Below, in pieces: positions 1 to 64,000 of a DNA stretch of 64,000 nt. The position numbers and the translations under genes were made by a program. The stretch lies in IMG/VR virus record IMGVR_UViG_3300044712_000123; one strand, written 5' to 3'. Numbering within the stretch: position 1 is the first letter of the stretch; each line of letters begins with the position of its first letter. The DNA comes from a virus (taxonomy: Duplodnaviria > Heunggongvirae > Uroviricota > Caudoviricetes). Below the pieces are notes generated by a model that worked only from the letters and a program-made list of their open reading frames with translations, did not search any database and was not told where the DNA came from.

Positions 1-1731
1 TTTGGACAAGATTTGATTGCATTAGGTAAAGTAATTGATTTAGGTAACCTAGAATCATTTGGATTGCCGTCAGTGTTGCTGCGAACTATTAAAAAATATA
101 ACGCTATAACTCAATCATTGAGTTTGGCATTATTGGCTAGTGAACTACAAGTAAGTGAGATCGAAAAGATCATAGCAGGTTCAGTTCCTTCTAAGTTACA
201 AGAGCAAAAAATCTACAGCGCATTCTTGTTAATAGTGGGTGTTGATTTGGTTGATGTGCTTATTCCTTTGAATTGTAAAACTGAGGGTTTGAATAGTCTT
301 GCTGACTTATTAAACCCAATGAAACTGTTCCCTAGTAGTTATATGTCATTGACTGTACCAGTATACAATCTATCACCCGGTCCGACTAATAGCAAAACTT
401 ACTATCCAATATACAACGGTAGTGGTGTTAATACTACTCTTAACTCTGATGCTATCGGACAATACTTTGGATTGTATCTTGAAGGTATTCTTCCTACTGA
501 TGTTGCGATTGCGTGTGGTGCATTTGGCGTTGCAATGCGTCAGATTAAAAAGATTAAAGGCGCCCCGATCGAAAAGTTTGCACAAGTTGTTGCTAATTTA
601 GAAACTACTAAAAACTTGAATCTAGTGGGTGGTACAGATATCCCAGTTGATGCTACAGCCGCATCGGCAGCCGCAGCCTCTCTTGGCCAAGGTAGTGGAC
701 CTAACGGCACATATACAATGAGTGATTTCTTTGGATGCATGTCTGGTCTTCCGTATGCTTGGAAAGATATCCAAAATTTGATATTACAATTACAAACATC
801 AGGGTTAGTAACAACATACACTAACTTGTATAATACTATTGCTGCAGGCCCCGCATCATCTGATCCGGGTGATATCACTGCGTACAATAGCGCAATTCAA
901 ACATTAATCAATACAGCTAACTCGCAAATAACTGCGATCAATAATGCTAATCCGATTGCAGCCAATGCATTGAATACTTTGTACAATAATATTGGTACTC
1001 AGTTGACGATTGAGCAGACTGCACGAAACAATGCATTAACTCCTGTTCCCTATCCAGGAAGAGATCCTAATCTAAGTCAATACCCAGGTACAATTTATAG
1101 CTTTATTGATACTGTGCCCATCTACGCAGAAGATACCTTACCGCATATGACGGCTCAAACTATTGAGGCAATCGCAGATTGGAGTACCCTTGGTGGTCAG
1201 AGTCTTGTGGGCATGATGAGAGAATCACGAAACAAAACAAGACTTGCTTCTATTGGCATTCCGTTAGACGACACTGTATCAGAAGAACCTTCAGAAGCAA
1301 CTACCAATGCATTGATTGCAAATGGTACCGCACCTACTAATAGAAGCGGTATTACTACTAGTGCAGGAATAACATATACTATTCCTAGCATACCAAATAT
1401 TGATTCACCACCTGAACCTTCTGGCTTCTATGATGGTGTATACAAAGTTAGCTCAGTACGAGCTAACACAACTAGCTTAGGTCAATTGTTAGATAACGTT
1501 GTCCCAGCTATTCCGCAAGTCGGTCCCGTCGTAGTTTTGGGTTCCGGCACTACTTTAGACACAGGACAAGCCGTAGAGCCTGGCAGTTTTGCTGGGTCAC
1601 CTTATCGCGACCTAGTACCGCCTAATTTAGATACAGTGTATACGTCTAAAGTATTATCCCCCGCAGTGTTATCTGTTCCGGAAGCAATTGACCAAGTGAT
1701 TACTTGCAATTGTGACTGCTGGGTGAACTGA
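1..1731 (+). CDS. Large hypothetical protein, probably virion-associated; 5'-truncated by window edge
   Basis: Frame open from position 1; 572+ aa rich in A/N/T/P/G; no recognisable motif. Confidence 0.6.
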   Translation, partial: FGQDLIALGKVIDLGNLESFGLPSVLLRTIKKYNAITQSLSLALLASELQVSEIEKIIAGSVPSKLQEQKIYSAFLLIVGVDLVDVLIPLNCKTEGLNSLADLLNPMKLFPSSYMSLTVPVYNLSPGPTNSKTYYPIYNGSGVNTTLNSDAIGQYFGLYLEGILPTDVAIACGAFGVAMRQIKKIKGAPIEKFAQVVANLETTKNLNLVGGTDIPVDATAASAAAASLGQGSGPNGTYTMSDFFGCMSGLPYAWKDIQNLILQLQTSGLVTTYTNLYNTIAAGPASSDPGDITAYNSAIQTLINTANSQITAINNANPIAANALNTLYNNIGTQLTIEQTARNNALTPVPYPGRDPNLSQYPGTIYSFIDTVPIYAEDTLPHMTAQTIEAIADWSTLGGQSLVGMMRESRNKTRLASIGIPLDDTVSEEPSEATTNALIANGTAPTNRSGITTSAGITYTIPSIPNIDSPPEPSGFYDGVYKVSSVRANTTSLGQLLDNVVPAIPQVGPVVVLGSGTTLDTGQAVEPGSFAGSPYRDLVPPNLDTVYTSKVLSPAVLSVPEAIDQVITCNCDCWVN

Positions 1732-1790
1732 TACCAAAACATTTGGTATTAAAACCATTCTGTGATACACTCACAGTGAAAGGAAAACTT

Positions 1791-2318
1791 ATGAGTTTAG
1801 TTAACCTACCTAAGATATTCTTAGGCATGTTGATTCTAATGTTTGGGCTTACTATCGCCCCGTCATCTAACATGGAATCTATTAATTTTATCAAGCCAGT
1901 GCAAGTCAACGTTGACATGAAGCAACTAAAATGCATGGCAAACAATATTTACTTTGAGGCAGGCCACGAAGGTTTGCTTGGTATGGCTGCGGTTGCACGA
2001 GTGGTCATGAATCGAGTATCACATGGCTTTAGTAGCACGCCATGCGGAGTAATCAACCAATCAACGATATCTAACGACAAGAAGATGTGTCAATTTAGTT
2101 GGGTATGTGAGGGTAAGTCAACTCCTACGGTACGAAACCACAGATATCGTCAAGCTGAACAAGTTGCATATGACGTTTTGGTCAACAACAGATACACTGA
2201 TGTTTTACCCAAGACTGCATTGTTCTTCCACAATACGACTATAGATCCACTATGGCCATATAAGAAAGTTGCACAGATTGGCAATCATATCTTCTACTCT
2301 AAATCTAAGCGGATTTAA
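1791..2318 (+). CDS. Cell wall hydrolase, SleB/Hydrolase_2 family
   Basis: CMANNIYFEAGHEG..AVARVVMNRV..CQFSW..ALFFH..IGNHIFY motifs; N-terminal hydrophobic segment. Confidence 0.9.
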   Translation: MSLVNLPKIFLGMLILMFGLTIAPSSNMESINFIKPVQVNVDMKQLKCMANNIYFEAGHEGLLGMAAVARVVMNRVSHGFSSTPCGVINQSTISNDKKMCQFSWVCEGKSTPTVRNHRYRQAEQVAYDVLVNNRYTDVLPKTALFFHNTTIDPLWPYKKVAQIGNHIFYSKSKRI

Positions 2319-2364
2319 TTCTCTTAGTGTTAGTGACGTTAAATATCAGTCATAGAGGAAAACA

Positions 2365-3465
2365 ATGAGTTATTTATTTACAAGTGAGTCAGTGTCCGAA
2401 GGACATCCAGACAAAGTAGCTGATGCAATCAGTGACGCCATTCTCGATTTAGTAATGGCAAAAGAAGACAAGTCACTACGCTGTGCATGTGAAACGTTGG
2501 TAACAACTAATATGGTAACAGTTGCAGGAGAATACAAAGGTATCTTGCACAAAGAGGAAGTAGAATCTACTATCCGTAAGACTATTAAAAATATAGGTTA
2601 CGAGCAACAAGGGTTCGACTGGCGCACAGTAAAGATTTACAATGAGTTACATGGTCAGAGTGCAGACATTGCATTAGGTACCGACGACTTTGGTGCAGGA
2701 GATCAGGGCTTGATGTTTGGTTACGCATGTAATGAAACTCAAAACTATATGCCATCAGCGATCTATTGGTCACATCGTATCGTTGAAGAACTAACACGCC
2801 TACGTAAGAATGGTACAATGACTTGCTTGGGCCCTGATGCTAAGAGCCAAGTAACATTTGAATATAATGACGATGGTACACCTAAGCGTATTGCTAAAGT
2901 TGTTTGTTCGACTCAGCACACTGATGACATTGATATCAACTCATTGCGTTTGGCAGTCAAAGAAGTGATTCGTGCTATCTTACCCAGAGAGTACTTAGAT
3001 CATGACACTGAATATTTTATTAACCCTACTGGACGGTTTGTTATTGGTGGTCCTGATGGTGATACTGGTCTTACTGGTCGTAAAATCATCGTTGATACTT
3101 ATGGTGGCTATAGTCCTCACGGCGGGGGAGCCTTCAGTGGCAAAGACCCTACTAAGGTTGATAGAAGTGCTGCCTATATGATGCGCTACATTGCTAAGAA
3201 CATCGTAGCAAGTGGTAAGGCAGATTGGGCAACATGTCAAGTTAGCTATGCAATTGGATTGAAAGACCCTATGAGTTTCTACATTGAAACTGCTGATGCC
3301 AAACAAGGTCGTGATTTGACTAAGTGGGTACAAGACAATGTTGACTTGACACCTAAAGGAATCATCGAGCGTTTTGACTTGTTCAGACCAATCTATAGTA
3401 AAACAACCAACTATGGACACTTCGGCAAAGCTGGTTTGCCCTGGGAAAAAATTGACTTGTTCTAA
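2365..3465 (+). CDS. metK: S-adenosylmethionine synthetase
   Basis: FTSESVSEGHPDK, GAGDQG, GGPDGDTGLTGRKIIVDTYGG, GGGAFSGKDPTKVDRS signatures. Confidence 0.98.
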   Translation: MSYLFTSESVSEGHPDKVADAISDAILDLVMAKEDKSLRCACETLVTTNMVTVAGEYKGILHKEEVESTIRKTIKNIGYEQQGFDWRTVKIYNELHGQSADIALGTDDFGAGDQGLMFGYACNETQNYMPSAIYWSHRIVEELTRLRKNGTMTCLGPDAKSQVTFEYNDDGTPKRIAKVVCSTQHTDDIDINSLRLAVKEVIRAILPREYLDHDTEYFINPTGRFVIGGPDGDTGLTGRKIIVDTYGGYSPHGGGAFSGKDPTKVDRSAAYMMRYIAKNIVASGKADWATCQVSYAIGLKDPMSFYIETADAKQGRDLTKWVQDNVDLTPKGIIERFDLFRPIYSKTTNYGHFGKAGLPWEKIDLF

Positions 3466-3944
3466 TGTCTGACGACAAACTAAATTCAGCGAACGGTAGA
3501 AGTAGCTACGACTCAACTTCTAGTGGTTCGCTGATCCACTTCTTCAATCGCAATGTAACACCATATGCGACCGAAAGTTCTGGGCCCAAGTTTGACCTAG
3601 TGCCCGTTGAAAAGCATAAGGATATTATGCTTAACGTTGCGAGGTTGCACGCCAAGCAAGAGTATGATAGAATCATGGAACTAGTTAACGTTTTGCAGAA
3701 GCAAGCTGAACAGATTAAGCACAGACTCGATTTGACTGATATGGTTCATGCTGCCAAGTACGACTTTCAGTTATCAAACGGTAACATATACTGGTTATTG
3801 TATGACCATAGAAAACAGTTTACTAGACTCAGTATCAGTGGCCCCAATGATTGGTCGAGCAGTGCGCCCGAAGAATACGAATATCTAGCAAGAGTTAAAT
3901 GGTTAGGCGATCACACTTGGATAGAGGTAGAAGATGATAAGTAA
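3465..3944 (+). CDS. DUF2452-like protein
   Basis: Coupled ORF; coiled region then YWLLY..LSISGPNDW pattern resembling DUF2452. Confidence 0.55.
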   Translation: MSDDKLNSANGRSSYDSTSSGSLIHFFNRNVTPYATESSGPKFDLVPVEKHKDIMLNVARLHAKQEYDRIMELVNVLQKQAEQIKHRLDLTDMVHAAKYDFQLSNGNIYWLLYDHRKQFTRLSISGPNDWSSSAPEEYEYLARVKWLGDHTWIEVEDDK

Positions 3945-4494
3945 AAGTCCAGATAGAGGAATGTTTCAAATACAAGGACAATTGAAACAGGTCGAAGAAG
4001 GTAACAAGACACCTGAGCAAGCTCAAGAAATGATTGACTTTTACCGCACTTGGCAACAGACCCGAGAAGAACTGGAAGCAACTGTTGAATGGCAAACAGA
4101 TAACATGGAGTACGATTTGCGAAGTACTCAATGGATCATCGACAAAGTAAAAAGTGACGATGTGTATGCCCAGCACCTATATGCTGCCATGTGTAATAAT
4201 GAATTTACTAAGAATGATGTTATGCCCATCCTTACTGAAAAACGTTGGAGTTGTAGTTGGCGCAGTGCAGGCGGCATCATCGCTAACATGCAAGAGAAAG
4301 GTGACTACATTGATTGGTATTGCAGTGGCATCAGATACGTTGAAGATGAGGTAGAAGAATTTGACCTTACCGTCGAGCAGAAAGAACATCGATTAAAGGT
4401 AAACTCCTACGTCAGTGAAAGCGTAGTTACTGACGAGATTCGTAGTGATTTATTAAAATTAGGCTGGTTAGTAGCCCACGAAATAAATAGCTAA
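3934..4494 (+). CDS. Hypothetical protein (WSCSWRSAGGIIA..YIDWYCSG)
   Basis: 186 aa ORF overlapping previous stop. Confidence 0.8.
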   Translation: MISKSPDRGMFQIQGQLKQVEEGNKTPEQAQEMIDFYRTWQQTREELEATVEWQTDNMEYDLRSTQWIIDKVKSDDVYAQHLYAAMCNNEFTKNDVMPILTEKRWSCSWRSAGGIIANMQEKGDYIDWYCSGIRYVEDEVEEFDLTVEQKEHRLKVNSYVSESVVTDEIRSDLLKLGWLVAHEINS

Positions 4495-4508
4495 AGGAGA
4501 TACTGTCA

Positions 4509-4673
4509 ATGGCAAATTTAAGAAATATAGGTACAGGACGCAAAATGATTGAAAAAGTGATGGCACAGCAAAAATCAGGACCTGTCAAGTCTACAAAGCA
4601 ACCAGACTTAAAACCCACACCTGCACACACTGGATCAAAAACACCCCGTTCAAAATTTACTGCTAGAACCTAA
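4509..4673 (+). CDS. Small basic hypothetical protein (54 aa)
   Basis: AAGGAGA RBS, ATG 4509, MANLRNIGTGRK... Confidence 0.6.
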   Translation: MANLRNIGTGRKMIEKVMAQQKSGPVKSTKQPDLKPTPAHTGSKTPRSKFTART

Positions 4674-4683
4674 AGGAAATAAA

Positions 4684-4992
4684 ATGGCAAATGAACTCGC
4701 AAAGTATATCAATTCTCGCCGTCGATTCAAAGATGAGACTGCAATTGCAAAACAAATTAAGATTGCAAAAGCACATGGTCTAGGATTTCATGATAAAGCG
4801 ATTAAAGAACCACATCGTATGGCTAAACATCATGCTATGGATTGTGGTCAACCCGGTTGTATGATGTGCGGTAATCCTCGCAAAACTCACAAAGACAAAT
4901 TGACAGCGCAAGAGAAACGCCTGTTTCAAGAGGTAGAGAAATCTACAGACAAACACAGTAATGGATTGCTGCCTAATTCAACTGACGAGTAA
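4684..4992 (+). CDS. Hypothetical protein with H/C cluster (HHAMDCGQPGCMMCGNPR)
   Basis: AAGGA RBS; possible Zn-binding motif. Confidence 0.8.
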   Translation: MANELAKYINSRRRFKDETAIAKQIKIAKAHGLGFHDKAIKEPHRMAKHHAMDCGQPGCMMCGNPRKTHKDKLTAQEKRLFQEVEKSTDKHSNGLLPNSTDE

Positions 4993-5010
4993 TCAAGTTA
5001 AGATTTTTAA

Positions 5011-5952
5011 TTAAACGAGCCTGGACCAAGTTCCAGGTTCACCGCCGATAACGTCGGCTGTTTTTTGTCCCCATGATATACTAAGTCTGTTATCTCCAAA
5101 CAGTTTCAATAGGTATTCTCTATAATAAAGTCTATCAAATATTTTAGGATTGATAGTCTCCCAACCAAAACTTTTATTTCTTGGTTCTAGGATGTGTGAA
5201 CCTAAGTTTTCGTACAAGTGCTTCTTTAAGTATATTATTCTATGATCGCTACCATACTGCTGATTAACATCGTTTGATATCATTTTAACATGCTGTCTCA
5301 TGCACATTAGATTAGTTTCAAGGCTAGAATTCGTAAAACTTCCTAATCCATCTATGTTATTATCATCCATGAATCTCTTGTAACAACTGTATGCGTGACG
5401 AGCCGGACTTACTGCAATGTGTCCGGTACCATGCCATGGCCAATTATAGTCGCCTCCCATAACGGGATACCCACTGCATTGTTCAATCAACCATAAATGA
5501 GTTGACGCATGTGGGATAATAAGTCGATACGGTTCTAAGTATTTTAGAAAATCTCCGTTTTCAAAGAAATCTTTAATGTTCAAATCAACTATTTTTTGAA
5601 CTACTCCGCGTTCTCTGCAAAATTTATCACTGTAGTACAAATCTTGTACATTCATTATAATACCATCAACATGTATTTTCATTGTGATTGCTTGAACTGG
5701 AATTTTATTTCGCAAACACACATCTACTGCAACCTCACTGTCTAAACCACCGCTATACAACACCTCAACTGTTTTTGTTTTTTTCATGCGAATAGCATCA
5801 GCGAGTGCGTCATAGAAAGGTCTAGGAGGAGGTATCTCAACGTCACGAATCTCTGTGTGGAAGTGATTCATCTTTTTTTCGGGGTCTGGGGTATAGGTAT
5901 ACTTGTAATAATCATTAACTCCCTCATACCAAACTTGAGTGCCGTCTGTCAT
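5011..5952 (-). CDS. PP-loop (adenine nucleotide alpha hydrolase) fold protein
   Basis: VLYSGGLDSE motif near N-terminus. Confidence 0.6.
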   Translation of the reverse strand: MTDGTQVWYEGVNDYYKYTYTPDPEKKMNHFHTEIRDVEIPPPRPFYDALADAIRMKKTKTVEVLYSGGLDSEVAVDVCLRNKIPVQAITMKIHVDGIIMNVQDLYYSDKFCRERGVVQKIVDLNIKDFFENGDFLKYLEPYRLIIPHASTHLWLIEQCSGYPVMGGDYNWPWHGTGHIAVSPARHAYSCYKRFMDDNNIDGLGSFTNSSLETNLMCMRQHVKMISNDVNQQYGSDHRIIYLKKHLYENLGSHILEPRNKSFGWETINPKIFDRLYYREYLLKLFGDNRLSISWGQKTADVIGGEPGTWSRLV

Positions 5953-6506
5953 GTCAATCCTATAATCATGTATCTGTCGTAACCCCAGTCACCGTACTGT
6001 ATTCGCTTAGTTCCACTGAATAATGTATGCGTTACTGGATATAGTTTCACGAAGCTATCAAAGTCAGGTGTGGGTTGAGTTATGAACCATGGACTATCAG
6101 GATCAGTTACATTAGTAGATTGAATACAAACTAGTGTATTTTTTGGTAGTTTAGTGAGCCAATCATTGGAGGTAAAGTGTTCTGAGCTACAATTGACGAT
6201 CACGGTGTGCTCATTAGTGTCACATTTGTATGTGTTTGCGTCCTCACAAAGGTTCTTAATTCCTCGCTCACTCCATAACCAACTGTTGGTAAACTTATCT
6301 GCTATCTGTATTGCATCATTGTCTAAGTCTACCCCGGTGATAGAATTGATAGATGAACGATCCCTGACCATCAGCATAAAACCCAACACATTGTACCAGC
6401 ATCCTAGGATGTGTATATCAGCATTCGGTGGCAAGTGCTTTTCAAGCTCCTCGCACAGCCAAATCTTACTGTGTATCTGTCCATGGCTCAGGCTGTCATA
6501 GTTCAT
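5949..6506 (-). CDS. Class I SAM-dependent methyltransferase-like protein
   Basis: IHILGCWYNVLG..ITGVDLD..CEDAN..IVNCSSEH Rossmann pattern. Confidence 0.7.
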   Translation of the reverse strand: MNYDSLSHGQIHSKIWLCEELEKHLPPNADIHILGCWYNVLGFMLMVRDRSSINSITGVDLDNDAIQIADKFTNSWLWSERGIKNLCEDANTYKCDTNEHTVIVNCSSEHFTSNDWLTKLPKNTLVCIQSTNVTDPDSPWFITQPTPDFDSFVKLYPVTHTLFSGTKRIQYGDWGYDRYMIIGLT

Positions 6507-6571
6507 ATCAACGATATTTATCAAATATTTTTTTACAAAAGATAAATAAAGTATCAATTGGAGAATTTTAA

Positions 6572-6928
6572 ATGGCATATCATATCAAAGCTGTAGTACG
6601 TAACGGACCAAAATGGGATCCGGCAGTGCATCCAACAATTTTTGAGTTTCTTACTACCTTCCCCGAACATGATGTAGCTCGCCTTAACGAAATTAACGAT
6701 TTCTTAACTACTCTAGTGGGAATTTTTGCAGTCAACAGACCAGCTGATCCTGCGTTAGGAGATGACGATACGGTATCTTGGGTCCATGAATTTGAGGTGC
6801 AAGAGCATTATTCAGTGCCCATAGAAGAAACGGTCGCATTGTTGCTAGCTCACTTAGAGTCAAGAAAAGATGGTCCGATCGTCAAGGCTCACGGATACAC
6901 TATAGACATAACTTCGACTCAAATTTAA
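6572..6928 (+). CDS. Hypothetical protein
   Basis: GGAG RBS; TAAATA late-type motif upstream. Confidence 0.7.
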   Translation: MAYHIKAVVRNGPKWDPAVHPTIFEFLTTFPEHDVARLNEINDFLTTLVGIFAVNRPADPALGDDDTVSWVHEFEVQEHYSVPIEETVALLLAHLESRKDGPIVKAHGYTIDITSTQI

Positions 6929-7047
6929 CTTTTGGGCAACTACGAGGTTGACGATAAAAGCATAACTTGCTATACTACACACATGTTCTGAAAAATTCAG
7001 GACGAAAAACAAGTTGTGAAGTTTGGGCAAGTTAGTGAAAAAAGTTG

Positions 7048-7076
7048 TTGACAACAAATCACTAAGGTGCTACAAT
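7048..7076 (+). promoter_or_regulatory. sigma70-type promoter
   Basis: TTGACA-17-TACAAT. Confidence 0.7.
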
Positions 7077-7153
7077 TCATACATGAATTAACAAAAGGCA
7101 TGAAAAACAGCCTTAAAAAGACGAAATTTTTAACCAGGACTAAATATCTTACT

Positions 7154-7321
7154 ATGAAAAACATTGCATGTCAAACTGCTAAACATTCCGGACTATGGTC
7201 AATTGCACCGCAGCAACCAGTGTTGGCTACGTTTGAGGGAACAATGTTACCTAGTATTCGCGGCTCATATAATGATGCGAGAATGCCAGGGAGTTTCATA
7301 GAAGGAGCAGGTTACGCTTAA
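7154..7321 (+). CDS. Putative 55-aa leader peptide of an attenuator
   Basis: Contains all 20 amino acids and 40 different codons; its 3' part is complementary to the downstream terminator arm. Confidence 0.65.
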   Translation: MKNIACQTAKHSGLWSIAPQQPVLATFEGTMLPSIRGSYNDARMPGSFIEGAGYA

Positions 7322-7386
7322 AGTAACTACTCTAACAAGATTATGAAACCCCTGGGAAACTAAAAAGTCTCAGGGGTTTTTCTTTG
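7286..7386 (+). terminator. Intrinsic terminator with overlapping antiterminator
   Basis: AAACCCCTGGGA (7346-57) / TCTCAGGGGTTT (7368-79) + T tract; CCAGGGAGTTTCATA (7286-7300) can pair with TATGAAACCCCTGG (7342-55). Confidence 0.85.
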
Positions 7387-7423
7387 TGTCGTAATAAAAC
7401 AACAGAAAGAAAATTGACAGTAA

Positions 7424-7588
7424 ATGGAAGATGTGATAGAATACAAAACTTCTTCTGATGACAAGAGTGATTGGTTAGCTAATCACACATTGTCAAAAGA
7501 ACAAGTTGCACAATTGATCCGTAACAAGATTGAACGTGCAAGACTCTATCAGCGCAAGGAGGACGAAAAATTCTTCTTTGATGACTGA
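7424..7588 (+). CDS. Small hypothetical protein (54 aa)
   Basis: Open frame MEDVIEYK...FFFDD. Confidence 0.5.
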   Translation: MEDVIEYKTSSDDKSDWLANHTLSKEQVAQLIRNKIERARLYQRKEDEKFFFDD

Positions 7589-7754
7589 TAGAAAAGTGTT
7601 GAATAAGTGCGTAAAGCCCAGGGAACGAGGCCCTGAAAGAACACTATAATAATCTTTAAACGGGCGGACAGTAGGATGAAGTCTGTGGCGTTAACGCAGA
7701 TTGTAAAATCACTGGGTAGGGTATTGACCCTATCATGTCGTGTAGAAATACACG

Positions 7755-7837
7755 GCATTCTAAAACATACTAAACTCATATGCAGCCTAGTGCATTGTGT
7801 CCGTGGCGTAGCAGGTTATAAGTGTGTTTTAGAATGC
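7755..7837 (+). repeat. Stem-bounded element, copy 1 of CATTCTAAAACA..AGTGTGTTTYAGAAT family
   Basis: Terminal inverted repeat similar to those at 20963 and 21269. Confidence 0.6.
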
Positions 7838-7898
7838 TTACTACAGGTGAACATTACATAAGCACTGTGAATGCTTATGCTGTAGTGACAGTTTTTAT

Positions 7899-7976
7899 TC
7901 CGTGAGAGCAAGCAAGGTGTGGGCGTCTGACTGTTAATCAGAAATGAGCCTGGTTCGATCCCAGGTCACGGAGCCA
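7899..7976 (+). tRNA. tRNA-Asn(GTT)
   Basis: Cloverleaf, TCTGA ctGTTaa TCAGA, CCA. Confidence 0.9.
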
Positions 7977-7984
7977 AGTTAAAT

Positions 7985-8059
7985 GGTCTTGTCATATAGT
8001 GGTTATTATACCGGCCTGTCTAGTCGGATATCGGGGTTCGATTCCCCGCAGGATCGCCA
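7985..8059 (+). tRNA. tRNA-Asp(GTC)
   Basis: CCGGC ctGTCta GTCGG, CCA. Confidence 0.9.
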
Positions 8060-8069
8060 AGTATTTTGT

Positions 8070-8147
8070 TGGGGTATAGCTTAGTCTGGCCTAAAGCACT
8101 GGTCTTTGAAATCAGTATCATTGGTTCGAATCCAATTACCTCTGCCA
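8070..8147 (+). tRNA. tRNA-Gln(TTG)
   Basis: CTGGT ctTTGaa ATCAG, CCA. Confidence 0.9.
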
Positions 8148-8154
8148 ATTTTAT

Positions 8155-8228
8155 CTCCGAGAGATGTTACGGTAGCATCCCTGGCCTGGAACCAGGAAGC
8201 GGCAGTTCGACTCTGCCCTCGGTGACCA
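8155..8228 (+). tRNA. tRNA-Pro(TGG)
   Basis: CCTGG ccTGGaa CCAGG, CCA. Confidence 0.85.
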
Positions 8229-8233
8229 ATTAT

Positions 8234-8308
8234 ACTCAGTTCGTCTATCGGTAAGGACGACAGCCTTTCAAGTTGTAAAGACGGGTTCGATTCCCGTACT
8301 GAGTACCA
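8234..8308 (+). tRNA. tRNA-Glu(TTC)
   Basis: ACAGC ctTTCaa GTTGT, CCA. Confidence 0.9.
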
Positions 8309-8311
8309 AGT

Positions 8312-8397
8312 TTTGTAGTGACGCCACAGTCGTAAGAGCCAGCTGGAACGAGAAGACAAAAAGCCTAAGTGTGCAGATGGGCTCGCACAGCTACAAA
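8312..8397 (+). ncRNA. Stem-closed small RNA of unknown type
   Basis: TTTGTAG/CTACAAA closing stem, internal TGTGC..GCACA hairpin. Confidence 0.4.
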
Positions 8398-8406
8398 TTA
8401 ATTAAT

Positions 8407-8493
8407 GCGTTGTGTTCCCTGTCGCCGGCTGTAACCCGGTGGTCATATTAAGCAGGGTGGCGGCAAGAGGTTCGATTCCTTCACAACGCACCA
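8407..8493 (+). tRNA. Atypical tRNA-Tyr(GTA)-like RNA lacking a canonical D-arm
   Basis: GCGTTGT/ACAACGC-A-CCA, GCCGG ctGTAac CCGGT, GGTTCGATTCC; only about 10 nt between acceptor and anticodon stems. Confidence 0.6.
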
Positions 8494-8498
8494 ATCAT

Positions 8499-8573
8499 GG
8501 GGGCAGCAGAGGGCTGCGGAGATGCCTTGCAAGTATCTTGTCTAGAGGGGTTCGATACCCCCGGCCTCCACCA
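8499..8573 (+). tRNA. tRNA-Ala(TGC), reduced D-arm
   Basis: G3.U70, GATGC ctTGCaa GTATC, CCA. Confidence 0.75.
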
Positions 8574-8579
8574 AACAAT

Positions 8580-8654
8580 GGGCTGTTAGTGATAATGGGA
8601 GCACGGGGGCTTTGCACGTCCTAGGTAAGAGTTCGATTCTCTTACGGTCCACCA
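8580..8654 (+). tRNA. tRNA-Ala(TGC)
   Basis: G3.U70, GGGGC ttTGCac GTCCT, CCA. Confidence 0.88.
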
Positions 8655-8659
8655 GTTTT

Positions 8660-8724
8660 AGGATAGTAACAGCAACATTTATACTCTGAACTTTTAATTC
8701 AACCAGTAAAAATTCTATCCTGTT
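8660..8724 (+). ncRNA. CAGCAA-module RNA carrying a Lys(TTT) anticodon stem-loop
   Basis: AGGATAG-TAACAGCAA ... TGAA ctTTTaa TTCA ... CTATCCT-GTT. Confidence 0.7.
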
Positions 8725-8730
8725 TTATAT

Positions 8731-8805
8731 ACCCTCTTCGCCAAGTGGTAAGGCCCCGGATTTTGATTCCGGTATTCGGTGGTTCGAATCCATCAGGGGG
8801 TGCCA
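8731..8805 (+). tRNA. tRNA-Gln(TTG)
   Basis: CCGGA ttTTGat TCCGG, CCA. Confidence 0.9.
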
Positions 8806-8944
8806 AGTTGTGTTGCAACTGATTTGAGGAACTTGCGTTTAAACCTCAACGAGAATAACAAAAACACGCAGCCAAATTTATGCCGCCGTAACTCAGTAAA
8901 TTATAGTCCCAGAGCTAAATATATTATGCTAAGAGGTCTATGAC

Positions 8945-9376
8945 ATGAAAAAACTAACATACAACTGTGTTAACTGCGGTAAAGAAAATAAATGGGGTGA
9001 CAGTAAAGTAAACAAGTATTGTGATAATGCTTGTCATGCCCAACATCGTAGAAAGATAATCCTTGAAGATTGGTTATCAGGAACTTACTTCAATAAAAAA
9101 GGTGTTCCACCTGAGGTAGCTAAAGAGTGGATTAGTGAACAACAGAATCACTCTTGTCTATTGTGCGGTATTACTGAATGGAATGGAAGTTCTATTGTCT
9201 TTCAGTTTGACCATATTGACGGTGATCCTGACCACAACACTAAAGAAAACATTAGAATGTTGTGTCCAAACTGTCATTCTCAAACAGAGACATACGGTGT
9301 AAAGAATAAAAAAGCGTCAGAAAGTAGACGGAATGTTTACAGACGAGAAAATTATAAAGATAAAAAGTCTCCGTAA
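8945..9376 (+). CDS. Freestanding HNH homing endonuclease
   Basis: CxxC, CLLCG..FQFDHIDGDPDHNTKENIRMLCPNCHSQT; stop codon lies inside tRNA-Arg. Confidence 0.9.
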   Translation: MKKLTYNCVNCGKENKWGDSKVNKYCDNACHAQHRRKIILEDWLSGTYFNKKGVPPEVAKEWISEQQNHSCLLCGITEWNGSSIVFQFDHIDGDPDHNTKENIRMLCPNCHSQTETYGVKNKKASESRRNVYRRENYKDKKSP

Positions 9377-9443
9377 CTCAGTGGATTAGAGTACTTGCCT
9401 ACGAAGTAAGGAGTCGGGAGTTCGAATCTCTCCGGAGACGCCA
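9367..9443 (+). tRNA. tRNA-Arg(ACG)
   Basis: CTTGC ctACGaa GTAAG, GTCTCCG/CGGAGAC, CCA. Confidence 0.92.
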
Positions 9444-9450
9444 AGATTAT

Positions 9451-9527
9451 CCTTGAGTTAAGCGGGGCCGCGTTACGGCCTTGCAAATAGTTAGTAATGT
9501 GTACTGCAACTTACACCTCAAGGTCCA
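9451..9527 (+). ncRNA. CCA-terminated non-cloverleaf RNA
   Basis: CCTTGAG/CTCAAGG-T-CCA; GGCCG/CGGCC and TTGCA/TGCAA hairpins; no TTCG loop. Confidence 0.55.
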
Positions 9528-9535
9528 GTTTTAAT

Positions 9536-9612
9536 GCGTGGTTAGCTCAGTTTGGTAGAGCAGTAGGTTGCCAACTTACAGGTCGCAGGTTCGAACCCTG
9601 TACCCCGCACCA
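9536..9612 (+). tRNA. tRNA-Gly(GCC)
   Basis: GTAGG ttGCCaa CTTAC, CCA. Confidence 0.92.
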
Positions 9613-9617
9613 GTTTT

Positions 9618-9678
9618 AGGATCGGTTCAGCAACTCAAAAGCTAACTTTGGATGTCTAGCGACAAAAACGATCCTGTT
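9618..9678 (+). ncRNA. CAGCAA-module RNA (short; possible Gln TTG loop)
   Basis: AGGATCG-GTTCAGCAA ... AAAAA-CGATCCT-GTT. Confidence 0.7.
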
Positions 9679-9703
9679 TTATTTTCTCTAAGTTTACTTA
9701 GGT

Positions 9704-9774
9704 GTGGCCATGTTGTAATGGTAGCAACCTAGACTGTGACTCTGGTAGTTCGGGTTCGAGCCCCGATGGTCACC
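9704..9774 (+). tRNA. tRNA-His(GTG), no encoded CCA, acceptor extended by a 10-bp flanking stem
   Basis: CTAGA ctGTGac TCTGG; TTTACTTAGG (9693-9702) / CCTAAGTAAA (9775-84). Confidence 0.8.
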
Positions 9775-9787
9775 CCTAAGTAAATTT

Positions 9788-9861
9788 GCTCTTATAGTTC
9801 AATGGTAGAACACATTCTTGGTACGAATGAAATCTAAGTTCGATTCTTAGTTTGAGCACCA
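9788..9861 (+). tRNA. tRNA-Thr(GGT)
   Basis: CATTC ttGGTac GAATG, CCA. Confidence 0.9.
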
Positions 9862-9869
9862 AATTTTAT

Positions 9870-9946
9870 GCATGGATGACAGAGTGGCCTAATGTGACTG
9901 ATTGCAAACCAGTTTTTCGTGAGTTCGAATCTCACTCCATGTTCCA
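9870..9946 (+). tRNA. tRNA-Cys(GCA)
   Basis: ACTGA ttGCAaa CCAGT, U73, CCA. Confidence 0.88.
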
Positions 9947-9954
9947 ATTTTAAT

Positions 9955-10028
9955 GCGTGGTTAGTTTAATGGTAAAATAGGACGTTGCCAACGTCTTGTC
10001 AAGAGTTCGATTCTCTTACCCCGCACCA
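9955..10028 (+). tRNA. tRNA-Gly(GCC)
   Basis: GGACG ttGCCaa CGTCT, CCA. Confidence 0.9.
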
Positions 10029-10034
10029 ATCAAT

Positions 10035-10154
10035 GCCGCTGTCGTCTAATTGGCTAGGACGCTTAAAAAGGTGACTCTGACAAGAGTACATACAGCAACA
10101 TAAAAATTCCATTCTAAGGAAGTTATGGAGGTTCGAATCCTTCCGGCGGCACCA
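10035..10154 (+). tRNA. tRNA-Arg(TCT) interrupted by a 44-nt CAGCAA-module insertion
   Basis: Removing 10063-10106 gives a 76-nt cloverleaf (CTTCC atTCTaa GGAAG, GCCGCTG/CGGCGGC-A-CCA). Confidence 0.75.
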
Positions 10155-10159
10155 GTTTT

Positions 10160-10282
10160 AGGATACATTCAGCAACTAATACTTACGTCAACTAGCGTGT
10201 TGAGAGTTCGAACCTCTCCTTCGTTCTTATGGACGATGTAGCTCAATTGGTAGAGCAGCCAGCAAGTAAAAAGTATCCTGTC
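10160..10282 (+). ncRNA. CAGCAA-module RNA carrying a circularly permuted tRNA (T-arm, looped acceptor, D-arm)
   Basis: AGGATAC..GAGAG ttcgaac CTCTC-CTTCGTT/GACGATG-TAGCTC aattggta GAGC..GTATCCT. Confidence 0.75.
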
Positions 10283-10289
10283 TTATTAT

Positions 10290-10364
10290 GCTCCATTAGT
10301 TCACGTGGTAGAATAACGGTTTTGTAGTCCGTAGAAGGCAGTTCAAGTCTGTCATGGAGCACCA
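10290..10364 (+). tRNA. tRNA-Thr(TGT)
   Basis: ACGG-t ttTGTag t-CCGT, CCA. Confidence 0.85.
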
Positions 10365-11047
10365 ATTATGTTCAGTAAGTTGTCGGCAAATTGTTTATTG
10401 TTGCCCACACCAGAATGCATTAAATCTCTTGCCGCATCCTTTATTGGATCGTTGTCAACTTCCTTTGCAATAATAAATTTTGATTTTATCTTATTGCACA
10501 ATAATTCTATAGCACCGAGATTTTTCTCCTCATTGAGAATATGATTATATTCACATGAGAACCATTCTTTGTAGTTTGCAACTGACATAGATGAATGAGG
10601 ATTATGTGCTATAGGTCTAGTACTATAGTTAAACATTTCAAATCTAGCCGGATCAGGTGGCCGTATGACTACGATCTTTGGTTTTAGCCGATCGATGTAG
10701 TAGCTAGCTAAACGATACGCAGTATCACTAGAGCAGCCTCCCTGACCTAAGTTAACGCACTTCAGTTTTAATGCTTTTGCTGTTTGGTATGCCCAAGTAG
10801 CTTCAAGCGGCAGACCCACACCTAATGTATGACTACAACCTAAAAACATAATAGAGTCATCATCGGTAAATTCGTCACATCTAAACCCGTGACTATTAAA
10901 TTTATATGTGAAGGATGCATCTATCCAACCGTTAGATTGTAATCCTTCATAGTTGTTTTTTAGATTATCTAAGTATTGTGTTTTACTGTCAGTGCCCAGC
11001 CATTGGGACTCTTTAAAACTGTAAAACGAAAATGATCTGAAATTCAT
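10352..11047 (-). CDS. Hypothetical protein, SGNH/GDSL-hydrolase-like
   Basis: FNSHGFRCDEF..FLGCSHTLGVGL..NLGQGGCS..DLMHSG; stop overlaps tRNA-Thr antisense. Confidence 0.65.
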   Translation of the reverse strand: MNFRSFSFYSFKESQWLGTDSKTQYLDNLKNNYEGLQSNGWIDASFTYKFNSHGFRCDEFTDDDSIMFLGCSHTLGVGLPLEATWAYQTAKALKLKCVNLGQGGCSSDTAYRLASYYIDRLKPKIVVIRPPDPARFEMFNYSTRPIAHNPHSSMSVANYKEWFSCEYNHILNEEKNLGAIELLCNKIKSKFIIAKEVDNDPIKDAARDLMHSGVGNNKQFADNLLNIIGAP

Positions 11048-11061
11048 TGTGTATTTATTAT

Positions 11062-11136
11062 GGAAGTATAGCACAGCGGTAGTGCATCTCCTTCATACGG
11101 AGCAGGTCAGTAGTTCGAATCTACTTACTTCCACCA
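11062..11136 (+). tRNA. tRNA(CAT): elongator Met or Ile2
   Basis: CTCC ttCATac GGAG, G1-C72, CCA. Confidence 0.85.
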
Positions 11137-11305
11137 ATCAGTTGAGACAACGTATCAGGCACAAATGGTGTCTTTTGTTTGTTATCAAACAATGGAACAA
11201 AAGTTTTTACAGTAGTGTAACTCTTTGAGTTTACATACTTGTATTGGCGGGCAACTTCGAATAGTTCGTTTATGCCATGATTAACTTTTTCCATACAATA
11301 TTTAT

Positions 11306-11379
11306 GCCCGGGTAGTTAAATGGAATAACACACCCCTGATAAGGGTGAGTAGCAAGTTCAATTCTTGCTCTGGGTACCA
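11306..11379 (+). tRNA. tRNA-Ile(GAT)
   Basis: CACCC ctGATaa GGGTG, CCA. Confidence 0.9.
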
Positions 11380-11386
11380 AGATTTC

Positions 11387-11463
11387 GCCTCAATAGCTCA
11401 GTTGGTTAGAGCAATGTGTTGATAACGCATAGGTCCCTGGTTCGAGTCCAGGTTGCGGCACCA
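11387..11463 (+). tRNA. tRNA-Ile(GAT)
   Basis: ATGTG ttGATaa CGCAT, CCA. Confidence 0.9.
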
Positions 11464-11467
11464 AGTT

Positions 11468-11569
11468 TTGTCATAGTGTAATGAGAATGCACGGGATCGC
11501 CACATAAATCTTTTTAAGTAAAGCGGTGGAACAAGGTTCAGGTACGGTAAAAACCCGTAGCGACAATCA
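11468..11569 (+). ncRNA. Degenerate tRNA-like RNA with enlarged central arm
   Basis: TTGTC/GACAA stem, D-like TAGTGTAATG..GCAC, TACGG taaaaac CCGTA in T position. Confidence 0.35.
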
Positions 11570-11572
11570 AAT

Positions 11573-11693
11573 TTCGTGATAGACGGTGGGCTTGAGTCCC
11601 AAGTAGCAGGCGTTTAAGTACGCATTGGTTTGACTGTGAAGTATGGTTTGTTAAAACTCGCTCATTCGAGACAACACCGAAAGGTGTCACGAA
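11573..11693 (+). ncRNA. Stem-closed structured RNA of unknown type
   Basis: TTCGTGA/TCACGAA closure; ACACC gaaa GGTGT and TGGG..CCCA hairpins. Confidence 0.4.
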
Positions 11694-11703
11694 AATCTAT
11701 AAT

Positions 11704-11779
11704 GCACCTTTAGCTGATATGGTTATAGCGGCGGTCTGAAAAATCGTAGAAGTTGGTTCGATTCCAACAGGGTGCACCA
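11704..11779 (+). tRNA. tRNA-Phe(GAA)
   Basis: GCGGT ctGAAaa ATCGT, CCA. Confidence 0.88.
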
Positions 11780-11786
11780 AACAAAT

Positions 11787-11878
11787 GGAAAGTAATGCAG
11801 CGGGGATGGTCCTGCGACTGGCCTTGAAAACCAGGTTCTCTTAACGGGGATGGGGTTCGACTCCTCTGCTTTCCGCCA
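11787..11878 (+). tRNA. tRNA-Ser(TGA)
   Basis: CTGG ctTGAaa CCAG, long variable arm, G73, CCA. Confidence 0.85.
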
Positions 11879-11884
11879 AACAAT

Positions 11885-11977
11885 GGGGTGTCTGGAGACG
11901 ATCAGGTTCGATTCCTGTTTAAGGTGGTCCAAGTCAGCGCGCGGCACGTTAGGGTTCGATTCCCTCTCACTCCACCA
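11885..11977 (+). ncRNA. Anticodon-less Ala-identity tRNA-like RNA with two T-loops
   Basis: GGGGTG/CACTCC-A-CCA with G3.U70; CAGG ttcgatt CCTG and AGGG ttcgatt CCCT. Confidence 0.6.
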
Positions 11978-11983
11978 AGTTAC

Positions 11984-12040
11984 GGGACAAAAAAATAGAT
12001 GCTGACAAGTATCTTAACTGCAATCAAAACTGTCCCGCCA
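11984..12040 (+). ncRNA. CCA minihelix carrying a permuted CAGCAA-like module
   Basis: GGGACA..AAAAAAT-AGATGCT gaca AGTATCT-TAACTGCAA-TCAAAAC..TGTCCC-G-CCA. Confidence 0.65.
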
Positions 12041-12048
12041 AACAATAT

Positions 12049-12125
12049 CTCTGTGTAGCTCAGATTGGTAGAGCGCAAGTTCGGGGAACTTGAGGCCGCA
12101 GGTTCAAGCCCTGTCACGGAGACCA
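12049..12125 (+). tRNA. tRNA-Pro(GGG)
   Basis: CAAGT tcGGGga ACTTG, C1-G72 A73, CCA. Confidence 0.85.
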
Positions 12126-12131
12126 AATTAT

Positions 12132-12206
12132 GGATGATTATTTCAGCGGTAGAATACTTCGTTGACATCGAAGAGGTCAGTGGTTCGATCCCACTATCAT
12201 CCACCA
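12132..12206 (+). tRNA. tRNA-Val(GAC)
   Basis: CTTCG ttGACat CGAAG, CCA. Confidence 0.9.
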
Positions 12207-12213
12207 AGCATAT

Positions 12214-12290
12214 GCCCCTGTGATGGAATTGGTATACATACTAGTTTGAGAGACTAGGTTCTGCAGGTTCAAGTCCTGTCTCGGGCACCA
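12214..12290 (+). tRNA. tRNA-Leu(GAG), short variable loop
   Basis: CTAGT ttGAGag ACTAG, Leu-type D-loop, CCA. Confidence 0.85.
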
Positions 12291-12304
12291 ATAAGGAGAA
12301 GAAG

Positions 12305-12478
12305 ATGAAAACAATTTACTTTGAAAACGTAAGAAACAAAGAAAAGTTCTTCTGCAAAAATCTGAAGGACATTCAAAAGATTGACGGCGTAGATTATCTA
12401 CGTGTGTTCAAGATGGGAACTCAGCGTGATTGTCTAGTTAAATTAGATAGTCTCAGAAAGATTCCAGAAACAAAATAA
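12305..12478 (+). CDS. Small hypothetical protein (57 aa)
   Basis: AGGAG RBS; MKTIYFENVRNKEKFFC...; stop abuts tRNA-Phe. Confidence 0.7.
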   Translation: MKTIYFENVRNKEKFFCKNLKDIQKIDGVDYLRVFKMGTQRDCLVKLDSLRKIPETK

Positions 12479-12554
12479 GCCGATGTAGCTCAGTTGGTAG
12501 AGCAGCGGATTGAAAATCCGTGTCTCACTGGTTCAAACCCGGTCTTCGGCACCA
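12479..12554 (+). tRNA. tRNA-Phe(GAA)
   Basis: GCGGA ttGAAaa TCCGT, CCA. Confidence 0.92.
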
Positions 12555-12562
12555 AATCAAAT

Positions 12563-12640
12563 GCCCACGTGGACAAATTGGAAAAGTCACTTCTCTCAAA
12601 AGGAAGAGTTCTCTCGGTTCGACTCCGAGCGTGGGTACCA
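12563..12640 (+). tRNA. tRNA-Leu(CAA), short variable loop
   Basis: CTTCT ctCAAaa GGAAG, CCA. Confidence 0.85.
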
Positions 12641-12678
12641 ATATTCGATGTATTGTAGATTGGTTGATAAATAATTGT

Positions 12679-13224
12679 ATGTTGAATTACAAGATTTTAC
12701 CAGACTTTGTTTATAACTTTGCGGTAATGCCGCAAAGTACATACGATGCATTATCACGCCTTACGTTTCACTCGTGGGTAATTTTGCCTACTGTAGATCA
12801 CATGACTCCAGAAGGTATCGAGTACTTTAAAAGCAAAGATGTAATTTTTACAAACAATGTCACTTGCTGGAAATGTAGTTCAAACACCATTGGCCCTACT
12901 CATATAGATGCGATAGCACAGATGGGTTTTAATTTTGTGGTAAAGGGCAGTGGAAGAATGGAATGGATGCACTCGTCTGTTCCTCCGATCATGGGTGAAA
13001 ACAAGTTAACAACTGGTCAAACTGTCTACGCACCTACATTCCCAAATCAAGATGCACTAACTGTATTGGATACGTGGAATAGCACTGCAGGTGAATGTGC
13101 AGTAGTCAGGACACACACCCCACATAGGGTAGTTGCGACAGATGAACCTAGATACTGCTTGAGTTTCAGATTACATGCGGATCATAGTTCTGAAACATTT
13201 GACCAAATAGTTGAACGTTTCTGA
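12679..13224 (+). CDS. Hypothetical protein, cupin/2OG-oxygenase-like
   Basis: PTHID..VVRTHTPHRV..RYCLSFR; TAAATA upstream. Confidence 0.6.
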   Translation: MLNYKILPDFVYNFAVMPQSTYDALSRLTFHSWVILPTVDHMTPEGIEYFKSKDVIFTNNVTCWKCSSNTIGPTHIDAIAQMGFNFVVKGSGRMEWMHSSVPPIMGENKLTTGQTVYAPTFPNQDALTVLDTWNSTAGECAVVRTHTPHRVVATDEPRYCLSFRLHADHSSETFDQIVERF

Positions 13225-13302
13225 TTCAACACAATCGGTGAGAATCGCAAGATTCCTCAATAAATTTGACAAATAATGGTATTTGTCTTATAATCATAAC
13301 AT

Positions 13303-13377
13303 GGGTCGTTAACTCAGTGGAAGAGTTCTGGTCTTCGAAACCAGCAGTCACAAGTTCGAATCTTGTACGACCCTCCA
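13303..13377 (+). tRNA. tRNA-Arg(TCG)
   Basis: CTGGT ctTCGaa ACCAG, CCA; own TTGACA-17-TATAAT promoter at 13266. Confidence 0.9.
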
Positions 13378-13422
13378 AAGGAACATTAAATAAATGTAGA
13401 CAGTAACACAAGGAGTAATAGC

Positions 13423-13983
13423 ATGGCTGTTCTAGCACTAGATATTTCGGGAACTCCCCGGCAATGGATCTCATACGATGACGCAATCGCCTACCACGCA
13501 ACTGATTCAGTAGCATGGTCAATGGGCGAAATTGTTGCTAAGTATCATGGTGGCGTCCAAAAGGACGGATCACTGAGTTACCTAGAAACACCTAGCATCA
13601 TCGCTATTAAGGGACACGGGTACAACCCACATCGACACGCAAATGTAGCATTGACTAACCGAACCTTGTTCGGTCGAGACAGAAACGTTTGTGCATACTG
13701 TGGTGAACACTTCGCTAACTACAATCATCTAAGCCGCGACCATATCGTTCCACGATTCCATGGTGGCGAAAACACTTGGATGAACTGTGTTACTGCTTGC
13801 AAAGAATGTAACTCTAAAAAGGGTCACAAGACTTTGAAGGAAGCACGTATGGAACTGTTGTACGCTCCTTATGCGCCTAATCACTATGAAAACATGATTC
13901 TACAACATCGCACGATCCTCGCAGATCAGATGGAATACTTGATGGCAGGTGTGCCCAAGCATTCAAGAATCTTGCTTTCTTAG
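13423..13983 (+). CDS. HNH endonuclease
   Basis: RDRNVCAYCG..SRDHIVPRFHGGENTWMNCVTACKECNSKKG. Confidence 0.92.
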   Translation: MAVLALDISGTPRQWISYDDAIAYHATDSVAWSMGEIVAKYHGGVQKDGSLSYLETPSIIAIKGHGYNPHRHANVALTNRTLFGRDRNVCAYCGEHFANYNHLSRDHIVPRFHGGENTWMNCVTACKECNSKKGHKTLKEARMELLYAPYAPNHYENMILQHRTILADQMEYLMAGVPKHSRILLS

Positions 13984-14087
13984 GAAGAAATTATCACTGC
14001 GAGGCTTGACAAAAAAATCTCGCAGTGATATACTACATATAAATAAAAACGTGCAGTGAGTAACGACACTGCATTTCATCAACAAAT

Positions 14088-14164
14088 GCCGTTTTAGCTC
14101 AGTTGGCCAGAGCACTCGCCTTGTAAGCGATAGGTCCCCAGTTCGAATCCGGGAAGCGGCACCA
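14088..14164 (+). tRNA. tRNA-Thr(TGT)
   Basis: TCGC ctTGTaa GCGA, CCA. Confidence 0.92.
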
Positions 14165-14170
14165 ATTTAT

Positions 14171-14246
14171 TCTCCTATAGCTCAGTCGGTAGAGCGTTTG
14201 ACTGTTAATCAAAATGTCCGTGGTTCGAGCCCACGTAGGGGAGCCA
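14171..14246 (+). tRNA. tRNA-Asn(GTT)
   Basis: TTTGA ctGTTaa TCAAA, CCA. Confidence 0.92.
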
Positions 14247-14261
14247 AACAAAAATCAATCT

Positions 14262-14336
14262 CTGGCGTTCGTTCAACGGATAGGACATCATTCTTCTAAA
14301 GTGATTATAGGGGTTCGATTCCCTTACGCCGGACCA
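14262..14336 (+). tRNA. tRNA-Arg(TCT)
   Basis: TCATT ctTCTaa AGTGA, CCA. Confidence 0.9.
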
Positions 14337-14342
14337 AACAAC

Positions 14343-15419
14343 ATGTTCTTTTATGCAGGCACACACTGTGAGTTGTTAAACAAAGCCGACGAAGGCTTGT
14401 TTCTTGACAATGGCTGGATAAGACAAGATAACGTCTGGTTCAAAGGCTACAGCACAGAATGCGACATAAGTAAGAACGTTCAAGATATCATTGAAGGCTA
14501 TCAGCCACGAGGTATCTGGGCACTCATTCACAAGTCTGAAAATAGTTATACTGTACATCACAGTGAACTAAGAGGCTTTCCTCTTTTCAGAAACAAAGAC
14601 AACGAAACAACTAACATACCTAACTTGAATGGCTTTGAGTTAGAATATTGCCAAATAGACTGGTCAACCGACTTCACCGAACTTTCACTTGAGGAAGTTG
14701 TTGATAGAGTTAGATCAATACTAGTGGAAAACGTTGAAGGTGTTATCAAGTATAACACCATAGATAGAATGACTGTATTAGTCACGGGTGGATTAGATTC
14801 TACCTTAGCATGGGCAACGATTGATTCAATTAGTGATTATGATTTGGTAAAGTCTCCTACACAAAATCGTAGAGACTATACCTCACCACTGACTCAGTAC
14901 ATGAACACTAATCATTGGGCACATGCTATTGTGAACCTTTCAAACAAGGTCACATGGAATTTAACTGGGTTCAGTGCAGAAGCAATGACGGTCAGAAGAC
15001 CAGACATGTTTAACACGATTTGTAGATTCAATAACACTACGGTGTATGATTCTATATCGAGTAAAGATTACATGTATTATTTTTTGCATCGACCTAGTTG
15101 GAAGAAAATCTTTGAGGAACAAGATCACGTGGTCACAAACCTACGTGAAACATTACTCAAGCAAATTGATGTGGACTACTACATGTGGCACATTGATAAC
15201 AATTTTCACGTGAGTCCTTTCTATGACAAGCGCATCGCCGAAACGTGTGTACGATTGAAGATGGAAGACTTGATTGAAAATTGCAAGAACGGTACAGTCG
15301 AGCGATTGGTTTTGCAAAAGATCAAACCCCAGTACCTAGCTCTTGTAAGCGATTACAAGAATTACGGTAACGTGATGAAGAACTTTAGTACTCATTTTGA
15401 AATGGCTACTAAAGGTTGA
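14343..15419 (+). CDS. Asparagine-synthetase-like / PP-loop protein
   Basis: N-terminal WFKGY..RGFPL amidotransferase-like region; VLVTGGLDST; SPFYD. Confidence 0.6.
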   Translation: MFFYAGTHCELLNKADEGLFLDNGWIRQDNVWFKGYSTECDISKNVQDIIEGYQPRGIWALIHKSENSYTVHHSELRGFPLFRNKDNETTNIPNLNGFELEYCQIDWSTDFTELSLEEVVDRVRSILVENVEGVIKYNTIDRMTVLVTGGLDSTLAWATIDSISDYDLVKSPTQNRRDYTSPLTQYMNTNHWAHAIVNLSNKVTWNLTGFSAEAMTVRRPDMFNTICRFNNTTVYDSISSKDYMYYFLHRPSWKKIFEEQDHVVTNLRETLLKQIDVDYYMWHIDNNFHVSPFYDKRIAETCVRLKMEDLIENCKNGTVERLVLQKIKPQYLALVSDYKNYGNVMKNFSTHFEMATKG

Positions 15420-15486
15420 CAGTAAATATGATCGGTGATACAATCATAGCATGAGTTGAGAAATCAACAACGTTCTTTAAAAATTT
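15416..15486 (+). promoter_or_regulatory. sigma70 promoter followed by boxB-like hairpin and boxA-like sequence
   Basis: TTGACA-17-TACAAT; GTTGA gaaa TCAAC; CGTTCTTTAAAAATTT. Confidence 0.65.
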
Positions 15487-15692
15487 GTAGTGTAGTTTAG
15501 GCTGATGGACGGCAATCTGTTCGCAGTCTGATACTTGACTTCCTGAGACAGTAGCTTTGCCGAGCGAATCACAGGGAAGTTCGATATGGTGGAATTGGCA
15601 AACACAGGTGCTTTTGAAGGCGTCTGAGGTTAAACTCTTGTAGGTTCGAATCCTACTATCGATTTATCAAGCGTCAGCCTAAACTACATTAC
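15487..15692 (+). ncRNA. Long stem-bounded RNA containing a Leu-type tRNA body (15581-15662) with aberrant anticodon loop and no CCA
   Basis: GTAGTGTAGTTTAGGCTGATG / CGTCAGCCTAAACTACATTAC; GGTGGAATTGGCAAACAC; GTAGG ttcgaat CCTAC. Confidence 0.6.
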
Positions 15693-15700
15693 AAAGTACT

Positions 15701-15837
15701 CAAACTATTTCTAAGTGTCTTATCGTCTAGAGGCTTAGGACGCAAGGGCCCACACAGTGAAGTCATAGTAACTGTATGGTGGGAATCGCCAGTGAAACGA
15801 TGGTTCGAATCCATCTAAAATACTTAAAAATAGTTTG
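15701..15837 (+). ncRNA. Stem-bounded tRNA-like RNA with anticodon arm replaced by a long hairpin
   Basis: CAAACTATTT/AAATAGTTTG; D-arm CGTCT..AGGACG; GATGG ttcgaat CCATC. Confidence 0.55.
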
Positions 15838-15882
15838 ACAATAAATCGGTGCTATGATACAATCATAGCATGAGTTGAGAAA
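15835..15882 (+). promoter_or_regulatory. sigma70 promoter, repeat copy 2
   Basis: TTGACAATAAAT..TGATACAATCATAGCATGAGTTGAGAAA; last 28 nt identical to copies at 15436 and 16003. Confidence 0.65.
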
Positions 15883-15982
15883 TCTGTTTAAAAACAGTGT
15901 GACGTAGGTTGATGCTACTCTAGGGTAGACTGATACAGAGTAACAAGCTAGTGGAAATCACACATTAAACTAGCTAAACAGG

Positions 15983-16066
15983 TTGACAATAAATACATGG
16001 TGTGATACAATCATAGCATGAGTTGAGAAAGTCATCGAACTTCTTGACAACGATCTTTAAAAATTT
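15983..16066 (+). promoter_or_regulatory. sigma70 promoter, repeat copy 3, with hairpin and boxA-like sequence
   Basis: TTGACA-17-TACAAT; GTCA..TGAC; CGATCTTTAAAAATTT. Confidence 0.65.
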
Positions 16067-16388
16067 ATAGAATATGATGTCCTCGCAAGACAACACAACG
16101 CACGATAACGCTGCCGAGTGATAACAGTCCGTAATCTTGTGAAAGAACACGTAGCGAGGAATCATATAAAAACGCATATTAGTTTGAACGTCCAGCTAAG
16201 TTACGCAATCGGCAGTTTTTAACAAGTCCGAGAGAGGCGGTGAATTGCAGGTTAGTATTGCTTTTATGTGTTTCTATATGATAGAGAGTCAATGTTAAAA
16301 GTGGGTACTAAGAATATTCGCCAGTCAGTTGCAAATGCTGTTCAGCCTAGATGGACTGTAATAAAAACATAGACTCGTCATTATTTTT

Positions 16389-16470
16389 GATACACTAGTT
16401 GACCGAGCGTAAAACTCGTGCAAAACTAATATGAATTCTGGGTTCAAATCCCGGGGTCGGCTAGGGTGTC
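16389..16470 (+). ncRNA. Stem-bounded RNA with an isolated T-arm
   Basis: GATACACTAGTTGACC / GGTCGGCTAGGGTGTC; CTGGG ttcaaat CCCGG. Confidence 0.45.
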
Positions 16471-16499
16471 GTTTTGAATAAAAACAAAAACAAATTCAT

Positions 16500-16575
16500 G
16501 CTCCGTTCGTCTATCGGTTTAGGACACCAGCCTTTCACGTTGGTAAGATGGGTTCGATTCCCATACGGAGTACCA
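16500..16575 (+). tRNA. tRNA-Glu(TTC)
   Basis: CCAGC ctTTCac GTTGG, CCA. Confidence 0.92.
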
Positions 16576-16582
16576 AGTTTAT

Positions 16583-16719
16583 GCGGTTAGTCTAGGGACA
16601 ACTCTGTGCCCGTATGTGAGTAGGAAGTAATTATCCGAGGGGCATACGGCGGTGGGAAGTGATATCACCCATTGTAAAATGACAAGACTAGTTGAGTTCG
16701 AATCTCAATGGCTGCACCA
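16583..16719 (+). ncRNA. 137-nt tRNA-like RNA: acceptor + T-arm + CCA around a non-tRNA core
   Basis: GCGGTTA/TGGCTGC-A-CCA; TTGAG ttcgaat CTCAA; CCGTATG/CATACGG hairpin. Confidence 0.6.
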
Positions 16720-16726
16720 AGATATT

Positions 16727-16803
16727 GCCCTTGTGATGGAATTGGTATACGTGCTTGACTCAAAATCAAGATTTTGCGGGTTCGAGTCCCGCTGGGGGCA
16801 CCA
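16727..16803 (+). tRNA. tRNA-Leu(CAA), short variable loop
   Basis: CTTGA ctCAAaa TCAAG, CCA. Confidence 0.88.
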
Positions 16804-16880
16804 AGTTTTGAAAGTTCGAAGAAACGCTATAAGGAAGTTACAGGTAGAACCTATCCTTGGTAAGTAACGAATTTTCTAAT

Positions 16881-16965
16881 GGAGATGAAGCATCAATGGT
16901 GATGCAGTGGACTGTAAATCCGCCGCTTTATAGCACGACTGGTTCGATCCCAGTAATCTCCACCA
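16881..16965 (+). tRNA. tRNA-Tyr(GTA)
   Basis: GTGGA ctGTAaa TCCGC, variable arm, CCA. Confidence 0.9.
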
Positions 16966-17079
16966 AGATCAACAATGAAGGATGTTTAAGACGGCTTGTA
17001 AACTTCATTGGATTCAGGAACAGATTGCCGTTAATTACTGAATCAAATTTATACTAAGACATTGTTTAGTAGTATGAGT

Positions 17080-17275
17080 AGATGGAAACCGACCCGGGAG
17101 AGACTTCCCGGGCTTCAATCAAGTGTGCATTGGTAGTTCAAGCAGATGCGATTGACGAACGATAAGCAAAGTCGGTCCAGTAGGGGTATGAAAAACATTG
17201 TCAGCGGGGACGCTGTTACCAGTCAGAAGTTAAAACTAGCGTAGGCTAGGGATAACGCCGTGTAATCTGGATCAA
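17080..17275 (+). ncRNA. Structured non-coding segment of unknown type
   Basis: ACCGAC/GTCGGT, CCCGGGA/TCCCGGG, CAGC gggga CGCTG hairpins; no credible ORF. Confidence 0.35.
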
Positions 17276-17280
17276 ATTTC

Positions 17281-17357
17281 GCTTCGTTAGCTCAGTTGGT
17301 TAGATCGCCACACTGTCACTGTGGAGGCCAGGGGTTCGAGTCCCCTACGAGGCGCCA
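17281..17357 (+). tRNA. tRNA-Asp(GTC)
   Basis: CCACA ctGTCac TGTGG, CCA. Confidence 0.9.
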
Positions 17358-17408
17358 AACACGCATTATCATGTGAGTGTCACATGATATGTAAGTCTAA
17401 TCTAATAT

Positions 17409-17483
17409 GGTCGGGTGGCAGAGCGATTATGCGGCGGATTGCAAATCCGTCTTAGGTAGGTTTGACTCCTATCTCGACCTCCA
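17409..17483 (+). tRNA. tRNA-Cys(GCA)
   Basis: GCGGA ttGCAaa TCCGT, U73, CCA. Confidence 0.88.
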
Positions 17484-17567
17484 AGGCAAATAGATATCTT
17501 GTTTTGATGCATGGTATCTCAACGGTTGTAAGTGACGATGGGTGCTATCGGAACTTACGCAAATTTT

Positions 17568-17639
17568 GAAGTGAGTAGATGCTAGTTCGATTCTAGCCCT
17601 GCGTAAGAGTAGCATAATTTGGCAATGCAACTTACTTCA
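17568..17639 (+). ncRNA. YrlA-like permuted tRNA mimic (stem, T-arm, short capped acceptor, D-arm, stem)
   Basis: GAAGTGAGT/ACTTACTTC; GCTAG ttcgatt CTAGC; GCAT aatttggca ATGC. Confidence 0.55.
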
Positions 17640-17649
17640 TCACGATTAT

Positions 17650-17737
17650 GGAGCATTGGCCGACCGGTTAAGGCAACAGATTGCTAATCTGTCATTCAGC
17701 AATGGGTGAGTAGGTTCGATTCCTACATGCTCCGCCA
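17650..17737 (+). tRNA. tRNA-Ser(GCT)
   Basis: ACAGA ttGCTaa TCTGT, long arm, CCA. Confidence 0.92.
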
Positions 17738-17886
17738 AAAACAGTCAAACATTCACTCTGACTTTAAACGTGTGATAATTTAAAAAGGAAAAATTGACAT
17801 GAAACGTTCAGGTAAACGATAGTGTCAACTACTGACCCCCATGTATGGTCGTAGTTGGCACGTAAAAGACAATCTAATACGTACAA

Positions 17887-17961
17887 CCCAGGGAAACTTT
17901 GATGGTGAAGTCCGGCCTCTTAAGCCGAGAGAACTGAGTTCGAATCTCAGCACTGGGACCA
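17887..17961 (+). tRNA. tRNA-Lys(CTT)
   Basis: CGGC ctCTTaa GCCG, CCA; atypical D-arm. Confidence 0.8.
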
Positions 17962-17966
17962 TATAT

Positions 17967-18041
17967 GGGGGTATAATTCAACGGCTAGAATATCCGGCTT
18001 TTAACCGGTCTATCAGAGTTCGATTCTCTGTGCCCCTACCA
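17967..18041 (+). tRNA. tRNA-Lys(TTT)
   Basis: CCGG ctTTTaa CCGG, CCA. Confidence 0.9.
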
Positions 18042-18167
18042 TATATATAAACATTTTTGACGGCCAGACCTCGCAATTGAAGCGAGTAATCTCGTCGGTG
18101 ACCTGGCAGTTGCGAAAGGTTCTTTGTGCCAGCATTGAACTGAAATCGAAAATGTTTTTATATATGG
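18039..18167 (+). ncRNA. Stem-bounded cassette
   Basis: CCATATATATAAACATTTTTGA / TCGAAAATGTTTTTATATATGG near-perfect inverted repeat. Confidence 0.45.
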
Positions 18168-18182
18168 TATAAATAATTTTAT

Positions 18183-18272
18183 GGAAACGTGGTCGAGTGG
18201 TCTATGGCTCCGGTCTTGAAAACCGGCGGACGTGAAAGCGTCCCGTGAGTTCGAATCTCACCGTTTCCGCCA
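18183..18272 (+). tRNA. tRNA-Ser(TGA)
   Basis: CCGGT ctTGAaa ACCGG, long arm, CCA. Confidence 0.93.
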
Positions 18273-18279
18273 ACAACAT

Positions 18280-18353
18280 ATCTCTTTGGTGTAATGGCAG
18301 CACTGCGGTCTCCAAAACCGTAAGTGGGGGTTCGAGTCCCTCAGGGGATGCCA
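18280..18353 (+). tRNA. tRNA-Trp(CCA)
   Basis: GCGGT ctCCAaa ACCGT, CCA end. Confidence 0.9.
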
Positions 18354-18360
18354 ATTTTTA

Positions 18361-18452
18361 GCCTCTATAGTTTAACGGTAAAACGGCGGATTTATATCCC
18401 GTAAGCAACAGATAATTGGTTCATCTGGGTTCGATTCCCGGTGGAGGCACCA
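18361..18452 (+). tRNA. tRNA-Ile(TAT) with long extra region
   Basis: GCGG-a ttTATat c-CCGT; about 22-nt variable region; CCA. Confidence 0.7.
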
Positions 18453-18459
18453 GAACGTT

Positions 18460-18537
18460 GCGCCCTTAGCTCATGCTGGTTAGAGCAGTGGACTCATAAT
18501 CCATTGGTGCTGTGTTCGACTCACAGAGGGCGCACCA
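18460..18537 (+). tRNA. tRNA(CAT): Ile2 or elongator Met
   Basis: GTGGA ctCATaa TCCAT, G1-C72, CCA. Confidence 0.88.
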
Positions 18538-18540
18538 TAA

Positions 18541-18683
18541 ATTAGTGTACTCAAAATTAATTTAGAGTATAATTTGCCAGACTCCGGTCTATCTATTGGT
18601 GCACACATTAGATGGGCTATGATACTATTTTAATTATAGAATCAATAGTATCTCTTTACAGTCTGCCAGCCGAGTACACTAAT
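18541..18683 (+). ncRNA. Stem-bounded cassette
   Basis: ATTAGTGTACTC/GAGTACACTAAT perfect 12-bp inverted repeat; inner CAGACT/AGTCTG and GATACTATT/AATAGTATC. Confidence 0.45.
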
Positions 18684-18692
18684 TTATGGTAG

Positions 18693-18806
18693 TTACAATG
18701 AATGTATGAAAGACAACGCAGATTCCATGTCAGTGAAAAATTTCAAGACTGTGGACACTGTGTACATATCATGCACGAGGATGTAACATGTATTGTCGTT
18801 AGACAT
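18693..18806 (-). CDS. Possible small hypothetical protein (37 aa)
   Basis: MSNDNTCYILVHDMY.. open frame. Confidence 0.3.
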   Translation of the reverse strand: MSNDNTCYILVHDMYTVSTVLKFFTDMESALSFIHSL

Positions 18807-18878
18807 TGACAGATGGATGTGTAATCCACTTTTAGTGATTGCGTCATATGTGTGCATCAAGTATTTATAAATATTCAC

Positions 18879-19673
18879 ATGAGTAAAATTCTGATTACAA
18901 GTGGATGTAGTTTTAGCGTTAATAACCTTAGAATTCCGGCAACATGGTCTACACACCTCGGTAATACGTTGTATCAATTAGATTATCATGCACACCGTAA
19001 CTCTGCTAGATCAAGTCAGGGTAATGGCTTGATAAGCAGAAGTACGATGTATAATGTTATTAGCGCATTGGAAACATACAAGCCCGAAGATATCTTAGTG
19101 GGTGTCATGTGGTCAGGAGCAAGTCGCCATGATTATAGATGCACTGATAGTAAAGACCTGCAGTTTGTTCAAGCTAATATAAACAACGGTTGGATTAAGA
19201 ATCCAAATCAGTTTGTTAAAAATGCTCCTGACAATTGGGTCATGCTTACGGCAGCTTGGGCTGATGGTAGCTACGGTTCCGTAGTCAAAGAAGCTGAACT
19301 GTACTACAGACATTTTTACGATGAGATTGGTAGCTCAATTCAATCAATTGAGCATATACTGCGTTTGCAACTGTTTTTAGAATCAAAGAAAATTCCATAC
19401 TTCTTTACTAACTACAGCGATCAAAACATAGTAAGAGACTATCTAAAGGAAAATATCGAGATAAAATATTTGTACGATCAAATAGATTTTTCAAAGTATC
19501 TTCCAGTTAGTAGTGAATTTAGATGGTGTTACGATAACTCTAAGTTCACACATTTGTGGCCAGAGAATTGGAGAGATCAGATATCTCTTCATCCAAAACC
19601 AGAAATGCACAAAGAATTTGTTGACCAAGTTATAATGCCTTGGTTACAAGAAAAATACGCGGGGTTGGTATAG
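18879..19673 (+). CDS. Hypothetical protein, SGNH-like
   Basis: LITSGCSFS..SQGNGLI..GVMWSG..SLHP; TATAAATA at 18866; stop inside tRNA-Gly. Confidence 0.7.
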   Translation: MSKILITSGCSFSVNNLRIPATWSTHLGNTLYQLDYHAHRNSARSSQGNGLISRSTMYNVISALETYKPEDILVGVMWSGASRHDYRCTDSKDLQFVQANINNGWIKNPNQFVKNAPDNWVMLTAAWADGSYGSVVKEAELYYRHFYDEIGSSIQSIEHILRLQLFLESKKIPYFFTNYSDQNIVRDYLKENIEIKYLYDQIDFSKYLPVSSEFRWCYDNSKFTHLWPENWRDQISLHPKPEMHKEFVDQVIMPWLQEKYAGLV

Positions 19674-19732
19674 TGGCTGTGCTCTAGCCTTCCAAGCTAG
19701 TAAGACGAGTTCGATCCTCGTACCCCGCTCCA
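19659..19732 (+). tRNA. tRNA-Gly(TCC)
   Basis: CTAGC ctTCCaa GCTAG, CCA. Confidence 0.9.
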
Positions 19733-19737
19733 CTTTT

Positions 19738-19847
19738 AGGATGTTTACAGCAAACAATCGTTTAAGGTTCAACTCCTTATTTTGCCACCAAACGCTCGAA
19801 AGGGCATCGGCAGAGTCGCGCAATGGGCGCAATCTACACATCCTGTT
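19738..19847 (+). ncRNA. CAGCAA-module RNA carrying a permuted tRNA with internal ACCA
   Basis: AGGATGT-TTACAGCAA..TAAGG ttcaact CCTTA-TTTTGCC-ACCA..GGCAGAG-TC-GCGC aatgg GCGC..ACATCCT-GTT. Confidence 0.7.
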
Positions 19848-19880
19848 ATATTTTGGTCAACGACTTGAAAATAGTTGTTG

Positions 19881-19950
19881 ACAATAAATCAAAGAACTGA
19901 TACAATACATGTATTGACACTGAGAAATCGGTGATGTTCTTTAAAAATTT
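19881..19950 (+). promoter_or_regulatory. sigma70 promoter + boxB-like hairpin + boxA-like sequence
   Basis: TTGACA-17-TACAAT; CACTGA gaaa TCGGTG; TGTTCTTTAAAAATTT. Confidence 0.65.
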
Positions 19951-19963
19951 AAGCTAAGAATTT

Positions 19964-20085
19964 TCTTAGCATTGTTGAGTATACTAACTTACAGCACAGC
20001 CGAATCTGTGTGTAACTCCTAGTCGTAACTTATTGTGAGAAATAAGGGAGTGTATGTCTCACTAGTGTATTCAACAATGTTAAGA
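19964..20085 (+). ncRNA. Stem-bounded cassette
   Basis: TCTTAGCATTGTTGAGTATACT / AGTGTATTCAACAATGTTAAGA. Confidence 0.5.
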
Positions 20086-20098
20086 TTTTAAAAGATAT

Positions 20099-20963
20099 GG
20101 GGGCTTAGCCTCATTAGAATAAGCATAGTGATATGCCCAAAGCGGTCGTCTCCTACAGACCCGCGCTAGAAATAGTTCATCTAAGCAAGCCTGCTTACAC
20201 CCGTGAGGGTGCGATCACTGATAAGACCGGTGGTTGTAACTGTAAAGCAAGTGTGTTGGAAAGAATGTCTGTTTATGTTCCCGTGAGGGTAAGACAGGCG
20301 GACAGAGAGTAACAGGTGGTGCTGACCTCAACACAAAACCAACTTGTCAACAGGTATAAGAAAAGGTAGTGTATTGATTCGAGGGGTTGCACCCAAGAGT
20401 TCGTATGCAGTTTGAGTGGTTAGTGGATATGTATGGTAACAGGCATATACACCGATCGTGAAAGACGACTGAGTAGTTCGCAAGACAAAAGGTACGTGGC
20501 GTGTTGTATTTTGTAGTCCAAAAGATTATGAAGCAACTGAGACAGCACATCACAGTAGGTTGTTATAGATCATTGGTAGATCAATTCTCTGTTAAAGAAT
20601 AGGCAGCAGGTTCAATTCCCGCTAACAAATAAAAAAGCAAAGTCTGTCTCGGTTGTATGTGAAAAGCATCTAATACTGGAGCCGCAAGGTAATTCAGTCA
20701 GACGTAACTCGCAAGGTGAAATCTGTTTATGCAGGAAGTTTCGTAAGTTGTTAGCGCAACTGAATGGCTCGCAAGGTCAGCGGAGTAGAAAGCGTAGAAT
20801 AGCATACAATGTCAAGTCTAATGCCTGACTTAAAACGGCGATGTTGGTAACAGACTAGGATACTCAGCAATGAGGCTTAGTGGAAATCAGAAGAAAGCAG
20901 TCTCGCAAGGATTGTAATAATGTCTGAGGTGTTACTCGGTAAGGATGTATTCTCAGTCCTCCA
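20099..20963 (+). ncRNA. GOLLD-like giant structured RNA (about 865 nt)
   Basis: ORF-free; many GNRA hairpins; GGGGGCT/AGTCCTCC end pairing; ACTGAGACAG/CTGTCTCGGT long-range pairing; located in a tRNA cluster and carrying an internal tRNA. Confidence 0.65.
20559..20629 (+). tRNA. tRNA-Asn(GTT)-like domain embedded in the giant RNA; no CCA
   Basis: GATC attggta GATC; ATTCT ctGTTaa AGAAT; GCAGG ttcaatt CCCGC; TTGTTA/TAACAA. Confidence 0.7.
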
Positions 20964-21036
20964 CTATTCTAAAGCACATTAAAGTAGCGACTATTGCTGG
21001 AGGCGGTAGCACGTAATTAGTGTGTTTCAGAATAGT
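20963..21036 (+). repeat. Stem-bounded element, copy 2 of the ATTCTAAA..TGTGTTTCAGAAT family
   Basis: ACTATTCTAAAGCACATT / AGTGTGTTTCAGAATAGT. Confidence 0.6.
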
Positions 21037-21268
21037 AAATTACTGGCTCCAAAGGCAAAGTGATACTATACGGTGTGTTCAGCATCGTGAGAGCAAAAGT
21101 TAGATACAAGATTGCAAAGCGAAGTTAATTAACGCAGTTCGGTCGCTACAGAATATCGGGTTACTCCCGACGGTGGGACTGTATTATTAACCAGCAAAGA
21201 ACGATTGGATAGGATTTGATCACCTTGAATGTCGTAAGCATCAAGTTGAAACGCTAACAACTGGACAC

Positions 21269-21335
21269 CATTCTAAAACACATTTCGAGTCCATGTCTCT
21301 TCCGTAATTAAGGAAGGATAGTGTGTTTCAGTATG
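21269..21335 (+). repeat. Stem-bounded element, copy 3 of the same family
   Basis: CATTCTAAAACACATT / AGTGTGTTTCAGTATG. Confidence 0.6.
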
Positions 21336-21418
21336 AGTAATTACATGAACAACTCAGATCACTCGCTTATCCCATAGATAAGAAAGAGGGTCGTAGTTAC
21401 TCGTATAAATAGTTTTAT

Positions 21419-21495
21419 GCACCGGTGATGGAATTGGTATACGTGTTGGTCTTAGAAGCCAAATTTTGTGGGTTCGAGTCCCACCCGGTGCACCA
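21419..21495 (+). tRNA. tRNA-Leu(TAG), short variable loop
   Basis: TTGGT ctTAGaa GCCAA, CCA. Confidence 0.9.
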
Positions 21496-21660
21496 TACTA
21501 TAGTATACTCTTGTCATATTGGGGGACATAGCTTGCCCGTATAGTTAGGGGAATCCGTTCGCTCTAACGAGTGCTATATCTCAGATGTTCGAAAGTCTGG
21601 TTTAAGGTATACTACGAAGTTACAGTGCTTGACACGCATTGGGAGTGTATTATAGTATGG
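21493..21660 (+). ncRNA. Stem-bounded cassette
   Basis: CCATACTATAGTATACTCT / GGAGTGTATTATAGTATGG. Confidence 0.45.
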
Positions 21661-21667
21661 TAAATTT

Positions 21668-21751
21668 GCGACTGTGGTGTAATTGGTAGCCACAGCAGAC
21701 TTAAAATCTGCCGCCTAGTGCGTACCGGTTCGAGTCCGGTCAGTCGCACCA
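21668..21751 (+). tRNA. tRNA-Leu(TAA)
   Basis: GCAGA ctTAAaa TCTGC, variable arm, CCA. Confidence 0.93.
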
Positions 21752-21808
21752 AAGAACTCTCCCTTACATACGGAGTACAATGAGACAAGTAGTATGTAAC
21801 GAATAATT

Positions 21809-21884
21809 GGGGGTGTAGCTCAACTGGGAGAGCGTCTGATTTGCATTCAGAAGGTCGCGGGTTCGATCCCTGTCACCTCCACCA
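21809..21884 (+). tRNA. tRNA-Ala(TGC)
   Basis: TCTGA ttTGCat TCAGA, G3.U70, CCA. Confidence 0.93.
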
Positions 21885-21894
21885 AGTATCATGT

Positions 21895-21968
21895 TGCGGG
21901 CGAGTGTGATGGTAGCACGTTGGGCTCATAACCCAGAGGGCCGGTTCGATTCCGAGGCTACGCAACCA
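21895..21968 (+). tRNA. tRNA-fMet(CAT)-like, irregular acceptor
   Basis: TTGGG ctCATaa CCCAG (3 G-C pairs), CCA. Confidence 0.7.
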
Positions 21969-21975
21969 AATTTAT

Positions 21976-22049
21976 AGCGGGTAGGGCGGTCACCACTTCA
22001 GTCTCATAAGCTCGGAGCATCGGCAGTTCGAATCTGTCACCCGCATCCA
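21976..22049 (+). tRNA. Degenerate tRNA-Met(CAT)-like
   Basis: ctCATaa loop, A1:A72 mismatch, weak D and anticodon stems, T-arm and CCA intact. Confidence 0.5.
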
Positions 22050-22060
22050 AATTGACCTTT

Positions 22061-22179
22061 AGGTTCATTTCAGCAATCAAAATAATCTTTCTGTAAAAAA
22101 GAGGGACTGGGTTCGAATCCCAGCAGTGAGTTGGTCTTCACTGTGGTGTAATGGTAGCACGAAAAAAGTTGAACCTGTT
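22061..22179 (+). ncRNA. CAGCAA-module RNA carrying a complete circularly permuted tRNA-Tyr(GTA)
   Basis: AGGTTCA-TTTCAGCAA..TCTTT ctGTAaa AAAGA..CTGGG ttcgaat CCCAG-CAGTGAG/TTCACTG-TG-GTGT aatggt AGCAC..TGAACCT-GTT. Confidence 0.8.
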
Positions 22180-22197
22180 AACGCAAATAAATACAGC

Positions 22198-22839
22198 ATG
22201 AAGAAATCGGCTGATGATATTTTATTTGCAAGTGTAAATCTTCCAATCTTAGACAAAAAACTAGCCGCTAAAGAAATTTTAGCACTAGGTGATGAAGTGT
22301 CTTATTGGAATGATTATCGATACACAAAGATGATTCCATTAATGACAAAAGGTGGCGCCGGTCAACGAATTGGCGCTGACAATAGTAGACCTGGAGATTT
22401 TGATTGGACATCTTATGCTCCTAATGTCATTGTCGATTGGTTCGAAGAACATGTTTTTCCCTGGCTAGGTGGACGTTATCGTGTTATGGCATTGATAACA
22501 CAGCCCGGAGTAGCAAATCATGAACACATCGATTGTAACCCTGACGAACTAAATACACTTCAACATAAGTTTAGAATTGTATTACAGGGTAAGACAAGTA
22601 CATTGTATTGGTTAACGGACAACGGCAACGTTTATGTACCTGATACAGAGAAAGCATTTATCATGGATGGCGGTTGGCCTCATGGTATGACAAATACAAC
22701 TGACGAGATTAAAGTAACATTGGCATTGGGTGCCCCCTGGGTAGGCAATGAAAGTTACGGTGATGATATCACTATCTTGCAGAGAAGACAAGATTATAGA
22801 ATGCCAGAGAAGATAGATCATCTTTGGCAAAAGAGTTAA
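22198..22839 (+). CDS. Aspartyl/asparaginyl beta-hydroxylase-like 2OG-Fe(II) oxygenase
   Basis: NHEHID..HKFRIVL..MDGGWPHGMTN. Confidence 0.75.
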   Translation: MKKSADDILFASVNLPILDKKLAAKEILALGDEVSYWNDYRYTKMIPLMTKGGAGQRIGADNSRPGDFDWTSYAPNVIVDWFEEHVFPWLGGRYRVMALITQPGVANHEHIDCNPDELNTLQHKFRIVLQGKTSTLYWLTDNGNVYVPDTEKAFIMDGGWPHGMTNTTDEIKVTLALGAPWVGNESYGDDITILQRRQDYRMPEKIDHLWQKS

Positions 22840-22843
22840 TATT

Positions 22844-22921
22844 CGGAGTGTAGCGCAGTCTGGTTAGCGCACCTGCTTTGGGAGCAGGGGGTCCAAGGTT
22901 CGAATCCTTGTACTCCGACCA
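22844..22921 (+). tRNA. tRNA-Pro(TGG)
   Basis: CCTGC ttTGGga GCAGG, CCA. Confidence 0.95.
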
Positions 22922-22926
22922 ATCAT

Positions 22927-23001
22927 GCATCGTTAGTTCAGCGGTAGAACTCCATCCTTACACGGTGGCTGTCGGCGGTTCGATCCCGTCACGATGTACC
23001 A
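22927..23001 (+). tRNA. tRNA-Val(TAC)
   Basis: CCATC ctTACac GGTGG, CCA. Confidence 0.92.
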
Positions 23002-23010
23002 AATAAGACT

Positions 23011-23038
23011 AATAGGTTGTTGTAAGAAACAACCTATT
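23011..23038. terminator. Hairpin closing the main tRNA array
   Basis: AATAGGTTGTT/AACAACCTATT. Confidence 0.5.
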
Positions 23039-23091
23039 GCCACATCCGTCCTGGAAATTTGTTATGATGTTATTTCTAAATAAATATCTAG

Positions 23092-23679
23092 ATGAAATCT
23101 CTTAATATAGAACTACCAGACTTTCACTGTGACCTAACTGAGCAAGACTTATTAGATATGCATGACATTATTCAAGTAGGGAAACTTGCTTGGAGTCCTT
23201 CGGAGAAAAAAGTAGTAGATTACTCCGATGTTCCGGTATTTAGATTATACACGACTTATGATCCAAACGTAACTAGTAATGTAAATCCTGCATTAAATCA
23301 TGCTAGATGGTTCCCCTTACAACCTGCGTTTTATCGAGTTTGTGCAGGAACCGGAAATACAAAACTCATTGATTTATTTGGACAACTAGTGAATGAAGCT
23401 ATCCGACTTTATGATAAGCCGTTTTCGACAGTAAGTTGTATACTATGTGATGAAACCATCAGTAAGCACATTCACTCAGTAGACCCTAGTAAGAATGTAG
23501 TTACTACTACTTTTTATTGGTGTTTGACTGAGAATACACTTGACGCAGATTTTTTTATCGAAGATGAAGTTTATCCTGTGTTTCGTCAGGGAATGTGGGA
23601 ATTCGACCCAGCAACACCACACGGCTTAATCAGTAAAGATAAAAATATGAGATTTTATGTGTTGATTGATAATCTATGA
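23092..23679 (+). CDS. Cupin/2OG-oxygenase-like protein
   Basis: SKHIHS..FDPATPHGL. Confidence 0.55.
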   Translation: MKSLNIELPDFHCDLTEQDLLDMHDIIQVGKLAWSPSEKKVVDYSDVPVFRLYTTYDPNVTSNVNPALNHARWFPLQPAFYRVCAGTGNTKLIDLFGQLVNEAIRLYDKPFSTVSCILCDETISKHIHSVDPSKNVVTTTFYWCLTENTLDADFFIEDEVYPVFRQGMWEFDPATPHGLISKDKNMRFYVLIDNL

Positions 23680-24362
23680 ACATTAATAAAGATAGGGATA
23701 TGATAATCATAGGCCATCCAAGAAGCGGTAGCTTTTGGTTGCAAAGTTGTATGCCTCACTTTAATTGTCGGGAACTTTTCAATACAGTTAACTTCGACAT
23801 TGTTGGTAAAAATGAAAAACAATTACTAATCAGTTCATATAAAAGTGTGCTACTTGATGAACAGCATGAAGATGAAGAAATTAGAAAACGCATTGAATTA
23901 TTGAGTACCATCAACGTTCCTAAGGTTACAAAAATACTTACATTTCAATTTCAGTACGCACATAGAACAAAATGGAATAGTACTATTTTTGATTGGGTCA
24001 ATTCACAAGATGCGGATGTAGTATGGATAAAAAGAAAAGATAAGTTAGCAAGTTTCAAGTCTTTACTAGTAGCTGACTCTTTGGGAAAATATATAGGTCC
24101 CATAGGTGCATCGGAATGCACAGTTGATATACAACGATTACCTTGGTTGATAGATAGTTTAAGTTACGATAAGGATACTTATATCAGAGAACAACTGAAC
24201 AAGGATATACATGATGTATGGTATGAAGAATTGCTAGACGATTCTTCCTTTAAAAACACATCATCAATGGTAGTTCAAAAATCAAGCGAAGTAACTATTA
24301 CTAACTGGCAAGAAGTAGTTAATAGTTTACCTTCAGAGGTAAAGCATGATATCGGACTTTGA
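23676..24362 (+). CDS. Sulfotransferase-like P-loop protein
   Basis: IIIGHPRSGSFWL; IKRKD..S; WYEEL. Confidence 0.6.
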   Translation: MNINKDRDMIIIGHPRSGSFWLQSCMPHFNCRELFNTVNFDIVGKNEKQLLISSYKSVLLDEQHEDEEIRKRIELLSTINVPKVTKILTFQFQYAHRTKWNSTIFDWVNSQDADVVWIKRKDKLASFKSLLVADSLGKYIGPIGASECTVDIQRLPWLIDSLSYDKDTYIREQLNKDIHDVWYEELLDDSSFKNTSSMVVQKSSEVTITNWQEVVNSLPSEVKHDIGL

Positions 24363-24948
24363 GATTCTGCATCAACCTGTTCCTGATTTTACTAGTCATA
24401 TCGCCTGTTTGGATCGACTAATCAGTGTAGGTAGCACAGCATATAATCCCGAGACTAACACGATTAATGGTAGTTTTATTAATGATGGTGTTGGATTATT
24501 CATCATACATTCTAGTGTGTTTTGTCAATACTTTACTATCACTAAATCACCCTACCCTATGTTCCCTACATTGAATAGGGGTATTGCAAATAATGTAAGC
24601 AGATATGTGTATGACGGGATAAAAGAGTTGTATCTGATGTGTAAGTCGATGGTAAAGATTGATTACAACACTGTTAACTTCAACTTAGCACGAACATCGG
24701 TATACAAACACACTCATAAGTTTGCATCACCAAACGATACTTCGATTGATACTCAAGTATTTCAGTTTAAGTTAACCAACTTAGGACCAAGAAACAGTAC
24801 GTTTAAACTTTATAGTTCTGAATATGTTGAATTACCGATGACTGATAATTGCACCTTTAGATTTAACGGTATGTTAGAACATGAAGTAGCTAGTGCAGAA
24901 GATCCTAATTACTATGGATACTTCGTATTTGAAAAGTGGCCAGAATGA
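24346..24948 (+). CDS. Cupin/2OG-oxygenase-like protein
   Basis: YKHTH..FNGMLEHEV. Confidence 0.5.
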   Translation: MISDFEILHQPVPDFTSHIACLDRLISVGSTAYNPETNTINGSFINDGVGLFIIHSSVFCQYFTITKSPYPMFPTLNRGIANNVSRYVYDGIKELYLMCKSMVKIDYNTVNFNLARTSVYKHTHKFASPNDTSIDTQVFQFKLTNLGPRNSTFKLYSSEYVELPMTDNCTFRFNGMLEHEVASAEDPNYYGYFVFEKWPE

Positions 24949-25508
24949 TTTGCTTTAGAGAAATTGAAATAGAAAACTACGAACAATGCAATACTGAACT
25001 AACGGAAATGTTTAATAGGCAATATGTGAATCCTACTGCCATCGAACGCTTTTGGAACTTTCCGAACGAAACAGATTTCTTTGCGATGTGTCCCGCGGTA
25101 ATCAATAGTCTCGGTAAGTTAGGGTTGACTGTTAATCACGTGTATATGATATCAATATCAAATAATCATCCCGAATCGATTCACATTGACTATAAAGCTA
25201 ATCCAGTTAGGCTACATTGGCCAATCTACAATGTAGGTTCTGCGTTGACTAAATGGTACGAGTATGACGGATCGTATGATGAAGCGGATCTAAAAAACAT
25301 TGATGGTAATGGACCTCTGTACGCAGAGTTTGATAAAAATAAATGTTCAGTAATCAGCGAACTTATTATGGTTAAACCTACAATGTTTAGAGTTGATATA
25401 CCACACAGTGCAGGTATAATATCTTCTATGCCTCAACCTAGAGTAGCTTTCAGCTTTAGTTTTAAAGAGCAAGATAGAACAGAGGTAATTTTAAATGAAG
25501 GCTTATAA
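24945..25508 (+). CDS. Cupin/2OG-oxygenase-like protein
   Basis: IHIDY..FRVDIPHSA..RVAFSF. Confidence 0.6.
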   Translation: MICFREIEIENYEQCNTELTEMFNRQYVNPTAIERFWNFPNETDFFAMCPAVINSLGKLGLTVNHVYMISISNNHPESIHIDYKANPVRLHWPIYNVGSALTKWYEYDGSYDEADLKNIDGNGPLYAEFDKNKCSVISELIMVKPTMFRVDIPHSAGIISSMPQPRVAFSFSFKEQDRTEVILNEGL

Positions 25509-26043
25509 AGTAGAACAGTTTACTAAAATGACCCCTGAGTTAGAGGAGTTCATGAAAATAACCAAAGATAGAGGTCTAGTCAATAACTCAAGTCTTGATA
25601 TGCTATATAGTTATCGCAACGAGAAGGACCATGCACTATTCACCTTGTGGTACAATGATATAATCGTAGGAACGTTCGGGGCGCATTCAATGGATTTTCT
25701 ACCCAACTCATATAGAATATGTGCAAGAATGTGCATATTAACAGACTTGACAGATTACCCCTCAGTGAGAACGTTAAATCAGATAAAGACAAACAAGCAT
25801 TTGACTGCATTATATGCTATTCCCAAATGCATTGAGTGGGTACGTAGTGTAAATGAATCAGGGGATATGTTCATCACTAGTCACCCTTCGGACGTTGGTA
25901 CTCAAAGACTGGTTCATAATATATATTGTCCAGCTATGGAGAAACTTTCAGTATTGAAAAATGAAGGGGAGTACTTTTACCGAGGTGCCGTCCAGACATT
26001 TTGGAAATTAAACCCTGAAAAATTTTATGAAACAATTCAGTGA
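25495..26043 (+). CDS. Hypothetical protein, possibly GNAT-like
   Basis: IIVGTFGAHS..YRICARMC; coupled ORF. Confidence 0.55.
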   Translation: MKAYKVEQFTKMTPELEEFMKITKDRGLVNNSSLDMLYSYRNEKDHALFTLWYNDIIVGTFGAHSMDFLPNSYRICARMCILTDLTDYPSVRTLNQIKTNKHLTALYAIPKCIEWVRSVNESGDMFITSHPSDVGTQRLVHNIYCPAMEKLSVLKNEGEYFYRGAVQTFWKLNPEKFYETIQ

Positions 26044-26608
26044 CACATTTTTCTTTCGCTTAGGCGCGATGAAGTTTTCAGAATCATTTGACGGGTTAAC
26101 TAAGCTAACTGACGTTTGCACATACGATGCAACAATGTATGCAACAAACGAACCCAAGTACTGCATGATTCGTAAACAAGAAACCACATTCAGACCTCAT
26201 TTAGTGAGGCACTTGAACCTATTAGATGATGAAATGCGAAACTATATTCAACGGATGTGGGATGCATCAAATACATTTGTGCAATCTATTGGAATCGAAC
26301 CGTATCAATGCTTCTTGGTAATTTCTAGTAATCGTTATAGTGTTCCGGATCACACGCACGGCGACCACATGGGAGATACTATTACAGTAGTGTCATCATT
26401 AGGTAACAGTGTTTCAGATACATATCTTTGCTTAGGTGACAATACTAGATTGAAATACCCTGAACCGAATGAAGGCAACTATGCAGTTTGCTTTGATGGC
26501 AACATTGTCCATAGTATGGATGCACACGATGACAATTACTATTTTCATTTTGTGTATGATTTAACTACTAGTGTAGATTTTCCAAAGAACATCTGGATTA
26601 AGTTATGA
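26027..26608 (+). CDS. Cupin/2OG-oxygenase-like protein
   Basis: PDHTHGD..FDGNIVHSM. Confidence 0.6.
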   Translation: MKQFSDTFFFRLGAMKFSESFDGLTKLTDVCTYDATMYATNEPKYCMIRKQETTFRPHLVRHLNLLDDEMRNYIQRMWDASNTFVQSIGIEPYQCFLVISSNRYSVPDHTHGDHMGDTITVVSSLGNSVSDTYLCLGDNTRLKYPEPNEGNYAVCFDGNIVHSMDAHDDNYYFHFVYDLTTSVDFPKNIWIKL

Positions 26609-27219
26609 ACAAAGTAGAAGAGGCAGTACTTGAGTGGATAGAACGTAACAATCTTTCATATGAAAAGACTGATTGGGGTTTTATTACATCTGCCTTCAAT
26701 ATCAAATGCATACCGAACAATCAATCGTTTCCTATATACAAAGAAAAGAATGATAGAATAGTTGCAGAGTGGGCACTAGCGCAACATATCGTTCGCCTTG
26801 ATGATTGGATCAACAAGAGACCAACTCTACGTATTGAGAAATTATCCATCAATGTCGAAACAACAGAAGATAAGATTCTAGTAACCGCTAAACGTGACGA
26901 TACATTGATTGCCGAGTCAGAATTATGGATTGAGGACACTTGCATATATTGGCACGACACACGTTATCATGGTTACCATGTTCCCGGTTGGCTATCTAAA
27001 ACACTACGAACTGTGTTAAGATTGAATTTAAATTTGCCTATTGAGACTATTACCAATTCAATCGATAGTTCGTATCATCGTATTGGATTTAGAACAGTAG
27101 AAAAATTTGATGTACGTGATTATGTGAGACGGTCTAAACTCCCTAGTAAGATTCCATTCACAAATCCAGAAAACATCATAATGTGGAGATTAGTTTATGA
27201 TAGTATCAGCACCGTATAG
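26605..27219 (+). CDS. Hypothetical protein
   Basis: 204 aa coupled ORF. Confidence 0.7.
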   Translation: MNKVEEAVLEWIERNNLSYEKTDWGFITSAFNIKCIPNNQSFPIYKEKNDRIVAEWALAQHIVRLDDWINKRPTLRIEKLSINVETTEDKILVTAKRDDTLIAESELWIEDTCIYWHDTRYHGYHVPGWLSKTLRTVLRLNLNLPIETITNSIDSSYHRIGFRTVEKFDVRDYVRRSKLPSKIPFTNPENIIMWRLVYDSISTV

Positions 27220-27730
27220 ATCAGGTGGCACCTCATTATGCACAATATTAGCATCTGAACATAACCTAAGGTTTGCCGGACAGATTGATAACAATGCAGT
27301 ACCCTTCACACGAATGGAAGACAAGAACTTCATTCACGAACATCAGAATCAACCAGATCATACTATCAACTCAATCACTAAGTTGTTGATTGACGATAGT
27401 AATGATATTATTCTAAACAACTCAAACCCTGCTCTATTCTCTAGAAGTGATTATTTCATCATGCGTAGTGATATGAGTCAGGTATATTCATCTATGTATT
27501 GGATGATGACTAAGTTGTATCCTAATATGGGTAAGCATCCAATTGAAATGATGTTCAAACGCATTACATTCTACAACGCATTGTTCCTGGATTACTTGAA
27601 AGAAACTAATACAGAGCCATTGATTCTGGAAGAACAACCATGGTATGTTCCTAAAGATAATCATATAGTACCTAAGGAGATACAGGACATGATTCCAACA
27701 TACACAGTATATTTGGAGGCATTTAAATGA
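27197..27730 (+). CDS. Sulfotransferase-like P-loop protein
   Basis: IVSAPYRSGGTSL. Confidence 0.5.
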   Translation: MIVSAPYRSGGTSLCTILASEHNLRFAGQIDNNAVPFTRMEDKNFIHEHQNQPDHTINSITKLLIDDSNDIILNNSNPALFSRSDYFIMRSDMSQVYSSMYWMMTKLYPNMGKHPIEMMFKRITFYNALFLDYLKETNTEPLILEEQPWYVPKDNHIVPKEIQDMIPTYTVYLEAFK

Positions 27731-28335
27731 AAAGAGTTTTGATAGTAGGAGCTGATAGTGGTATCGGTGAAGCATTGTTCAACAGAATCGAAGGAAGTAT
27801 AGGCACCTCACGCCGCTCAGATAGTAAACACATTCTATTGGATGTATTATCCCCTGAGACTTATCCAACTTTTGAAGAAAAGTTTGATGAGATATACTTC
27901 TGTACTGGGTTAGGTGGCAAGATGGGAACAACTGAGCAAGTTATTGAAGTCAATGCTACAAAAGCAATTGAATGCCTACATCATTTAGCATCCTACGTTG
28001 TCGAAGGTGGTTCTATAAGAGTTATGTCTAGTATCACTGCATCATTATCATTTGCGGTGAATACCCCAATGTCATCGATACCTACATCTTACCGAATGAG
28101 TAAAGTCGCATTGAATATGGGGGTAATTAAATTACACCACGCTTTTCCAGAGATTAATTGGCAGTTAGTTCATCCTGGATTAGTGAGAACAAAGATGACA
28201 GAAGATATATTAATAACTGACAGTAAGTACAAAATGATTTCTCCGGAGGAATCAGCACAAAGGATCCTTGCTACATCAGTAGACAAGCGATTAAGTTTTG
28301 TTAACGTAATCTCGGGACATGACATTCCTTGGTAA
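27727..28335 (+). CDS. Short-chain dehydrogenase/reductase
   Basis: VGADSGIG, YRMSK (YxxxK), HPGLVRTKM. Confidence 0.88.
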   Translation: MKRVLIVGADSGIGEALFNRIEGSIGTSRRSDSKHILLDVLSPETYPTFEEKFDEIYFCTGLGGKMGTTEQVIEVNATKAIECLHHLASYVVEGGSIRVMSSITASLSFAVNTPMSSIPTSYRMSKVALNMGVIKLHHAFPEINWQLVHPGLVRTKMTEDILITDSKYKMISPEESAQRILATSVDKRLSFVNVISGHDIPW

Positions 28336-28406
28336 TACTATGAACATTATATTGTGCACCACTCTGGGTAGATAAATATTGTCACTGTTTATATCTAGGA
28401 GAATAT

Positions 28407-29138
28407 ATGGATGATACGAAAATTTTCTGGCGCAGACATGAGCTACCTGTTGCAGAGTACTTAATGTCACATCAAGCTGGGTTGCGTGATGATTTCATGA
28501 GAGGTTTTGCAACCTTAGAGGAAGCAGCAAAAGCCCAAACTGAGGGTATTATGGCTAAAGAATGGCGCTTAAAGGATCGTATTAGACGCGGATTCTCAAA
28601 GGAAGATACAGAAAATTGTGTCACCACCGGTGATTCTGCAAATCTTGAGGGATGGAGAGCTATGCCCCTTCGTTACGAAAGACATGACGACATTAATATT
28701 AGTTATACAGCACCTGAGTCCTTTAAGGAAAGGTATCCAACTGCATATAAACTAATAACAGAATACGGGGATGACTGCCCAATCTCAAATTATACAGTTC
28801 TCGCTCCCAACACTGTATTGCATAGACATACTGGTGTTGAAAATCGCACAGGTGAATACATCCGTATCCACATCCCATTGATAATCCCTGAGGGTGATGT
28901 ATTCTTTGAAGCGAACAACGAAGAAATAGATTGGTCTGACATTTGGGGATTTCATAATCAGTTTGCACACTCTGCACACAACTATACAAACGAATGGCGT
29001 TTAGTATACCTAATAGACCTTCGCAGAACTTCTATCGGTCTGCCACCAGGAATGCCATATGATCCAAAATATGAATCAACAAACATGGCTCCGTTCGTAA
29101 GAAAAAATAAACCAAATCAGTTACCCAAAACTGTTTGA
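28407..29138 (+). CDS. Aspartyl/asparaginyl beta-hydroxylase-like oxygenase
   Basis: LHRHTG..RIHIPLIIP..FHNQFAHSAHN..RLVYLID. Confidence 0.85.
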   Translation: MDDTKIFWRRHELPVAEYLMSHQAGLRDDFMRGFATLEEAAKAQTEGIMAKEWRLKDRIRRGFSKEDTENCVTTGDSANLEGWRAMPLRYERHDDINISYTAPESFKERYPTAYKLITEYGDDCPISNYTVLAPNTVLHRHTGVENRTGEYIRIHIPLIIPEGDVFFEANNEEIDWSDIWGFHNQFAHSAHNYTNEWRLVYLIDLRRTSIGLPPGMPYDPKYESTNMAPFVRKNKPNQLPKTV

Positions 29139-29163
29139 CAACAACACTAAATTGTTATACAAT
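29135..29163 (+). promoter_or_regulatory. sigma70 promoter of ncRNA cluster
   Basis: TTGACA-17-TACAAT. Confidence 0.7.
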
Positions 29164-29184
29164 ACTTGTATTGAATGATTCAAA

Positions 29185-29440
29185 GGGATGATTTCAGAAT
29201 TTAAAAACATACTTAACTAATTACCATAGAAGGTGGTCGTAGGACACAGTAGCAATACTGTTCTAGGAAACTAGACTCGAAGGAATGGATGACAGAATGG
29301 AAAGACATTCTATGATGTTTGTACAGACACAATACAAACTAGTCAACATGAATTGTTGATATGGTTGAGGAACGTAAGTCCTTTATAGGTGAGTTAGACT
29401 CAACCAGACAATAAAATAAACTACGTTCAGACATCCCGTT
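29185..29440 (+). ncRNA. Long variant CAGCAA-module RNA with multi-hairpin cargo
   Basis: GGGATG-ATTTCAGAA..CATCCC-GTT; hairpins ACAGTA gcaa TACTGT, CTAG gaaa CTAG, GTTTGTA/TACAAAC, TCAACA/TGTTGA, TGGTTGAG/CTCAACCA. Confidence 0.6.
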
Positions 29441-29449
29441 TAATTTTTT

Positions 29450-29600
29450 AGGATCGGTACAGCAATAATTTACTTTATTGGAACTGATGGATCGCATGGT
29501 AGCTATTGGAGTCTACGGACGTTGAAGGTAGTTATTGAAATGCATCTATCGCAATAGGAGTGATGGCCCTATTCAAAAAGCAGTCAACAACGATCCTGTT
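29450..29600 (+). ncRNA. CAGCAA-module RNA with about 115-nt cargo
   Basis: AGGATCG-GTACAGCAA ... CGATCCT-GTT; inner ACTG/CAGT, GATGGAT/ATCTATC, AATAGG/CCTATT. Confidence 0.7.
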
Positions 29601-29626
29601 ATTTTTCGTATCATTGCAAAAAAGTG

Positions 29627-29655
29627 TTGACAAATAACACAAACAATGATACAAT
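29627..29655 (+). promoter_or_regulatory. sigma70 promoter; predicted start at the module RNA 29663
   Basis: TTGACA-17-TACAAT. Confidence 0.7.
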
Positions 29656-29662
29656 ACATTTT

Positions 29663-29719
29663 AGGATGCATTCAGCAACTTTAATCTTTTTCATAATAAG
29701 AGCAAAAGCGCATCCTGTT
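29663..29719 (+). ncRNA. CAGCAA-module RNA carrying a Met(CAT) anticodon stem-loop
   Basis: AGGATGC-ATTCAGCAA..TCTT-t ttCATaa t-AAGA..GCATCCT-GTT. Confidence 0.72.
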
Positions 29720-29744
29720 GCAAAATTCATAGAAAGGAACTATA

Positions 29745-31169
29745 ATGCAATTCGCAGAAGCAATCAAAAACCAAGAAGTTCGTACTACTAATGGTATGAA
29801 GGCACGTAAGTCAAGCGCAAACGCTTGTGTAGACTTGTTCTACAACCTAGGTGCAAGCCGAGGTAAAAACGTTATCCCAGCATTCACTGCGGCTTATGTC
29901 GAGAACAGTGATCTGGCACTGCGTATTGCACAGTGGGCACGTGATGCCCGCGGTGGTTCCGGTGAACGCCAAGTGTTCCGAGATATTCTTGTTCACTTGG
30001 AAAAGACTAACCCAGAAGACGCTATGCGTTTGATGGCGAAGATCCCAGAAATCGGTCGTTATGACGACTTGCTAGTGTTTAAGACTCAGCCTGTGAAGGC
30101 TAAGGCATACACTATGCTTGGCGATGCACTTCGTGCCCGTAACGGTCTCGCGGCTAAGTGGACTCCTCGTAAGGGTGAAGTCGCACGTGAAATCCGCGAA
30201 TTCTTCGGAATGACTCCTAAGCAATACCGTAAGAGCCTTGTTGCACTTACTAACGTTGTGGAAACACAAATGTGTGCTAAGGATTGGGATAACATCAACT
30301 TCTCGCATGTTCCTTCAGTGGCACATGCACGTTACAAGAAGGCGTTTGGCCGTAATGGCACAACTTACGCTGAATACGTAACTAAGTTGGTTAAGGGCGA
30401 AGCAGGTGTCAAAATCAACGCTGGTGCAGTTTTCCCTTACGATGTGTTGAAGGGTGCTATCAACCGATACAGCCGTTCAGCTATGTCTAAGACTGAGTTG
30501 GATGCATTGCAAGCCCAATGGGACGCATTGCCTAACTACGTCGGTGACGCTAACGTGTTGCCTATGGTTGACTCGTCAGGTTCGATGACTTGCGCGGCAG
30601 GTGGTTACAACTCTAAGTCAGGCTTGTCTTGCTTGGATGTTGCACTGTCTTTGGGCTTGTACTTCGCTGACAAGAACAAGGGTAAGTTCAAGGATACGTT
30701 CTTGACTTTCTCTAACACACCAAAGTTGGTTAACTTGAAGGGTAACATCAATCAAAAGATTGACCAAATGAACACAGGCGAAGTTGCTAACACCAACTTG
30801 AATGCGGCGTTCAACTTGATCCTCAAGACAGCGTTGGACAACAATGTTCCTCAAGCAGAAATGCCAGAAACATTGGTGATCTTCTCTGACATGCAGTTCG
30901 ACCAAGGCGTTAAGCACGATGACAGCGCAATCGAAATGATTGCACGTAAGTATGAAGCCGCAGGCTACGCGATCCCTAAGGTCGTGTTCTGGAACTTGAA
31001 TGCCGCTTATGGCAACACCCCTGTCAAGTTCGATAAGAGTGGTACCGCTCTTGTCTCTGGTTTCAGCCCAGCTGTTGCAACTTCTGTATTGTCAGGAGAC
31101 TTGGAAGACTTCACACCAGAAGCTATCATGTTGAAGACAGTTATGAAGGATCGTTACGACTTGTCGTAA
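29745..31169 (+). CDS. DUF2828-family TROVE-like/vWA protein (Ro60-like architecture)
   Basis: N-terminal TTNG..VDLF..RDARGGSGERQVF..GRYDDL..AKWTPR helical region; vWA MIDAS VDSSGSM..T..SDMQFD..VFWNL..VSGFS. Confidence 0.8.
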   Translation: MQFAEAIKNQEVRTTNGMKARKSSANACVDLFYNLGASRGKNVIPAFTAAYVENSDLALRIAQWARDARGGSGERQVFRDILVHLEKTNPEDAMRLMAKIPEIGRYDDLLVFKTQPVKAKAYTMLGDALRARNGLAAKWTPRKGEVAREIREFFGMTPKQYRKSLVALTNVVETQMCAKDWDNINFSHVPSVAHARYKKAFGRNGTTYAEYVTKLVKGEAGVKINAGAVFPYDVLKGAINRYSRSAMSKTELDALQAQWDALPNYVGDANVLPMVDSSGSMTCAAGGYNSKSGLSCLDVALSLGLYFADKNKGKFKDTFLTFSNTPKLVNLKGNINQKIDQMNTGEVANTNLNAAFNLILKTALDNNVPQAEMPETLVIFSDMQFDQGVKHDDSAIEMIARKYEAAGYAIPKVVFWNLNAAYGNTPVKFDKSGTALVSGFSPAVATSVLSGDLEDFTPEAIMLKTVMKDRYDLS

Positions 31170-31372
31170 TTGAAACACCCGGCTACACTTCTCCGTTAAA
31201 GAAGTGCGTTATTGTCTGACGATACATGACGATGTGCATAAGGTCTACAGCAAGGCTCCTTTAGAGCGACTTGGCAAATCCTTAGGTGGACGACAGCCTA
31301 ACCAGAAGAGGCAACGTGAGACAGTGTAAACAACTAAGACCGGGGCTCTTGTGGTGAGAGTATCCGGTCAAC

Positions 31373-31942
31373 CTATTTGAAGCGAGGGCCCCAAGCGTGT
31401 CCAACAAGACTAAAGCGTGTGCCCCTTGTAATCTCGGTTACTGAATGAATGTAATGACTAGGAAAGAATATTCCTGTTCCTTGTTTTCTATTGCAGTTAT
31501 AAGAACCGATCATCAAGTCGCCGCCTTCATATTCTTGTTCATCTGACAGTTGTACAATCAGGTTCATTTTTCTTTCAATTCCCCGTTCAGTGTTGATTAG
31601 GATGTCACTGTGAGGTCCGAACACATCACCTTCGATATATGATTTGATTTCATATGGTTCAAGGAAATCTATCGATGGATTTTCAATATCACAAAACTGT
31701 TCCCATGCTGAATCTAAAATGTCGTATATACGATGATTGTGTTGAAACACCAAGCAGGTGTAAAAAGAGGCAAAACAATCTTCTGACTTGCTACCTCGAC
31801 GGTGCAATCCTGATAGGTCCTTGTCTAACGCAAACTCACGTAATTCTTCTGCTACTTCTTTGGTTACTAAATTGGGTATCTCGGTTACCAAACTTTTGAA
31901 GCTCGCAATTGCTAGTGGTTTGTTTTGAACGGGTAAGAACAT
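31373..31942 (-). CDS. 2OG-Fe(II) oxygenase, PKHD/P4Hc type
   Basis: FGPHSD..RKMNLIVQLSD..YEGGDL..FFPSHYIHSVT..RFSLVG. Confidence 0.92.
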   Translation of the reverse strand: MFLPVQNKPLAIASFKSLVTEIPNLVTKEVAEELREFALDKDLSGLHRRGSKSEDCFASFYTCLVFQHNHRIYDILDSAWEQFCDIENPSIDFLEPYEIKSYIEGDVFGPHSDILINTERGIERKMNLIVQLSDEQEYEGGDLMIGSYNCNRKQGTGIFFPSHYIHSVTEITRGTRFSLVGHAWGPRFK

Positions 31943-32027
31943 GAAAGTATTTATTGCAAATAATAGTGAAGTGTGATAAAATAGAGTCTTCTCAGCACTA
32001 GAGTAAATAATTAACTAAGAGGATATT

Positions 32028-32195
32028 ATGAGTTGTAGAGGTTATTCCCCAAAAGCAGTTAGTCTGCCAAAATCAGTTAAACGTGCCGCGGCACGTATTC
32101 AAGATGCACATACACGTGGAGCATTCATCAAGAGTTATGTAACGATTCTTGAAAGTGAATCACGCTCATTTGGAGGCAAAGGAGATAAGAAATGA
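32028..32195 (+). CDS. Small hypothetical protein (55 aa)
   Basis: GAGGA RBS; MSCRGYSPKAVSLPKSVKR.. Confidence 0.6.
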   Translation: MSCRGYSPKAVSLPKSVKRAAARIQDAHTRGAFIKSYVTILESESRSFGGKGDKK

Positions 32196-32380
32196 GTAAG
32201 GGTTCTCGACCTCGCCCATTCAGTGTAAGTCCAAGTGAGTTCAACGAAAACATGGACAGAATCTTTGGTGCTAAGCCAAAGCGTGAACAATATGTTCCAC
32301 CTCCCCTTCCTGATATGAGCGAAGAAAAGAAAACAATTGACTGGGGTACAGAAAATAAAACCCCCGATCAAGGAAGCTAA
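32192..32380 (+). CDS. Small conserved phage protein (MSKGSRPRPFSV)
   Basis: GGAGA RBS; motif I recall from large myophages. Confidence 0.7.
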   Translation: MSKGSRPRPFSVSPSEFNENMDRIFGAKPKREQYVPPPLPDMSEEKKTIDWGTENKTPDQGS

Positions 32381-32393
32381 ATAAAATATCAAC

Positions 32394-32468
32394 GCCTCGT
32401 TAACTCAGTGGTAGAGTGTCTCCTTTACACGGAGAAGGTCGGCAGTTCGAAACTGTCACGAGGTACCA
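32394..32468 (+). tRNA. tRNA-Val(TAC)
   Basis: TCTCC ttTACac GGAGA, CCA. Confidence 0.93.
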
Positions 32469-32475
32469 ATCAAAT

Positions 32476-32551
32476 GCGGGTATAGCTCAGTTGGTAGAGC
32501 ACTTCCTTGCCAAGGAAGATGTCGAGAGTTCGAGTCTCTTTGCCCGCTCCA
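32476..32551 (+). tRNA. tRNA-Gly(GCC)
   Basis: CTTCC ttGCCaa GGAAG, CCA. Confidence 0.95.
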
Positions 32552-32578
32552 AGTTTATTAACTAAACGAAAGCAAAAA

Positions 32579-32794
32579 ATGACAACAGAAAGCAGAGCAC
32601 GGTATACTAGTGAAGAAGCCGCAATCGCAGTGGGTAATCGATATGATTTGGTTCTAATTGCATCTGCAAGAGTTCGTGAATTGAAACGAGGTCACATGCC
32701 CAAGGTTACTACTACCGCAGGAACAACAGTAACTGCCCTTCAAGAAATCGAAAAGGGCCTAGTAGGTCGCGAATACTTGAAACGTGTCAAGTGA
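32579..32794 (+). CDS. rpoZ: RNA polymerase omega subunit homolog
   Basis: AR.T.E.A...VGNRYDLVLIASARVREL..G..P....TVTALQEIEKG. Confidence 0.88.
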   Translation: MTTESRARYTSEEAAIAVGNRYDLVLIASARVRELKRGHMPKVTTTAGTTVTALQEIEKGLVGREYLKRVK

Positions 32795-33455
32795 TATTGT
32801 AGGTATCATCGGTCCCGGTGGAGAAGGTGGGACGTTCTTAGATTGGACGTTACACTATCTCGCCGGTCAGACCTATATGAGATATATTATTGTAGACAGA
32901 ATCTCAAATAAAATAATAAACTCAGCGGCGCAGTTAATCTCAACTAATCCAATAACTAGTTCTGGCAACGCACATAAACATAAGAAAACACATCCCACTG
33001 AGGCATTAGTTAAACCATGCATAGACTTGTACCGAAAAGTTACTGATTCTAAAATCAAGCTATTGACGATGTACATTGTAGCATCAAGTGAATCATATGC
33101 TAATGGTGAGTCTTATTCAGAATTAGCAAGGCGAATCTGTAGGCAGAATGCCGAAATGCCTATCATTCATTTTTATCATCCTGATAACATGAGTGATAAA
33201 CTTGCACATAGAATTCATCTACATATCCCTGAATTGTCTCAAACTATTACTGAGATTAAAAATAGTGTTCTGGCTTCATGCAATGAACCAGATAAAATAA
33301 TCATTGATCCTAACGTTTATCCTCTAAACATAGAGACAATGTTTTCAGACCTCGATACTGAAATACATAAAATATTTGCTTGGTTAAATTTACCAATAGA
33401 CGAAGCAAGATACACTGCTTGGTTACCTGTCTACCGAGCATGGCAACAAGCCTAA
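32784..33455 (+). CDS. Hypothetical protein, possibly P-loop/sulfotransferase-like
   Basis: GIIGPGGEGGTFLDW. Confidence 0.6.
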   Translation: MSSDIVGIIGPGGEGGTFLDWTLHYLAGQTYMRYIIVDRISNKIINSAAQLISTNPITSSGNAHKHKKTHPTEALVKPCIDLYRKVTDSKIKLLTMYIVASSESYANGESYSELARRICRQNAEMPIIHFYHPDNMSDKLAHRIHLHIPELSQTITEIKNSVLASCNEPDKIIIDPNVYPLNIETMFSDLDTEIHKIFAWLNLPIDEARYTAWLPVYRAWQQA

Positions 33456-33534
33456 ACTTACTACTTTTGTAGTACTTGACTTTAATACCCAAACACTGTA
33501 TAATGTAGAAATACAAAAGAAAGAGTGTATCCAA

Positions 33535-33708
33535 ATGAAACAAGTCGTTTACAAAGGTTCAGTGTTAGCTAAAGGTAGTACTGCACTTGAACTGTGGGAA
33601 AACTGGCAAAAAGAAAAGAAAGATCGGAACGCCGCTCAAAAGAAGCTGGACGTCCATATGAAAGAAGTCGAACAGCGTCACCGAGACTTGCTGGATCGAT
33701 ACAAATAA
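33535..33708 (+). CDS. Small hypothetical protein (57 aa)
   Basis: Downstream of TTGACT-17-TATAAT at 33476. Confidence 0.6.
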   Translation: MKQVVYKGSVLAKGSTALELWENWQKEKKDRNAAQKKLDVHMKEVEQRHRDLLDRYK

Positions 33709-33722
33709 GAAAAGAGAATAAT

Positions 33723-34190
33723 ATGCCTTGGATTGAAAATTGTGCGGCTGATGATATCCCAAAGAGATTTCACCACGAAGCCGGTGAGAATAGTATGCTG
33801 ATTAGCATTACAGACCCAGCAAGTTGGAGACCAACTCCTGCTCACAAGTTCAAAGAGATTCACAATTTTGAATTCTTGGATATTGAAAAAGACGATTTTG
33901 CATTGGACGAGGCAATGCGTTGTAGTCAAGAGCAAGCAAACGAATTAGTCCGATTGTTGCAACATGCAAAGGAAAATCGAATGAACGTTGTGGTTCATTG
34001 CTTTGCAGGTATCTGTCGCAGTGGTGCAGTGTGTGAGGTTGGTGTCATGATGGGTTTTGAAGACACTGGCAGATTTCGCAGTCCTAACTTGCTTGTCAAG
34101 CATCGCATGATGCGCGCCCTCGGCTGGACCTACGATGAGGATGAGAAACCGAATGTCGATGACTGGAGAACTTTTAGGAACGACAATTAA
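33723..34190 (+). CDS. Protein-tyrosine/dual-specificity phosphatase-like protein
   Basis: VVVHCFAGICRSG (CX5R). Confidence 0.85.
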   Translation: MPWIENCAADDIPKRFHHEAGENSMLISITDPASWRPTPAHKFKEIHNFEFLDIEKDDFALDEAMRCSQEQANELVRLLQHAKENRMNVVVHCFAGICRSGAVCEVGVMMGFEDTGRFRSPNLLVKHRMMRALGWTYDEDEKPNVDDWRTFRNDN

Positions 34191-34235
34191 TGATAAAAGT
34201 GCTTGGTTGGGATAAATAAGTATATAGGAGAAATC

Positions 34236-34886
34236 ATGAATACTTATCCAACTAAAGCAAAACCGTATGTTTATCGCTGTACTAACAAAATCACTGGTCA
34301 TTTTTATATAGGATATCGTGAGGCGAATGTTAAACTGAATAGGATACCAGAAATTGATTTTCCGTTATATAAGAGTTCTTCAAAAGCAGTTAAGGACAAC
34401 TTTGACAATTTTGAATGGACTATCGTAGCAGAATTTGAGACTGGTAAAGATGCGTATTCATTTGAGCAAAAATTGATTCATGAGCACTGGAATGAACCAT
34501 TACTCTTGAACGAACATTGCTGTCACAATGAACAACAATTCAGAAGATCGGCACCACCGTGGAATAAAGGAAGAACAGGGTTATATAGCAGAACTGATGA
34601 TACCAGGCAGAAAATAAAACAAAAACGAGCACTTCAAGTTATGGGAGAATCTCCTTTAAAGGGAAAGTCATATAATGATATTCACGGGGAAGATGCAGTA
34701 TCTTTGAAGAAGAAAATTTCTGAAAAAATGTTAAGCGCAGGTATAAAAAGAACCGAAGAGTTTAAAGAAAATTTGAGAAAACCAAAAGAGAAAATCACTT
34801 GCCCACATTGCGGTAAAACAGGGGGTGGTGGTTCAATGATTCAATGGCACTTTGATAAATGTAAAAATAGGAATTTAGATGTTTAA
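34236..34886 (+). CDS. GIY-YIG homing endonuclease with NUMOD3-like repeats
   Basis: YVYRCTNKITGHFYIGYR; PWNKG; TRQKIK; C-terminal CPHCGK..WHFDKC. Confidence 0.8.
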   Translation: MNTYPTKAKPYVYRCTNKITGHFYIGYREANVKLNRIPEIDFPLYKSSSKAVKDNFDNFEWTIVAEFETGKDAYSFEQKLIHEHWNEPLLLNEHCCHNEQQFRRSAPPWNKGRTGLYSRTDDTRQKIKQKRALQVMGESPLKGKSYNDIHGEDAVSLKKKISEKMLSAGIKRTEEFKENLRKPKEKITCPHCGKTGGGGSMIQWHFDKCKNRNLDV

Positions 34887-35109
34887 AGTAATAGGCAAAG
34901 ATGTAGAATATGAAGTTCATTCACTGGATGACGCCATGTTCTTGGCAAAAAAGATGAACGAATTCGTGACCATACGTGGTCAAGATGGAATGGAATTTGT
35001 AGGCAAGTTTGGTGTTGATTCAGTGAAAGATGGTAAGTGCCCTGACGGTGTCGCTTACGACTGGAACAAGGCATCACGCATCGGTGCTCCAAAACGAGTC
35101 AGAGTTTAA
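34879..35109 (+). CDS. Hypothetical protein
   Basis: 76 aa coupled ORF. Confidence 0.7.
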   Translation: MFKVIGKDVEYEVHSLDDAMFLAKKMNEFVTIRGQDGMEFVGKFGVDSVKDGKCPDGVAYDWNKASRIGAPKRVRV

Positions 35110-35112
35110 TAC

Positions 35113-35141
35113 TTGACAATAAATCGGTTTGGGCATATAAT
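35113..35141 (+). promoter_or_regulatory. Early sigma70 promoter; family copies at 36389, 40561, 41022, 42356, 42783, 43067, 49888, 50304, 63873
   Basis: TTGACAATAAAT or TTGACTTTAAT, 17-bp spacer, TATAAT/TACAAT/TATACT. Confidence 0.85.
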
Positions 35142-35168
35142 CAATCTATTGAATGAAAGGAGCATAGT

Positions 35169-35360
35169 ATGGGTTACAATACAAAACACTTTGACCATGA
35201 AGCACACTATGCTTCCAAGTCAACAAAAGAACTTGAGGCACTGTTAAAACAGGCTGAAAAGTTTGTACAGGATCATCCTAAGTTTGAATTCAGTTGGCAC
35301 AATGAGTATCGCCATAAATTGAAACTGTTGATTGCAGAAAGAATTGGAAAAAGAAAATGA
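35169..35360 (+). CDS. Hypothetical protein
   Basis: AGGAG RBS, 63 aa. Confidence 0.7.
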   Translation: MGYNTKHFDHEAHYASKSTKELEALLKQAEKFVQDHPKFEFSWHNEYRHKLKLLIAERIGKRK

Positions 35361-35899
35361 CAAAATGGATTACAAGTGACCTGCATTTCGGTCACGCAAA
35401 TATTATGAAGTTCTGCCCAGTAACACGGGCAGGCTTCACTGACACCGATCACATGCGTGAGCAAATGATCTCCGAGTGGAACCGTGACGTTAAGCCAGAA
35501 GATGAAACATTCATTCTGGGTGACTTTGCATTCTTGCCGGCTAAGGATGCAGTCGCAATCTTGCGCCGATTGAACGGTACAAAGATTTTGATTGAAGGTA
35601 ATCACGACCGCAAACTGTTGAACGACCCTAGTTTCCGTAATGAGTTCAAAGAAGTTCACCAGTACTTGCGTTATGTGCATGAAGGCACTACTGTGATTAT
35701 GTTGCACTATCCTATCTTGGAATGGGACCAGATGCATCGTGGAGCAGTTCATTTCTATGGACACGTTCATGGTGCAAAGACTGGTATGGAAAAGTATCGT
35801 TGTCGTGACGTAGCGTTTGACGCTACTGGTCGAGTTGTTAGCAACTTGGACATGATGATTAAAGACGCATTGAAAGGTGAGATTAAGTCTCACCACTAA
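35357..35899 (+). CDS. Calcineurin-like metallophosphoesterase
   Basis: SDLHFGH, LGDF, GNHD, HY, GHVH. Confidence 0.92.
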   Translation: MTKWITSDLHFGHANIMKFCPVTRAGFTDTDHMREQMISEWNRDVKPEDETFILGDFAFLPAKDAVAILRRLNGTKILIEGNHDRKLLNDPSFRNEFKEVHQYLRYVHEGTTVIMLHYPILEWDQMHRGAVHFYGHVHGAKTGMEKYRCRDVAFDATGRVVSNLDMMIKDALKGEIKSHH

Positions 35900-35908
35900 G
35901 GAGAAAGT

Positions 35909-36370
35909 ATGCCAAAGTGTTATCAACTGATTGGAGTGCCTGGCGCAGGCAAGAGTACTTGGATTAAGAACCAAGAGTGGGCTAACGATTGTGTGGTTGT
36001 TTCTACTGACGAGTTCGTAGAAGATTACGCAAAAGAAGTAGGCTCAACATACAGTGATGTATTTGACGACTACATGCCTACTGCTGTCAAGTTGATGGCT
36101 GATAAGGTTGTTCGTGCCCGTAATGCAGGTAAAGATATTATCTGGGACCAAACATCTACTAGCGAAGGCTCACGTAGAAAGAAGTTCAATATGTTACCTG
36201 ACTATGAACACATTGCGGTGGTGTTTAAGACTCCTGAAATGGATGAATTGAAGCGCCGTCTTGCATCGCGCCCAGGCAAGAATATCCCATCGCACGTGAT
36301 GGTTCAAATGATTCGCAGTTTTGTAATGCCCACACTAGATGAAGGCTTCACTGAAATTCGAGTAGTATAA
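35909..36370 (+). CDS. AAA_33 polynucleotide-kinase-like protein
   Basis: GVPGAGKST, STD, WDQT..R, RR..R. Confidence 0.88.
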   Translation: MPKCYQLIGVPGAGKSTWIKNQEWANDCVVVSTDEFVEDYAKEVGSTYSDVFDDYMPTAVKLMADKVVRARNAGKDIIWDQTSTSEGSRRKKFNMLPDYEHIAVVFKTPEMDELKRRLASRPGKNIPSHVMVQMIRSFVMPTLDEGFTEIRVV

Positions 36371-36447
36371 AGTATTACTTTTCAGTGGTTGACTTTAATT
36401 CAGTTTGGGCATATAATAGATACTTAGATTGATTAAAGGAGTGAGCA

Positions 36448-36984
36448 ATGGAAGGTTTTACATTTGAATTGTCGGGTATGGACATTGTCCAAAAGGCCCA
36501 GGTCTACGCCATTGCTGCTCACTCGGCTGTTCAGCAAAAGCGTAAGTACACTGGCGAACCCTACTTTGTTCACCCTGCAGAGGTTGCACAAATCGTAGCC
36601 AGTGTTCCAGGTTCTACTCCTGACATGGTTGCGGCAGCTTGGTTGCATGATGTTGTAGAAGACACTGGCTGCACATTCACTGACATTCACATGGCTTTCG
36701 GTATCGATATCGCTGTGTTGGTTCAGTGGTTGACTGACGTTTCTAAGCCCGAAGATGGCAATCGTGCTACTCGCAAGGCAATGGATCGTGAGCATACTGC
36801 ACAAGCACCTGCTGAGGCACAGACCATCAAGTTGGCAGATTTGATCTCCAACAGCAAGAGTATCATGGCACACGACCCTGACTTTGCCAAGACTTACTTG
36901 GAAGAAAAAAGATTGTTGTTGGCTGTGATGACTAAGGGTGATCGCGGCTTGCACGCCGAAGCTAGTAAGTACGTTGGAGTTTAA
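36448..36984 (+). CDS. RelA/SpoT-type HD hydrolase (Mesh1-like)
   Basis: AH..Q.RKYTGEPYFVHP.EVA..LHDVVEDT..KLADLISN. Confidence 0.88.
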   Translation: MEGFTFELSGMDIVQKAQVYAIAAHSAVQQKRKYTGEPYFVHPAEVAQIVASVPGSTPDMVAAAWLHDVVEDTGCTFTDIHMAFGIDIAVLVQWLTDVSKPEDGNRATRKAMDREHTAQAPAEAQTIKLADLISNSKSIMAHDPDFAKTYLEEKRLLLAVMTKGDRGLHAEASKYVGV

Positions 36985-36986
36985 GA

Positions 36987-37175
36987 ATGACTAATCCTGT
37001 AACCAAAGACAATTTAGTTCGAGGTGGTAAGTATAACTGGAAGTGGCAACCTGAACGACTAGTATACTTGCGTCAGGTTGGTGCATGGTATCAGTTTGCA
37101 TTGACTTCCAACCCTGAGAAGATTTGGTGCGAAGTTCTTGCAGAAGACTTGGAAATGTTTGAGGAAACAAAATGA
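36987..37175 (+). CDS. Hypothetical protein
   Basis: 62 aa ORF. Confidence 0.7.
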   Translation: MTNPVTKDNLVRGGKYNWKWQPERLVYLRQVGAWYQFALTSNPEKIWCEVLAEDLEMFEETK

Positions 37176-37438
37176 ACAAACAAATCAAAGAACTTGCTGA
37201 ACAGGCTGGACTCAGAATTGAGTATCAGATGATTAACCCGCCCAAGCCTTTTCAGATTCTTGGTAGTACTGAACAGTTTGAAAAGTTCGCCGAGTTGATT
37301 ATCAATGACTGTGCTAGTCTATGTGAGATTGAAAGCCGATCATACACTTATTCTTTCACACCAGCAAAGGCACGATTAGCAGAATCTACTGCAAAGAATT
37401 GCGGTACAATAATCAAACGACATTTTGGAGTCGAATAA
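37172..37438 (+). CDS. Small paralogous protein (IKELA.QA..EKFAELI..HFGVE family)
   Basis: Similar to 38963 and 51334. Confidence 0.75.
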   Translation: MNKQIKELAEQAGLRIEYQMINPPKPFQILGSTEQFEKFAELIINDCASLCEIESRSYTYSFTPAKARLAESTAKNCGTIIKRHFGVE

Positions 37439-38340
37439 TGTTTAAAGAAGAATTGAAAAAGTACGTAGAGACTTCGGGCCTAGTGAACATGAAAGAGGCT
37501 GGCGCCGGCATCTTCATCTTGAAGTATAAGAAGAAGGTGTTCTACGATAACCTGTGGAACGAGTACATCGCTGAATGCCGTGGATCAGTGATTGATAAGG
37601 ATTTCAACCTAGTTGCTTATCCCTTCACAAAAATCTACAACTATGGCATTGAGAAAGAAGCACCCGTGCTTTCTGACGACACTCAAGTAACTGCTTTCCG
37701 TAAGGTTAATGGTTTCATGGTTGCAGTTTCGTATCACAACGGTGACGTTTTTGTATCTACTACAGGTTCTACTTTGGGTGACTATGTTGGCTATGCTAAG
37801 GATATGATGCTAAAGCACATGCCCTGGAGTGACTGGCAAATGGCACTAGCAGCCGATGACTGCCGAGACATGACCTTCATGTTTGAGTGCGTACATCCCA
37901 ACGATCCTCATATCGTGGTTGAAAAGCCAGGTATGTACATCTTGGGTTATCGTGAAAAGACTTGGGGGTCTAAGGTAGGTCATGATGTTTTCATGCTACA
38001 AGAACTTGGTCATGTGTTCAACTGTTTTGTACCAGAAAGCGTAACAACTAACCTGGCACAACTAAAGATCATGGTCAAGGAATGTAAGCACGAAGGCTTT
38101 GTGTTCTATACACAGGACGGAGTTAGCTCTAAGATCAAGAGTCCATACTACTTGACTTCAAAGTGGGTAGCACGTAACCCTCGTACAGACAAGCTAGTTG
38201 ACCTGAACAAGGACATCAAGCAAAATCTGGACGAAGAATACTACCCACTAGTGGATGCAATTCGTGCTAACATCGTTGAATACACTAGTATGGACGAGCA
38301 AGCTCGCCTAGCATGGGTTCGTAATTTTGTGAGTGCGTGA
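37438..38340 (+). CDS. T4 Rnl1-like RNA ligase
   Basis: ECRG....PFTKIYN; motif I KVNG; TFMFE; EGFV; KIKS..Y. Confidence 0.85.
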   Translation: MFKEELKKYVETSGLVNMKEAGAGIFILKYKKKVFYDNLWNEYIAECRGSVIDKDFNLVAYPFTKIYNYGIEKEAPVLSDDTQVTAFRKVNGFMVAVSYHNGDVFVSTTGSTLGDYVGYAKDMMLKHMPWSDWQMALAADDCRDMTFMFECVHPNDPHIVVEKPGMYILGYREKTWGSKVGHDVFMLQELGHVFNCFVPESVTTNLAQLKIMVKECKHEGFVFYTQDGVSSKIKSPYYLTSKWVARNPRTDKLVDLNKDIKQNLDEEYYPLVDAIRANIVEYTSMDEQARLAWVRNFVSA

Positions 38341-38551
38341 TATGGAAGAGTTTGAATATACTCACGGTGCGTTGAGCCCCAATGATCCTAGTCAGGTTCC
38401 CATGAAGTATTATACCAAAGAGGAAGCAGAGGCACATGCTAATAACATGAATCGTCTGATTGACTCTTGGGAAGAAAATAAAGATGGGTTCTGGAACAAA
38501 GATCATTGGAAAGTTAAACCCGAGCCGTGGATTGTTAAGGAACTAAAGTGA
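38333..38551 (+). CDS. Hypothetical protein
   Basis: ORF in early-gene run. Confidence 0.65.
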   Translation: MRDMEEFEYTHGALSPNDPSQVPMKYYTKEEAEAHANNMNRLIDSWEENKDGFWNKDHWKVKPEPWIVKELK

Positions 38552-38859
38552 TGGCTATCAAACCCAACGATTGTGTAATCAAAATCGAGGACCTGGTCGT
38601 TGGGTCTGATACTGTCAGAGACTGGGATGGTCGCCCAAAAACAGTTCCAGTGTATGAATCATACTGGACAAACTTTTTACAACACGTAAAGGACTCTACT
38701 GATTGGAAGGCGGGTGGCTGGAATGCATACGATAAAAACTTTGAACAACAACTAGCAAAGTTCAATGCAATCTACAAACAAACCAAGAAGTATGACGAAC
38801 GTTATGTCAAATTCAAGTCACACCAAGACTTAACATTTTTTGTATTGAGGTGGGCATAA
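38548..38859 (+). CDS. Hypothetical protein, C-terminal F..xxD..F.LRW family
   Basis: Ends KFKSHQDLTFFVLRWA. Confidence 0.7.
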   Translation: MMAIKPNDCVIKIEDLVVGSDTVRDWDGRPKTVPVYESYWTNFLQHVKDSTDWKAGGWNAYDKNFEQQLAKFNAIYKQTKKYDERYVKFKSHQDLTFFVLRWA

Positions 38860-38962
38860 TGTACATTACAAACAAATACGATTCAATTAGACTGCCCTAT
38901 AGTGAAGAACTATTAGAGTGGCTGATTGAAACATATCCTTTCTCAAAATATGTGGTGATAGA

Positions 38963-39178
38963 ATGAACGAACGAATTAAAGAACTTAGTAAGCAGGCTGA
39001 AATCTATGCTCTTACTTTAGTGGGTCGTGAGGACGATTATGTTGACGTATTTGAACAAAAGTTCGCCGAGTTGATTGTGAAGGAATGTGCCAAAGAAGCA
39101 GCATACTGGTGGCCAGCGGACTATTACGGAGCGAAAACCGTTGAAGATCGAATACTGCAACATTTCGGAGTCGAATAA
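38963..39178 (+). CDS. Small paralogous protein (KFAELI..HFGVE family)
   Basis: Paralog of 37172. Confidence 0.7.
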   Translation: MNERIKELSKQAEIYALTLVGREDDYVDVFEQKFAELIVKECAKEAAYWWPADYYGAKTVEDRILQHFGVE

Positions 39179-39465
39179 TGGCATTACGTAGTGCATGGGC
39201 TGTAGTTGAAACCGACTACACAAATAAGATATTTGTAATCGAAGACATTGCCAACAAGACTGGCGGCACAACTATTACTAACGATGCTGAAAATGTGCTA
39301 AGATATGTTTTTGACCATTTTGACAGGAGTTGGAGAACAGTCTACAAAGACACCGATAACGAATGGTGGGAAATATATATGCAAGCAGACGGCTTATGGC
39401 AGAGTGATTTTAAAGTAGGGTTCAAACCTTGGAATGGCCTTGCTTGGGATATTTTACAGAGGTAA
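39178..39465 (+). CDS. Hypothetical protein
   Basis: TITNDAENV..YKDTDNEW. Confidence 0.7.
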   Translation: MALRSAWAVVETDYTNKIFVIEDIANKTGGTTITNDAENVLRYVFDHFDRSWRTVYKDTDNEWWEIYMQADGLWQSDFKVGFKPWNGLAWDILQR

Positions 39466-39467
39466 AT

Positions 39468-39815
39468 ATGAGATTAATGTTAGGTACAAAAGACAATCCA
39501 AGTCTATTGGTCGATGTTCGACAAGAGTTTTCACCAACTCATTTTGACTTTTGGGTAGTCAACGGTTGCTGGGAAGGTACGTACACAAACGGACATGTCA
39601 CTGTATGGGACTGCCCTTCGGGTGACTTTTCTAGTCTTGACCAAGTTGAAATTCTAACAGACAATCAGGATCGGTTGCGGACTACTGGCTGGTATAGTGA
39701 TGTAGATAGAGGGTACCAAGCGGTGTTTGATAACTTCCACAACCCCAACTATATTGCACCTAAGCCTGAGAAGGTTGATCTACCCGCAGACTGGGATGAT
39801 GACATTGCGTTTTAA
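39468..39815 (+). CDS. Hypothetical protein
   Basis: GAGG RBS. Confidence 0.7.
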   Translation: MRLMLGTKDNPSLLVDVRQEFSPTHFDFWVVNGCWEGTYTNGHVTVWDCPSGDFSSLDQVEILTDNQDRLRTTGWYSDVDRGYQAVFDNFHNPNYIAPKPEKVDLPADWDDDIAF

Positions 39816-39823
39816 GGATTAAT

Positions 39824-40030
39824 ATGAAAGATGAATCACACTTGCCAGTGAGTGAACAAAGCCTAGTCTTCCGTCTCAGGAAGCGAGCCGAAATTCGCAG
39901 ACAAATTCCAGGCCGATTGGCAGTAACAGAAGGTAAGCCAGACAAGATAGCAAACTTGTTAGACGAAGCTGCTAGCGAGATTGAACGACTACGACATGTA
40001 CTATCCCATCTAGAAGACGATGGGAAATAA
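39824..40030 (+). CDS. Hypothetical protein
   Basis: LVFRLRKRAEIRRQI. Confidence 0.7.
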   Translation: MKDESHLPVSEQSLVFRLRKRAEIRRQIPGRLAVTEGKPDKIANLLDEAASEIERLRHVLSHLEDDGK

Positions 40031-40055
40031 TAGGGACTCACGTCCCTATTTTTTT
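40029..40055 (+). terminator. Intrinsic terminator
   Basis: AATAGGGAC tcac GTCCCTATT + T run. Confidence 0.85.
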
Positions 40056-40099
40056 GGCTAAAAGTTAGAAATTATTATATACGTATAAATAGCAGTATC

Positions 40100-40564
40100 A
40101 TGTTACACTTCATCAGAGACCTCACAGACAAACTTTTAGACTTCATCAAGGACGATCCTGTACGTCCTGAAATACCTACAGACTTCCGCGTAAGCGATGG
40201 TCGAATGGTCGCCGCACTTGTTAGTGAGGATAAACCTGATGCAATGGTATGTGTAAGTTTTCACGACTTTGTTCCTGCTGATACGAATGACTTGAAGACA
40301 ACAGCACAAGTGCCAACAACGGCAGTGTTCTATACAATCTGGAGTTATAAAGCTGGCAAAGGACAAGAGTTGTTATTTCAAGCTGTGAAGGGCATCCAAG
40401 AACAGTACCCAAGCGTGACTCGATTTGTGACACTCAGTCCAAAGACAAACATGGCAAGACGTTTTCACTTGAAGAATGGAGCTATCATTTTCAGAGAAAA
40501 CGGAGAGACTGTGAATTACGAATACCCATCAAAACTCGAAACAGTAGAAGAATCCCAATCTTGA
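40100..40564 (+). CDS. GNAT-like conserved phage protein
   Basis: KDDPVRP..AVFYTIWSY..GKGQELL..TLSPKT..FHLKNGA; TATAAATA at 40084. Confidence 0.65.
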   Translation: MLHFIRDLTDKLLDFIKDDPVRPEIPTDFRVSDGRMVAALVSEDKPDAMVCVSFHDFVPADTNDLKTTAQVPTTAVFYTIWSYKAGKGQELLFQAVKGIQEQYPSVTRFVTLSPKTNMARRFHLKNGAIIFRENGETVNYEYPSKLETVEESQS

Positions 40565-40695
40565 CAATAAATCAATTTCGTGCTATACTGACAGCATGAA
40601 ATTCATTAAAGAACTACTCCAAGCGACCGTCATAGCATTGCTATTTGGCGGTCCCGTTTTTTACTACTTACTGTTTCAAATGAAGGCTTGAGAAA

Positions 40696-40902
40696 ATGTA
40701 TACTTTAATCTTCGTTTCTAACTTTCTGTTTCTTGGTACCTATGCTGACTTATATTCTTGTCAGAATGCTATCAGTGAAATCTACACTCAAAAAGCAAAC
40801 CCTCCCGGTATGCGCTTGCCTGAACTGGAAGAAGGCATTAACATCACGATCAAAACGCAAAAGCAATTGCTTTGCATCCCTGTGAAAAAGAGCAAAGACT
40901 GA
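40696..40902 (+). CDS. Hypothetical protein
   Basis: 68 aa ORF. Confidence 0.55.
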   Translation: MYTLIFVSNFLFLGTYADLYSCQNAISEIYTQKANPPGMRLPELEEGINITIKTQKQLLCIPVKKSKD

Positions 40903-41056
40903 GTACTTTAGTACTACAGTTTTTTGAAACAAAAGTATTCATTTTTGTTGTTCAGGGACGCTAGGACCGATTCTTTGTTCAGGACTAGCTACTGACTCAC
41001 AAGAAAAGAATTGCCCAAAATTTGACAATAAATGGGTTTGGTTGTATAATTCATGT

Positions 41057-41386
41057 ATGAACTCAAGAAAACGCCGCTCAGATCGTAACCAAGTGATTTA
41101 CTTCATCCAAGATGTTGTAACACTTGAGTACTACATTGGTCTGACTGCTATGGAATTCAATGGCAACGTTTTCAAGACTCTTCGCCGTCGTATGCAAAAG
41201 CACATGCAACGAGCCCTCACTGAAAACAAAGACTGGGGTCTGAGTGTTGCATTGCGTACACGTGGTGCCGAGCGTTTCGTTTTCGGTAAGTTGGAAGTTG
41301 TGCGTGGCAAGAAAGAAGCTCACGCACGTGAGACACAATTGATTAACACATTGCAACCAGCATTGAACACATTTGGAGTCAAATAA
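41057..41386 (+). CDS. GIY-YIG-like nuclease
   Basis: VIYFI....YYIGLT..R..H..E..LI. Confidence 0.65.
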   Translation: MNSRKRRSDRNQVIYFIQDVVTLEYYIGLTAMEFNGNVFKTLRRRMQKHMQRALTENKDWGLSVALRTRGAERFVFGKLEVVRGKKEAHARETQLINTLQPALNTFGVK

Positions 41387-41528
41387 TGACAACTTACCTA
41401 GTGGTCTACAAGTCTTATCAAAAGCCCGGATTAGAACATTTTGAGGTTCTTGCTGAAAACAAATATGATGCAAGAATGAAATTTCTAAAATCAAATATCA
41501 AATACGATTACATCATCAAGGTGATTCT

Positions 41529-41726
41529 ATGACCAAATTCGTACACATCGTCCAAGTCCACCCCGTATACAACGGTATTCTACAAACTCACAAGATCAAG
41601 CACGAAGTAGAATACGATACAAAAAAAGATGCTGATGCGTATATTGAAACATTTAATGCTCAGTATACTGACCTGAGAGCAGTCTACTACGGCTGTGTCA
41701 ACGATGAAACCGGAGAACTGGTATGA
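41529..41726 (+). CDS. Hypothetical protein
   Basis: 65 aa ORF. Confidence 0.6.
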   Translation: MTKFVHIVQVHPVYNGILQTHKIKHEVEYDTKKDADAYIETFNAQYTDLRAVYYGCVNDETGELV

Positions 41727-41874
41727 TGAAACAACTATTAGACCTGCTGTACAAAAAGCAGAGTGAGATTTATGCTGACCCTGATGGCCGAGACGAGTTT
41801 GATTGCCTAGTGGGTTTAATTGAAGACGGCACAATCGACTCCTTTGAAGAACTTGCCAAATACGGAGTTGAAGA

Positions 41875-42114
41875 ATGAAAGATTTTCTAGGGCGTGAACT
41901 TGAACTCGGGGACAGTGTGATTGTTGTCGCTCCTGGTTATCGTCATTTTGTTCTTGCTAGAGTAATTCACTTTACTCCTAAACAAGTTCGTGTGTCGTTT
42001 ATGAACACTTGGAACCACAGTGGTGACGGTTACTACACTGAACTATTGCAAGGTCCCTCGCAACTTACAAAAGTTGACGGCCCTGATCTAACTATGTACC
42101 TTTTGAAAAAATGA
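41875..42114 (+). CDS. Small SH3/KOW-like protein, paralog of 49631
   Basis: D.LGRE...D.V...FTPKQVRV..GPDLTMYLLK. Confidence 0.65.
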   Translation: MKDFLGRELELGDSVIVVAPGYRHFVLARVIHFTPKQVRVSFMNTWNHSGDGYYTELLQGPSQLTKVDGPDLTMYLLKK

Positions 42115-42359
42115 AAATCAATCCCAAACTACAACTGAATATCGCCTTTTGGGCAGTCACTCTTCCGGTAGTTCCATTTGTGGTAATTATATTACTACTG
42201 TCAGTCGTCATCGGCACTATACCAGGCATCGGAAACAAAGTCTTGGACAAAGTAGAGCGACTAATAACAAAGTTCGCAGTTTGGCGTAACAACATTCCCT
42301 TCATCAAAAACGCCTACGATAAGGTACATTTGTTCGATTACATCAAAAATTCCAATTGA
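42111..42359 (+). CDS. Small membrane protein
   Basis: One hydrophobic helix. Confidence 0.65.
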   Translation: MKINPKLQLNIAFWAVTLPVVPFVVIILLLSVVIGTIPGIGNKVLDKVERLITKFAVWRNNIPFIKNAYDKVHLFDYIKNSN

Positions 42360-42414
42360 CAATAAATCGTTTTGGGCATATAATACATGTATAGATTGAT
42401 TAAAGGACAAGTAC

Positions 42415-42786
42415 ATGGCAAGTCTATTCGTTATCCGTGAAAAGAACACTGGCACATTCTGTACCAGTAGCAAGTTCAAACACTTCGAAGCAGACCTGCA
42501 GAAGGCTGCTATGTTCAATCAGCGTAAGAACGCAGAGACTGCCGCCCGTAAGATGTTTGCAGGTGCTGACAAAGGTCAAGTCAATCCCTACGGTGGCTGG
42601 TGCTGGAGAGTCTATAATGAAGATGAAAGTATTCAAGATTTTCACCATGCACTACTGAATGAGTACATCGAGTTCCTCAAAGCCCACAGCGGCAACCATG
42701 CTGACTCGATACAGTATCTGCAAACAAAAGTACGCGAACAACGATGCGAAATGGAAGTTGTTGAGGTAAAGTTGACTTTGGCTTGA
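42415..42786 (+). CDS. Hypothetical protein
   Basis: After promoter 42356, AAGGA RBS. Confidence 0.75.
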   Translation: MASLFVIREKNTGTFCTSSKFKHFEADLQKAAMFNQRKNAETAARKMFAGADKGQVNPYGGWCWRVYNEDESIQDFHHALLNEYIEFLKAHSGNHADSIQYLQTKVREQRCEMEVVEVKLTLA

Positions 42787-42842
42787 CAATAAATCACTTT
42801 GGGCATATAATACATGTATAGATTGAAACAAAGGTCAATGAC

Positions 42843-43070
42843 ATGGAATATCAGTGCTTTTATTTGAACCCAGACTTCAAACTGGCTCATGATGATGACG
42901 CGGAAGTCTTGTTTGAAACTGACAACCTGGCCGAGGCGTGTACTTTCGTTTACAATCTGTTCAAACAAGAAAAGCGTGATATCGCAGTCTATCAGCCACG
43001 TAGTCAGGGCTATCGTGAAATCTATCAAAACAAACTCCGTGACAGTAAGGGTCGATTCGTTAAAGGTTGA
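42843..43070 (+). CDS. Hypothetical protein
   Basis: After promoter 42783. Confidence 0.7.
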   Translation: MEYQCFYLNPDFKLAHDDDAEVLFETDNLAEACTFVYNLFKQEKRDIAVYQPRSQGYREIYQNKLRDSKGRFVKG

Positions 43071-43127
43071 CTTTAATTCAGTTTGGGCATATAATAGATT
43101 CATAGACAGTAAAGAACAGGACTTGAA

Positions 43128-43331
43128 ATGAAACCCGAAACAATGTATTACATCGCATTTGGTACAGTCGTTGATTGGTTTGCCATCAGTGATTCCTACA
43201 AAGTGTATGCTGATACAGCGGATGGCGAGGCAGAACGATGCCGTGCTAACCGTAAGTCGCTCAAGTACAAGGCAAAGGCTATTGTTGGGCTTGATCGTGA
43301 AATGGATCGCTTGGTAAAGGAATACAAATGA
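43128..43331 (+). CDS. Hypothetical protein
   Basis: After promoter 43067. Confidence 0.65.
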   Translation: MKPETMYYIAFGTVVDWFAISDSYKVYADTADGEAERCRANRKSLKYKAKAIVGLDREMDRLVKEYK

Positions 43332-43627
43332 ACATCCAAACCGTAGCAGAAAATCTGCGTAACACAATCGCCGGCAAGGAAGCATTGCTGGAAGAATACA
43401 AGAAGGCAAGTTTGATTGCCGTTCGCAACGATACTCCTGACCGAGTAACTATCGGAGCAATGGCAGGATTCTTGTCTACCAACATTGACGAACTCAAGCG
43501 TATTCTCAAGGATGTGGAACAGTGTGCCAAGCAAGCATCCGATGACAGCTGGATCACTAACCCAGATCGCATGGGCGGTGGCGGTTGGACACAAGATGAA
43601 CTTGATCCTAACAGAGGTTGGAAATAA
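43328..43627 (+). CDS. Hypothetical protein
   Basis: SWITNPDRMGG. Confidence 0.7.
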   Translation: MNIQTVAENLRNTIAGKEALLEEYKKASLIAVRNDTPDRVTIGAMAGFLSTNIDELKRILKDVEQCAKQASDDSWITNPDRMGGGGWTQDELDPNRGWK

Positions 43628-43638
43628 GGAGAAACAAA

Positions 43639-43935
43639 ATGCCCTGCATGAGTTATGATGATCGTCCCGACTACAGTGACCGGGAGTGGAAAAACAAAAC
43701 TGACAAACTGGCTCGCATCGCCTGCAAGGCTATGACTGAGTTGGTTGAGCAAGGTAAAGCAGACTTTTTGATTCTCCGTGATGATGAAGTCCGTGACTGG
43801 TGGGAGGCTCACCAAGAAGCTGATCGCAAAGCACGTGAGGCACGTGAACGTAAAGCACATGATGCACAAGTTCGCAAAGAAGCACTGGCTAAACTGACAC
43901 CAGAAGAAAAGAAAATTCTTGGGATTAAAAAATGA
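43639..43935 (+). CDS. Hypothetical protein
   Basis: AGGAG RBS; MPCMSY..ALAKLTPEEKKILG. Confidence 0.75.
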   Translation: MPCMSYDDRPDYSDREWKNKTDKLARIACKAMTELVEQGKADFLILRDDEVRDWWEAHQEADRKAREARERKAHDAQVRKEALAKLTPEEKKILGIKK

Positions 43936-44276
43936 TTAACGCAAAAGAAGCCCGTGAGTTAGTTGAGCAAAGTGATACTGTCCTGAAAAACCGATTGGAC
44001 TCCATCGAAGTATTGATTCAATCAGCAGCCTCTTTGGGCAAGCGTGAGGTATTACTGAAGGAATATCTCTATCATGCAGACTGGATGAAGGTTGAAAAGC
44101 AACCATTCTACGAACCTGAGTTTACGCCTACACAGCGACTTGTCAAGGTTGAACTTGAGAAGTTGGGATTCACTGTAGATATTCACGGATACCCGATCAC
44201 TATCGGTGGCGGGCTTGGTAGCATGGACGAAGAGCCTCGTGAAGGAACTAGCTATGCTATCAGGGTGAGGTGGTAA
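43932..44276 (+). CDS. Hypothetical protein
   Basis: Coupled ORF. Confidence 0.7.
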   Translation: MINAKEARELVEQSDTVLKNRLDSIEVLIQSAASLGKREVLLKEYLYHADWMKVEKQPFYEPEFTPTQRLVKVELEKLGFTVDIHGYPITIGGGLGSMDEEPREGTSYAIRVRW

Positions 44277-44277
44277 T

Positions 44278-44601
44278 ATGGAATATAAACACATTGGTTG
44301 GTGTAAAGACGAAAAGACAAACAGCGATAAAGTCTGGGGTGTTATTCTACTAGCAGAAGATGTCGCCATCAGCGATGCTTGGCATTTTAAATCAAATAAG
44401 TATGTAACATTCTGGGGCCGTCGCGGTGCCAAACTACAGACAAAACTGTGGAATGGTACTGACTGGGATGCTCGGGAAATGTTTATGAAAAAACAAAACA
44501 AAGGCTACAATTCAGTTGAGAAAAATGAATTGGATGAAGTCTATCCTGAGTTTCAACAAGACTTAGAGAAGACTGCATTCTGGGCTACATTTAAGATTTA
44601 A
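44278..44601 (+). CDS. WGR-domain protein
   Basis: NSDKVW..VTFWGRRG..K.NKGY. Confidence 0.7.
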   Translation: MEYKHIGWCKDEKTNSDKVWGVILLAEDVAISDAWHFKSNKYVTFWGRRGAKLQTKLWNGTDWDAREMFMKKQNKGYNSVEKNELDEVYPEFQQDLEKTAFWATFKI

Positions 44602-44602
44602 T

Positions 44603-44809
44603 ATGCCTAGAGTTTTGAACAAAAGTATTTGGCCCTATCAGGTCTTCATTGAGAGGGGCGATATAAAAGAATTTGGCAAAAGGGTCCAGTGGTTGAAAGA
44701 TAACTTGTATCACGGCGGCTACTATGAACCAAAGTGGTATGTCAACGGAGACACTTATTGTTTTCAAGACGAAAAAGAATACCTACATTTTTTATTGGTG
44801 TGGCAGTGA
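44603..44809 (+). CDS. F..EKD..F.L.W family protein
   Basis: Ends YCFQDEKEYLHFLLVWQ. Confidence 0.7.
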   Translation: MPRVLNKSIWPYQVFIERGDIKEFGKRVQWLKDNLYHGGYYEPKWYVNGDTYCFQDEKEYLHFLLVWQ

Positions 44810-44815
44810 TAGACA

Positions 44816-45013
44816 ATGAACGAAAAAATTAATACATGGAGAGCACTACAAGACTTGCCACCAGCAGTGTCAAGTTTTTGGTGCCGCTTTAACTGGCACA
44901 CTTGGACTAAGTGGAGTGATCCTGTATCTAGTAGTTATTCATCATTCACCCGGCAAGATCGTTACTGCATCCATTGCAATAGCGTAGAAACAAAAAAGTG
45001 GCGATCATCATGA
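44816..45013 (+). CDS. Small Cys/His protein
   Basis: CRFNWHTW..CIHC. Confidence 0.65.
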   Translation: MNEKINTWRALQDLPPAVSSFWCRFNWHTWTKWSDPVSSSYSSFTRQDRYCIHCNSVETKKWRSS

Positions 45014-45240
45014 ATAGTTCACAAAGACGCAAAAGCAAAAGAGAATTCCCTCATGTGATTAAATTGTTACCAGACGCAGGAATGCGTTACTTTGAGCATG
45101 ATGACAAGGTGATGACTGCACGTAATTGGTGCAGTCGTAATTGCCGCAGTGGCTTTAGAGTTGACAGTAGCTGGGACCATGCTGAATTCAAATTCGCAAC
45201 AGAAAAGGATGCGGTAATTTTCGCATTGAAGTGGCTATGA
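45010..45240 (+). CDS. F..EKD..F.L.W family protein
   Basis: Ends FKFATEKDAVIFALKWL. Confidence 0.7.
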   Translation: MNSSQRRKSKREFPHVIKLLPDAGMRYFEHDDKVMTARNWCSRNCRSGFRVDSSWDHAEFKFATEKDAVIFALKWL

Positions 45241-45515
45241 GTCTATTAAGTTTAGATGTAAATTCGATGTACCCACATCAAGTCAATGTCAATTTAACAG
45301 TGAAACCCTACACGTTATTGTGTTCTAGTTCAGACAGTTTTGGTACAATGTGGTATGAAATTGAAGTCTGTGTAAATAGCTTACGGCGTTGGATTGAAGA
45401 TCAACCAGAAGACTTGTGGTGTGATGGTACATATACATGGGGTCGTAAAACATCGGGTATACCTTACTTGGTACACGAATCACTATACACGTTCATAACA
45501 TTGAGGTGGGAATAA
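45237..45515 (+). CDS. Hypothetical protein, related C-terminus
   Basis: Ends YTFITLRWE. Confidence 0.65.
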   Translation: MSLLSLDVNSMYPHQVNVNLTVKPYTLLCSSSDSFGTMWYEIEVCVNSLRRWIEDQPEDLWCDGTYTWGRKTSGIPYLVHESLYTFITLRWE

Positions 45516-45988
45516 TGGGTATTATTAGAAACACAACAGATGGTATCTACCCTTACCAACAAGCTATGTATAATAAAATATCACAGGGTGGATTTAAAAC
45601 GGGCGCAATGCAGATTATATCTTCTGGTCGACAGTCTGGCAAGAGTATGCTGAATGCTATTTACAATAATAACCTTTGCAAGGAGATTACATTGTCAGGT
45701 CAAGAGTATCTCCATTTAGTAGAACTGAAAATGGGTTTTGCTAATCTAGCCACAGACAGAATCAAACAGAGAAAAAAAGTGAAGCAATATAAATTTAGTC
45801 GTGCCAAATGGTATGAGGGCAAATTTAACTGGCGCAAGTATGAAGAGGTACATAACTGGTGTGAGCAACACTTTGGCAAGCATCCCAAGAGACCTGATGC
45901 TTGGTCGCGCTGGAACCATATGTATGAAGATATGATTCTTTTCCGTGACGAAAAAGATTACATGTTGTTCGTGCTGAGGTGGTCATGA
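45515..45988 (+). CDS. P-loop-like fragment fused to F..EKD..F.LRW domain
   Basis: SGRQSGKS; ends FRDEKDYMLFVLRWS. Confidence 0.65.
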   Translation: MGIIRNTTDGIYPYQQAMYNKISQGGFKTGAMQIISSGRQSGKSMLNAIYNNNLCKEITLSGQEYLHLVELKMGFANLATDRIKQRKKVKQYKFSRAKWYEGKFNWRKYEEVHNWCEQHFGKHPKRPDAWSRWNHMYEDMILFRDEKDYMLFVLRWS

Positions 45989-46233
45989 AGTATTGGAACA
46001 AACAACACAAACTACGAGAAAGGTGGTACAAGGTTGAATTACCCAAGACACTTCTTATAAATAGTGTGTTTCCATCCATCGATGGATGGTGGACCTGGTC
46101 CAAGTTCGACTCTCTTAAAAGAGAGTTGCAAATGATTGATAGTCCTGGAAAGTTTTATATGAGTGTCATGCACCGAGATGTTTATTTTGAGCGTCAACAA
46201 GACGCAGTTTATTTTAGTTTGAGGTATCTATGA
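45985..46233 (+). CDS. F..EKD family protein
   Basis: Ends YFERQQDAVYFSLRYL. Confidence 0.65.
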   Translation: MKYWNKQHKLRERWYKVELPKTLLINSVFPSIDGWWTWSKFDSLKRELQMIDSPGKFYMSVMHRDVYFERQQDAVYFSLRYL

Positions 46234-46508
46234 CAGTTTATTACAAAATCAGATATAAAGACGATCCTGAAAAGTACATTAAAGGTACGCCCTACTACCA
46301 GAGTTATGACAAGACTGGTAGAATCTTTCAGACTCTTGGTCAACTACGTACCTTCTTGACTGGTGTGATGAATGCTGATGGGCGCAGTGATGGTAGAAAT
46401 CGAGTCAGTGAATGGGAAATCGTTGAACTTGAAATGGTAGTGAAGGAAGTCAAAGGTGTTCATGAAGTCATCACTGCCAAGAAACTTAAAGAAATGATAA
46501 TGAAATGA
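46230..46508 (+). CDS. Hypothetical protein
   Basis: 92 aa coupled ORF. Confidence 0.7.
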   Translation: MTVYYKIRYKDDPEKYIKGTPYYQSYDKTGRIFQTLGQLRTFLTGVMNADGRSDGRNRVSEWEIVELEMVVKEVKGVHEVITAKKLKEMIMK

Positions 46509-46750
46509 GTTACTTTGAACAAGTATACGGAAAGTCTGGAGTAAGACTTGAATATAAACCTATGTACTTACCTTGCGGTGGAGTAGCATATTTTGATGAT
46601 GGTTCAGGATATGGTTATCGATGTGAATGTGGTTCTGTCGTGGGCTCGATCGGGCAACCACAACAGTGTAAAGATGAAGCACAAAAGTATGATAACTGGC
46701 AAACACTTGGTGGCAAGGGTTGGGATTATGATAAAGGATGTCCAAAATGA
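46505..46750 (+). CDS. Small Cys-containing protein
   Basis: LPCGG..YRCECGSVVGS. Confidence 0.7.
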   Translation: MSYFEQVYGKSGVRLEYKPMYLPCGGVAYFDDGSGYGYRCECGSVVGSIGQPQQCKDEAQKYDNWQTLGGKGWDYDKGCPK

Positions 46751-47028
46751 ATAAAGAAGAAATAATCTATAACATGTGCATGACGTACAGACACGATTAT
46801 GGATTGCGCAAAGAACAAAGTGATCCAAGTTGGACAGCAGGCATGACTGAGCAGGATGCCATAATGCTGTACAAAACAATGGAACAGATATATAATAACA
46901 ACATCGAACCGTTACTCAAAGAGTTTAACGACTTACGAGAAGGTAAGAGTGTTCAAGTTCCACAGAGCAAAGAACATGCGGCACTCATGTTAAAATTGGC
47001 ACAAATGTATTTAGGAATAGACAAATGA
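46747..47028 (+). CDS. Hypothetical protein
   Basis: MCMTYRHDYGL. Confidence 0.7.
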   Translation: MNKEEIIYNMCMTYRHDYGLRKEQSDPSWTAGMTEQDAIMLYKTMEQIYNNNIEPLLKEFNDLREGKSVQVPQSKEHAALMLKLAQMYLGIDK

Positions 47029-47543
47029 AACTAGCACAAGTAAACGAAGCACTCGACCACAAGATCACTAGTGGCTCAGAATATCAATGGAATTGTTATG
47101 GTCCCGATGCACGTTACTTGGACTATGAAAGTGATTATGCAAGTGTAAGCGTAATCTACGATACGACCAATCAAGTGGTTTATCAAGCTGAGGTATCTGT
47201 CAAAGGTGATGCGTGGTCAGAAGATTCACGACCATATCGTTGGTTGTATCCCTACACCAAAGATGCATTCATCAATGAATCTAAGGATCGAAAGGTTGAT
47301 CCTGATCAGGCATGGGATGATGTCAAGTGGATTGACTTGGAAACAGAAGAAGACTTCCTAGAAAAAGCAGTCGCTATGTTCAACGGTGATGAATGGGATA
47401 CTCGTGTTCAGGTTCCATTAGATTTAGACGATAATCTTTTGATGCATCTTGCAATGGAAGCACACAAGCGAGATATCACACTAAATAAGATGGTTGAGAT
47501 TGTTTTGCAAGAAGCAATCGACCGTCATAAGGAAACAGTTTGA
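47025..47543 (+). CDS. Hypothetical protein, possible C-terminal ribbon-helix-helix/HicB-like segment
   Basis: VPLDL....LAMEAHKRDITLNKMV. Confidence 0.65.
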   Translation: MKLAQVNEALDHKITSGSEYQWNCYGPDARYLDYESDYASVSVIYDTTNQVVYQAEVSVKGDAWSEDSRPYRWLYPYTKDAFINESKDRKVDPDQAWDDVKWIDLETEEDFLEKAVAMFNGDEWDTRVQVPLDLDDNLLMHLAMEAHKRDITLNKMVEIVLQEAIDRHKETV

Positions 47544-47830
47544 CTGACTTACTTTTTAACATCATAGTCTGGATCAGAGAGGATTGGCGAAGTAATCCTC
47601 TCCGCTGTTTCTTAGAAATCTTAGCATGGTTCATGAGTATCGGTTGCTCGGTCACTATGATGTTGACTGTGCCCACTCCCCCTTTCTTAATTCTTTATCC
47701 ACTGTTTATTGCCCAATGTGCAATCTTTGCATGGGCAGCATGGACACGTAAGAGTTTAGGTATGTTAGCAAACTATATGCTGTTGGTAAGTATTGACAGC
47801 GTAGCACTTTTTAGAATGGCAGTATTATGA
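47540..47830 (+). CDS. Membrane protein
   Basis: Three hydrophobic helices. Confidence 0.7.
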   Translation: MTDLLFNIIVWIREDWRSNPLRCFLEILAWFMSIGCSVTMMLTVPTPPFLILYPLFIAQCAIFAWAAWTRKSLGMLANYMLLVSIDSVALFRMAVL

Positions 47831-48141
47831 TTAATTGGACAGACCCCAACAACCTAGTAGTTATTGATGACAACATTGAGCCAGCACTTCACAAGTGGCT
47901 TAAAGATATCATGTCAGTTACAGAAGTAACAGTCACCTTTACAAAGGTAGATGGTACTGAACGTGTAATGAAATGCACATTACAAGCCGACAAGTTGCCT
48001 CCTGTAGTAATCAAAGAAGACGCAAAGCCTCGTAAAGAAACTACAAGCACAAAGGCATTGCGTGTGTTTGACATTGAAAAACAAGAATGGCGTAGCTTCA
48101 CCATTAAAAATATCAAGCGAATCGATCTATCACTGGTATGA
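47827..48141 (+). CDS. WYL-like/SH3-fold phage protein
   Basis: VTFTKVDGTERVMKCTL..VFDIEKQEWRSF. Confidence 0.7.
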   Translation: MINWTDPNNLVVIDDNIEPALHKWLKDIMSVTEVTVTFTKVDGTERVMKCTLQADKLPPVVIKEDAKPRKETTSTKALRVFDIEKQEWRSFTIKNIKRIDLSLV

Positions 48142-49460
48142 CAGATATTGAGTTAAACGAACTATTCAATAAAGGCAATCAGCATTACTTCAACAAAGAG
48201 TTTGTGGAAGCATCACTGTGTTACATGGAACTGTTGAAGTACGTGCCGGATAACCATGTGATTCATCACAATTTGGGATTGGCGTATATTGGGCTAGAGC
48301 AATACGAAAAATCGTTGAATTGTTTTGAATTACCGTTATCAAAAGGATATACTGATAGCTATCTTAGCAGAGGTAGTGCATTGCGTAGTCTAGGTAAGTA
48401 CGAAGGGGCACTTGCTGATTTTTGTAAGTTAGTGACTTTGGATCCTACGTCGGCTGATGCATACTCTAATATCGGTAATACGTTGCGTGAGTTTGGTATG
48501 CCTGTTGCTGCCCTTCCTTTCTTAGAGAAAGCACTTGAGTCTCAACCCGATAATCCTACATTTAAATTGAATGAGAGTGTAGCTCATTTATTGAATGGTG
48601 ACTTGGAAAACGGTTGGAAAAACTATGATGCACGTTGGTACTATCAAAGTGATGTTTCCTTCAAGCCAAATTTGCCAGGAGTTGAGTATGACGGAACTCA
48701 AGACGTTGCTGGTAAGATTGTTCTAGTATATGGTGAACAGGGTTTTGGTGATAACATACAGTTTGTAAGATTCATCAAGATACTTCAAGAACGTGGCGCG
48801 ACAATCACTATGGTTGTAAGACCTCAACTTGTAGGTTTATTTGAATGTAACTTTCCTAACGTGAAGATAAAAACAGATTTTAGTAGTTTGGAATATCACT
48901 ATCATTGTCCAATGATGGAGCTACCTAAATGTTTGGGTATTACTATCAAATCTATTCCATACAACAACCGATACCTTACGGCCCCGTTAACCCCTGATGT
49001 TAAGTTACCTACTACTAAAAAGAAACGTGTTGGTATTCAATGGGGGAGCAACGGTGTTGCATTCATCACCCGCTTTAGAAAGATGGAGCTTGCTACATTG
49101 TTGGGAATAGCACGTGATGATATCGAAATATATTGCTTGGGGTTTGAGCCCAATGAAGAAGAAGTCGAGCTATTAAAAAATTATAAAGTCAAGACACCTG
49201 ACTTGGGAGATTTCTGTAAGACTGCAAGCATAATTTCACAGCTTGATTTGGTCATCACTGTTGACACTGTGACTGCACACTTGGCCGGTGCACTTGGAGT
49301 CGAAACATGGGTCATGCTCAGTCAGTATGGTTGTGATTGGCGATGGTTCTTGAATAGAACTGATAGCCCATTCTATGAAAACATGAGGTTGTTTCGTCAA
49401 ACAGACAACACATGGGATAGTGTCATTGACCAGATAAAATTGGCTCTTGACACTAAATAA
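48138..49460 (+). CDS. TPR-repeat protein with glycosyltransferase family 9-like domain
   Basis: N-terminal TPRs; EQGFGDNIQFVRF; DLVITVDTVTAHLAGALG..W.W. Confidence 0.88.
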   Translation: MTDIELNELFNKGNQHYFNKEFVEASLCYMELLKYVPDNHVIHHNLGLAYIGLEQYEKSLNCFELPLSKGYTDSYLSRGSALRSLGKYEGALADFCKLVTLDPTSADAYSNIGNTLREFGMPVAALPFLEKALESQPDNPTFKLNESVAHLLNGDLENGWKNYDARWYYQSDVSFKPNLPGVEYDGTQDVAGKIVLVYGEQGFGDNIQFVRFIKILQERGATITMVVRPQLVGLFECNFPNVKIKTDFSSLEYHYHCPMMELPKCLGITIKSIPYNNRYLTAPLTPDVKLPTTKKKRVGIQWGSNGVAFITRFRKMELATLLGIARDDIEIYCLGFEPNEEEVELLKNYKVKTPDLGDFCKTASIISQLDLVITVDTVTAHLAGALGVETWVMLSQYGCDWRWFLNRTDSPFYENMRLFRQTDNTWDSVIDQIKLALDTK

Positions 49461-49482
49461 GACTCATGTTATAATATGGGTT

Positions 49483-49641
49483 ATGAAACGAGAAATACTA
49501 TCCTTCAAAATTGAGCCGATGAAACATCGTGCTCACCGAGTGTTGTTTGATGAAAACACACCGTTCAAACCTAAGGTTGTAAAATCTAAAAAAGGTGAGT
49601 ACAACCGTCGACCAAAGCACAGGAACAAAGATGAGTACTAA
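49483..49641 (+). CDS. ArfA-like alternative ribosome-rescue factor
   Basis: LF...PFKPKVVKSKKG.YNRRPKH resembles the ArfA core L..PLFR.RV...KKG..SY.RK.KH. Confidence 0.5.
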   Translation: MKREILSFKIEPMKHRAHRVLFDENTPFKPKVVKSKKGEYNRRPKHRNKDEY

Positions 49642-49882
49642 AGTAGTACACGAAGACCACCGTGATCTACTTGGTCGCGAAGTCAAAGAGGATGATGCTG
49701 TAGCATTCACGCATCACAATACCCTTTATGTGGGTAAGGTTATCAAAATCACGCCCAAGCAGGTCCGTGTGGTACCCATGTTGTCAACTTATCGGAATGA
49801 TACGGGTTATCTAAAGTATACAAATCAATGTGTACTGATAGGTGGCCCTGAACTGACGATGCACCTCTTAAAAAATCTCTAA
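49631..49882 (+). CDS. Paralog of 41875
   Basis: DLLGREV..ITPKQVRV..GPELTMHLLK. Confidence 0.65.
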   Translation: MSTKVVHEDHRDLLGREVKEDDAVAFTHHNTLYVGKVIKITPKQVRVVPMLSTYRNDTGYLKYTNQCVLIGGPELTMHLLKNL

Positions 49883-50080
49883 AAAATTTGACAATAAATC
49901 CATTTCCTGATACAATACATGTATTGAAACGATAAGGAATTGGAAGTATGAAATTCACTCTCATTACAACTAACGGTAAAGTTCTCACTTTCTTCGTCAA
50001 GGCTGTCGCAGAAACGTTTCAACAAGCATACGGTGGCAATCTGTTCACCAATGAAATTCTCAACACAAAGGAAACTCAAA

Positions 50081-50308
50081 ATGTCGCTTAAACAAAAAGC
50101 ATTACTTATTACCCTCAGCGTGATCCTATCTGCTGTAGTCGGAGCAATGGTCGCCGCATTTCTCGTTGCAAACGTAAGTATTCTAACACTGGCTAATATT
50201 GCTATCGTCTTGGTGCTAGGTTGGGCAGTCTATCTGTTGTACGGCGCCACGCTCAACCGACTTGAGTATGAGGAAACACTCAAGAAAATGACCGAAAAAA
50301 AGGATTGA
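50081..50308 (+). CDS. Small membrane protein
   Basis: Two hydrophobic helices. Confidence 0.65.
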   Translation: MSLKQKALLITLSVILSAVVGAMVAAFLVANVSILTLANIAIVLVLGWAVYLLYGATLNRLEYEETLKKMTEKKD

Positions 50309-50365
50309 CAATAAATCATTTCGGGTATATAATAGAATCTTAAACAGTCGAAACAAGGAATCAAA

Positions 50366-50791
50366 ATGTCTACTCGTTCAGCAATCGGTATCATGCATGG
50401 TGACAACTGCAAAGCTATCTACTGTCACAGCGACGGCTACCTTTCTTACGTGGGTAAGGTTCTGTTGAATCACTATGACAGCACCAAAGCTAACTTCTTG
50501 GTTGCTCAGGGTGACTGCTCTATGCTCGGTAAAGAGATTGGTGAGAAGATTGATTTCAACGACCGCATGGTCTATGACACTGACAACATTGCAAAGCAAT
50601 GCCGTTTCTACAAGCGTGACCGTGACGAGACCGGTGTTGATTTCAAAACATTCTTCAATGAACAAGAGTTGTTCGAGGGTATCGATGCCGAATATTTCTA
50701 CGTGATGAAAGACAATGTGTGGTATGTGTCTGAAGGCAGTGAGTGGAAAGTCTTGTCAGAAGCTATTGCAGAAGAAATGGTTGGTGCTTAA
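50366..50791 (+). CDS. Conserved phage hypothetical protein
   Basis: MSTRSAIG..IYCHSDGY..VG..L..HY. Confidence 0.8.
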   Translation: MSTRSAIGIMHGDNCKAIYCHSDGYLSYVGKVLLNHYDSTKANFLVAQGDCSMLGKEIGEKIDFNDRMVYDTDNIAKQCRFYKRDRDETGVDFKTFFNEQELFEGIDAEYFYVMKDNVWYVSEGSEWKVLSEAIAEEMVGA

Positions 50792-51159
50792 TGAAATACT
50801 TTGAAGAGGTCACTGATTGGGGTTCTGCCACAGCACAGAACCATATTTATTACTTGAAAGATGACAAGACTACTATGGTAGGTTACATCAAGCAAGGTAC
50901 TAAAGACCTCTTCAAATTCAAGCAACCCATTACGTTTTACCCTAAGGGTCGCAAGTTCGTAGAGTTGAAACGAAAGGGCGAACCTGATTCAGTATACTTC
51001 ACTAAGTCAGAGGTATTTGCACCCAAGCAAGCTATCGAAGTCGAAGGGTCGAACGGTAAAAAGTATTATCTCACTAAGATCGGTGCTAAGTACTCATGCA
51101 CATGTCCTGGATTTGCATTCAGGCATACATGTAAGCACGTTCAGGAGATGAACAAATGA
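50791..51159 (+). CDS. SWIM zinc-finger protein
   Basis: YSCTCPGFAFRHTCKH. Confidence 0.75.
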   Translation: MKYFEEVTDWGSATAQNHIYYLKDDKTTMVGYIKQGTKDLFKFKQPITFYPKGRKFVELKRKGEPDSVYFTKSEVFAPKQAIEVEGSNGKKYYLTKIGAKYSCTCPGFAFRHTCKHVQEMNK

Positions 51160-51380
51160 AATATATTCCACTGATTATTGTGGTTGGTTTTTTCTGTGTT
51201 GTGGGTTATATCGGCTCAAGTATTGTAGGGTCCTTCACTAGGATTCAAGCTCGATATGATTGTCAGTTAGCAGAAATTTCACCTGACATTCCTGTTAAAG
51301 TAAAACAGGAATGCAGAGAATTAAGGATTAAAAATGAACAAAGAAATATTCAAGGAGATAGCACTACAAGCGGGCGGTAG
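51156..51380 (+). CDS. Small membrane-anchored protein
   Basis: N-terminal TM helix; CQLAEISPD..C. Confidence 0.65.
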   Translation: MKYIPLIIVVGFFCVVGYIGSSIVGSFTRIQARYDCQLAEISPDIPVKVKQECRELRIKNEQRNIQGDSTTSGR

Positions 51381-51630
51381 TCATTACCCGGACGTGGGTG
51401 GAGCAACACTCGAAAAGTTTGCAGAATTGCTACTAGAAAAGGTAATCGAAGTAGTACAGCAAACACCAATTCATTGCGCAAGCACTACCTTTCAGCTAGG
51501 TATTGTTGAATGCACGATTGATAAAAGCGTGGAAGCAATCGAACAAACGTTCGGTATCCCACATAAACACAGGGACACAAATGAAAATCGCACTCGCATC
51601 GGACTTGCATCTAGAGTTTCAGGACATTGA
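51334..51630 (+). CDS. KFAELL family paralog
   Basis: EIALQAGG..EKFAELL. Confidence 0.6.
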   Translation: MNKEIFKEIALQAGGSHYPDVGGATLEKFAELLLEKVIEVVQQTPIHCASTTFQLGIVECTIDKSVEAIEQTFGIPHKHRDTNENRTRIGLASRVSGH

Positions 51631-52429
51631 ACTGAAAAACACTGAGGGTGCAGAAGTCCTCATTCTGTCAGGTGACATTATGATTGCAGATTACTTGCAC
51701 GATCATCCTAGCCCTGACCCATACACCCCAGGTGGTATGAAAGAGTACGGGCACAAATTGCTTATGAGCATTCGCTTCCGTGACTTCCTCAAACGGGTGA
51801 GTTTTGAGTTCCCTCACGTTATTTACGTTGCAGGTAACCACGAGTTCTATCACGGCAAGTGGAAAGGTAGTTTGGATGACTTGCGCTTTCAGTGTGCTCA
51901 GTTGCCTAACGTTTACTTTTTAGAAAACGATATCAAGACAATCGGTGAGCATACGTTCATTGGTTGTACCTTGTGGACTGACTGCAACAACGGTGATCCA
52001 TTGACACTTCACTGTCTCACTGACATGATGAACGACTTTAGGATCATTCGTAACGACACCCTTGGGTACACTAAGTTGCGTCCTGCGCACACACTAAGCC
52101 GTCACGTTCAAAGCAAACAGTACATCAAGAATATCGTTCAAGGTATGCATGATGAAAAGTTTGTGGTAGTAGGACACCATGCACCTAGCAAGTTGAGTAC
52201 GCACGAACGCTATCAACATGCTGTCCATTCTACAATGAACGGTGGCTATAGTAGTGACTTGAGCGAATTCATTATGGATCATCCTCAGATCAAATTGTGG
52301 ACGCATGGACACATGCACGACCCATTTGATTACGTGATTGGTGAGACTAGAATCGTTTGTAACCCTCGTGGTTACGGTGGTCATGATCCTCAGGCTGATG
52401 TGTTTGAGTTGAAGTTTTTGGAGATTTAA
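51581..52429 (+). CDS. Calcineurin-like metallophosphoesterase
   Basis: SDLHLE, SGDI, AGNHE, GHHAP, HGHMH, NPRGY. Confidence 0.93.
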   Translation: MKIALASDLHLEFQDIELKNTEGAEVLILSGDIMIADYLHDHPSPDPYTPGGMKEYGHKLLMSIRFRDFLKRVSFEFPHVIYVAGNHEFYHGKWKGSLDDLRFQCAQLPNVYFLENDIKTIGEHTFIGCTLWTDCNNGDPLTLHCLTDMMNDFRIIRNDTLGYTKLRPAHTLSRHVQSKQYIKNIVQGMHDEKFVVVGHHAPSKLSTHERYQHAVHSTMNGGYSSDLSEFIMDHPQIKLWTHGHMHDPFDYVIGETRIVCNPRGYGGHDPQADVFELKFLEI

Positions 52430-52430
52430 T

Positions 52431-52622
52431 ATGGGACATTGGCAAGAAAAATACGAGTCTATTGAAGTGGGCACTACAGAAGTTGATGGTGAAGTCATTA
52501 AGGTATACGGAATGATTGCAAAGAAGGACCGCTGGATTCCTAACATGATCCGTGATCCTTTGACCAACAGCATGGTCTACGACCTTACTGACAAAGAGCC
52601 ATCGACTGTTCTGGACACATGA
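52431..52622 (+). CDS. Hypothetical protein
   Basis: GGAG RBS, 63 aa. Confidence 0.55.
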   Translation: MGHWQEKYESIEVGTTEVDGEVIKVYGMIAKKDRWIPNMIRDPLTNSMVYDLTDKEPSTVLDT

Positions 52623-52714
52623 GTGATTTTGTTTCACCATATGTCTTGAGAATCTCCTCTGGTTCTGTCATAATACATGTACGTTCTAAGAACGAAACAC
52701 TTAAGGAAAATAAA

Positions 52715-52972
52715 ATGACAGCAACTAAACAGACCCGTGTCCTAGAGGCACTACAAGCCGGTGAACAACTTACAGCAAAACAAATTGGCGCACGTTTCGG
52801 CGTAGCTAATCCAACTGCAACTATCAGCGATATTCGTTTCGCAGGTTATGCAGTTTATGCTAACAAGCACACCGACACTAAAGGTCGTGTCACTACCAAG
52901 TACCGTTTGGGTCGCCCAAGCCGCGAATTGATCGCCGCAGGTTACAAGGCTATGGCACAAGGTCTAGTCTAA
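52715..52972 (+). CDS. Winged-helix DNA-binding protein
   Basis: KQTRVLEAL..LTAKQI..F.V..PTATISDIR..GY..KYRLG. Confidence 0.7.
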   Translation: MTATKQTRVLEALQAGEQLTAKQIGARFGVANPTATISDIRFAGYAVYANKHTDTKGRVTTKYRLGRPSRELIAAGYKAMAQGLV

Positions 52973-52990
52973 TCTCGTGAGAGACTGACA

Positions 52991-53016
52991 AAAAAGGCTC
53001 TTCGGAGCCTTTTTTC
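52991..53016. terminator. Intrinsic terminator, UUCG loop, possibly bidirectional
   Basis: AAAAAGGCTC ttcg GAGCCTTTTTT. Confidence 0.9.
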
Positions 53017-53076
53017 ATTTGCATTTAATTCAAAACTGTGTTACAATAGTACATCGCAAATTATCAGGAGTGTAGT

Positions 53077-53595
53077 ATGAGTTTCTTTCACAAGATTATG
53101 AATAAGCTAGGTCGCTATCGATTGATTCCCGATCGTCAAACTGGTGAAGACTATTTGCATCGGTACTACCTCTTTCTCAAAGATCGCAAATGGTTCCCCT
53201 TCAATGTCACACTGCACAAAATTGTTCGCAGTGATGACCCAATCATGCACGATCACCCCTGGTCATATACCACTATTGTCTTGAAAGGTGGTTACTGGGA
53301 ACACACTCCGGTCTTCACGAAGGATGGTACGAAGTTTGCAGAGTTTCAAACATGGCGTGGTCCCGGCTCTATCATTCATCGTAAAGCAAACGAATATCAC
53401 TGGCTTGAACTTGACGAAAGTGTAGGCCCTGCTACGACACTATTCTTTATGGGTCGTCAACAACGTGACTGGGGCTTTCTCGTACAGACCAAGAAAGGTC
53501 TGCATCGTTGGATCAAGTGGACAGACTACTTGACCGACTGGAAGAACTATCACGCAAAGTATGTGGCAAAGGCTGCAAGCAAAAAGAAAGACTAA
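53077..53595 (+). CDS. Cupin-fold protein
   Basis: LHKI..SD...MHDHPW..LKGGYWE..H.LEL. Confidence 0.75.
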   Translation: MSFFHKIMNKLGRYRLIPDRQTGEDYLHRYYLFLKDRKWFPFNVTLHKIVRSDDPIMHDHPWSYTTIVLKGGYWEHTPVFTKDGTKFAEFQTWRGPGSIIHRKANEYHWLELDESVGPATTLFFMGRQQRDWGFLVQTKKGLHRWIKWTDYLTDWKNYHAKYVAKAASKKKD

Positions 53596-53596
53596 C

Positions 53597-53902
53597 ATGG
53601 ATTACGAACAATTCTCATATTCCCCACAAGACTATGGAACTGAATTGACCGCAAATGCACATCAGGTATTGTATTGGTTAAATCGCAATGGGTATCTTGA
53701 CAGTGATGATACTATAGAACTTGCAAGTCGAATGATCGTGGTGCCAGTGAAAAACAACAAACGGTTTGGTCAGCGTTTGTTGGAACGCTTTTTTAATAAG
53801 AAATCAACTGATACCACTTACGTGTTCCCAATCACATTGCTTGAGGATCATAGTAATAATAGAGTGACAGATGACAAACCAACACTGAAGGTAGTGAAAT
53901 GA
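53597..53902 (+). CDS. Hypothetical protein
   Basis: 101 aa ORF. Confidence 0.65.
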   Translation: MDYEQFSYSPQDYGTELTANAHQVLYWLNRNGYLDSDDTIELASRMIVVPVKNNKRFGQRLLERFFNKKSTDTTYVFPITLLEDHSNNRVTDDKPTLKVVK

Positions 53903-54180
53903 ACGAAGAAACAAGAGAGATTTTAGTTATTCTAGGTGAGGAGGCAAGTGAAGTCTCTAAAGAGATTTTCAAGATCATGCGTTTTGGTCCAGATCAATGC
54001 AAGCCAGACAGTGATGAAACAAACATTCAAGCACTAGAAAAAGAACTCGGTGACTTGATGGCTATGATTGAACTAATCATGGAACAGAATGTGGGAATAA
54101 CGAACAAAGGCTTGAAAGAGGCTAAAAAGGCTAAGTTCGAGAAGCTAAAACAGTGGTCTAACATTACTATCAATAAATAA
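53899..54180 (+). CDS. MazG-like nucleotide pyrophosphohydrolase
   Basis: EEASEV..EI.K..LEKELGDL. Confidence 0.75.
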   Translation: MNEETREILVILGEEASEVSKEIFKIMRFGPDQCKPDSDETNIQALEKELGDLMAMIELIMEQNVGITNKGLKEAKKAKFEKLKQWSNITINK

Positions 54181-54183
54181 CTT

Positions 54184-54543
54184 ATGCTTGAAATTATCAT
54201 TATCGGATTCATTTTTTGGTTGGGGTACCAAGTAGGATGTCATCTTACAGCCTGGCACTTGCGTGAGTTTATCATAGAAGCTGCCAAAAAAGAAGGTATA
54301 GTCATCAAGGATAATAAAGTTGTTGACATGAACGAGACACCAACCGTATACAAACTTGCTATAGAAAAGGTTAAAGATACATTGTATCTGTACGACCATA
54401 AAGATGATTTTGTGTGTCAGGCACTAACAATAGAGGAACTAGCTACATTGGCAAAACAATATAAGAACATCAAATACGCCGCGGTGTTGTATGGAGATGA
54501 AACATATATGTTTGTTGATGGCGAAGTGAAAACAAAACTATGA
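54184..54543 (+). CDS. Membrane-anchored hypothetical protein
   Basis: N-terminal TM helix. Confidence 0.7.
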   Translation: MLEIIIIGFIFWLGYQVGCHLTAWHLREFIIEAAKKEGIVIKDNKVVDMNETPTVYKLAIEKVKDTLYLYDHKDDFVCQALTIEELATLAKQYKNIKYAAVLYGDETYMFVDGEVKTKL

Positions 54544-55079
54544 AAGTAAAACTAGGTAATTACCCTAAAAAGGGTGACCGAAGAAAAGTCAGTGTTGAGA
54601 TCGAAGGCTTTGACACATGGAGCTTTGACCACACACTTGCACATATTATCTATCCGGCACTACTTCAACTCAAAGCTGAGAAGCACGGAGTACCAAGTAA
54701 TATTGTTGATGATGTAGGCGGCGAAGATTGGGCTGCCCAAGAAAGTTTTGACTTCTACAAAGAGACTCATGATGAATCTTGGACTATTGCTAGTAAACGT
54801 TGGGATGAAATACTTGATAAAATGATTTGGTCATTTGAACAATTAATCACAGATGACTATAGTAGCAAATACTTTCACGGTAAAGCAGAATATGATTGGG
54901 TGAAGTCAGACCATACATTCCCTAACCCAATAACAGGTAAAGTAGAAGAAACTTATCAAATGGTTGACAAGAATCCAAACGACCACTGGTACGATAGTGT
55001 AGGACATCAACTACACGAGGAACGAATCCAAGAAGGACTCGATTTGTTTGGTAAATACTATCGGAGCCTCTGGGACTAA
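54540..55079 (+). CDS. Conserved myophage hypothetical protein
   Basis: DTWSFDHTLA.II.P.L..EGL.LFGKYYRSLWD. Confidence 0.8.
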   Translation: MKVKLGNYPKKGDRRKVSVEIEGFDTWSFDHTLAHIIYPALLQLKAEKHGVPSNIVDDVGGEDWAAQESFDFYKETHDESWTIASKRWDEILDKMIWSFEQLITDDYSSKYFHGKAEYDWVKSDHTFPNPITGKVEETYQMVDKNPNDHWYDSVGHQLHEERIQEGLDLFGKYYRSLWD

Positions 55080-55306
55080 TGAACGCATTCAATCACATGG
55101 TGTCGTTTTTAGATACGATGCCTAAAGTAGAGATAAGTAAACAAGATTATGAAGTCTTTTGCAAAGAGTATATCTTTGACCAACTACAAGGTAAAAGGTT
55201 TGGAAGAGCCTTTTGCGAAAGATTCGACATTGAAGACACCGTAGTTAAATGCTTATTTGACGAAGATATCGCCCGAGAAATGATTGAAGAAAATTATATC
55301 CAATGA
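55079..55306 (+). CDS. Hypothetical protein
   Basis: 75 aa ORF. Confidence 0.65.
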
Positions 55307-55632
55307 CACACTTAGTAACAGAAAATTGTATCCAATGTAAGTACACAGATTGCGTACAAGTTTGCCCTGTAGATTGCTTCTACGAAGGCCCCAACTTCCT
55401 AGTAATCAATCCAGATGAATGCATTGACTGTGCAGTTTGTATCCCAGAATGCCCTGCAGGTGCAATCGTATCAGAAGATGATCTACCAGAAGATGAACGC
55501 AAGAAATGGTATGATATCAATGCACGATTGGCAGCAAGTTGGCCAACGATCACAAAACGCAAAGATCCACTACCTGATGCAGATCAGTGGAAAGACGTAC
55601 CTAACAAACTTAGCAGCCTCAAAGAAGAATGA
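55303..55632 (+). CDS. fdxA: 7Fe ferredoxin (FdxA type)
   Basis: [47 protein letters not shown]. Confidence 0.95.
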
Positions 55633-56168
55633 AACAAAAATATATTGACTACTACATGGATGTAGCACAGCGTACTGGTAAACTCAGTCACGCTATTCGT
55701 AGACAAGTTGGAGCAGTCATTGTTAAAGACAATAGAATTCTCAGTTATGGCTATAATGGTATGCCTACTGGCTGGCCCAACGATTGTGAATACAAAGAAT
55801 ACATGAGTCCGGATGCAGGCGGCTGGCTTAATCCCGACGAGATCGAAGAACGCTGGCCGTTTCAAGAGTGGGTGGATAAAGTCTCAGAAACAGGTGAGAC
55901 CTGGGGCTATAATGCTCGTTATCGCTTAGTCACTAAAGACGAAGTACTCCATGCTGAAAGTAACGCAATCGCTAAAGTGTCCGGCTCAACAGAATCTAGC
56001 GAAGATGCTACCATGTTCTGTACGACTGCACCATGCATTCACTGTGCCAAGATGATTTTTCAGTCTGGCATTAAAAACGTTTTCTATCGAGATACCTACC
56101 GCGATAGTAACGGAGTAGACTTCTTGGAAAAGAGTGGGGTTAATGTTACCAAATACGAACAAAGTTGA
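55629..56168 (+). CDS. dCMP deaminase
   Basis: VGAVIV..GYNG, HAESNAI, PCIHC. Confidence 0.93.
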
Positions 56169-56340
56169 AATCAGTTTAGGATACGGTGAGCTTACACCAT
56201 TGATTCGATGGTGTGAGTCAAACTGTTCTAATGAATGGGCTTATGAACAACTGTTCCCTGCAGGCAGGGATGCAGGGTTGTATGAGTTCTATTTTCAAAG
56301 TGAGAAAGACTTGGTAGCTTTTACTATATGGAAAACATAA
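56146..56340 (+). CDS. F..EKD family protein
   Basis: Ends FYFQSEKDLVAFTIWKT. Confidence 0.65.
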   Translation, partial: LPNTNKVEISLGYGELTPLIRWCESNCSNEWAYEQLFPAGRDAGLYEFYFQSEKDLVAFTIWKT

Positions 56341-56343
56341 CAT

Positions 56344-56589
56344 ATGAAATACTTTACATTTAGCCGAGAAGATAACAATTTTGACGATATCCTAAAGGAT
56401 GTCAACTTAAAGAAACGCATCGACTTTAAACTACGCTGGTACCAACATTTGATGATCGGTATGGTTGAAGATGATCGGACTAGCAGCTACATCACATTGA
56501 AGTATGGTGATGAGATGGTTAATGAGATGGTAAAGGACTTTAGTCCTATACCCGGAGTAGACTACACTCCTAAACGAAAGATTGTTTAA
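56344..56589 (+). CDS. Hypothetical protein
   Basis: 81 aa ORF. Confidence 0.65.
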   Translation: MKYFTFSREDNNFDDILKDVNLKKRIDFKLRWYQHLMIGMVEDDRTSSYITLKYGDEMVNEMVKDFSPIPGVDYTPKRKIV

Positions 56590-57323
56590 ATCTTAGCTAA
56601 CAGAATAGCTTCGGGAATACGTGTCTTAGTATTCTTGCTTCCCAACAGGACTACGGTCCTGATTCCATTGATAGTGTTCAGCATCATAACGATGCAACCA
56701 CCACTGCGATTGATAAACCCTGTCTTACTTACTAAAAATGAACGCAAACCTACTGCGGGATTTGTGTTGTGAAAGACTAGATTGTTTTTCTTGACTGGAA
56801 CTTGAACTGATGGTTTATTGCTAGCTTCTACAATTTTAGGATACGTGCTTGCAGACATTACTAATTTGATTAAGTCTTCTGCGGTACTGACGTTCATTAC
56901 GGTCAACCCTGTAGGATCGGCGAATCTTGTATTCATCATATCCAATTCGACTGCCTTACGATTCATTGCTGATATACATGCACTAAACCCACCGGGGTAG
57001 TATTCGCATATCAATCTAGCCGCTTGATTGTCTGACTTGACTATTGCTAGGTCAATCAATGTCTGTCGGTCATGTTCTTTGCCGTACATCTTAACTGGAA
57101 TGACTTCTGTTAATGACTGACCTGCGTCTAGTACGACCATGACTGTCATTAACTTTGAGATACTAGCGATAGAACGGACATCAGTAGTATGAACACCTTC
57201 TAATATATTGCCCTTCTCATCGGCTACTAACCATGCTTTAGCAGTAACCGCAGGAGTAGCACCGCATCCTATTGCAGTGCATAGCACGGATGCTAATAGT
57301 GTTTTACGTAGATACTTAACCAT
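56586..57323 (-). CDS. D-alanyl-D-alanine endo/carboxypeptidase (peptidase S11, PbpG-like)
   Basis: Signal peptide; ASISKLMT (SxxK), SDN, KTG. Confidence 0.9.
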   Translation of the reverse strand: MVKYLRKTLLASVLCTAIGCGATPAVTAKAWLVADEKGNILEGVHTTDVRSIASISKLMTVMVVLDAGQSLTEVIPVKMYGKEHDRQTLIDLAIVKSDNQAARLICEYYPGGFSACISAMNRKAVELDMMNTRFADPTGLTVMNVSTAEDLIKLVMSASTYPKIVEASNKPSVQVPVKKNNLVFHNTNPAVGLRSFLVSKTGFINRSGGCIVMMLNTINGIRTVVLLGSKNTKTRIPEAILLAKI

Positions 57324-57371
57324 AAGTTTAATATAACAGATTAACTGATTTTTAGTCAACTGTTACGGTAC

Positions 57372-57395
57372 AAAAGCCCCTTTCGGGGCTGTTTG
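57372..57395. terminator. Hairpin terminator
   Basis: AGCCCC tttc GGGGCT with AAAA on 5' side. Confidence 0.7.
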
Positions 57396-57396
57396 T

Positions 57397-57933
57397 TTAG
57401 AACCAAAGCCAGAGTGCTTGACTCATCAGTATCATCGCTAACCCACCTACGTATAAACTTGCAGTGTACAATTTGTTGTTTACGGCTAAAATAGATGCTG
57501 ATAATAGAACGATTGCGATTTGGAACAATGATCCAGCAAATGTATACCAAGGACTACGAGTCTTTGCTACGGCACGTTCATCTTCTAGTTTACGTGCTTT
57601 AGCCATCAACTCTTTCTTGCCTTCACCTGTCGCAGGATCACTTTCGTAACGTGCGATTTTCTTCTCTAGTATCTCAGCTTTCTTGGTATCCTTGCGAGAA
57701 ACAGCATCGTCTAATGCCATTTCTGCTAGCGTACCTTTGATGCTCTTAGCTTGATAGAATGCCCATGTGTTGTTAGCTTCAATCGTGTTGTTCAGCACTT
57801 TTGAGCTATTGCCACCGGCCATGTATGTATTGATTGCAAGCAACGCTGCGAAAACGACAATAACCCAGCCGGCTTTGTCTTTGATTAATGCCTCACGTTC
57901 CGAGCGTGATAGAGGTTTCTTTTCTTCTGCCAT
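57397..57933 (-). CDS. DUF4337-like membrane protein
   Basis: TM helix, WAFYQAKSIK, coiled coil, two C-terminal TM helices. Confidence 0.75.
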   Translation of the reverse strand: MAEEKKPLSRSEREALIKDKAGWVIVVFAALLAINTYMAGGNSSKVLNNTIEANNTWAFYQAKSIKGTLAEMALDDAVSRKDTKKAEILEKKIARYESDPATGEGKKELMAKARKLEDERAVAKTRSPWYTFAGSLFQIAIVLLSASILAVNNKLYTASLYVGGLAMILMSQALWLWF

Positions 57934-58054
57934 GTTAACTCCTTTGTTATTATTGTTGGTTTTAATAGCTATAGTATATTTAGCAGTTTATTGATAAATA
58001 TCAATGAGATATCAATCTCCTCTTCCAAATAAAAACAATAACAAAGGAAAGAAG

Positions 58055-59233
58055 ATGAAAAAGACCTTTTTAGCACTGGCTATAGCTGCCAGCTTTGGTG
58101 CGACCGCCCAAACCCTAATCAATCAGGGAACGTATGATAGTACATCTTTGGTTGACACGAACAGTACCAGCAACAGCACCAGTTCGGTTACTACCAATAA
58201 TACTAGCGCAAGTACTAGCACAAATACTAGTACAAGTACGGTAAATTCTAATAGTACTAACACCAACAATAATATTAACAGCGGGACTATCACGTATAAC
58301 AACAATAATAATAACGTGCAAAGTGGTACCGTGACTAATATTAATCAGAATACCAATAGTGGTACGATGACTTATAACAATAACAATGCTATGAGTGGAA
58401 GTGTTACCTACAACAACAATAACGTTCAAAGCGGTATGTTGACTAACAATAACAATAACGTCAACACTTCTACTAGCGTTAACACAAACAACAACGTGAA
58501 TTCAGGTACACAGACGTTTAACAACAATAATGCTAGTACCAGTACTAACACGAATAACAACATCAACAGTGGAACAATGACCTACAACAATAACAATGCC
58601 AGTACGTCAAATAACACTAATACCAACATCAATAGTGGTACAATGACGAATAATAATAACAACGTCAACAATAGCACAAGTGCAAGTACAAACGTGAATA
58701 CCAACAATAACGTCAACACAGGTACCATGACGTATAACAATAACAACGTTAACCAGTCTGCAAGTACTGCTACTAATAATAACAATAACGTTAACCAAAA
58801 CACTAGTACAGCGACAAACGTTAACCAAAACATTCAGTCAGGTTCATTAACTAACAACAATAACAACGTTAGTAGGATTGACCAGACGATCCATCAACCG
58901 CCACCAACAGCTATTGCTCCTGCGATGATGAGCATGGGAACTGACTTGTGCGTTACTGGTGTTAGTGCAGCAACACAGACACAAATTTTCGGTCTAAGTT
59001 TTGGATCTACTATGCGTGATGCAAACTGTGAAAGACTAAAGTTATCTAAGACTTTGTTTGACATGGGCATGAAAGTTGCAGCAGTTGCTACTATGTGTCA
59101 AGACCGTCGTATTTGGGACGCTATGATGCAAGCTGGTACACCGTGCCCATATGAAGGCAAGATCGGTGAAGCTGCCAGAGCAGAATGGGAAGCAAATCCT
59201 AAGAAGATTCCTACAGTTGGTCTAAAGGACTAA
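58055..59233 (+). CDS. Secreted Asn/Thr-repeat protein with conserved Cys-rich C-terminal domain
   Basis: Signal peptide; (N)SGTMTYNNNN repeats; C-terminal C..G.S..CERLKLSKTL..MC..TPCP. Confidence 0.8.
   Translation: MKKTFLALAIAASFGATAQTLINQGTYDSTSLVDTNSTSNSTSSVTTNNTSASTSTNTSTSTVNSNSTNTNNNINSGTITYNNNNNNVQSGTVTNINQNTNSGTMTYNNNNAMSGSVTYNNNNVQSGMLTNNNNNVNTSTSVNTNNNVNSGTQTFNNNNASTSTNTNNNINSGTMTYNNNNASTSNNTNTNINSGTMTNNNNNVNNSTSASTNVNTNNNVNTGTMTYNNNNVNQSASTATNNNNNVNQNTSTATNVNQNIQSGSLTNNNNNVSRIDQTIHQPPPTAIAPAMMSMGTDLCVTGVSAATQTQIFGLSFGSTMRDANCERLKLSKTLFDMGMKVAAVATMCQDRRIWDAMMQAGTPCPYEGKIGEAARAEWEANPKKIPTVGLKD
58200..58870 (+). repeat. Imperfect intragenic repeats (AAC/AAT runs; AGTGGTACAATGAC-like units)
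   Basis: Seen in DNA and protein. Confidence 0.8.
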
Positions 59234-59234
59234 G

Positions 59235-61262
59235 ATGAAGAAGTTTGTATTTCTTGTATTGTCGCTATTGACCACGGTTGTCTTTGCTCAATACATACAA
59301 AACGTGGGTATGATTGATGGTGCTACTGGTAACTTAGTATACACCTCGGTCAATCCACCGCCACCAGGCGCCGATCTAATAACTTGGTCTGGGTTTACAG
59401 GTACAAATTCTAATGGTGGAGGATACAGCGGCGGTTATATACCGGGATATAATTCAAACACAGGTACATTCATGTTTGGTTATACTCAAGGCACCATCGC
59501 CTATTCAACTCCAGTAAACTATGCATTATCTATGGCCGGAACGAATATTCAAGTGAATGGTTTTAAGTATTCTTGGGAATATTTTAACCAAGACTACTCT
59601 CGAGGAACTCTTAGTGGAAATATTAACTTGACTAATAAGAACGGTCAGATAGTAGAGAACTACAATTACAACATGCCACAAACAACAAGTGGCTGGACAA
59701 CGATGAGTGGTATTGAAAATTTCAACACTCAATATTCAGCCTCTACAATAGATCGCCTGAATGTGAGTTTTACAGGTAAAGATGATCGTTGGTGGGCTGG
59801 TTATTACGGTCCGCAAATTAGAGACATTGATGTGAAGTTATTATACAGCGTTGCACCTCCGCCAGTACCGACGGATTTTTCAAAGTGGGTTCCATTGACA
59901 AATGAGAATGGTGACTTCACGCTTACTAAATCTGGTGTAGTTCGCTATGGTGCTAATGATACATACGTTTATCACGAGTTCCAAGCTGGTACATATAGCT
60001 GTAGTAATAGTGCTTGGGGCACCGACCCCATAGGTGGAGTGTATAAGTCTTGTTCACTGGGTACCAATACAACGACAACTACTGTACCAAAAACCACAAC
60101 AACTACAGATACATTTACGGTGTTGCTAGATCCGGTAACTACTGTAGCTTCACCTACATCTACTACTGCGACAACACCTACTACGATTGTAACTGAACCA
60201 GTAACTGGAACTACAACAAGTACAGCACCTGCATCACAACCTAGTGTAGTTGCTTCTGTAGTATCTGCACCTGCACCGACAGCTACAACTAGTTCATCTA
60301 CCGCATCATCTAGTTCATCTACCGCATCATCTAGTTCGCAAACAACTAAAGAAACAAGTGGTTCTAGTGGGAATGTAAGTCTAGCATTAAGTATTATCGG
60401 GAAGAATTCAGAACGTGATGCTGCCGGATCAGCAGTAGCGCAAGCTGCGGTAGCACAGGCACAAGCAACCGCTACTCAAGCACAACAAGATGCAGCAACT
60501 GTTGCAGCCAGTGCTGTAGCAAATAGCATGACTGCAAATGCAGCAACTGGTGGTGGGCAACAAGCTAATGGAAGCGGCACGCGAACAAATCAAAGCACTA
60601 ACAGCACAAACTTTAGCCTACAATCAGGTGTTGCGAGTGTTGCCAGTGTAACAATAGGACCTCAGTCGCCTACACAAATGGTTGGTCAGCAACAATCAAC
60701 TGGTACTGGCATCAATATATTGAACAATCAACCTGTTATTACCAGTACTAATACTCAGCAGTCATTCTATGATTCATCCTCTGCGGTAGCATTGTTGCAG
60801 CCACAATCTGTAGCTATGTTTATTCCAACAGTAGTAGCACCGACTGAGCAACAAACACAAACAATGCAATCAACACAGACTAACACTAACACATCAACAC
60901 AATCTACTGAAACATATGCTTTGGTTACACCAAACATGTTGACCGACAAGACTAACCCACTTACTGATATCATTGAGGCGAAACAGACTATTCCTCAAAC
61001 CAGTACGATAGCAATGTCAGGACCAGTAGTCAATAAAAACACACAGGACAATGACGTTGCCGGTGGAGTTTCTATTGCTAAGATGGCTATTGATCCCGCA
61101 GGATATAATAGCTATTTGAATATAGCATTACGTGACGTAGCATTCTATGCACCAAAAGAGGTTTATAAGAATCAGCGTAACGTTGATAACGCTAGAGCAT
61201 TGCGTCTAATGACCAATGATAGCAGGCATAAAGAGATGATGGAGATGCAGTATGCTAAATGA
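59235..61262 (+). CDS. Secreted or virion-associated Ser/Thr-rich protein
   Basis: Signal peptide; beta-rich N domain; VRYGA..C..AW.DP.GGV.K.C module; S/T linker. Confidence 0.75.
   Translation: MKKFVFLVLSLLTTVVFAQYIQNVGMIDGATGNLVYTSVNPPPPGADLITWSGFTGTNSNGGGYSGGYIPGYNSNTGTFMFGYTQGTIAYSTPVNYALSMAGTNIQVNGFKYSWEYFNQDYSRGTLSGNINLTNKNGQIVENYNYNMPQTTSGWTTMSGIENFNTQYSASTIDRLNVSFTGKDDRWWAGYYGPQIRDIDVKLLYSVAPPPVPTDFSKWVPLTNENGDFTLTKSGVVRYGANDTYVYHEFQAGTYSCSNSAWGTDPIGGVYKSCSLGTNTTTTTVPKTTTTTDTFTVLLDPVTTVASPTSTTATTPTTIVTEPVTGTTTSTAPASQPSVVASVVSAPAPTATTSSSTASSSSSTASSSSQTTKETSGSSGNVSLALSIIGKNSERDAAGSAVAQAAVAQAQATATQAQQDAATVAASAVANSMTANAATGGGQQANGSGTRTNQSTNSTNFSLQSGVASVASVTIGPQSPTQMVGQQQSTGTGINILNNQPVITSTNTQQSFYDSSSAVALLQPQSVAMFIPTVVAPTEQQTQTMQSTQTNTNTSTQSTETYALVTPNMLTDKTNPLTDIIEAKQTIPQTSTIAMSGPVVNKNTQDNDVAGGVSIAKMAIDPAGYNSYLNIALRDVAFYAPKEVYKNQRNVDNARALRLMTNDSRHKEMMEMQYAK
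60289..60337 (+). repeat. 21-bp tandem duplication (2.3 copies)
   Basis: CTAGTTCATCTACCGCATCAT x2 + CTAGTTC. Confidence 0.9.
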
Positions 61263-61392
61263 TATAATTAGTTGGAATACTATGGTAATGATAGTTGTGT
61301 CTGTTTTAGCAACACACGCAGGCATCAAAATCATAAACAAGTTGTTTGAAGGAACAACAAAGAAAAAGAATTCATTGTTTTAAGGAGTGAAT

Positions 61393-61980
61393 ATGACAGA
61401 AGAAATTAAAGACGTTAACGCTAAGATTGACGCAGCCGAAGAAGCAGTTAAGAAGTATGCTAGTAAAGACACCGTGATTAGCATTGGTGGGTATGAATTT
61501 ACTCCAGCCAAACTAATGGTTGCATTCACATTAGCAAGTTCGTTGCTTGGTGGATTGTACGGTTGTTTTGAGGTCTACAAGGACTATCAATCGATGAAGA
61601 AAAAGATTGCCGAATACTCAGCACCTGACTTGAGTGAGTTTGATAAGCGTTTGGCCATCATCGAAGAAACTAATCAGAAGACCGGTGATTACACACGTGA
61701 TATCAAGAACGATTTGAAGAACGATATTCGCCGTAATGAGTCAGTCACTGAGCAAGTTGAACGCAGTGTAAAGACTGCCCAACGTGAGACTGAACAAGAA
61801 ATGCGCCAAGCACGTAAAGATGTCCGAGAAGATTTAGACAAAGCGCGTTCCGAAGTCAACGCAATTCGTAAAGAAATGGCAGACGCTCGTAGAGAAATTT
61901 CACGTGAAGTGGAAGTACTAAAGAGAGAAGTTGACCATAAAATTCAGAAAGCTATTGACAATCCACTTGCAAACAAGTAA
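61393..61980 (+). CDS. Membrane-anchored coiled-coil protein
   Basis: AGGAG RBS, TM helix, long heptad region. Confidence 0.8.
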   Translation: MTEEIKDVNAKIDAAEEAVKKYASKDTVISIGGYEFTPAKLMVAFTLASSLLGGLYGCFEVYKDYQSMKKKIAEYSAPDLSEFDKRLAIIEETNQKTGDYTRDIKNDLKNDIRRNESVTEQVERSVKTAQRETEQEMRQARKDVREDLDKARSEVNAIRKEMADARREISREVEVLKREVDHKIQKAIDNPLANK

Positions 61981-61989
61981 AATGATTGA

Positions 61990-62541
61990 ATGAAAACAGA
62001 CGATTTAAAGAAAATGCCCCATCTGTACTTAGATATGGATGGGGTCCAAGCCGATTTCTTCGGTGCTTGGGCAGACAAACATAATGTCTCACATTGGAAA
62101 GCTATCCAAGACAAAGAAGGTGAGATTGAAGAATTAGCAAACAGTACACCAGAACAAGTGTATGGTTTCTTTCGCAACTTGCGATTACTCAATGGTGGTA
62201 AAGAAATCATCGATTGGATTCAAAAACATAATATTCCCTATACAGTACTATCAGCACCCTTACGTGGACCCTATGCTGACGATAGCAAACGAGGCAAGCG
62301 TGATTGGTTAGATGAACATCACCCTGGTTCCAGTGAATCTGCTATCTTTACTAGTCAAAAGCAGAAGTATGCAGTCACTGATGGTGTTGCAAACGTATTA
62401 GTTGACGACTTCGGTCCATACATTCAAAAATGGATTGATGCCGGTGGCATTCCAGTTAAGCATGAAGATGAATCGGAAGTACCAAATGCTGCCCAAGATA
62501 CGATTGACAAACTAGAAAAGATTTATGCACCGTATCTATGA
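61990..62541 (+). CDS. HAD-family 5'-nucleotidase-like protein
   Basis: LYLDMDGVQADF, LS, K..W, LVDD. Confidence 0.85.
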   Translation: MKTDDLKKMPHLYLDMDGVQADFFGAWADKHNVSHWKAIQDKEGEIEELANSTPEQVYGFFRNLRLLNGGKEIIDWIQKHNIPYTVLSAPLRGPYADDSKRGKRDWLDEHHPGSSESAIFTSQKQKYAVTDGVANVLVDDFGPYIQKWIDAGGIPVKHEDESEVPNAAQDTIDKLEKIYAPYL

Positions 62542-63299
62542 AGAATCTGTATCTGATTAACTTCTTAGGTGGAACCGCTGGAAACTTTATTCAGCAGTTG
62601 TTAATTAGATTGATTACTAAAAGTAGTAGTGATATACAAATGAGCATAAACGGTGGGGCACATGTAGACTGTCTTTCGTTTGATATGCCAATGAAACATT
62701 CTTATCAAAACGTAATTAATATAGAACCTGTATACAGGTATTTTGATATTGATTTGTGTTTTCCATTTGATGATTATATTGCAGTAGATCACGTATCTCC
62801 TGATTGGGATGAACTGTTCATGTTGTACCCAACGTGTAAGAACATTGTAATTACTCTACCAGTGTCGATGGCTTTGAGAGTAGTGGGCAATTTATTCTTC
62901 AAATCAACTTGTATACAAGTCCTGGAACCAGAAAGCAATGTTCCTTGGCAACACATGCGTACTAATAATCCAATGTTGGCGCAATATGTGCGACCAGAAG
63001 ATGTACCAATAGAGCTATTAGAGAATGAATTTAGGGACTTTGCTAGTCAATATGATGATGTCATTATTACACCATATGATAATTCCCCTGTGCCAAACCA
63101 GTACAAAGATCAGATATGCTATATTTCTTACCATGATATAATTCACGACATGGATAAGGTACTTGGTCAATTAAAAGACTTTACTGGACTAGAGCTTCCG
63201 GATGGAATTCGAGATTCCTACCAGATGTACTTAGATGCACAGACAGAGCTAGTAAAAACAAAGATGCCGTGGGTTGACGATAAATATCCGTATGAGTAA
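62538..63299 (+). CDS. Hypothetical protein, possibly sulfotransferase-like
   Basis: INFLGGTAGNF..ISYHDI. Confidence 0.6.
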   Translation: MKNLYLINFLGGTAGNFIQQLLIRLITKSSSDIQMSINGGAHVDCLSFDMPMKHSYQNVINIEPVYRYFDIDLCFPFDDYIAVDHVSPDWDELFMLYPTCKNIVITLPVSMALRVVGNLFFKSTCIQVLEPESNVPWQHMRTNNPMLAQYVRPEDVPIELLENEFRDFASQYDDVIITPYDNSPVPNQYKDQICYISYHDIIHDMDKVLGQLKDFTGLELPDGIRDSYQMYLDAQTELVKTKMPWVDDKYPYE

Positions 63300-63474
63300 A
63301 CCAGGACAGAATAACAATCGCTATGAAGTAATCGTACAAGAAGATCCCGAGACAGGGGACTTGTTGATGCCTATTCCACCCGTCCTATTAAAACAAATGG
63401 GCTGGAAAGAAGGTGATGATATCGAGTTCGTTCTTGACGAAACCGGTAACTACATTTTAAAGAGAAAAGAATGA
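63292..63474 (+). CDS. AbrB/MazE-like protein
   Basis: GDLLMPIP..LLKQMGWKEGDDIEF. Confidence 0.7.
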   Translation: MSKPGQNNNRYEVIVQEDPETGDLLMPIPPVLLKQMGWKEGDDIEFVLDETGNYILKRKE

Positions 63475-63857
63475 GCTATACATACATAAATCCATGGGAT
63501 AACATGTCATCAGACCTGTCTACAGTTGGTACTAGTGTTACTGGCGCTGCTGGTCAAGTATATACTGTTTCTGGAACTAATGGAACGAGTGCTAGCTGGG
63601 CTACAATAGCTGACCCAAACTTATCAGGTGCTTCACTTCAAGTTAAAGGTAACGCTAACTTTGACGGTGACGTAACCATTAAGGGCAAGAGCATTAATGA
63701 TTCACTTGAACGAATTGAAGAACGACTAGCTATCCTTCGACCTAATGAAGAACTAGAAGCTAAATGGGAAAACTTGCGTGGTCTGCGCAAGATGTATATG
63801 GAACTCGAAGCTGAGATTATCGAGAAAGAAAAAGTCTGGGGAATCCTAAAGAAGTAA
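63471..63857 (+). CDS. Hypothetical protein
   Basis: IEERLAILRPN.ELE.KW..L. Confidence 0.75.
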   Translation: MSYTYINPWDNMSSDLSTVGTSVTGAAGQVYTVSGTNGTSASWATIADPNLSGASLQVKGNANFDGDVTIKGKSINDSLERIEERLAILRPNEELEAKWENLRGLRKMYMELEAEIIEKEKVWGILKK

Positions 63858-63934
63858 TACTTTAGTGATACTTGACAAAATATACGGATACATGTACAAT
63901 AGAGACTAAATTGACAACTACGGACAATTATCTA

Positions 63935-64000
63935 TGACCATGCATCTTGCACACCCTTCCCTGTCTATGGGCGGTAAGCGTAAAGGTAAAGTAAAGTTTC
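63935..64000 (+). CDS. 5' part of an ORF cut by window edge
   Basis: ATG after promoter 63873; MTMHLAHPSLSMGGKRK.. Confidence 0.5.

What the first reader, a model, noticed from the sequence alone, without database searches (positions are those of the whole stretch)
22061..22179. Complete circularly permuted tRNA-Tyr held inside the CAGCAA module
Seen, 5' to 3': module 5' strand, anticodon arm TCTTT-ctGTAaa-AAAGA, T-arm CTGGG-ttcgaat-CCCAG, acceptor 3' strand CAGTGAG, short loop, acceptor 5' strand TTCACTG, D-arm GTGT-aatggt-AGCAC, A-linker, module 3' strand. All four arms are present, with the break at the D-arm/anticodon junction. Established: YrlA RNAs are permuted tRNA mimics but lack an anticodon; permuted tRNA genes are known from algae and archaea. 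Inference: either a Y-like mimic that keeps its anticodon, or a precursor that is ligated and reopened at the acceptor loop.
Basis: partly seen in the sequence, partly recalled or inferred. Interest (0 to 1): 0.85.

Follow-up and report, generated by a model that had tools for sequence, protein, structure and literature searches.

The report
Phage Y-like RNA carrying permuted tRNA
This is a conserved small phage RNA in which a complete but rearranged, sealed tRNA look-alike hangs on a "handle" shared by hundreds of phage RNAs that sit next to a Ro60-like protein gene, so it is most likely a tRNA decoy or adaptor of a new Ro/Y-RNA-type particle and not a working tyrosine tRNA.

Summary
Positions 22061-22176 contain all four tRNA arms in circularly permuted order, and ARAGORN calls the rejoined sequence tRNA-Tyr(GUA). 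All five helices covary across 58 aligned homologs from the first of two model searches.

It is probably not a Tyr tRNA:
- The phage already has a canonical class II tRNA-Tyr with CCA at 16881-16965.
- In 36 distinct orthologs only the loop flanks (CU...AA) are fixed. The "anticodon" takes 12 different triplets.
- The loop sealing the acceptor stem (UUGGUC) is invariant and complementary to a conserved 5' leader (GACC), which suggests a pseudoknot.

The outer stem plus NUNCAGCAA is a handle found 7 times in the window and in 448 distinct copies in fetched phage contigs. In 57 of 71 loci fetched through the protein alone, a handle RNA lies within 400 nt upstream of a DUF2828 gene, on the same strand. 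That protein's predicted fold matches Ro60.

Best reading: a YrlA-like Y RNA with a full tRNA mimic as cargo, in a phage that also carries an RNA-repair cassette. Protein binding and function are inferred. The handle also resembles Dictyostelium Class I RNAs. This scan found the handle family before on other genomes, but I found no paper describing it.

The parts
22052..22060 (+). Conserved 5' leader UUGACCUUU. GACC (22054-22057) is complementary to GGUC of the acceptor-closing loop.
   Evidence: Present before every close ortholog whatever lies upstream. Co-occurs with the UUGGUC loop in 35 copies and is absent in 48 copies without that loop; the 3 nominal discordants are regex artefacts. A Synechococcus phage homolog has UACCU with AGGUA, and L010 has GUUUUA with UAAAAC.
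22061..22067 (+). Handle 5' strand AGGUUCA, pairs with 22170-22176.
   Evidence: All 7 pairs show changes on both sides and 97.5% of cells pair. 166 of 193 pattern hits have the exact reverse complement downstream.
22068..22076 (+). Handle motif UUUCAGCAA (family consensus NUNCAGCAA), probably the protein-recognition element.
   Evidence: Zero entropy in 22 orthologs. Seven copies in the window against 0 of 100 shuffles. Aligns with the Dictyostelium Class I motif.
22077..22085 (+). A/U-rich linker between the motif and the anticodon-like arm.
   Evidence: Variable in sequence, mean entropy 0.60.
22086..22102 (+). Anticodon-arm look-alike: 5-bp stem UCUUU/AAAGA, 7-nt loop CUGUAAA, triplet GUA at 22093-22095.
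   Evidence: Stem covaries in divergent relatives (UUCCU/AGGAA, UUUGC/GCAAA, UCGC/GCGA, UGCA/UGCA). Flanks are CU..AA in 32 of 36 and 12 triplets occur. Position 22094 has entropy 1.60 while the flanks have 0.
22103..22106 (+). Four-nucleotide variable region GGGA (tRNA positions 44-48).
   Evidence: It varies among orthologs (GGGG, CGGG, GGGU and others), which breaks the alternative 7-bp register of the minimum-energy fold in the CGGG-type copies.
22107..22123 (+). T arm CUGGG-UUCGAAU-CCCAG.
   Evidence: Loop invariant; 4 of 5 stem pairs change on both sides.
22124..22143 (+). Acceptor stem (CAGUGAG / UUCACUG) sealed by the hexaloop UUGGUC (22131-22136). No CCA is encoded.
   Evidence: All 7 stem pairs covary and this is the highest-entropy region. 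The loop is invariant in 36 distinct orthologs.
22144..22161 (+). U8-G9, then D arm GUGU-AAUGGUA-GCAC, then G26.
   Evidence: 3 of 4 stem pairs change on both sides. A14, G18, G19 and A21 are present.
22162..22169 (+). A-rich 3' linker AAAAAAGU.
   Evidence: An A-rich stretch before the 3' strand is a family-wide feature.
22170..22180 (+). Handle 3' strand UGAACCU followed by the conserved GUUA tail.
29745..31169 (+). Ro60-like gene (DUF2828 + DUF7788; HEAT-repeat ring plus vWA domain with a DxSxS MIDAS motif), the presumed protein partner.
   Evidence: Pfam. AlphaFold model with pLDDT 80. The top 13 PDB matches are all Ro60/TROVE, E 2.5e-9 to 3.4e-5. Swiss-Prot matches are Ro60 of mouse, Deinococcus, C. 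elegans, Xenopus and human. D276, S278 and S280 are invariant.
29450..29716 (+). Two sibling handle RNAs (29450-29597 and 29663-29716) directly upstream of the Ro60-like gene. The second has its own TTGACA-17-TACAAT promoter.
   Evidence: The same arrangement occurs in 57 of 71 loci fetched through the protein.
8660..8721 (+). Sibling handle RNA whose cargo is a bare anticodon-stem-loop look-alike (loop CUUUUAA).
9618..9675 (+). Sibling handle RNA with a short cargo.
10160..10279 (+). Sibling handle RNA with T arm, closed acceptor and D arm (YrlA-type cargo).
   Evidence: 36 bits with model R1.
19738..19844 (+). Sibling handle RNA: T arm, acceptor 3' strand followed by ACCA, a GAAA hairpin spacer, acceptor 5' strand, D arm.
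10035..10154 (+). Normal-order tRNA-Arg(UCU) with a loop-closed copy of the handle inserted at the same D-arm/anticodon-arm junction.
   Evidence: ARAGORN finds nothing in the full sequence but calls tRNA-Arg(tct) after removal of 10063-10106. Fold.
16881..16965 (+). Canonical class II tRNA-Tyr(GUA) with long variable arm and encoded CCA.
   Evidence: Rfam tRNA 36 bits. ARAGORN at a relaxed threshold calls tRNA-Tyr(gta), 85 nt.
35357..38340 (+). RNA end-healing and sealing cassette: metallophosphoesterase, P-loop kinase (AAA_33), HD-domain protein, Rnl1-type RNA ligase.
   Evidence: Pfam.

Best explanation
Positions 22052-22180 encode a stable non-coding RNA of a large phage family that works like a Y RNA.

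The 5' and 3' ends pair into a 7-bp stem. Together with the adjacent single-stranded NUNCAGCAA and an A-rich 3' linker, this stem forms a constant 'handle'. I infer that the handle is the docking site for the phage's Ro60-like (DUF2828, TROVE-fold plus vWA) protein.

The variable cargo held by this handle is here a complete tRNA look-alike: anticodon arm, variable region, T arm, acceptor stem and D arm. The handle enters at the position 26/27 hinge. The acceptor end is sealed by an invariant loop that probably pairs with the 5' leader.

Because the acceptor end is closed and the 'anticodon' is free to vary, the RNA does not decode. Instead it presents a tRNA shape to tRNA-binding factors. The most likely targets are host enzymes that attack or modify tRNA anticodon loops, which the RNA would either decoy or tether to the Ro60-like ring. 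The phage also carries about 50 tRNAs and an RNA healing and ligation cassette, which fits this role.

Shown here: the structure, its conservation and covariation, the family, the genomic linkage to the Ro60-fold gene, and the non-conservation of the triplet.

Inferred: protein binding, the pseudoknot, and the decoy/adaptor role.
For: Structure: all arms are present and ARAGORN accepts the rejoined form. All five helices covary.

Family: 7 handles in the window. At least 119 viral contigs match one strict pattern, and 166 of 193 hits have an exactly complementary 3' strand. There are 448 distinct modules in the fetched loci.

Partner: the DUF2828 model matches Ro60/TROVE structures over its full length. 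In loci fetched by the protein alone, 57 of 71 have a handle RNA within 400 nt upstream on the same strand, and modules number 144 on the gene strand against 0 on the other.

YrlA likeness: same part order. Rfam YrlA scores sibling cargo at 31-49 bits, E down to 5e-8.

Not a Tyr tRNA: 12 triplets in 36 orthologs with fixed CU..AA flanks. A canonical tRNA-Tyr lies elsewhere. The acceptor loop is invariant and has a matching leader.

Context: a kinase, phosphoesterase, HD protein and Rnl1 ligase cassette. A Ro60-like protein upstream of the tRNA genes of phage Bas63 counters the Ppl defence (bioRxiv 10.1101/2024.10.10.617714), and Felix-O1-type coliphages carry homologs at about 39% identity.

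Expression hint: contigs of close relatives span the whole unit in 3 of 4 metatranscriptomes.
Against: - No binding data exist. The link to the Ro60-like protein rests on synteny and analogy.
- This copy lies 7.6 kb from the gene, inside the tRNA array, not beside it.
- The YrlA Ro-binding motif GNCGAA is absent, and Rfam YrlA does not hit this copy at E <= 10.
- Bas63 gp130 worked from a plasmid in T7 infections, that is without any handle RNA, so the protein has at least one RNA-independent activity.
- The metatranscriptome evidence is from assembled contigs and cannot exclude DNA carry-over. One such contig is 5.3 kb long.
- The variable triplet could simply be unconstrained and need not reflect an arms race.
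- The leader-loop pairing has few independent compensatory examples, and a shuffle control was weak (0.68 observed against a mean of 0.54).
Confidence: 0.7

Rival explanations
1. It is a true circularly permuted tRNA gene. The transcript would be cut at the handle, the D arm ligated to the anticodon arm (for example by the phage Rnl1-type ligase), the acceptor loop opened by RNase P and RNase Z, CCA added, and the product used in translation.
For: The cloverleaf is complete and ARAGORN accepts the rejoined form. The anticodon loop has canonical C32, U33, A37 and A38. A normal-order tRNA-Arg carries the same handle at the same junction as if it were an intron. The phage encodes an RNA ligase and end-healing enzymes.
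Against: - The triplet differs among near-identical orthologs (12 triplets) without matching changes elsewhere.
- The short variable region is unlike bacterial tRNA-Tyr, and a canonical class II tRNA-Tyr with CCA is present.
- The acceptor loop is invariant and paired with a conserved leader, and no CCA is encoded.
- Many family members carry cargo that cannot form a tRNA.
- No bulge-helix-bulge motif is visible by inspection.
- No joined form appears in RNA contigs.
Confidence: 0.05
2. The handle is not a protein-docking site. It is a processing, stability or punctuation cassette of phage tRNA-array transcripts, and the tRNA look-alike acts alone (for example as a free decoy). The neighbourhood with the Ro60-like gene would then reflect shared operon position only.
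For: Handles usually start 1-5 nt after the CCA of an upstream tRNA and end in GUU plus a U-rich tail. This copy is co-transcribed with four tRNA-like genes from a promoter at 21629-21656. Bas63 gp130 acts without handle RNAs.
Against: A mere processing signal would not be expected to sit 15-40 nt upstream of the Ro60-like start codon in most loci fetched through the protein across 41-99% protein identity, always on the gene strand. Its design (terminal stem plus a conserved single-stranded motif on the 5' side plus variable cargo) is that of Y RNAs.
Confidence: 0.15
3. It is a decaying or rearranged tRNA remnant, or a tRNA-derived mobile repeat, with no function of its own.
For: It lies in a dense tRNA array where duplications and rearrangements are common.
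Against: There are 36 distinct orthologs with compensatory changes in every helix and with invariant loops. A homolog scoring 91.7 bits is present in a cultured Synechococcus phage.
Confidence: 0.02

Closest known systems
YrlA Y RNAs of bacteria and phages (Rfam RF02553; Chen et al. 2014, PMC4201824; Wang et al. 2018, bioRxiv 10.1101/312249)
   Same: The 5' and 3' ends pair. There is a conserved motif on the 5' side. The cargo is a tRNA mimic in the order (hairpin) - T arm - closed acceptor-like stem - D arm, with no free CCA. The RNA is encoded on the same strand as a Ro60-fold gene. Sibling modules score 31-49 bits with RF02553.
   Different: The motif is NUNCAGCAA, not GNCGAAN0-1G. The partner is DUF2828, which is only 12-16% identical to Ro60. 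This copy adds a true 5-bp/7-nt anticodon-arm look-alike and a 4-nt variable region, so the handle enters at position 26/27 and does not replace the anticodon stem. The acceptor loop is invariant and probably forms a pseudoknot. RF02553 gives no hit on this copy.
Class I RNAs of dictyostelid amoebae (Rfam RF01414; Kjellin et al. 2021, PMC7919456)
   Same: [quoted passage not shown] The motif ...UUACAGCAA lies directly after the 5' strand. The middle is variable, there is an A-rich stretch before the 3' strand, and the end reads ...CUG(U). Short sibling modules (52-62 nt) match RF01414 over its full length at 26-36.5 bits, with 11 hits in 51 kb.
   Different: All scores are below the gathering score of 41.5. 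This copy is twice as long because of its tRNA cargo and scores only 18.5 bits. Class I RNAs are reported as unique to dictyostelids, with the RRM protein Rnp1A as their known binder. I did not test whether dictyostelids have a DUF2828 protein.
Circularly permuted tRNA genes of Cyanidioschyzon merolae, some green algae and Thermofilum (own knowledge; reviewed in PMC3400036 and PMC4238349, listed)
   Same: The 3' half (anticodon arm, T arm, acceptor 3' strand) lies upstream of the 5' half (acceptor 5' strand, D arm), and all arms are present.
   Different: Those genes mature through a bulge-helix-bulge cut, a circular intermediate and RNase P/Z, and they keep a fixed anticodon. Here no such motif is visible, the acceptor linker is invariant, the triplet is not conserved, and the host system is bacterial.
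Thermus phage phiLo Ro60 with Yrl1/Yrl2 (PMC12135203)
   Same: A phage-encoded Ro60-fold protein with two small RNAs directly upstream of its gene. This structure is the best PDB match to the window's protein (9kop, 9l5y).
   Different: The phiLo RNAs carry the CGAA motif and no tRNA-like cargo is described for them.
Bas63 gp130, a Ro60-like anti-Ppl protein (bioRxiv 10.1101/2024.10.10.617714)
   Same: A Ro60-like phage protein beside a tRNA array. The authors guessed that some 'tRNA genes' are Y RNAs. Felix-O1-type coliphages hold homologs of the window's protein at about 39% identity.
   Different: No partner RNA was defined there, and the protein acted without phage RNAs in T7. I did not align gp130 itself with the window's protein.

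Membership tests
YrlA (Rfam RF02553) | Reaches the family's covariance-model gathering score (69 bits) | tested here: not met
   No RF02553 match at E <= 10 on 21850-22350. Sibling modules in other loci reach 30.8-48.9 bits.
YrlA (Rfam RF02553) | GNCGAAN0-1G motif near the 5' end (Chen et al. 2014) | tested here: not met
   The 5' side reads AGGUUCA-UUUCAGCAA with no CGAA.
YrlA (Rfam RF02553) | tRNA-like domain in the order T arm, closed acceptor-like stem, D arm, with tRNA tertiary nucleotides and no free CCA | tested here: met
   T loop UUCGAAU; U8, A14, G18, G19 and A21 are present.
YrlA (Rfam RF02553) | Encoded within about 4 kb of a Ro60 ortholog on the same strand | tested here: inconclusive
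   This copy is on the same strand but 7.6 kb upstream. Two siblings lie directly upstream of the gene, and 57 of 71 related loci have one within 400 nt. The protein is Ro60-like by fold only.
CAGCAA-handle RNAs next to DUF2828 genes (unpublished family seen in this scan) | Terminal 7-bp stem that covaries, NUNCAGCAA after the 5' strand, A-rich linker before the 3' strand, GUU tail | tested here: met
CAGCAA-handle RNAs next to DUF2828 genes (unpublished family seen in this scan) | A DUF2828 (Ro60-fold) gene in the same genome, on the same strand | tested here: met
   Gene at 29745-31169. Linkage statistics.
CAGCAA-handle RNAs next to DUF2828 genes (unpublished family seen in this scan) | Physical binding of the handle by the DUF2828 protein | not testable with these tools
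   No RNA-protein prediction or experiment was available.
Circularly permuted tRNA genes | 3' half upstream of 5' half, with all cloverleaf arms | tested here: met
Circularly permuted tRNA genes | Anticodon (tRNA identity) conserved among orthologs | tested here: not met
   12 triplets in 36 distinct orthologs; GTA in 15.
Circularly permuted tRNA genes | Bulge-helix-bulge motif at the junction of the precursor ends | tested here: not met
   By inspection only: a 7-bp stem flanked by 18-nt and 9-nt single strands, with no 3-nt bulges around a 4-bp helix.
Circularly permuted tRNA genes | Joined (D arm to anticodon arm) or circular RNA exists | tested here: inconclusive
   No such joint in contigs of 4 metatranscriptomes. 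Contigs drop rare forms.
Dictyostelid Class I RNA (Rfam RF01414) | Reaches the gathering score (41.5 bits); 42-65 nt long | tested here: not met
   18.5 bits on the 5' part of this copy. Short siblings reach 26.5-36.5 bits. This copy is 116-129 nt.
Dictyostelid Class I RNA (Rfam RF01414) | 5'/3' stem plus the adjacent ...CAGCAA motif plus a ...CUG(U) end | tested here: met
Ro60 / TROVE proteins (for the partner gene) | HEAT-repeat ring followed by a vWA domain with a MIDAS motif | tested here: met
   Foldseek TM 0.5-0.6 over the full length to 1yvp, 2i91, 9kop and 9l5y. DxSxS is invariant. The Pfam TROVE family itself is not hit; DUF2828 and DUF7788 are.

The most novel reading that the evidence does not exclude
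The tRNA look-alike is bait. Its anticodon-like loop keeps the shape that anticodon-directed host enzymes recognise (C32, U33, A37, A38). The three central bases change from phage to phage, tracking whichever tRNA the local defence nuclease attacks. The handle delivers the captured enzyme, or the cut RNA, to the Ro60-like ring and the phage's heal-and-seal enzymes. The same handle design in Dictyostelium Class I RNAs would then mean that a second, DUF2828-based branch of Ro/Y-RNA particles extends from phages to eukaryotes.
Probability: 0.2. Interest if true: 0.85.

Novelty: new variant of a known kind. Interest (0 to 1): 0.68.

Why it matters
Ro60/Y-RNA particles are known from animals, some bacteria and a few phages, but what the tRNA-like part of bacterial Y RNAs does is still open.

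Here a much larger and apparently undescribed branch appears. The DUF2828 Ro60-like protein has at least 7,900 protein clusters at 90% identity in public data and occurs in 702 cultured phage records. It comes with a modular RNA family whose cargo ranges from bare anticodon loops to this complete, sealed, permuted tRNA.

That gives a direct handle on the question. The cargo says which cellular machinery is being addressed, namely tRNA-binding enzymes, and cultured systems exist for testing:
- Synechococcus phage BUCT-ZZ01 carries a homolog of this very RNA.
- Felix-O1-type coliphages carry the protein.

It also warns annotators that tRNA-array 'gaps' and odd tRNA calls in phages hide non-decoding RNAs. 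If the resemblance to Dictyostelium Class I RNAs is homology, it would suggest a protein partner and a function for an orphan eukaryotic RNA class.

Tried and rejected
- The argument that tRNA-Tyr is missing from the phage set: ARAGORN's default list lacks Tyr, but a class II tRNA-Tyr exists at 16881-16965. Rejected.
- The alternative 7-bp register of the hairpin from the minimum-energy fold: mismatched in orthologs with the CGGG variable region and not supported by divergent relatives. Rejected in favour of 5 bp plus a 7-nt loop.
- Close relatives in GenBank phages by DNA: only tRNA-level matches.
- No whole genome is held for this window.
- phmmer of the DUF2828 protein against PDB sequences: nothing. 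The fold search was needed.
- ESM Atlas look-up: only viral DUF2828 clusters, no taxonomic reach.
- AlphaFold DB cluster search: DUF2828/DUF7788 entries are found, but organism names are masked, so the presence of the family in dictyostelids could not be checked.
- A profile search of 5.8 billion proteins returned only close phage relatives.
- The 2011 Class I RNA protein pull-down paper is not held.
- Linkage of this RNA type to the Rnl1 ligase: ligase homologs lie 2-3 kb downstream in a few loci only. Too weak to use.
- The neighbouring ORF 22198-22839 has no Pfam match and only one homolog in the loci.
- Shuffle control for leader-loop complementarity: weak, 0.68 against 0.54, because most copies share one motif pair.
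- Ribozyme, CRISPR-repeat and terminator readings of the handle: no matching consensus. The only terminator-like hits are the T arm read on the minus strand.
Full report
**Setting.** The window is part of an uncultured large aquatic phage. ARAGORN finds 49 tRNA genes between 7.9 and 32.6 kb, 47 of them between 7.9 and 23 kb, and Rfam finds a GOLLD RNA at 20496-20959. The finding lies at the end of a run of tRNA genes that follows a strong promoter at 21629-21656.

Reading 22061-22176 gives these parts in order:
- a 7-nt strand AGGTTCA
- TTTCAGCAA
- an A/U-rich linker
- a hairpin TCTTT-CTGTAAA-AAAGA
- GGGA
- a T arm
- an acceptor 3' strand
- the loop TTGGTC
- the acceptor 5' strand
- TG
- a D arm
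- G
- an A-rich linker
- TGAACCT, which pairs with the first strand

Joining the 5' half to the 3' half in silico gives a sequence that ARAGORN calls tRNA-Tyr(gta), whatever base I put at position 26. The thermodynamic fold of the single sequence shows the same arms but is only marginally better than shuffles (z = -1.95), so the case rests on comparison.

**Homologs and covariation.** A strict DNA pattern for this subtype found 37 viral contigs, which gave 22 distinct full-length orthologs. A covariance model built on them found 58 and 41 matches in two sets of fetched phage loci.

On the 58-sequence alignment 94.9% of cells pair, and 26 of 28 pairs change on both sides. No shuffle out of 500 reaches any measure, and sliding the partners drops pairing to 39-45%. 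This alignment is fitted to the model, which flatters the numbers. The raw sequences show the same pattern, however. The acceptor stem differs in almost every ortholog but always pairs. The T stem switches among CUGGG/CCCAG, CCAGG/CCUGG and CCGGG/CCCGG. In more distant relatives the anticodon-like stem becomes UUCCU/AGGAA, UUUGC/GCAAA, UCGC/GCGA or UGCA/UGCA while keeping a 7-nt loop. The minimum-energy 7-bp register of that hairpin is broken in the orthologs whose variable region reads CGGG. The tRNA register (5 bp, 7-nt loop, 4-nt variable region) is therefore the conserved one.

**It is not a tyrosine tRNA.**
- *The set is not short of Tyr.* Rfam scores a tRNA at 16881-16962. ARAGORN at a slightly relaxed threshold calls it tRNA-Tyr(gta), 85 nt, with the long variable arm typical of bacterial tRNA-Tyr and an encoded CCA.
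- *The triplet is not conserved.* Among 36 distinct orthologs that share the invariant acceptor loop, the flanks of the 7-nt loop are CU..AA in 32. The three central bases are GTA (15), GAA (6), GGA (3), GCA (3), GCG (2) and seven singletons. In the 22-sequence alignment the middle base (22094) has entropy 1.60, the highest of any unpaired position. The loop flanks, the T loop, the acceptor loop and the CAGCAA motif have entropy 0. Contigs of relatives in metatranscriptomes again differ from the window precisely at 22093-22095.
- *The acceptor end is sealed.* The closing loop UUGGUC never varies although the stem beneath it varies freely. No CCA is encoded, unlike in the neighbouring tRNAs.

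Every ortholog is preceded by UUGACC(A/U)UUU, whatever lies further upstream. GACC is complementary to GGUC of the acceptor loop.
- The two motifs co-occur in 35 copies and are both absent in 48 related copies. The three nominal exceptions are artefacts of my pattern.
- Copies with GGUC followed by A have U before GACC, and three copies with GGUC followed by U have A before GACC.
- In Synechococcus phage BUCT-ZZ01 the loop reads AGGUA and the leader UACCU.
- In L010 the loop reads UAAAAC and the leader GUUUUA.

I read this as a 4-6 bp pseudoknot that ties the acceptor end to the 5' leader. The independent examples are few and a shuffle control was weak, so this remains an inference.

**The outer stem is a family-wide handle.** The pattern TTTAGGNTNNNTNCAGCAA occurs 7 times in the window, all on the plus strand, and no shuffle out of 100 gives as many. 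In 166 of 193 hits the exact reverse complement of the 7-nt strand follows within 400 nt, which is covariation on a large scale. I counted 448 distinct modules in the loci fetched: 217 short (up to 75 nt), 100 with a T arm, and 131 long without one.

Cargo types include:
- bare anticodon-stem-loop look-alikes: 87 of the 163 short modules that have a 7-nt-loop hairpin carry CU..AA flanks, with triplets led by UUU, UGU, UCU, UGA, CAU, GUA and UAU
- D arm, anticodon arm and T arm in normal order, with the handle in place of the acceptor stem
- T arm, closed acceptor and D arm
- the complete permuted form described here

In the window, a normal-order tRNA-Arg(UCU) at 10035-10154 carries a loop-closed copy of the handle at exactly the same D-arm/anticodon-arm junction. 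Removing 10063-10106 restores an ARAGORN call. The simple YrlA topology, with the handle replacing the anticodon stem, fits less well.

**The partner gene.** Two handle RNAs lie directly upstream of ORF 29745-31169. Pfam assigns this ORF to DUF2828 plus DUF7788.
- An AlphaFold model built on 24 homologs (pLDDT 80) matches only Ro60/TROVE structures at the top of the PDB list. These are phiLo phage Ro60, Xenopus, human and Deinococcus Ro60, at E 2.5e-9 to 3.4e-5 and TM 0.5-0.6 over the full length. Ro60 proteins also lead the Swiss-Prot list.
- A DxSxS MIDAS motif is invariant.
- Of 152 loci fetched only for the RNA pattern, 53 contain this gene.
- In the unbiased direction, 71 loci fetched by the protein had at least 450 nt of upstream sequence. 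Of these, 57 have a handle RNA ending within 400 nt upstream on the same strand, typically 28-40 nt before the start codon. All 144 modules in those loci are on the gene strand.

This is the same kind of linkage that defined YrlA and the phiLo Yrl RNAs.

**Relation to known families.**
- *YrlA.* Rfam's YrlA model hits sibling modules with T/acceptor/D cargo at 31-49 bits (E down to 5e-8), always below its gathering score of 69. It does not hit this copy. The YrlA motif GNCGAA is absent. The RNA therefore works like a YrlA but is not a member of that family.
- *Dictyostelium Class I RNA.* The Rfam Class I model hits short handle RNAs over its full length at 26-36.5 bits, below its gathering score of 41.5, with 11 hits in 51 kb. 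Kjellin et al. (PMC7919456) define Class I RNAs by a 6-bp 5'/3' stem that covaries, an 11-nt motif CCUUACAGCAA next to the 5' strand, a variable middle and a CUGU end. They report them as unique to dictyostelids. The phage handle has the same layout. DUF2828/DUF7788 proteins also occur in cellular AlphaFold DB clusters; their organism names are masked, and the plant-type protein name in one row and the plant and tardigrade papers that mention DUF2828 suggest that some are eukaryotic. I could not check dictyostelids.
- *Earlier notes of this scan.* They report the same handle family and the same Class I resemblance in at least 36 other genomes. I reached both independently here before reading them. 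I found no paper that describes the RNA family.

**Context and mechanism.** Downstream of the Ro60-like gene lie a dual-specificity-type phosphatase, a metallophosphoesterase, a P-loop kinase of the polynucleotide-kinase type (AAA_33), an HD protein and an Rnl1-type RNA ligase. Together these form a heal-and-seal set like the one phage T4 uses to mend tRNA cut by anticodon nucleases (own knowledge; reviewed for jumbo phages in PMC7824862). A Ro60-like protein next to the tRNA genes of phage Bas63 counters the Ppl defence, and Felix-O1-type coliphages carry homologs of the window's protein.

Putting this together, I commit to the following reading. The RNA is a Y-RNA-like adaptor. Its handle docks on the Ro60-like ring. 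Its cargo is a sealed tRNA mimic that presents an anticodon loop of canonical shape but free sequence to tRNA-binding enzymes, most plausibly as a decoy or tether for host factors that attack or modify tRNA. The structure, the family and the linkage are shown. Binding, the pseudoknot and the decoy role are inferred.

**Expression.** Contigs of close relatives (at least 90% identical) cover 22051-22180 without a break in three of four freshwater metatranscriptomes from different studies. None shows the predicted D-arm/anticodon-arm joint. The 'goes back' joints at 22168/22180 to 21977 reflect a different gene order in relatives. Because these are assembled contigs, one of them 5.3 kb long, they show presence in RNA libraries only. 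They do not show RNA ends or abundance, and they do not prove the absence of a rare joined form.

**Testability.** A homolog of this very RNA, unannotated, scores 91.7 bits in the cultured Synechococcus phage BUCT-ZZ01, which infects S. elongatus PCC 7942. That phage also holds the closest cultured homolog of the protein (47.5% identity).

**Verdict.** The element is a new variant of the Ro60/Y-RNA theme and not a permuted tRNA gene in the algal or archaeal sense.

Noticed in passing
window 20496-20959: GOLLD RNA (Rfam 215.7 bits) with a tRNA-Asn gene (20558-20631) inside it. Contigs matching it reach summed depths of up to about 3e5 in freshwater metatranscriptomes, far above anything else in the stretch.
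   Followed up: partly
window 10035-10154: tRNA-Arg(UCU) with open acceptor end and CCA, interrupted between D arm and anticodon arm by a 44-nt loop-closed copy of the handle. ARAGORN calls it only after the insert is removed. Whether the insert is spliced out or kept as a fifth arm is unknown.
   Followed up: partly
window 29663-29716; L113:1318-1371; L040, L043, L045, L065, L067: Short handle RNAs match the Rfam Dictyostelium Class I RNA model over its full length (26-36.5 bits, gathering score 41.5). They share its stem, CAGCAA motif, A-rich stretch and CUG end. Class I RNAs are reported as unique to dictyostelids (PMC7919456).
   Followed up: partly
window 21896-21964: tRNA-like element with a CAU anticodon loop scoring 27.8 bits with Rfam tRNA, just under the gathering score of 29. 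ARAGORN misses it.
   Followed up: no
window 15700-17650: Dense unannotated structured DNA with orphan T-arm motifs at 15799, 16438, 16692 and 17581 that belong to no called tRNA. ARAGORN also calls a tRNA with a four-base anticodon (ttga) at 15579-15665.
   Followed up: no
window about 15415, 15830, 15985, 19880, 29628: A recurring promoter-like sequence (TTGACAATAAAT...GATACAAT, followed by CATAGCATGAGTTGAGAAA in three copies) heads several non-coding stretches.
   Followed up: no
window 33594-38340: Cluster of a dual-specificity-type phosphatase, a GIY-YIG nuclease, a metallophosphoesterase, an AAA_33 P-loop kinase, an HD-domain protein and an Rnl1-type RNA ligase. It is a likely RNA end-healing and sealing set.
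   Followed up: partly
L233:6002-6116 (Synechococcus phage BUCT-ZZ01, ON615601.1, about 122122-122236, minus strand): Unannotated homolog of the permuted tRNA-like RNA in a cultured cyanophage (91.7 bits). Its loop triplet is GGA, and a different but again complementary leader/acceptor-loop pair is present (UACCU with AGGUA).
   Followed up: yes
window 19738-19844: Handle RNA in which the acceptor 3' strand is followed by ACCA and a GAAA-capped hairpin spacer before the acceptor 5' strand. It looks like a permuted tRNA fragment that keeps its CCA.
   Followed up: no
window 2365-3465: Full-length S-adenosylmethionine synthetase gene in the phage.
   Followed up: no

Follow-up and report, generated by a model that had tools for sequence, protein, structure and literature searches.

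Particles of Ro60 protein and Y RNA are known in animals, in some bacteria and in a few phages. The known Ro-binding motifs are GGUCCGA and GNCGAAN0-1G (Chen et al. 2014, PMC4201824), and YrlA of M. smegmatis is a substrate of both RNase P and CCA addition (PMC4201824). Among phages, Ro60 is encoded by the Thermus phage phiLo (PDB 9l5y; PMC12135203). In Bas63, a Felix O1-like phage, the Ro60-like protein gp130 is encoded directly upstream of tRNA genes and is reported to counter the Ppl defence (PhageMaP preprint 10.1101/2024.10.10.617714); gp130 is a putative member of the DUF2828 family, but no partner RNA family was defined in that study, unlike here. Two other groups of RNAs are relevant for comparison. 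The Class I RNAs are eukaryotic, have their own upstream promoter element and have been reported to be unique to Dictyostelia (Kjellin et al. 2021, PMC7919456); the protein known to bind them directly is Rnp1A, which is of the RRM type and not Ro60-like (PMC7919456). The tRNA clusters of T4 (rnaC and rnaD) and of T5 (RNAI, RNAIII and tRNA-like RNAs) are annotated with small stable RNAs that are released along with the tRNAs.

We analyzed a 64,000-nucleotide stretch of DNA, hereafter the window, from a jumbo-phage-like Caudoviricetes contig (IMG/VR record IMGVR_UViG_3300044712_000123). It encodes a DUF2828-type protein of the Ro60 class and eight RNAs with a shared terminal module, the handle, which reasonably likely serve as Y-RNA-like partners of the protein with cargos that mimic tRNA. 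This would represent a second, sequence-divergent Ro60 branch accompanied by its own multi-copy RNA family. The locus shares with the Ro60/Rsr-Y RNA systems the ring and vWA/MIDAS architecture of the protein, small RNAs whose two ends pair into a closing stem and which carry a conserved motif on the side of the 5' strand, RNA genes that adjoin the protein gene on the same strand, and a linkage to RNA repair. However, the phage protein matches DUF2828/DUF7788 rather than TROVE and is about 60 residues shorter than Ro60/TROVE proteins, and the phage set consists of eight copies with unrelated cargos, one of which lies in the leader of the protein gene itself.

A divergent protein of the Ro60 structural class

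The gene at positions 29745–31169 (plus strand) encodes a protein of 474 amino acids with a helical ring domain (DUF2828) and a vWA/MIDAS domain (DUF7788). A Pfam scan of the protein at E ≤ 0.01 returned DUF7788 (2.8e-42) and DUF2828 (7.1e-25) and nothing else. The TROVE model (PF05731) gave no match to the protein at E ≤ 0.01; the same Pfam model does recover the Ro gene of phage Bxz1. The first-pass annotation had described a helical and vWA (DxSxS) gene just downstream of the RNAs, and the MIDAS residues D276-x-S278-x-S280, T350 and D382 were indeed found to be invariant across 133 homologues of 41–58% identity. In this set, little or no variation is likewise seen at many basic residues in the helical domain.

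A search of the PDB sequences with the single protein gave no match. In a profile search the top four PDB sequences were Ro60/TROVE proteins, and the weak matches covered only the MIDAS region, where the DxSxS...T...D stretch was aligned to the MIDAS of Ro60. Since these searches gave either nothing or weak matches to the MIDAS region, a fold search was needed. The AF2 model of the protein (pLDDT 93.1, pTM 0.92) was compared with known structures by Foldseek, and all 13 matches at E ≤ 1e-3 were Ro60/TROVE proteins, in agreement with the proposal of the first-pass annotation that the protein is a counterpart of Ro60. A structure search of Swiss-Prot retrieved Ro60 from five species, Tetrahymena p80 and TEP1. 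Over its whole length the modelled protein shows the order used as the criterion for Ro60/TROVE, a helical-repeat ring followed by a vWA domain, at a sequence identity to Ro60 of 12–16%. By its predicted structure, the protein belongs to the Ro60 structural class, of which it is a divergent representative.

The protein side of the system is not new. The likeness to Ro60 is published for gp130 of the Felix O1-like phage Bas63, and homologues already carry the annotations 'Ro-like RNA binding protein' or 'RNA-binding protein'. The protein is about 39% identical to proteins of Felix O1-like phages; the 60 Felix O1-like records listed, out of 251, do not include Bas63. The branch occurs in 702 deposited records of phages, among them Felix O1-like, KVP40-like and Listeria P100/A511-like phages as well as cluster E mycobacteriophages, and the Atlas entries for the protein family are mainly viral clusters, including clusters of giant viruses.

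Architecture and conservation of the handle

Five of the eight handle RNAs in the window are located in the tRNA island and three beside the Ro60-like gene. The handle consists of a terminal stem of 6–7 bp, an unpaired (A/U)CAGCAA box after the 5' strand, an A-rich stretch before the 3' strand and a 3' end of the CUGU type. The motif exceeds chance: with at most one mismatch, AGGATNNNNWCAGCAA occurs at seven sites, all on the plus strand, as compared to an expected number of 0.79 and to no more than three sites in any of 100 shuffles. All seven sites are followed, 56–150 nt downstream, by a perfect 7-bp complement and then GT.

Covariation was counted in 26 short copies from six phage lineages. 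At six of the seven stem pairs both bases vary among the copies, which gives 38 compensatory cells. Stem pairing was 100%, which is partly built in because the copies were taken from a scan that required perfect pairing, as compared to 32–48% with the partner strand slid. The invariant positions in the short copies are G6, CAGCA and the C..G of the 3' end. The cargos enclosed by the handle differ; three copies contain a YrlA-like tRNA elbow and some contain mimics of anticodon stem-loops.

Scanning the window with Rfam at gathering thresholds identified only tRNAs and GOLLD, with no curated family on the handle RNAs, and literature searches (DUF2828; Ro60-like with phage and tRNA; CAGCAA with Y RNA) did not return a description of the RNA family. 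Thus, we found neither a paper nor an Rfam family that describes these RNAs.

Handle RNAs in the tRNA island

The tRNA island (7899–23001, plus strand) contains 47 tRNA genes. Seven copies had been counted there in the first-pass annotation; a scan and a covariance model run with filters off recovered five, all on the plus strand, in tRNA-like slots at 5–26 nt from the adjoining tRNAs. The first, of 64 nt (8660–8723; R1 65 bits), is placed between tRNA-Ala and tRNA-Gln, and the loop of its cargo hairpin, CUUUUAA, is similar to an anticodon loop. The second, of 60 nt (9618–9677; R1 52.9 bits), begins 5 nt after tRNA-Gly. The remaining three carry the elbow-like cargos. The cargo of the 122-nt RNA (10160–10281; R1 22.8–36.5 bits) is of the YrlA type, with a T arm, a closed acceptor-like hairpin and a D arm. 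The 109-nt RNA (19738–19846; R1 34.1 bits; z-score −2.40), 5 nt after tRNA-Gly, has a tRNA-elbow-like cargo, and the 118-nt RNA (22061–22178; R1 33.6 bits; z-score −2.19) has the covarying stem AGGUUCA/UGAACCU and a cargo with a T arm, a closed acceptor-like hairpin of 7 bp and a D arm.

Two other candidates were dropped. The segment 10034–10152 is a tRNA-like gene with an ACAGCAA-type box within an insertion, and AGGATACTCAGCAA within the GOLLD RNA is without a 3' partner. U-rich tracts were observed after several handle copies.

Handle RNAs beside the Ro60-like gene

Upstream of the gene, the first-pass annotation had placed three handle RNAs back to back and two sigma-70 promoters. Two of the RNAs are canonical, whereas the first has a degenerate handle, and both promoters were recovered as consensus matches at 11 of 12 positions. 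The promoter-like site P1 (TTGACA-17-TACAAT, 29135–29163, plus strand) precedes the large handle RNA of about 257 nt (29185–29441, plus strand), which has a 6-bp terminal stem GGGAUG/CAUCCC, the degenerate box CAGAAU (CAGAAT in the DNA), a conserved multi-helix cargo and a 3' GUU. Its fold z-score is −3.99, and in 11 relatives 25 of the 40 predicted pairs stay paired via two-sided changes; the box in the relatives is CAGCAT, CAGCAC or CAGCAA. The second RNA (29450–29599, plus strand, 150 nt) has the handle AGGAUCG-GUA-CAGCAA ... CGAUCCU-GUU and a cargo that is structured (fold z-score −3.13) and not tRNA-like; this RNA is conserved in relatives.

The promoter-like site P2 (29627–29655, plus strand) has the same hexamers and spacing, with a TG ahead of the second hexamer, and its expected start at about 29662–29663 coincides approximately with the first base of the third RNA. 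This leader handle RNA of 56 nt (29663–29718, plus strand; AGGATGC-ATT-CAGCAA ... GCATCCT-GTT; R1 66.6 bits) forms part of the Ro60-like gene's 5' leader. The 3' end of its stem is at 29716, 28 nt upstream of the ATG, and the copy as a whole lies about 24 nt ahead of the start codon. A leader copy is present in 53 of 54 close relatives, where the R1 match ends 19–35 nt upstream of the ATG. A further candidate after the gene (31165–31420), which has ACAGCAA, was dropped with a z-score of −0.61, no better than shuffles.

Pieces of the RNA region were found in metatranscriptome assemblies, consistent with the expression expected from the first-pass annotation. Contigs from four metatranscriptomes of four studies map to 29242–29583 and to the Ro60-like gene, with DNA carry-over as a possible source. 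One contig is identical to 29242–29430 within the large handle RNA, and short separate contigs map to 29387–29583, over the 150-nt RNA; the contigs carry no information on RNA ends, strand or level.

Co-occurrence of the handle and the DUF2828 gene

The handle model was applied to a small sample of distant phages, nine with the gene and three without. Copies were found beside the DUF2828 gene in seven of the nine (Snenia, KVP40, Andreotti, P100plus, BUCT-ZZ01, Staphylococcus S-CoN_Ph10 and Bacillus Izhevsk), and in searches of the whole records every match was located either next to the gene or within its tRNA array. The model returned no match in the other two, Campylobacter Los1 and Fusobacterium Fnu1. 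In the leader of Los1, two copies whose box is closer to the stem can be seen by eye; a candidate in Fnu1 (L095, 2850–2935) was AT-rich and unconvincing. No match was obtained in T4, T5 or Bxz1, which are without DUF7788. T4 and T5 differ from the window in both respects, and Bxz1 has a canonical TROVE Ro and no CAGCAA handle by this model. All 94 handle-model matches, from 58 sources, are on the same strand as the gene, and the handle is kept across phages whose proteins share only 30–47% identity. These results agree with the expectation that the motif tracks DUF2828.

The handle RNAs resemble known Y RNAs in part. The combination of T arm, closed acceptor hairpin and D arm in YrlA (RF02553) is shared by the copies at 10160, 19738 and 22061 and is absent in the other five. 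The YrlA model scored 34.2 bits at best, over the full model at 10178–10280, and 24.5 bits at 17556–17655, both below the gathering score of 69. In place of the GNCGAAN0-1G motif that YrlA-type RNAs have near the 5' end, and of GGUCCGA, the phage copies have (A/U)CAGCAA. Since three cargos show YrlA-type mimicry, yet the box is unlike either of the established Ro-binding motifs, the suggestion of a possible separate RNA class is a fair one. Taken together, the observations of the first-pass annotation are partly confirmed and its interpretation, in which binding between RNA and protein is predicted, is supported. All of its refuting conditions that the analysis covered turned out in favour of that interpretation.

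RNA-repair genes near the locus

A cluster of genes for RNA end healing and sealing (33594–38340, plus strand) was identified by Pfam 2.4–7 kb downstream of the Ro60-like gene. It encodes a DSP-type phosphatase (33594–34190), a weak match to Metallophos (35357–35899), an AAA_33 P-loop kinase (35909–36370), an HD domain (36448–36984) and an RNA ligase of the T4 Rnl1 family (37399–38340), all on the plus strand. A GIY-YIG gene is located among them. In one relative (L001), a DSP phosphatase, an AAA_33 kinase and Metallophos are encoded downstream of the Ro60-like gene, and in P100plus RtcB is encoded 1.3 kb downstream. No RNA-repair genes were found near the Ro60-like gene of Snenia or Andreotti. 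The ligase, kinase and phosphatase genes of the window resemble those of the T4 enzymes, which heal tRNA after cleavage by host anticodon nucleases.

Possible function of the protein and its RNAs

We infer that the handle is recognised by the Ro60-like protein, and the protein and the handle RNAs probably form a viral RNA-protein particle. The protein would hold and protect the RNAs through the handle, and the variable cargos would mimic tRNA parts, either the elbow (T arm, closed acceptor hairpin and D arm, as in YrlA) or the anticodon stem-loop, or form other conserved folds. The island copies in their tRNA-like slots would probably be released by tRNA-processing enzymes, and the copies beside the gene may be made from their own promoters, as suggested by the promoter-like matches. 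Through the leader copy the protein could bind its own mRNA, which would allow autoregulation by feedback; alternatively, the leader copy may simply be co-produced with the mRNA.

The cargos that resemble tRNA elbows and anticodon loops, together with the neighbouring genes for an Rnl1-type ligase, a kinase and a phosphatase, are suggestive of a contest over tRNA. Judging from the neighbour genes and from one published phenotype, reported in a preprint for another phage, a role in tRNA conflict is most likely. The particle might confront the host enzymes that cleave or process tRNA with look-alikes of tRNA, which would serve as decoys or adaptors, and it could deliver damaged RNA to the kinase, phosphatase and ligase repair enzymes of the phage.

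It is also conceivable, but unlikely, that the handle is read by another factor and that the Ro60-like protein is a mere neighbour with different RNA targets, for instance damaged tRNA or rRNA. Such a factor could be one of the phage RNA-repair enzymes (Rnl1, kinase/phosphatase or RtcB), a host tRNA enzyme (RNase P, RNase Z, CCA-adding enzyme or PNPase) or an RRM-type protein. A linkage of repair genes to the locus is seen in relatives as well as in the window, but these genes vary, with Rnl1 in the window, RtcB in P100plus and none near the gene in Snenia and Andreotti, whereas the DUF2828 gene adjoins the RNAs in every lineage examined. The handle RNAs do occupy tRNA slots and mimic tRNA parts, M. 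smegmatis YrlA is processed by RNase P and CCA addition (PMC4201824), and the look-alike Class I RNAs directly bind the RRM protein Rnp1A (PMC7919456). However, the leader of the Ro60-like gene itself carries a copy in those 53 of 54 relatives, and the only solved proteins of the Ro60 fold bind the end-to-end stem of small RNAs.

We regard it as improbable that the handles only punctuate tRNA operons and leaders in cis, as signals for processing, stability or termination, and have no function in trans. Such punctuation would agree with the tRNA-like spacing (5–26 nt from tRNAs), the U-rich tracts after several copies and the copy within an mRNA leader, but it has no need of an invariant unpaired CAGCAA box or of conserved, covarying cargos (25 of 40 pairs in the large RNA), and the tRNA arrays of T4, T5 and Bxz1 manage without handle modules. 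Two of the units beside the gene moreover have their own promoter matches, and short separate metatranscriptome contigs lie over the RNA region. Homing endonucleases are common in phage tRNA islands. That the copies are decaying tRNA genes or selfish repeats, for example targets or passengers of such enzymes, is hardly credible despite the T-arm and D-arm pieces in three cargos and the GIY-YIG genes nearby, since decay would not keep the conserved handle (maintained at 30–47% protein identity), the strict strand bias, the compensatory changes and the fixed leader position.

If the pairing of the Ro60-like protein with the handle RNAs is real, the handle would be a defined means by which any RNA cargo could be attached to a phage protein, an assignment would be available for many of the 'gaps' left without annotation in phage tRNA islands, and a mechanism would be suggested for Bas63 gp130, the reported anti-defence gene against Ppl.

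Similarity to the Class I RNAs of Dictyostelia

The Class I RNA model (RF01414) scored 26.6 bits at 29664–29717, over the full model and below its gathering score of 41.5, and it scored 23.1–24.2 bits, also over the full length and below 41.5, in three other phage lineages. In the Class I RNAs, as in the handle RNAs, the terminal stem of about 6 bp varies in sequence through compensatory changes. Its 5' strand is followed directly by a conserved box with CAGCAA at its end, and a conserved G on the 5' side is paired to the C of the 3' CUGU. They also share a variable middle, a length of about 60 nt (for the short phage copies) and many, often clustered, genes per genome. In contrast to the Class I RNAs, the phage handle RNAs can carry cargos of 100–250 nt, and the U at position 3 of the Class I motif, as described in PMC7919456, is not invariant in the phage copies.

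The likeness is a side lead on a long-standing question. It is very doubtful that the phage handle RNAs and the dictyostelid Class I RNAs form one class with a Ro60-fold protein of the DUF2828 type as its natural partner. If this were true, the Class I RNAs, whose role has been a question since 2004, would count as analogues of Y RNAs that viruses may have introduced, and a specific amoebal protein to look for would follow. No DUF2828-family entry, amoebal or other, was among the 30 matches listed in the structure search of Swiss-Prot. Another protein, DDB_G0281243, has been pulled down with a Class I RNA.

Handle RNAs in the window

The first-pass annotation had described three RNA units and two promoters upstream of the 474-aa open reading frame at 29745-31169 (+ strand), and this arrangement was confirmed. 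The promoter-like sites (29135-29163 and 29627-29655) each match the sigma-70 consensus at 11 of 12 positions. The RNA units comprise a large unit at 29185-29441, a 150-nt unit at 29450-29599 and a 56-nt unit at 29663-29718, the 3' stem end of which lies 28 nt before the ATG. The large unit is degenerate (stem GGGAUG/CAUCCC, box CAGAAU) with respect to the handle, which consists of a terminal stem formed by the RNA's own 5' and 3' ends, an unpaired CAGCAA box and a CUGU-type 3' end.

The pattern AGGATNNNNWCAGCAA occurs seven times in the window, all on the + strand, as compared to an expected number of 0.79, and every one of these sites is followed by a perfect 7-bp complement and then GT. A handle covariance model, applied to both strands with the filters off, recovered the canonical copies and yielded nothing else in the window at E < 2. 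The tRNA island, at 7.9-23.0 kb, holds 47 of the 49 tRNA genes in the window. Seven more copies had been claimed there, of which we found five, at 8660, 9618, 10160, 19738 and 22061, which like the tRNA genes are located 5-26 nt from the adjoining tRNAs.

The protein has a predicted Ro60-like architecture

The protein contains the Pfam domains DUF2828 and DUF7788, and PHROG 850 labels it 'RNA-binding protein'. The family is large: 5977 cluster representatives were obtained at E ≤ 1e-3, and the deposited phage records with a member number 702. An AlphaFold2 model based on 133 homologues (41-58% identity) was confident (pLDDT 93, pTM 0.92). All 13 matches to solved structures obtained with Foldseek at E ≤ 1e-3 were Ro60/TROVE proteins, in agreement with the counterpart proposed from the sequence, and a search of Swiss-Prot models matched Ro60 of five species, Tetrahymena p80 and TEP1. 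The TROVE Pfam model gave no match to the protein. Thus, the modelled architecture is that of Ro60, while by sequence the protein falls outside the TROVE family. Across the 133 homologues, complete or near-complete conservation is seen for the MIDAS residues and for many of the basic residues in the helical domain.

The Ro60 likeness of this family is not new. Homologues in cluster E mycobacteriophages are annotated as 'Ro-like RNA binding protein', and a preprint (10.1101/2024.10.10.617714) describes Bas63 gp130, a candidate family member encoded directly upstream of the tRNA genes, as resembling Ro60 and counteracting the Ppl defence system. The fold class is thus already recognised; for the RNA family, we found no published description.

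The handle RNAs accompany the gene in distant phages

All 94 model matches (E ≤ 1e-3), from 58 sources, lie on the strand of the gene, and 53 of the 54 close relatives (73-99% protein identity) have a copy ending 19-35 nt ahead of the start codon. We also analyzed the whole records of nine phages with proteins 30-47% identical to the target, and in seven of these the model placed the handle beside the gene or in its tRNA array. Matches are located directly upstream of the gene in Listeria P100plus, directly after it in Staphylococcus S-CoN_Ph10, between gene and tRNA array in Bacillus Izhevsk, in the tRNA array adjoining the gene in the Felix O1-like Andreotti and within the tRNA array in Vibrio KVP40. 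One of the matches in Synechococcus BUCT-ZZ01 precedes the gene by about 100 nt, and Mycobacterium phage Snenia carries three handle RNAs just after the gene, one with a YrlA-type cargo. In Campylobacter Los1, two leader copies with shorter spacing were missed by the model and seen by eye, and the whole record of Fusobacterium Fnu1 contained no convincing copy. We conclude that the pairing of gene and RNA is real and widespread.

Phages T4, T5 and Bxz1, which lack DUF7788, gave no handle-model match at E < 0.3. Since Bxz1 encodes a canonical TROVE Ro, the handle is linked to the DUF2828 branch rather than to Ro proteins generally.

The deposited annotations of S-CoN_Ph10 and Los1 omit the handle RNAs. 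A 29-codon 'hypothetical protein' (80572-80661) in S-CoN_Ph10 (OR354833.1) overlies the handle match at 80580-80652 (37 bits), and the 1.3-kb 'empty' stretch before the Los1 gene contains several unannotated tRNAs in addition to the two handle RNAs (L092:1913-2326).

The handle is conserved and some cargos resemble parts of tRNA

When 26 short copies representing six phage lineages are aligned, the G at stem position 2, the CAGCA and the C..G of the 3' end are invariant. Six of the seven stem pairs vary on both sides. Stem pairing is 100%, as compared to 32-48% with the 3' strand slid, a figure that weighs less than the covariation because the copies were chosen by a scan demanding pairing.

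The cargo, the variable part between the box and the 3' stem strand, contains a T arm, a closed acceptor-like hairpin and a D arm in copies 10160, 19738 and 22061. The Rfam YrlA model spans copy 10160 at full length with a sub-threshold score of 34 bits. Of the short cargos in relatives, 59 are distinct, and 19 of these form a hairpin with an anticodon-type loop (stem of at least 4 bp, 7-nt loop, U at position 2, purine at position 6), against a mean of 2.5 and a maximum of 7 in shuffles; relatedness among many of the sequences means that the count is not a tally of independent events. Most such loops read C-U-NNN-A-A, as anticodon loops do. Copy 8660-8723 has CUUUUAA; the loops of this copy and of the short copies in L001-L083 and L084 also include CUUCUAA, CUUGAAA, CUUGUAA and CUGUAAA, and Snenia has CUGCUAA. 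The multi-helix cargo of the 29185 RNA is conserved, with 25 of 40 predicted pairs holding despite both-sided changes in 11 relatives.

The closest known system is Ro60 (Rsr) with the YrlA/YrlB RNAs (PMC4201824), from which the phage system differs in protein family, RNA motif, copy number, cargo variety and the leader copy. Dictyostelium Class I RNAs (PMC7919456) are similar to the handle in the stem, in a box ending in CAGCAA and in a 5' G paired to 3' CUGU. In four phage lineages, RF01414 aligned at full length to handle RNAs with 23-27 bits, always sub-threshold, any homology being putative. The bold reading that phage and amoebal RNAs form one class, with a DUF2828-type Ro60-fold protein as the partner of the handle, is improbable.

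Gene neighbourhood and possible function

Genes further downstream encode a DSP-type phosphatase, an AAA_33 P-loop kinase, an HD protein and an RNA ligase of the T4 Rnl1 family, and one more match, to metallophosphoesterases, is weak. Phosphatase, kinase and metallophosphoesterase also follow the gene in one relative, and RtcB lies 1.3 kb downstream in P100plus. T4 Rnl1 and its kinase-phosphatase heal tRNA after its cleavage by a host anticodon nuclease, a role that, by analogy, would fit cargos mimicking parts of tRNA.

We consider it rather probable that the Ro60-like protein binds the handle, and that the resulting particles would present mimics of tRNA parts. They could serve as decoy or adaptor in a contest over tRNA, or else deliver damaged RNA to repair enzymes, and the leader copy may provide feedback on the protein's own mRNA. 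Reading of the handle by another factor is unlikely, and that the modules are purely cis-acting punctuation is less likely still. Decaying tRNA genes or selfish repeats are a very improbable source of the copies.

Four freshwater or river metatranscriptomes from four studies contained contigs on 29242-29583 and on the gene, and almost none on the 2 kb upstream. The RNA region of one run was represented by separate 171- and 60-nt contigs, recorded at a depth of about 1490, the gene contigs having depths of 13 and 52. Assembled contigs carry neither ends nor strand, depth per contig is an unreliable gauge, and carried-over DNA may contribute; the pattern is compatible with abundant small RNAs.

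Other features of the window

The window (64 kb) has a G+C content of 41%. Close relatives of the protein are encoded on IMG/VR and metagenome contigs that reach about 360 kb and derive from samples of freshwater, wastewater and the rhizosphere, and the window therefore looks like a piece of a jumbo phage. A GOLLD RNA (RF02032; 20496-20959, 215.7 bits) within the island has a tRNA-Asn (20558-20631) embedded in it. In P100plus, some 1 kb upstream of the DUF2828 gene, lies a ROOL-like RNA (RF03087; L087:4462-5013) that at 86 bits does not reach the gathering score of 99.1. Thus, at least these two phages combine the Ro60-like gene with tRNA arrays and large ornate RNAs.

A tRNA-like gene at 10034-10152, uncalled by ARAGORN, has an acceptor stem (GCCGCUG/CGGCGGC), a D arm and a T arm, with an insertion of about 60 nt containing ACAGCAAC in place of the anticodon region. 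At 15579-15665, ARAGORN reported a tRNA whose enlarged loop contains an anticodon of four bases (ttga); it scores 35.8 bits with the Rfam tRNA model and may be of the frameshift-suppressor type or aberrant. The segment 17556-17655, between tRNA-Cys and tRNA-Ser, matches the YrlA model weakly (24.5 bits, E 0.18) and carries the T-arm-like GCUAGUUCGAUUCUAGC; no CAGCAA handle was found in it.

Between the island and the locus (23092-27730) are eight back-to-back, mostly overlapping + strand open reading frames of 177-228 aa without Pfam match at E ≤ 1e-3, which may be a paralogue array. The locus itself is flanked by two genes of predicted dioxygenase type, one of the Asp/Arg beta-hydroxylase family (28407-29138, + strand, E 6e-13) and one encoding a 2OG-Fe(II) oxygenase (31373-31942, - strand, E 1.8e-10).
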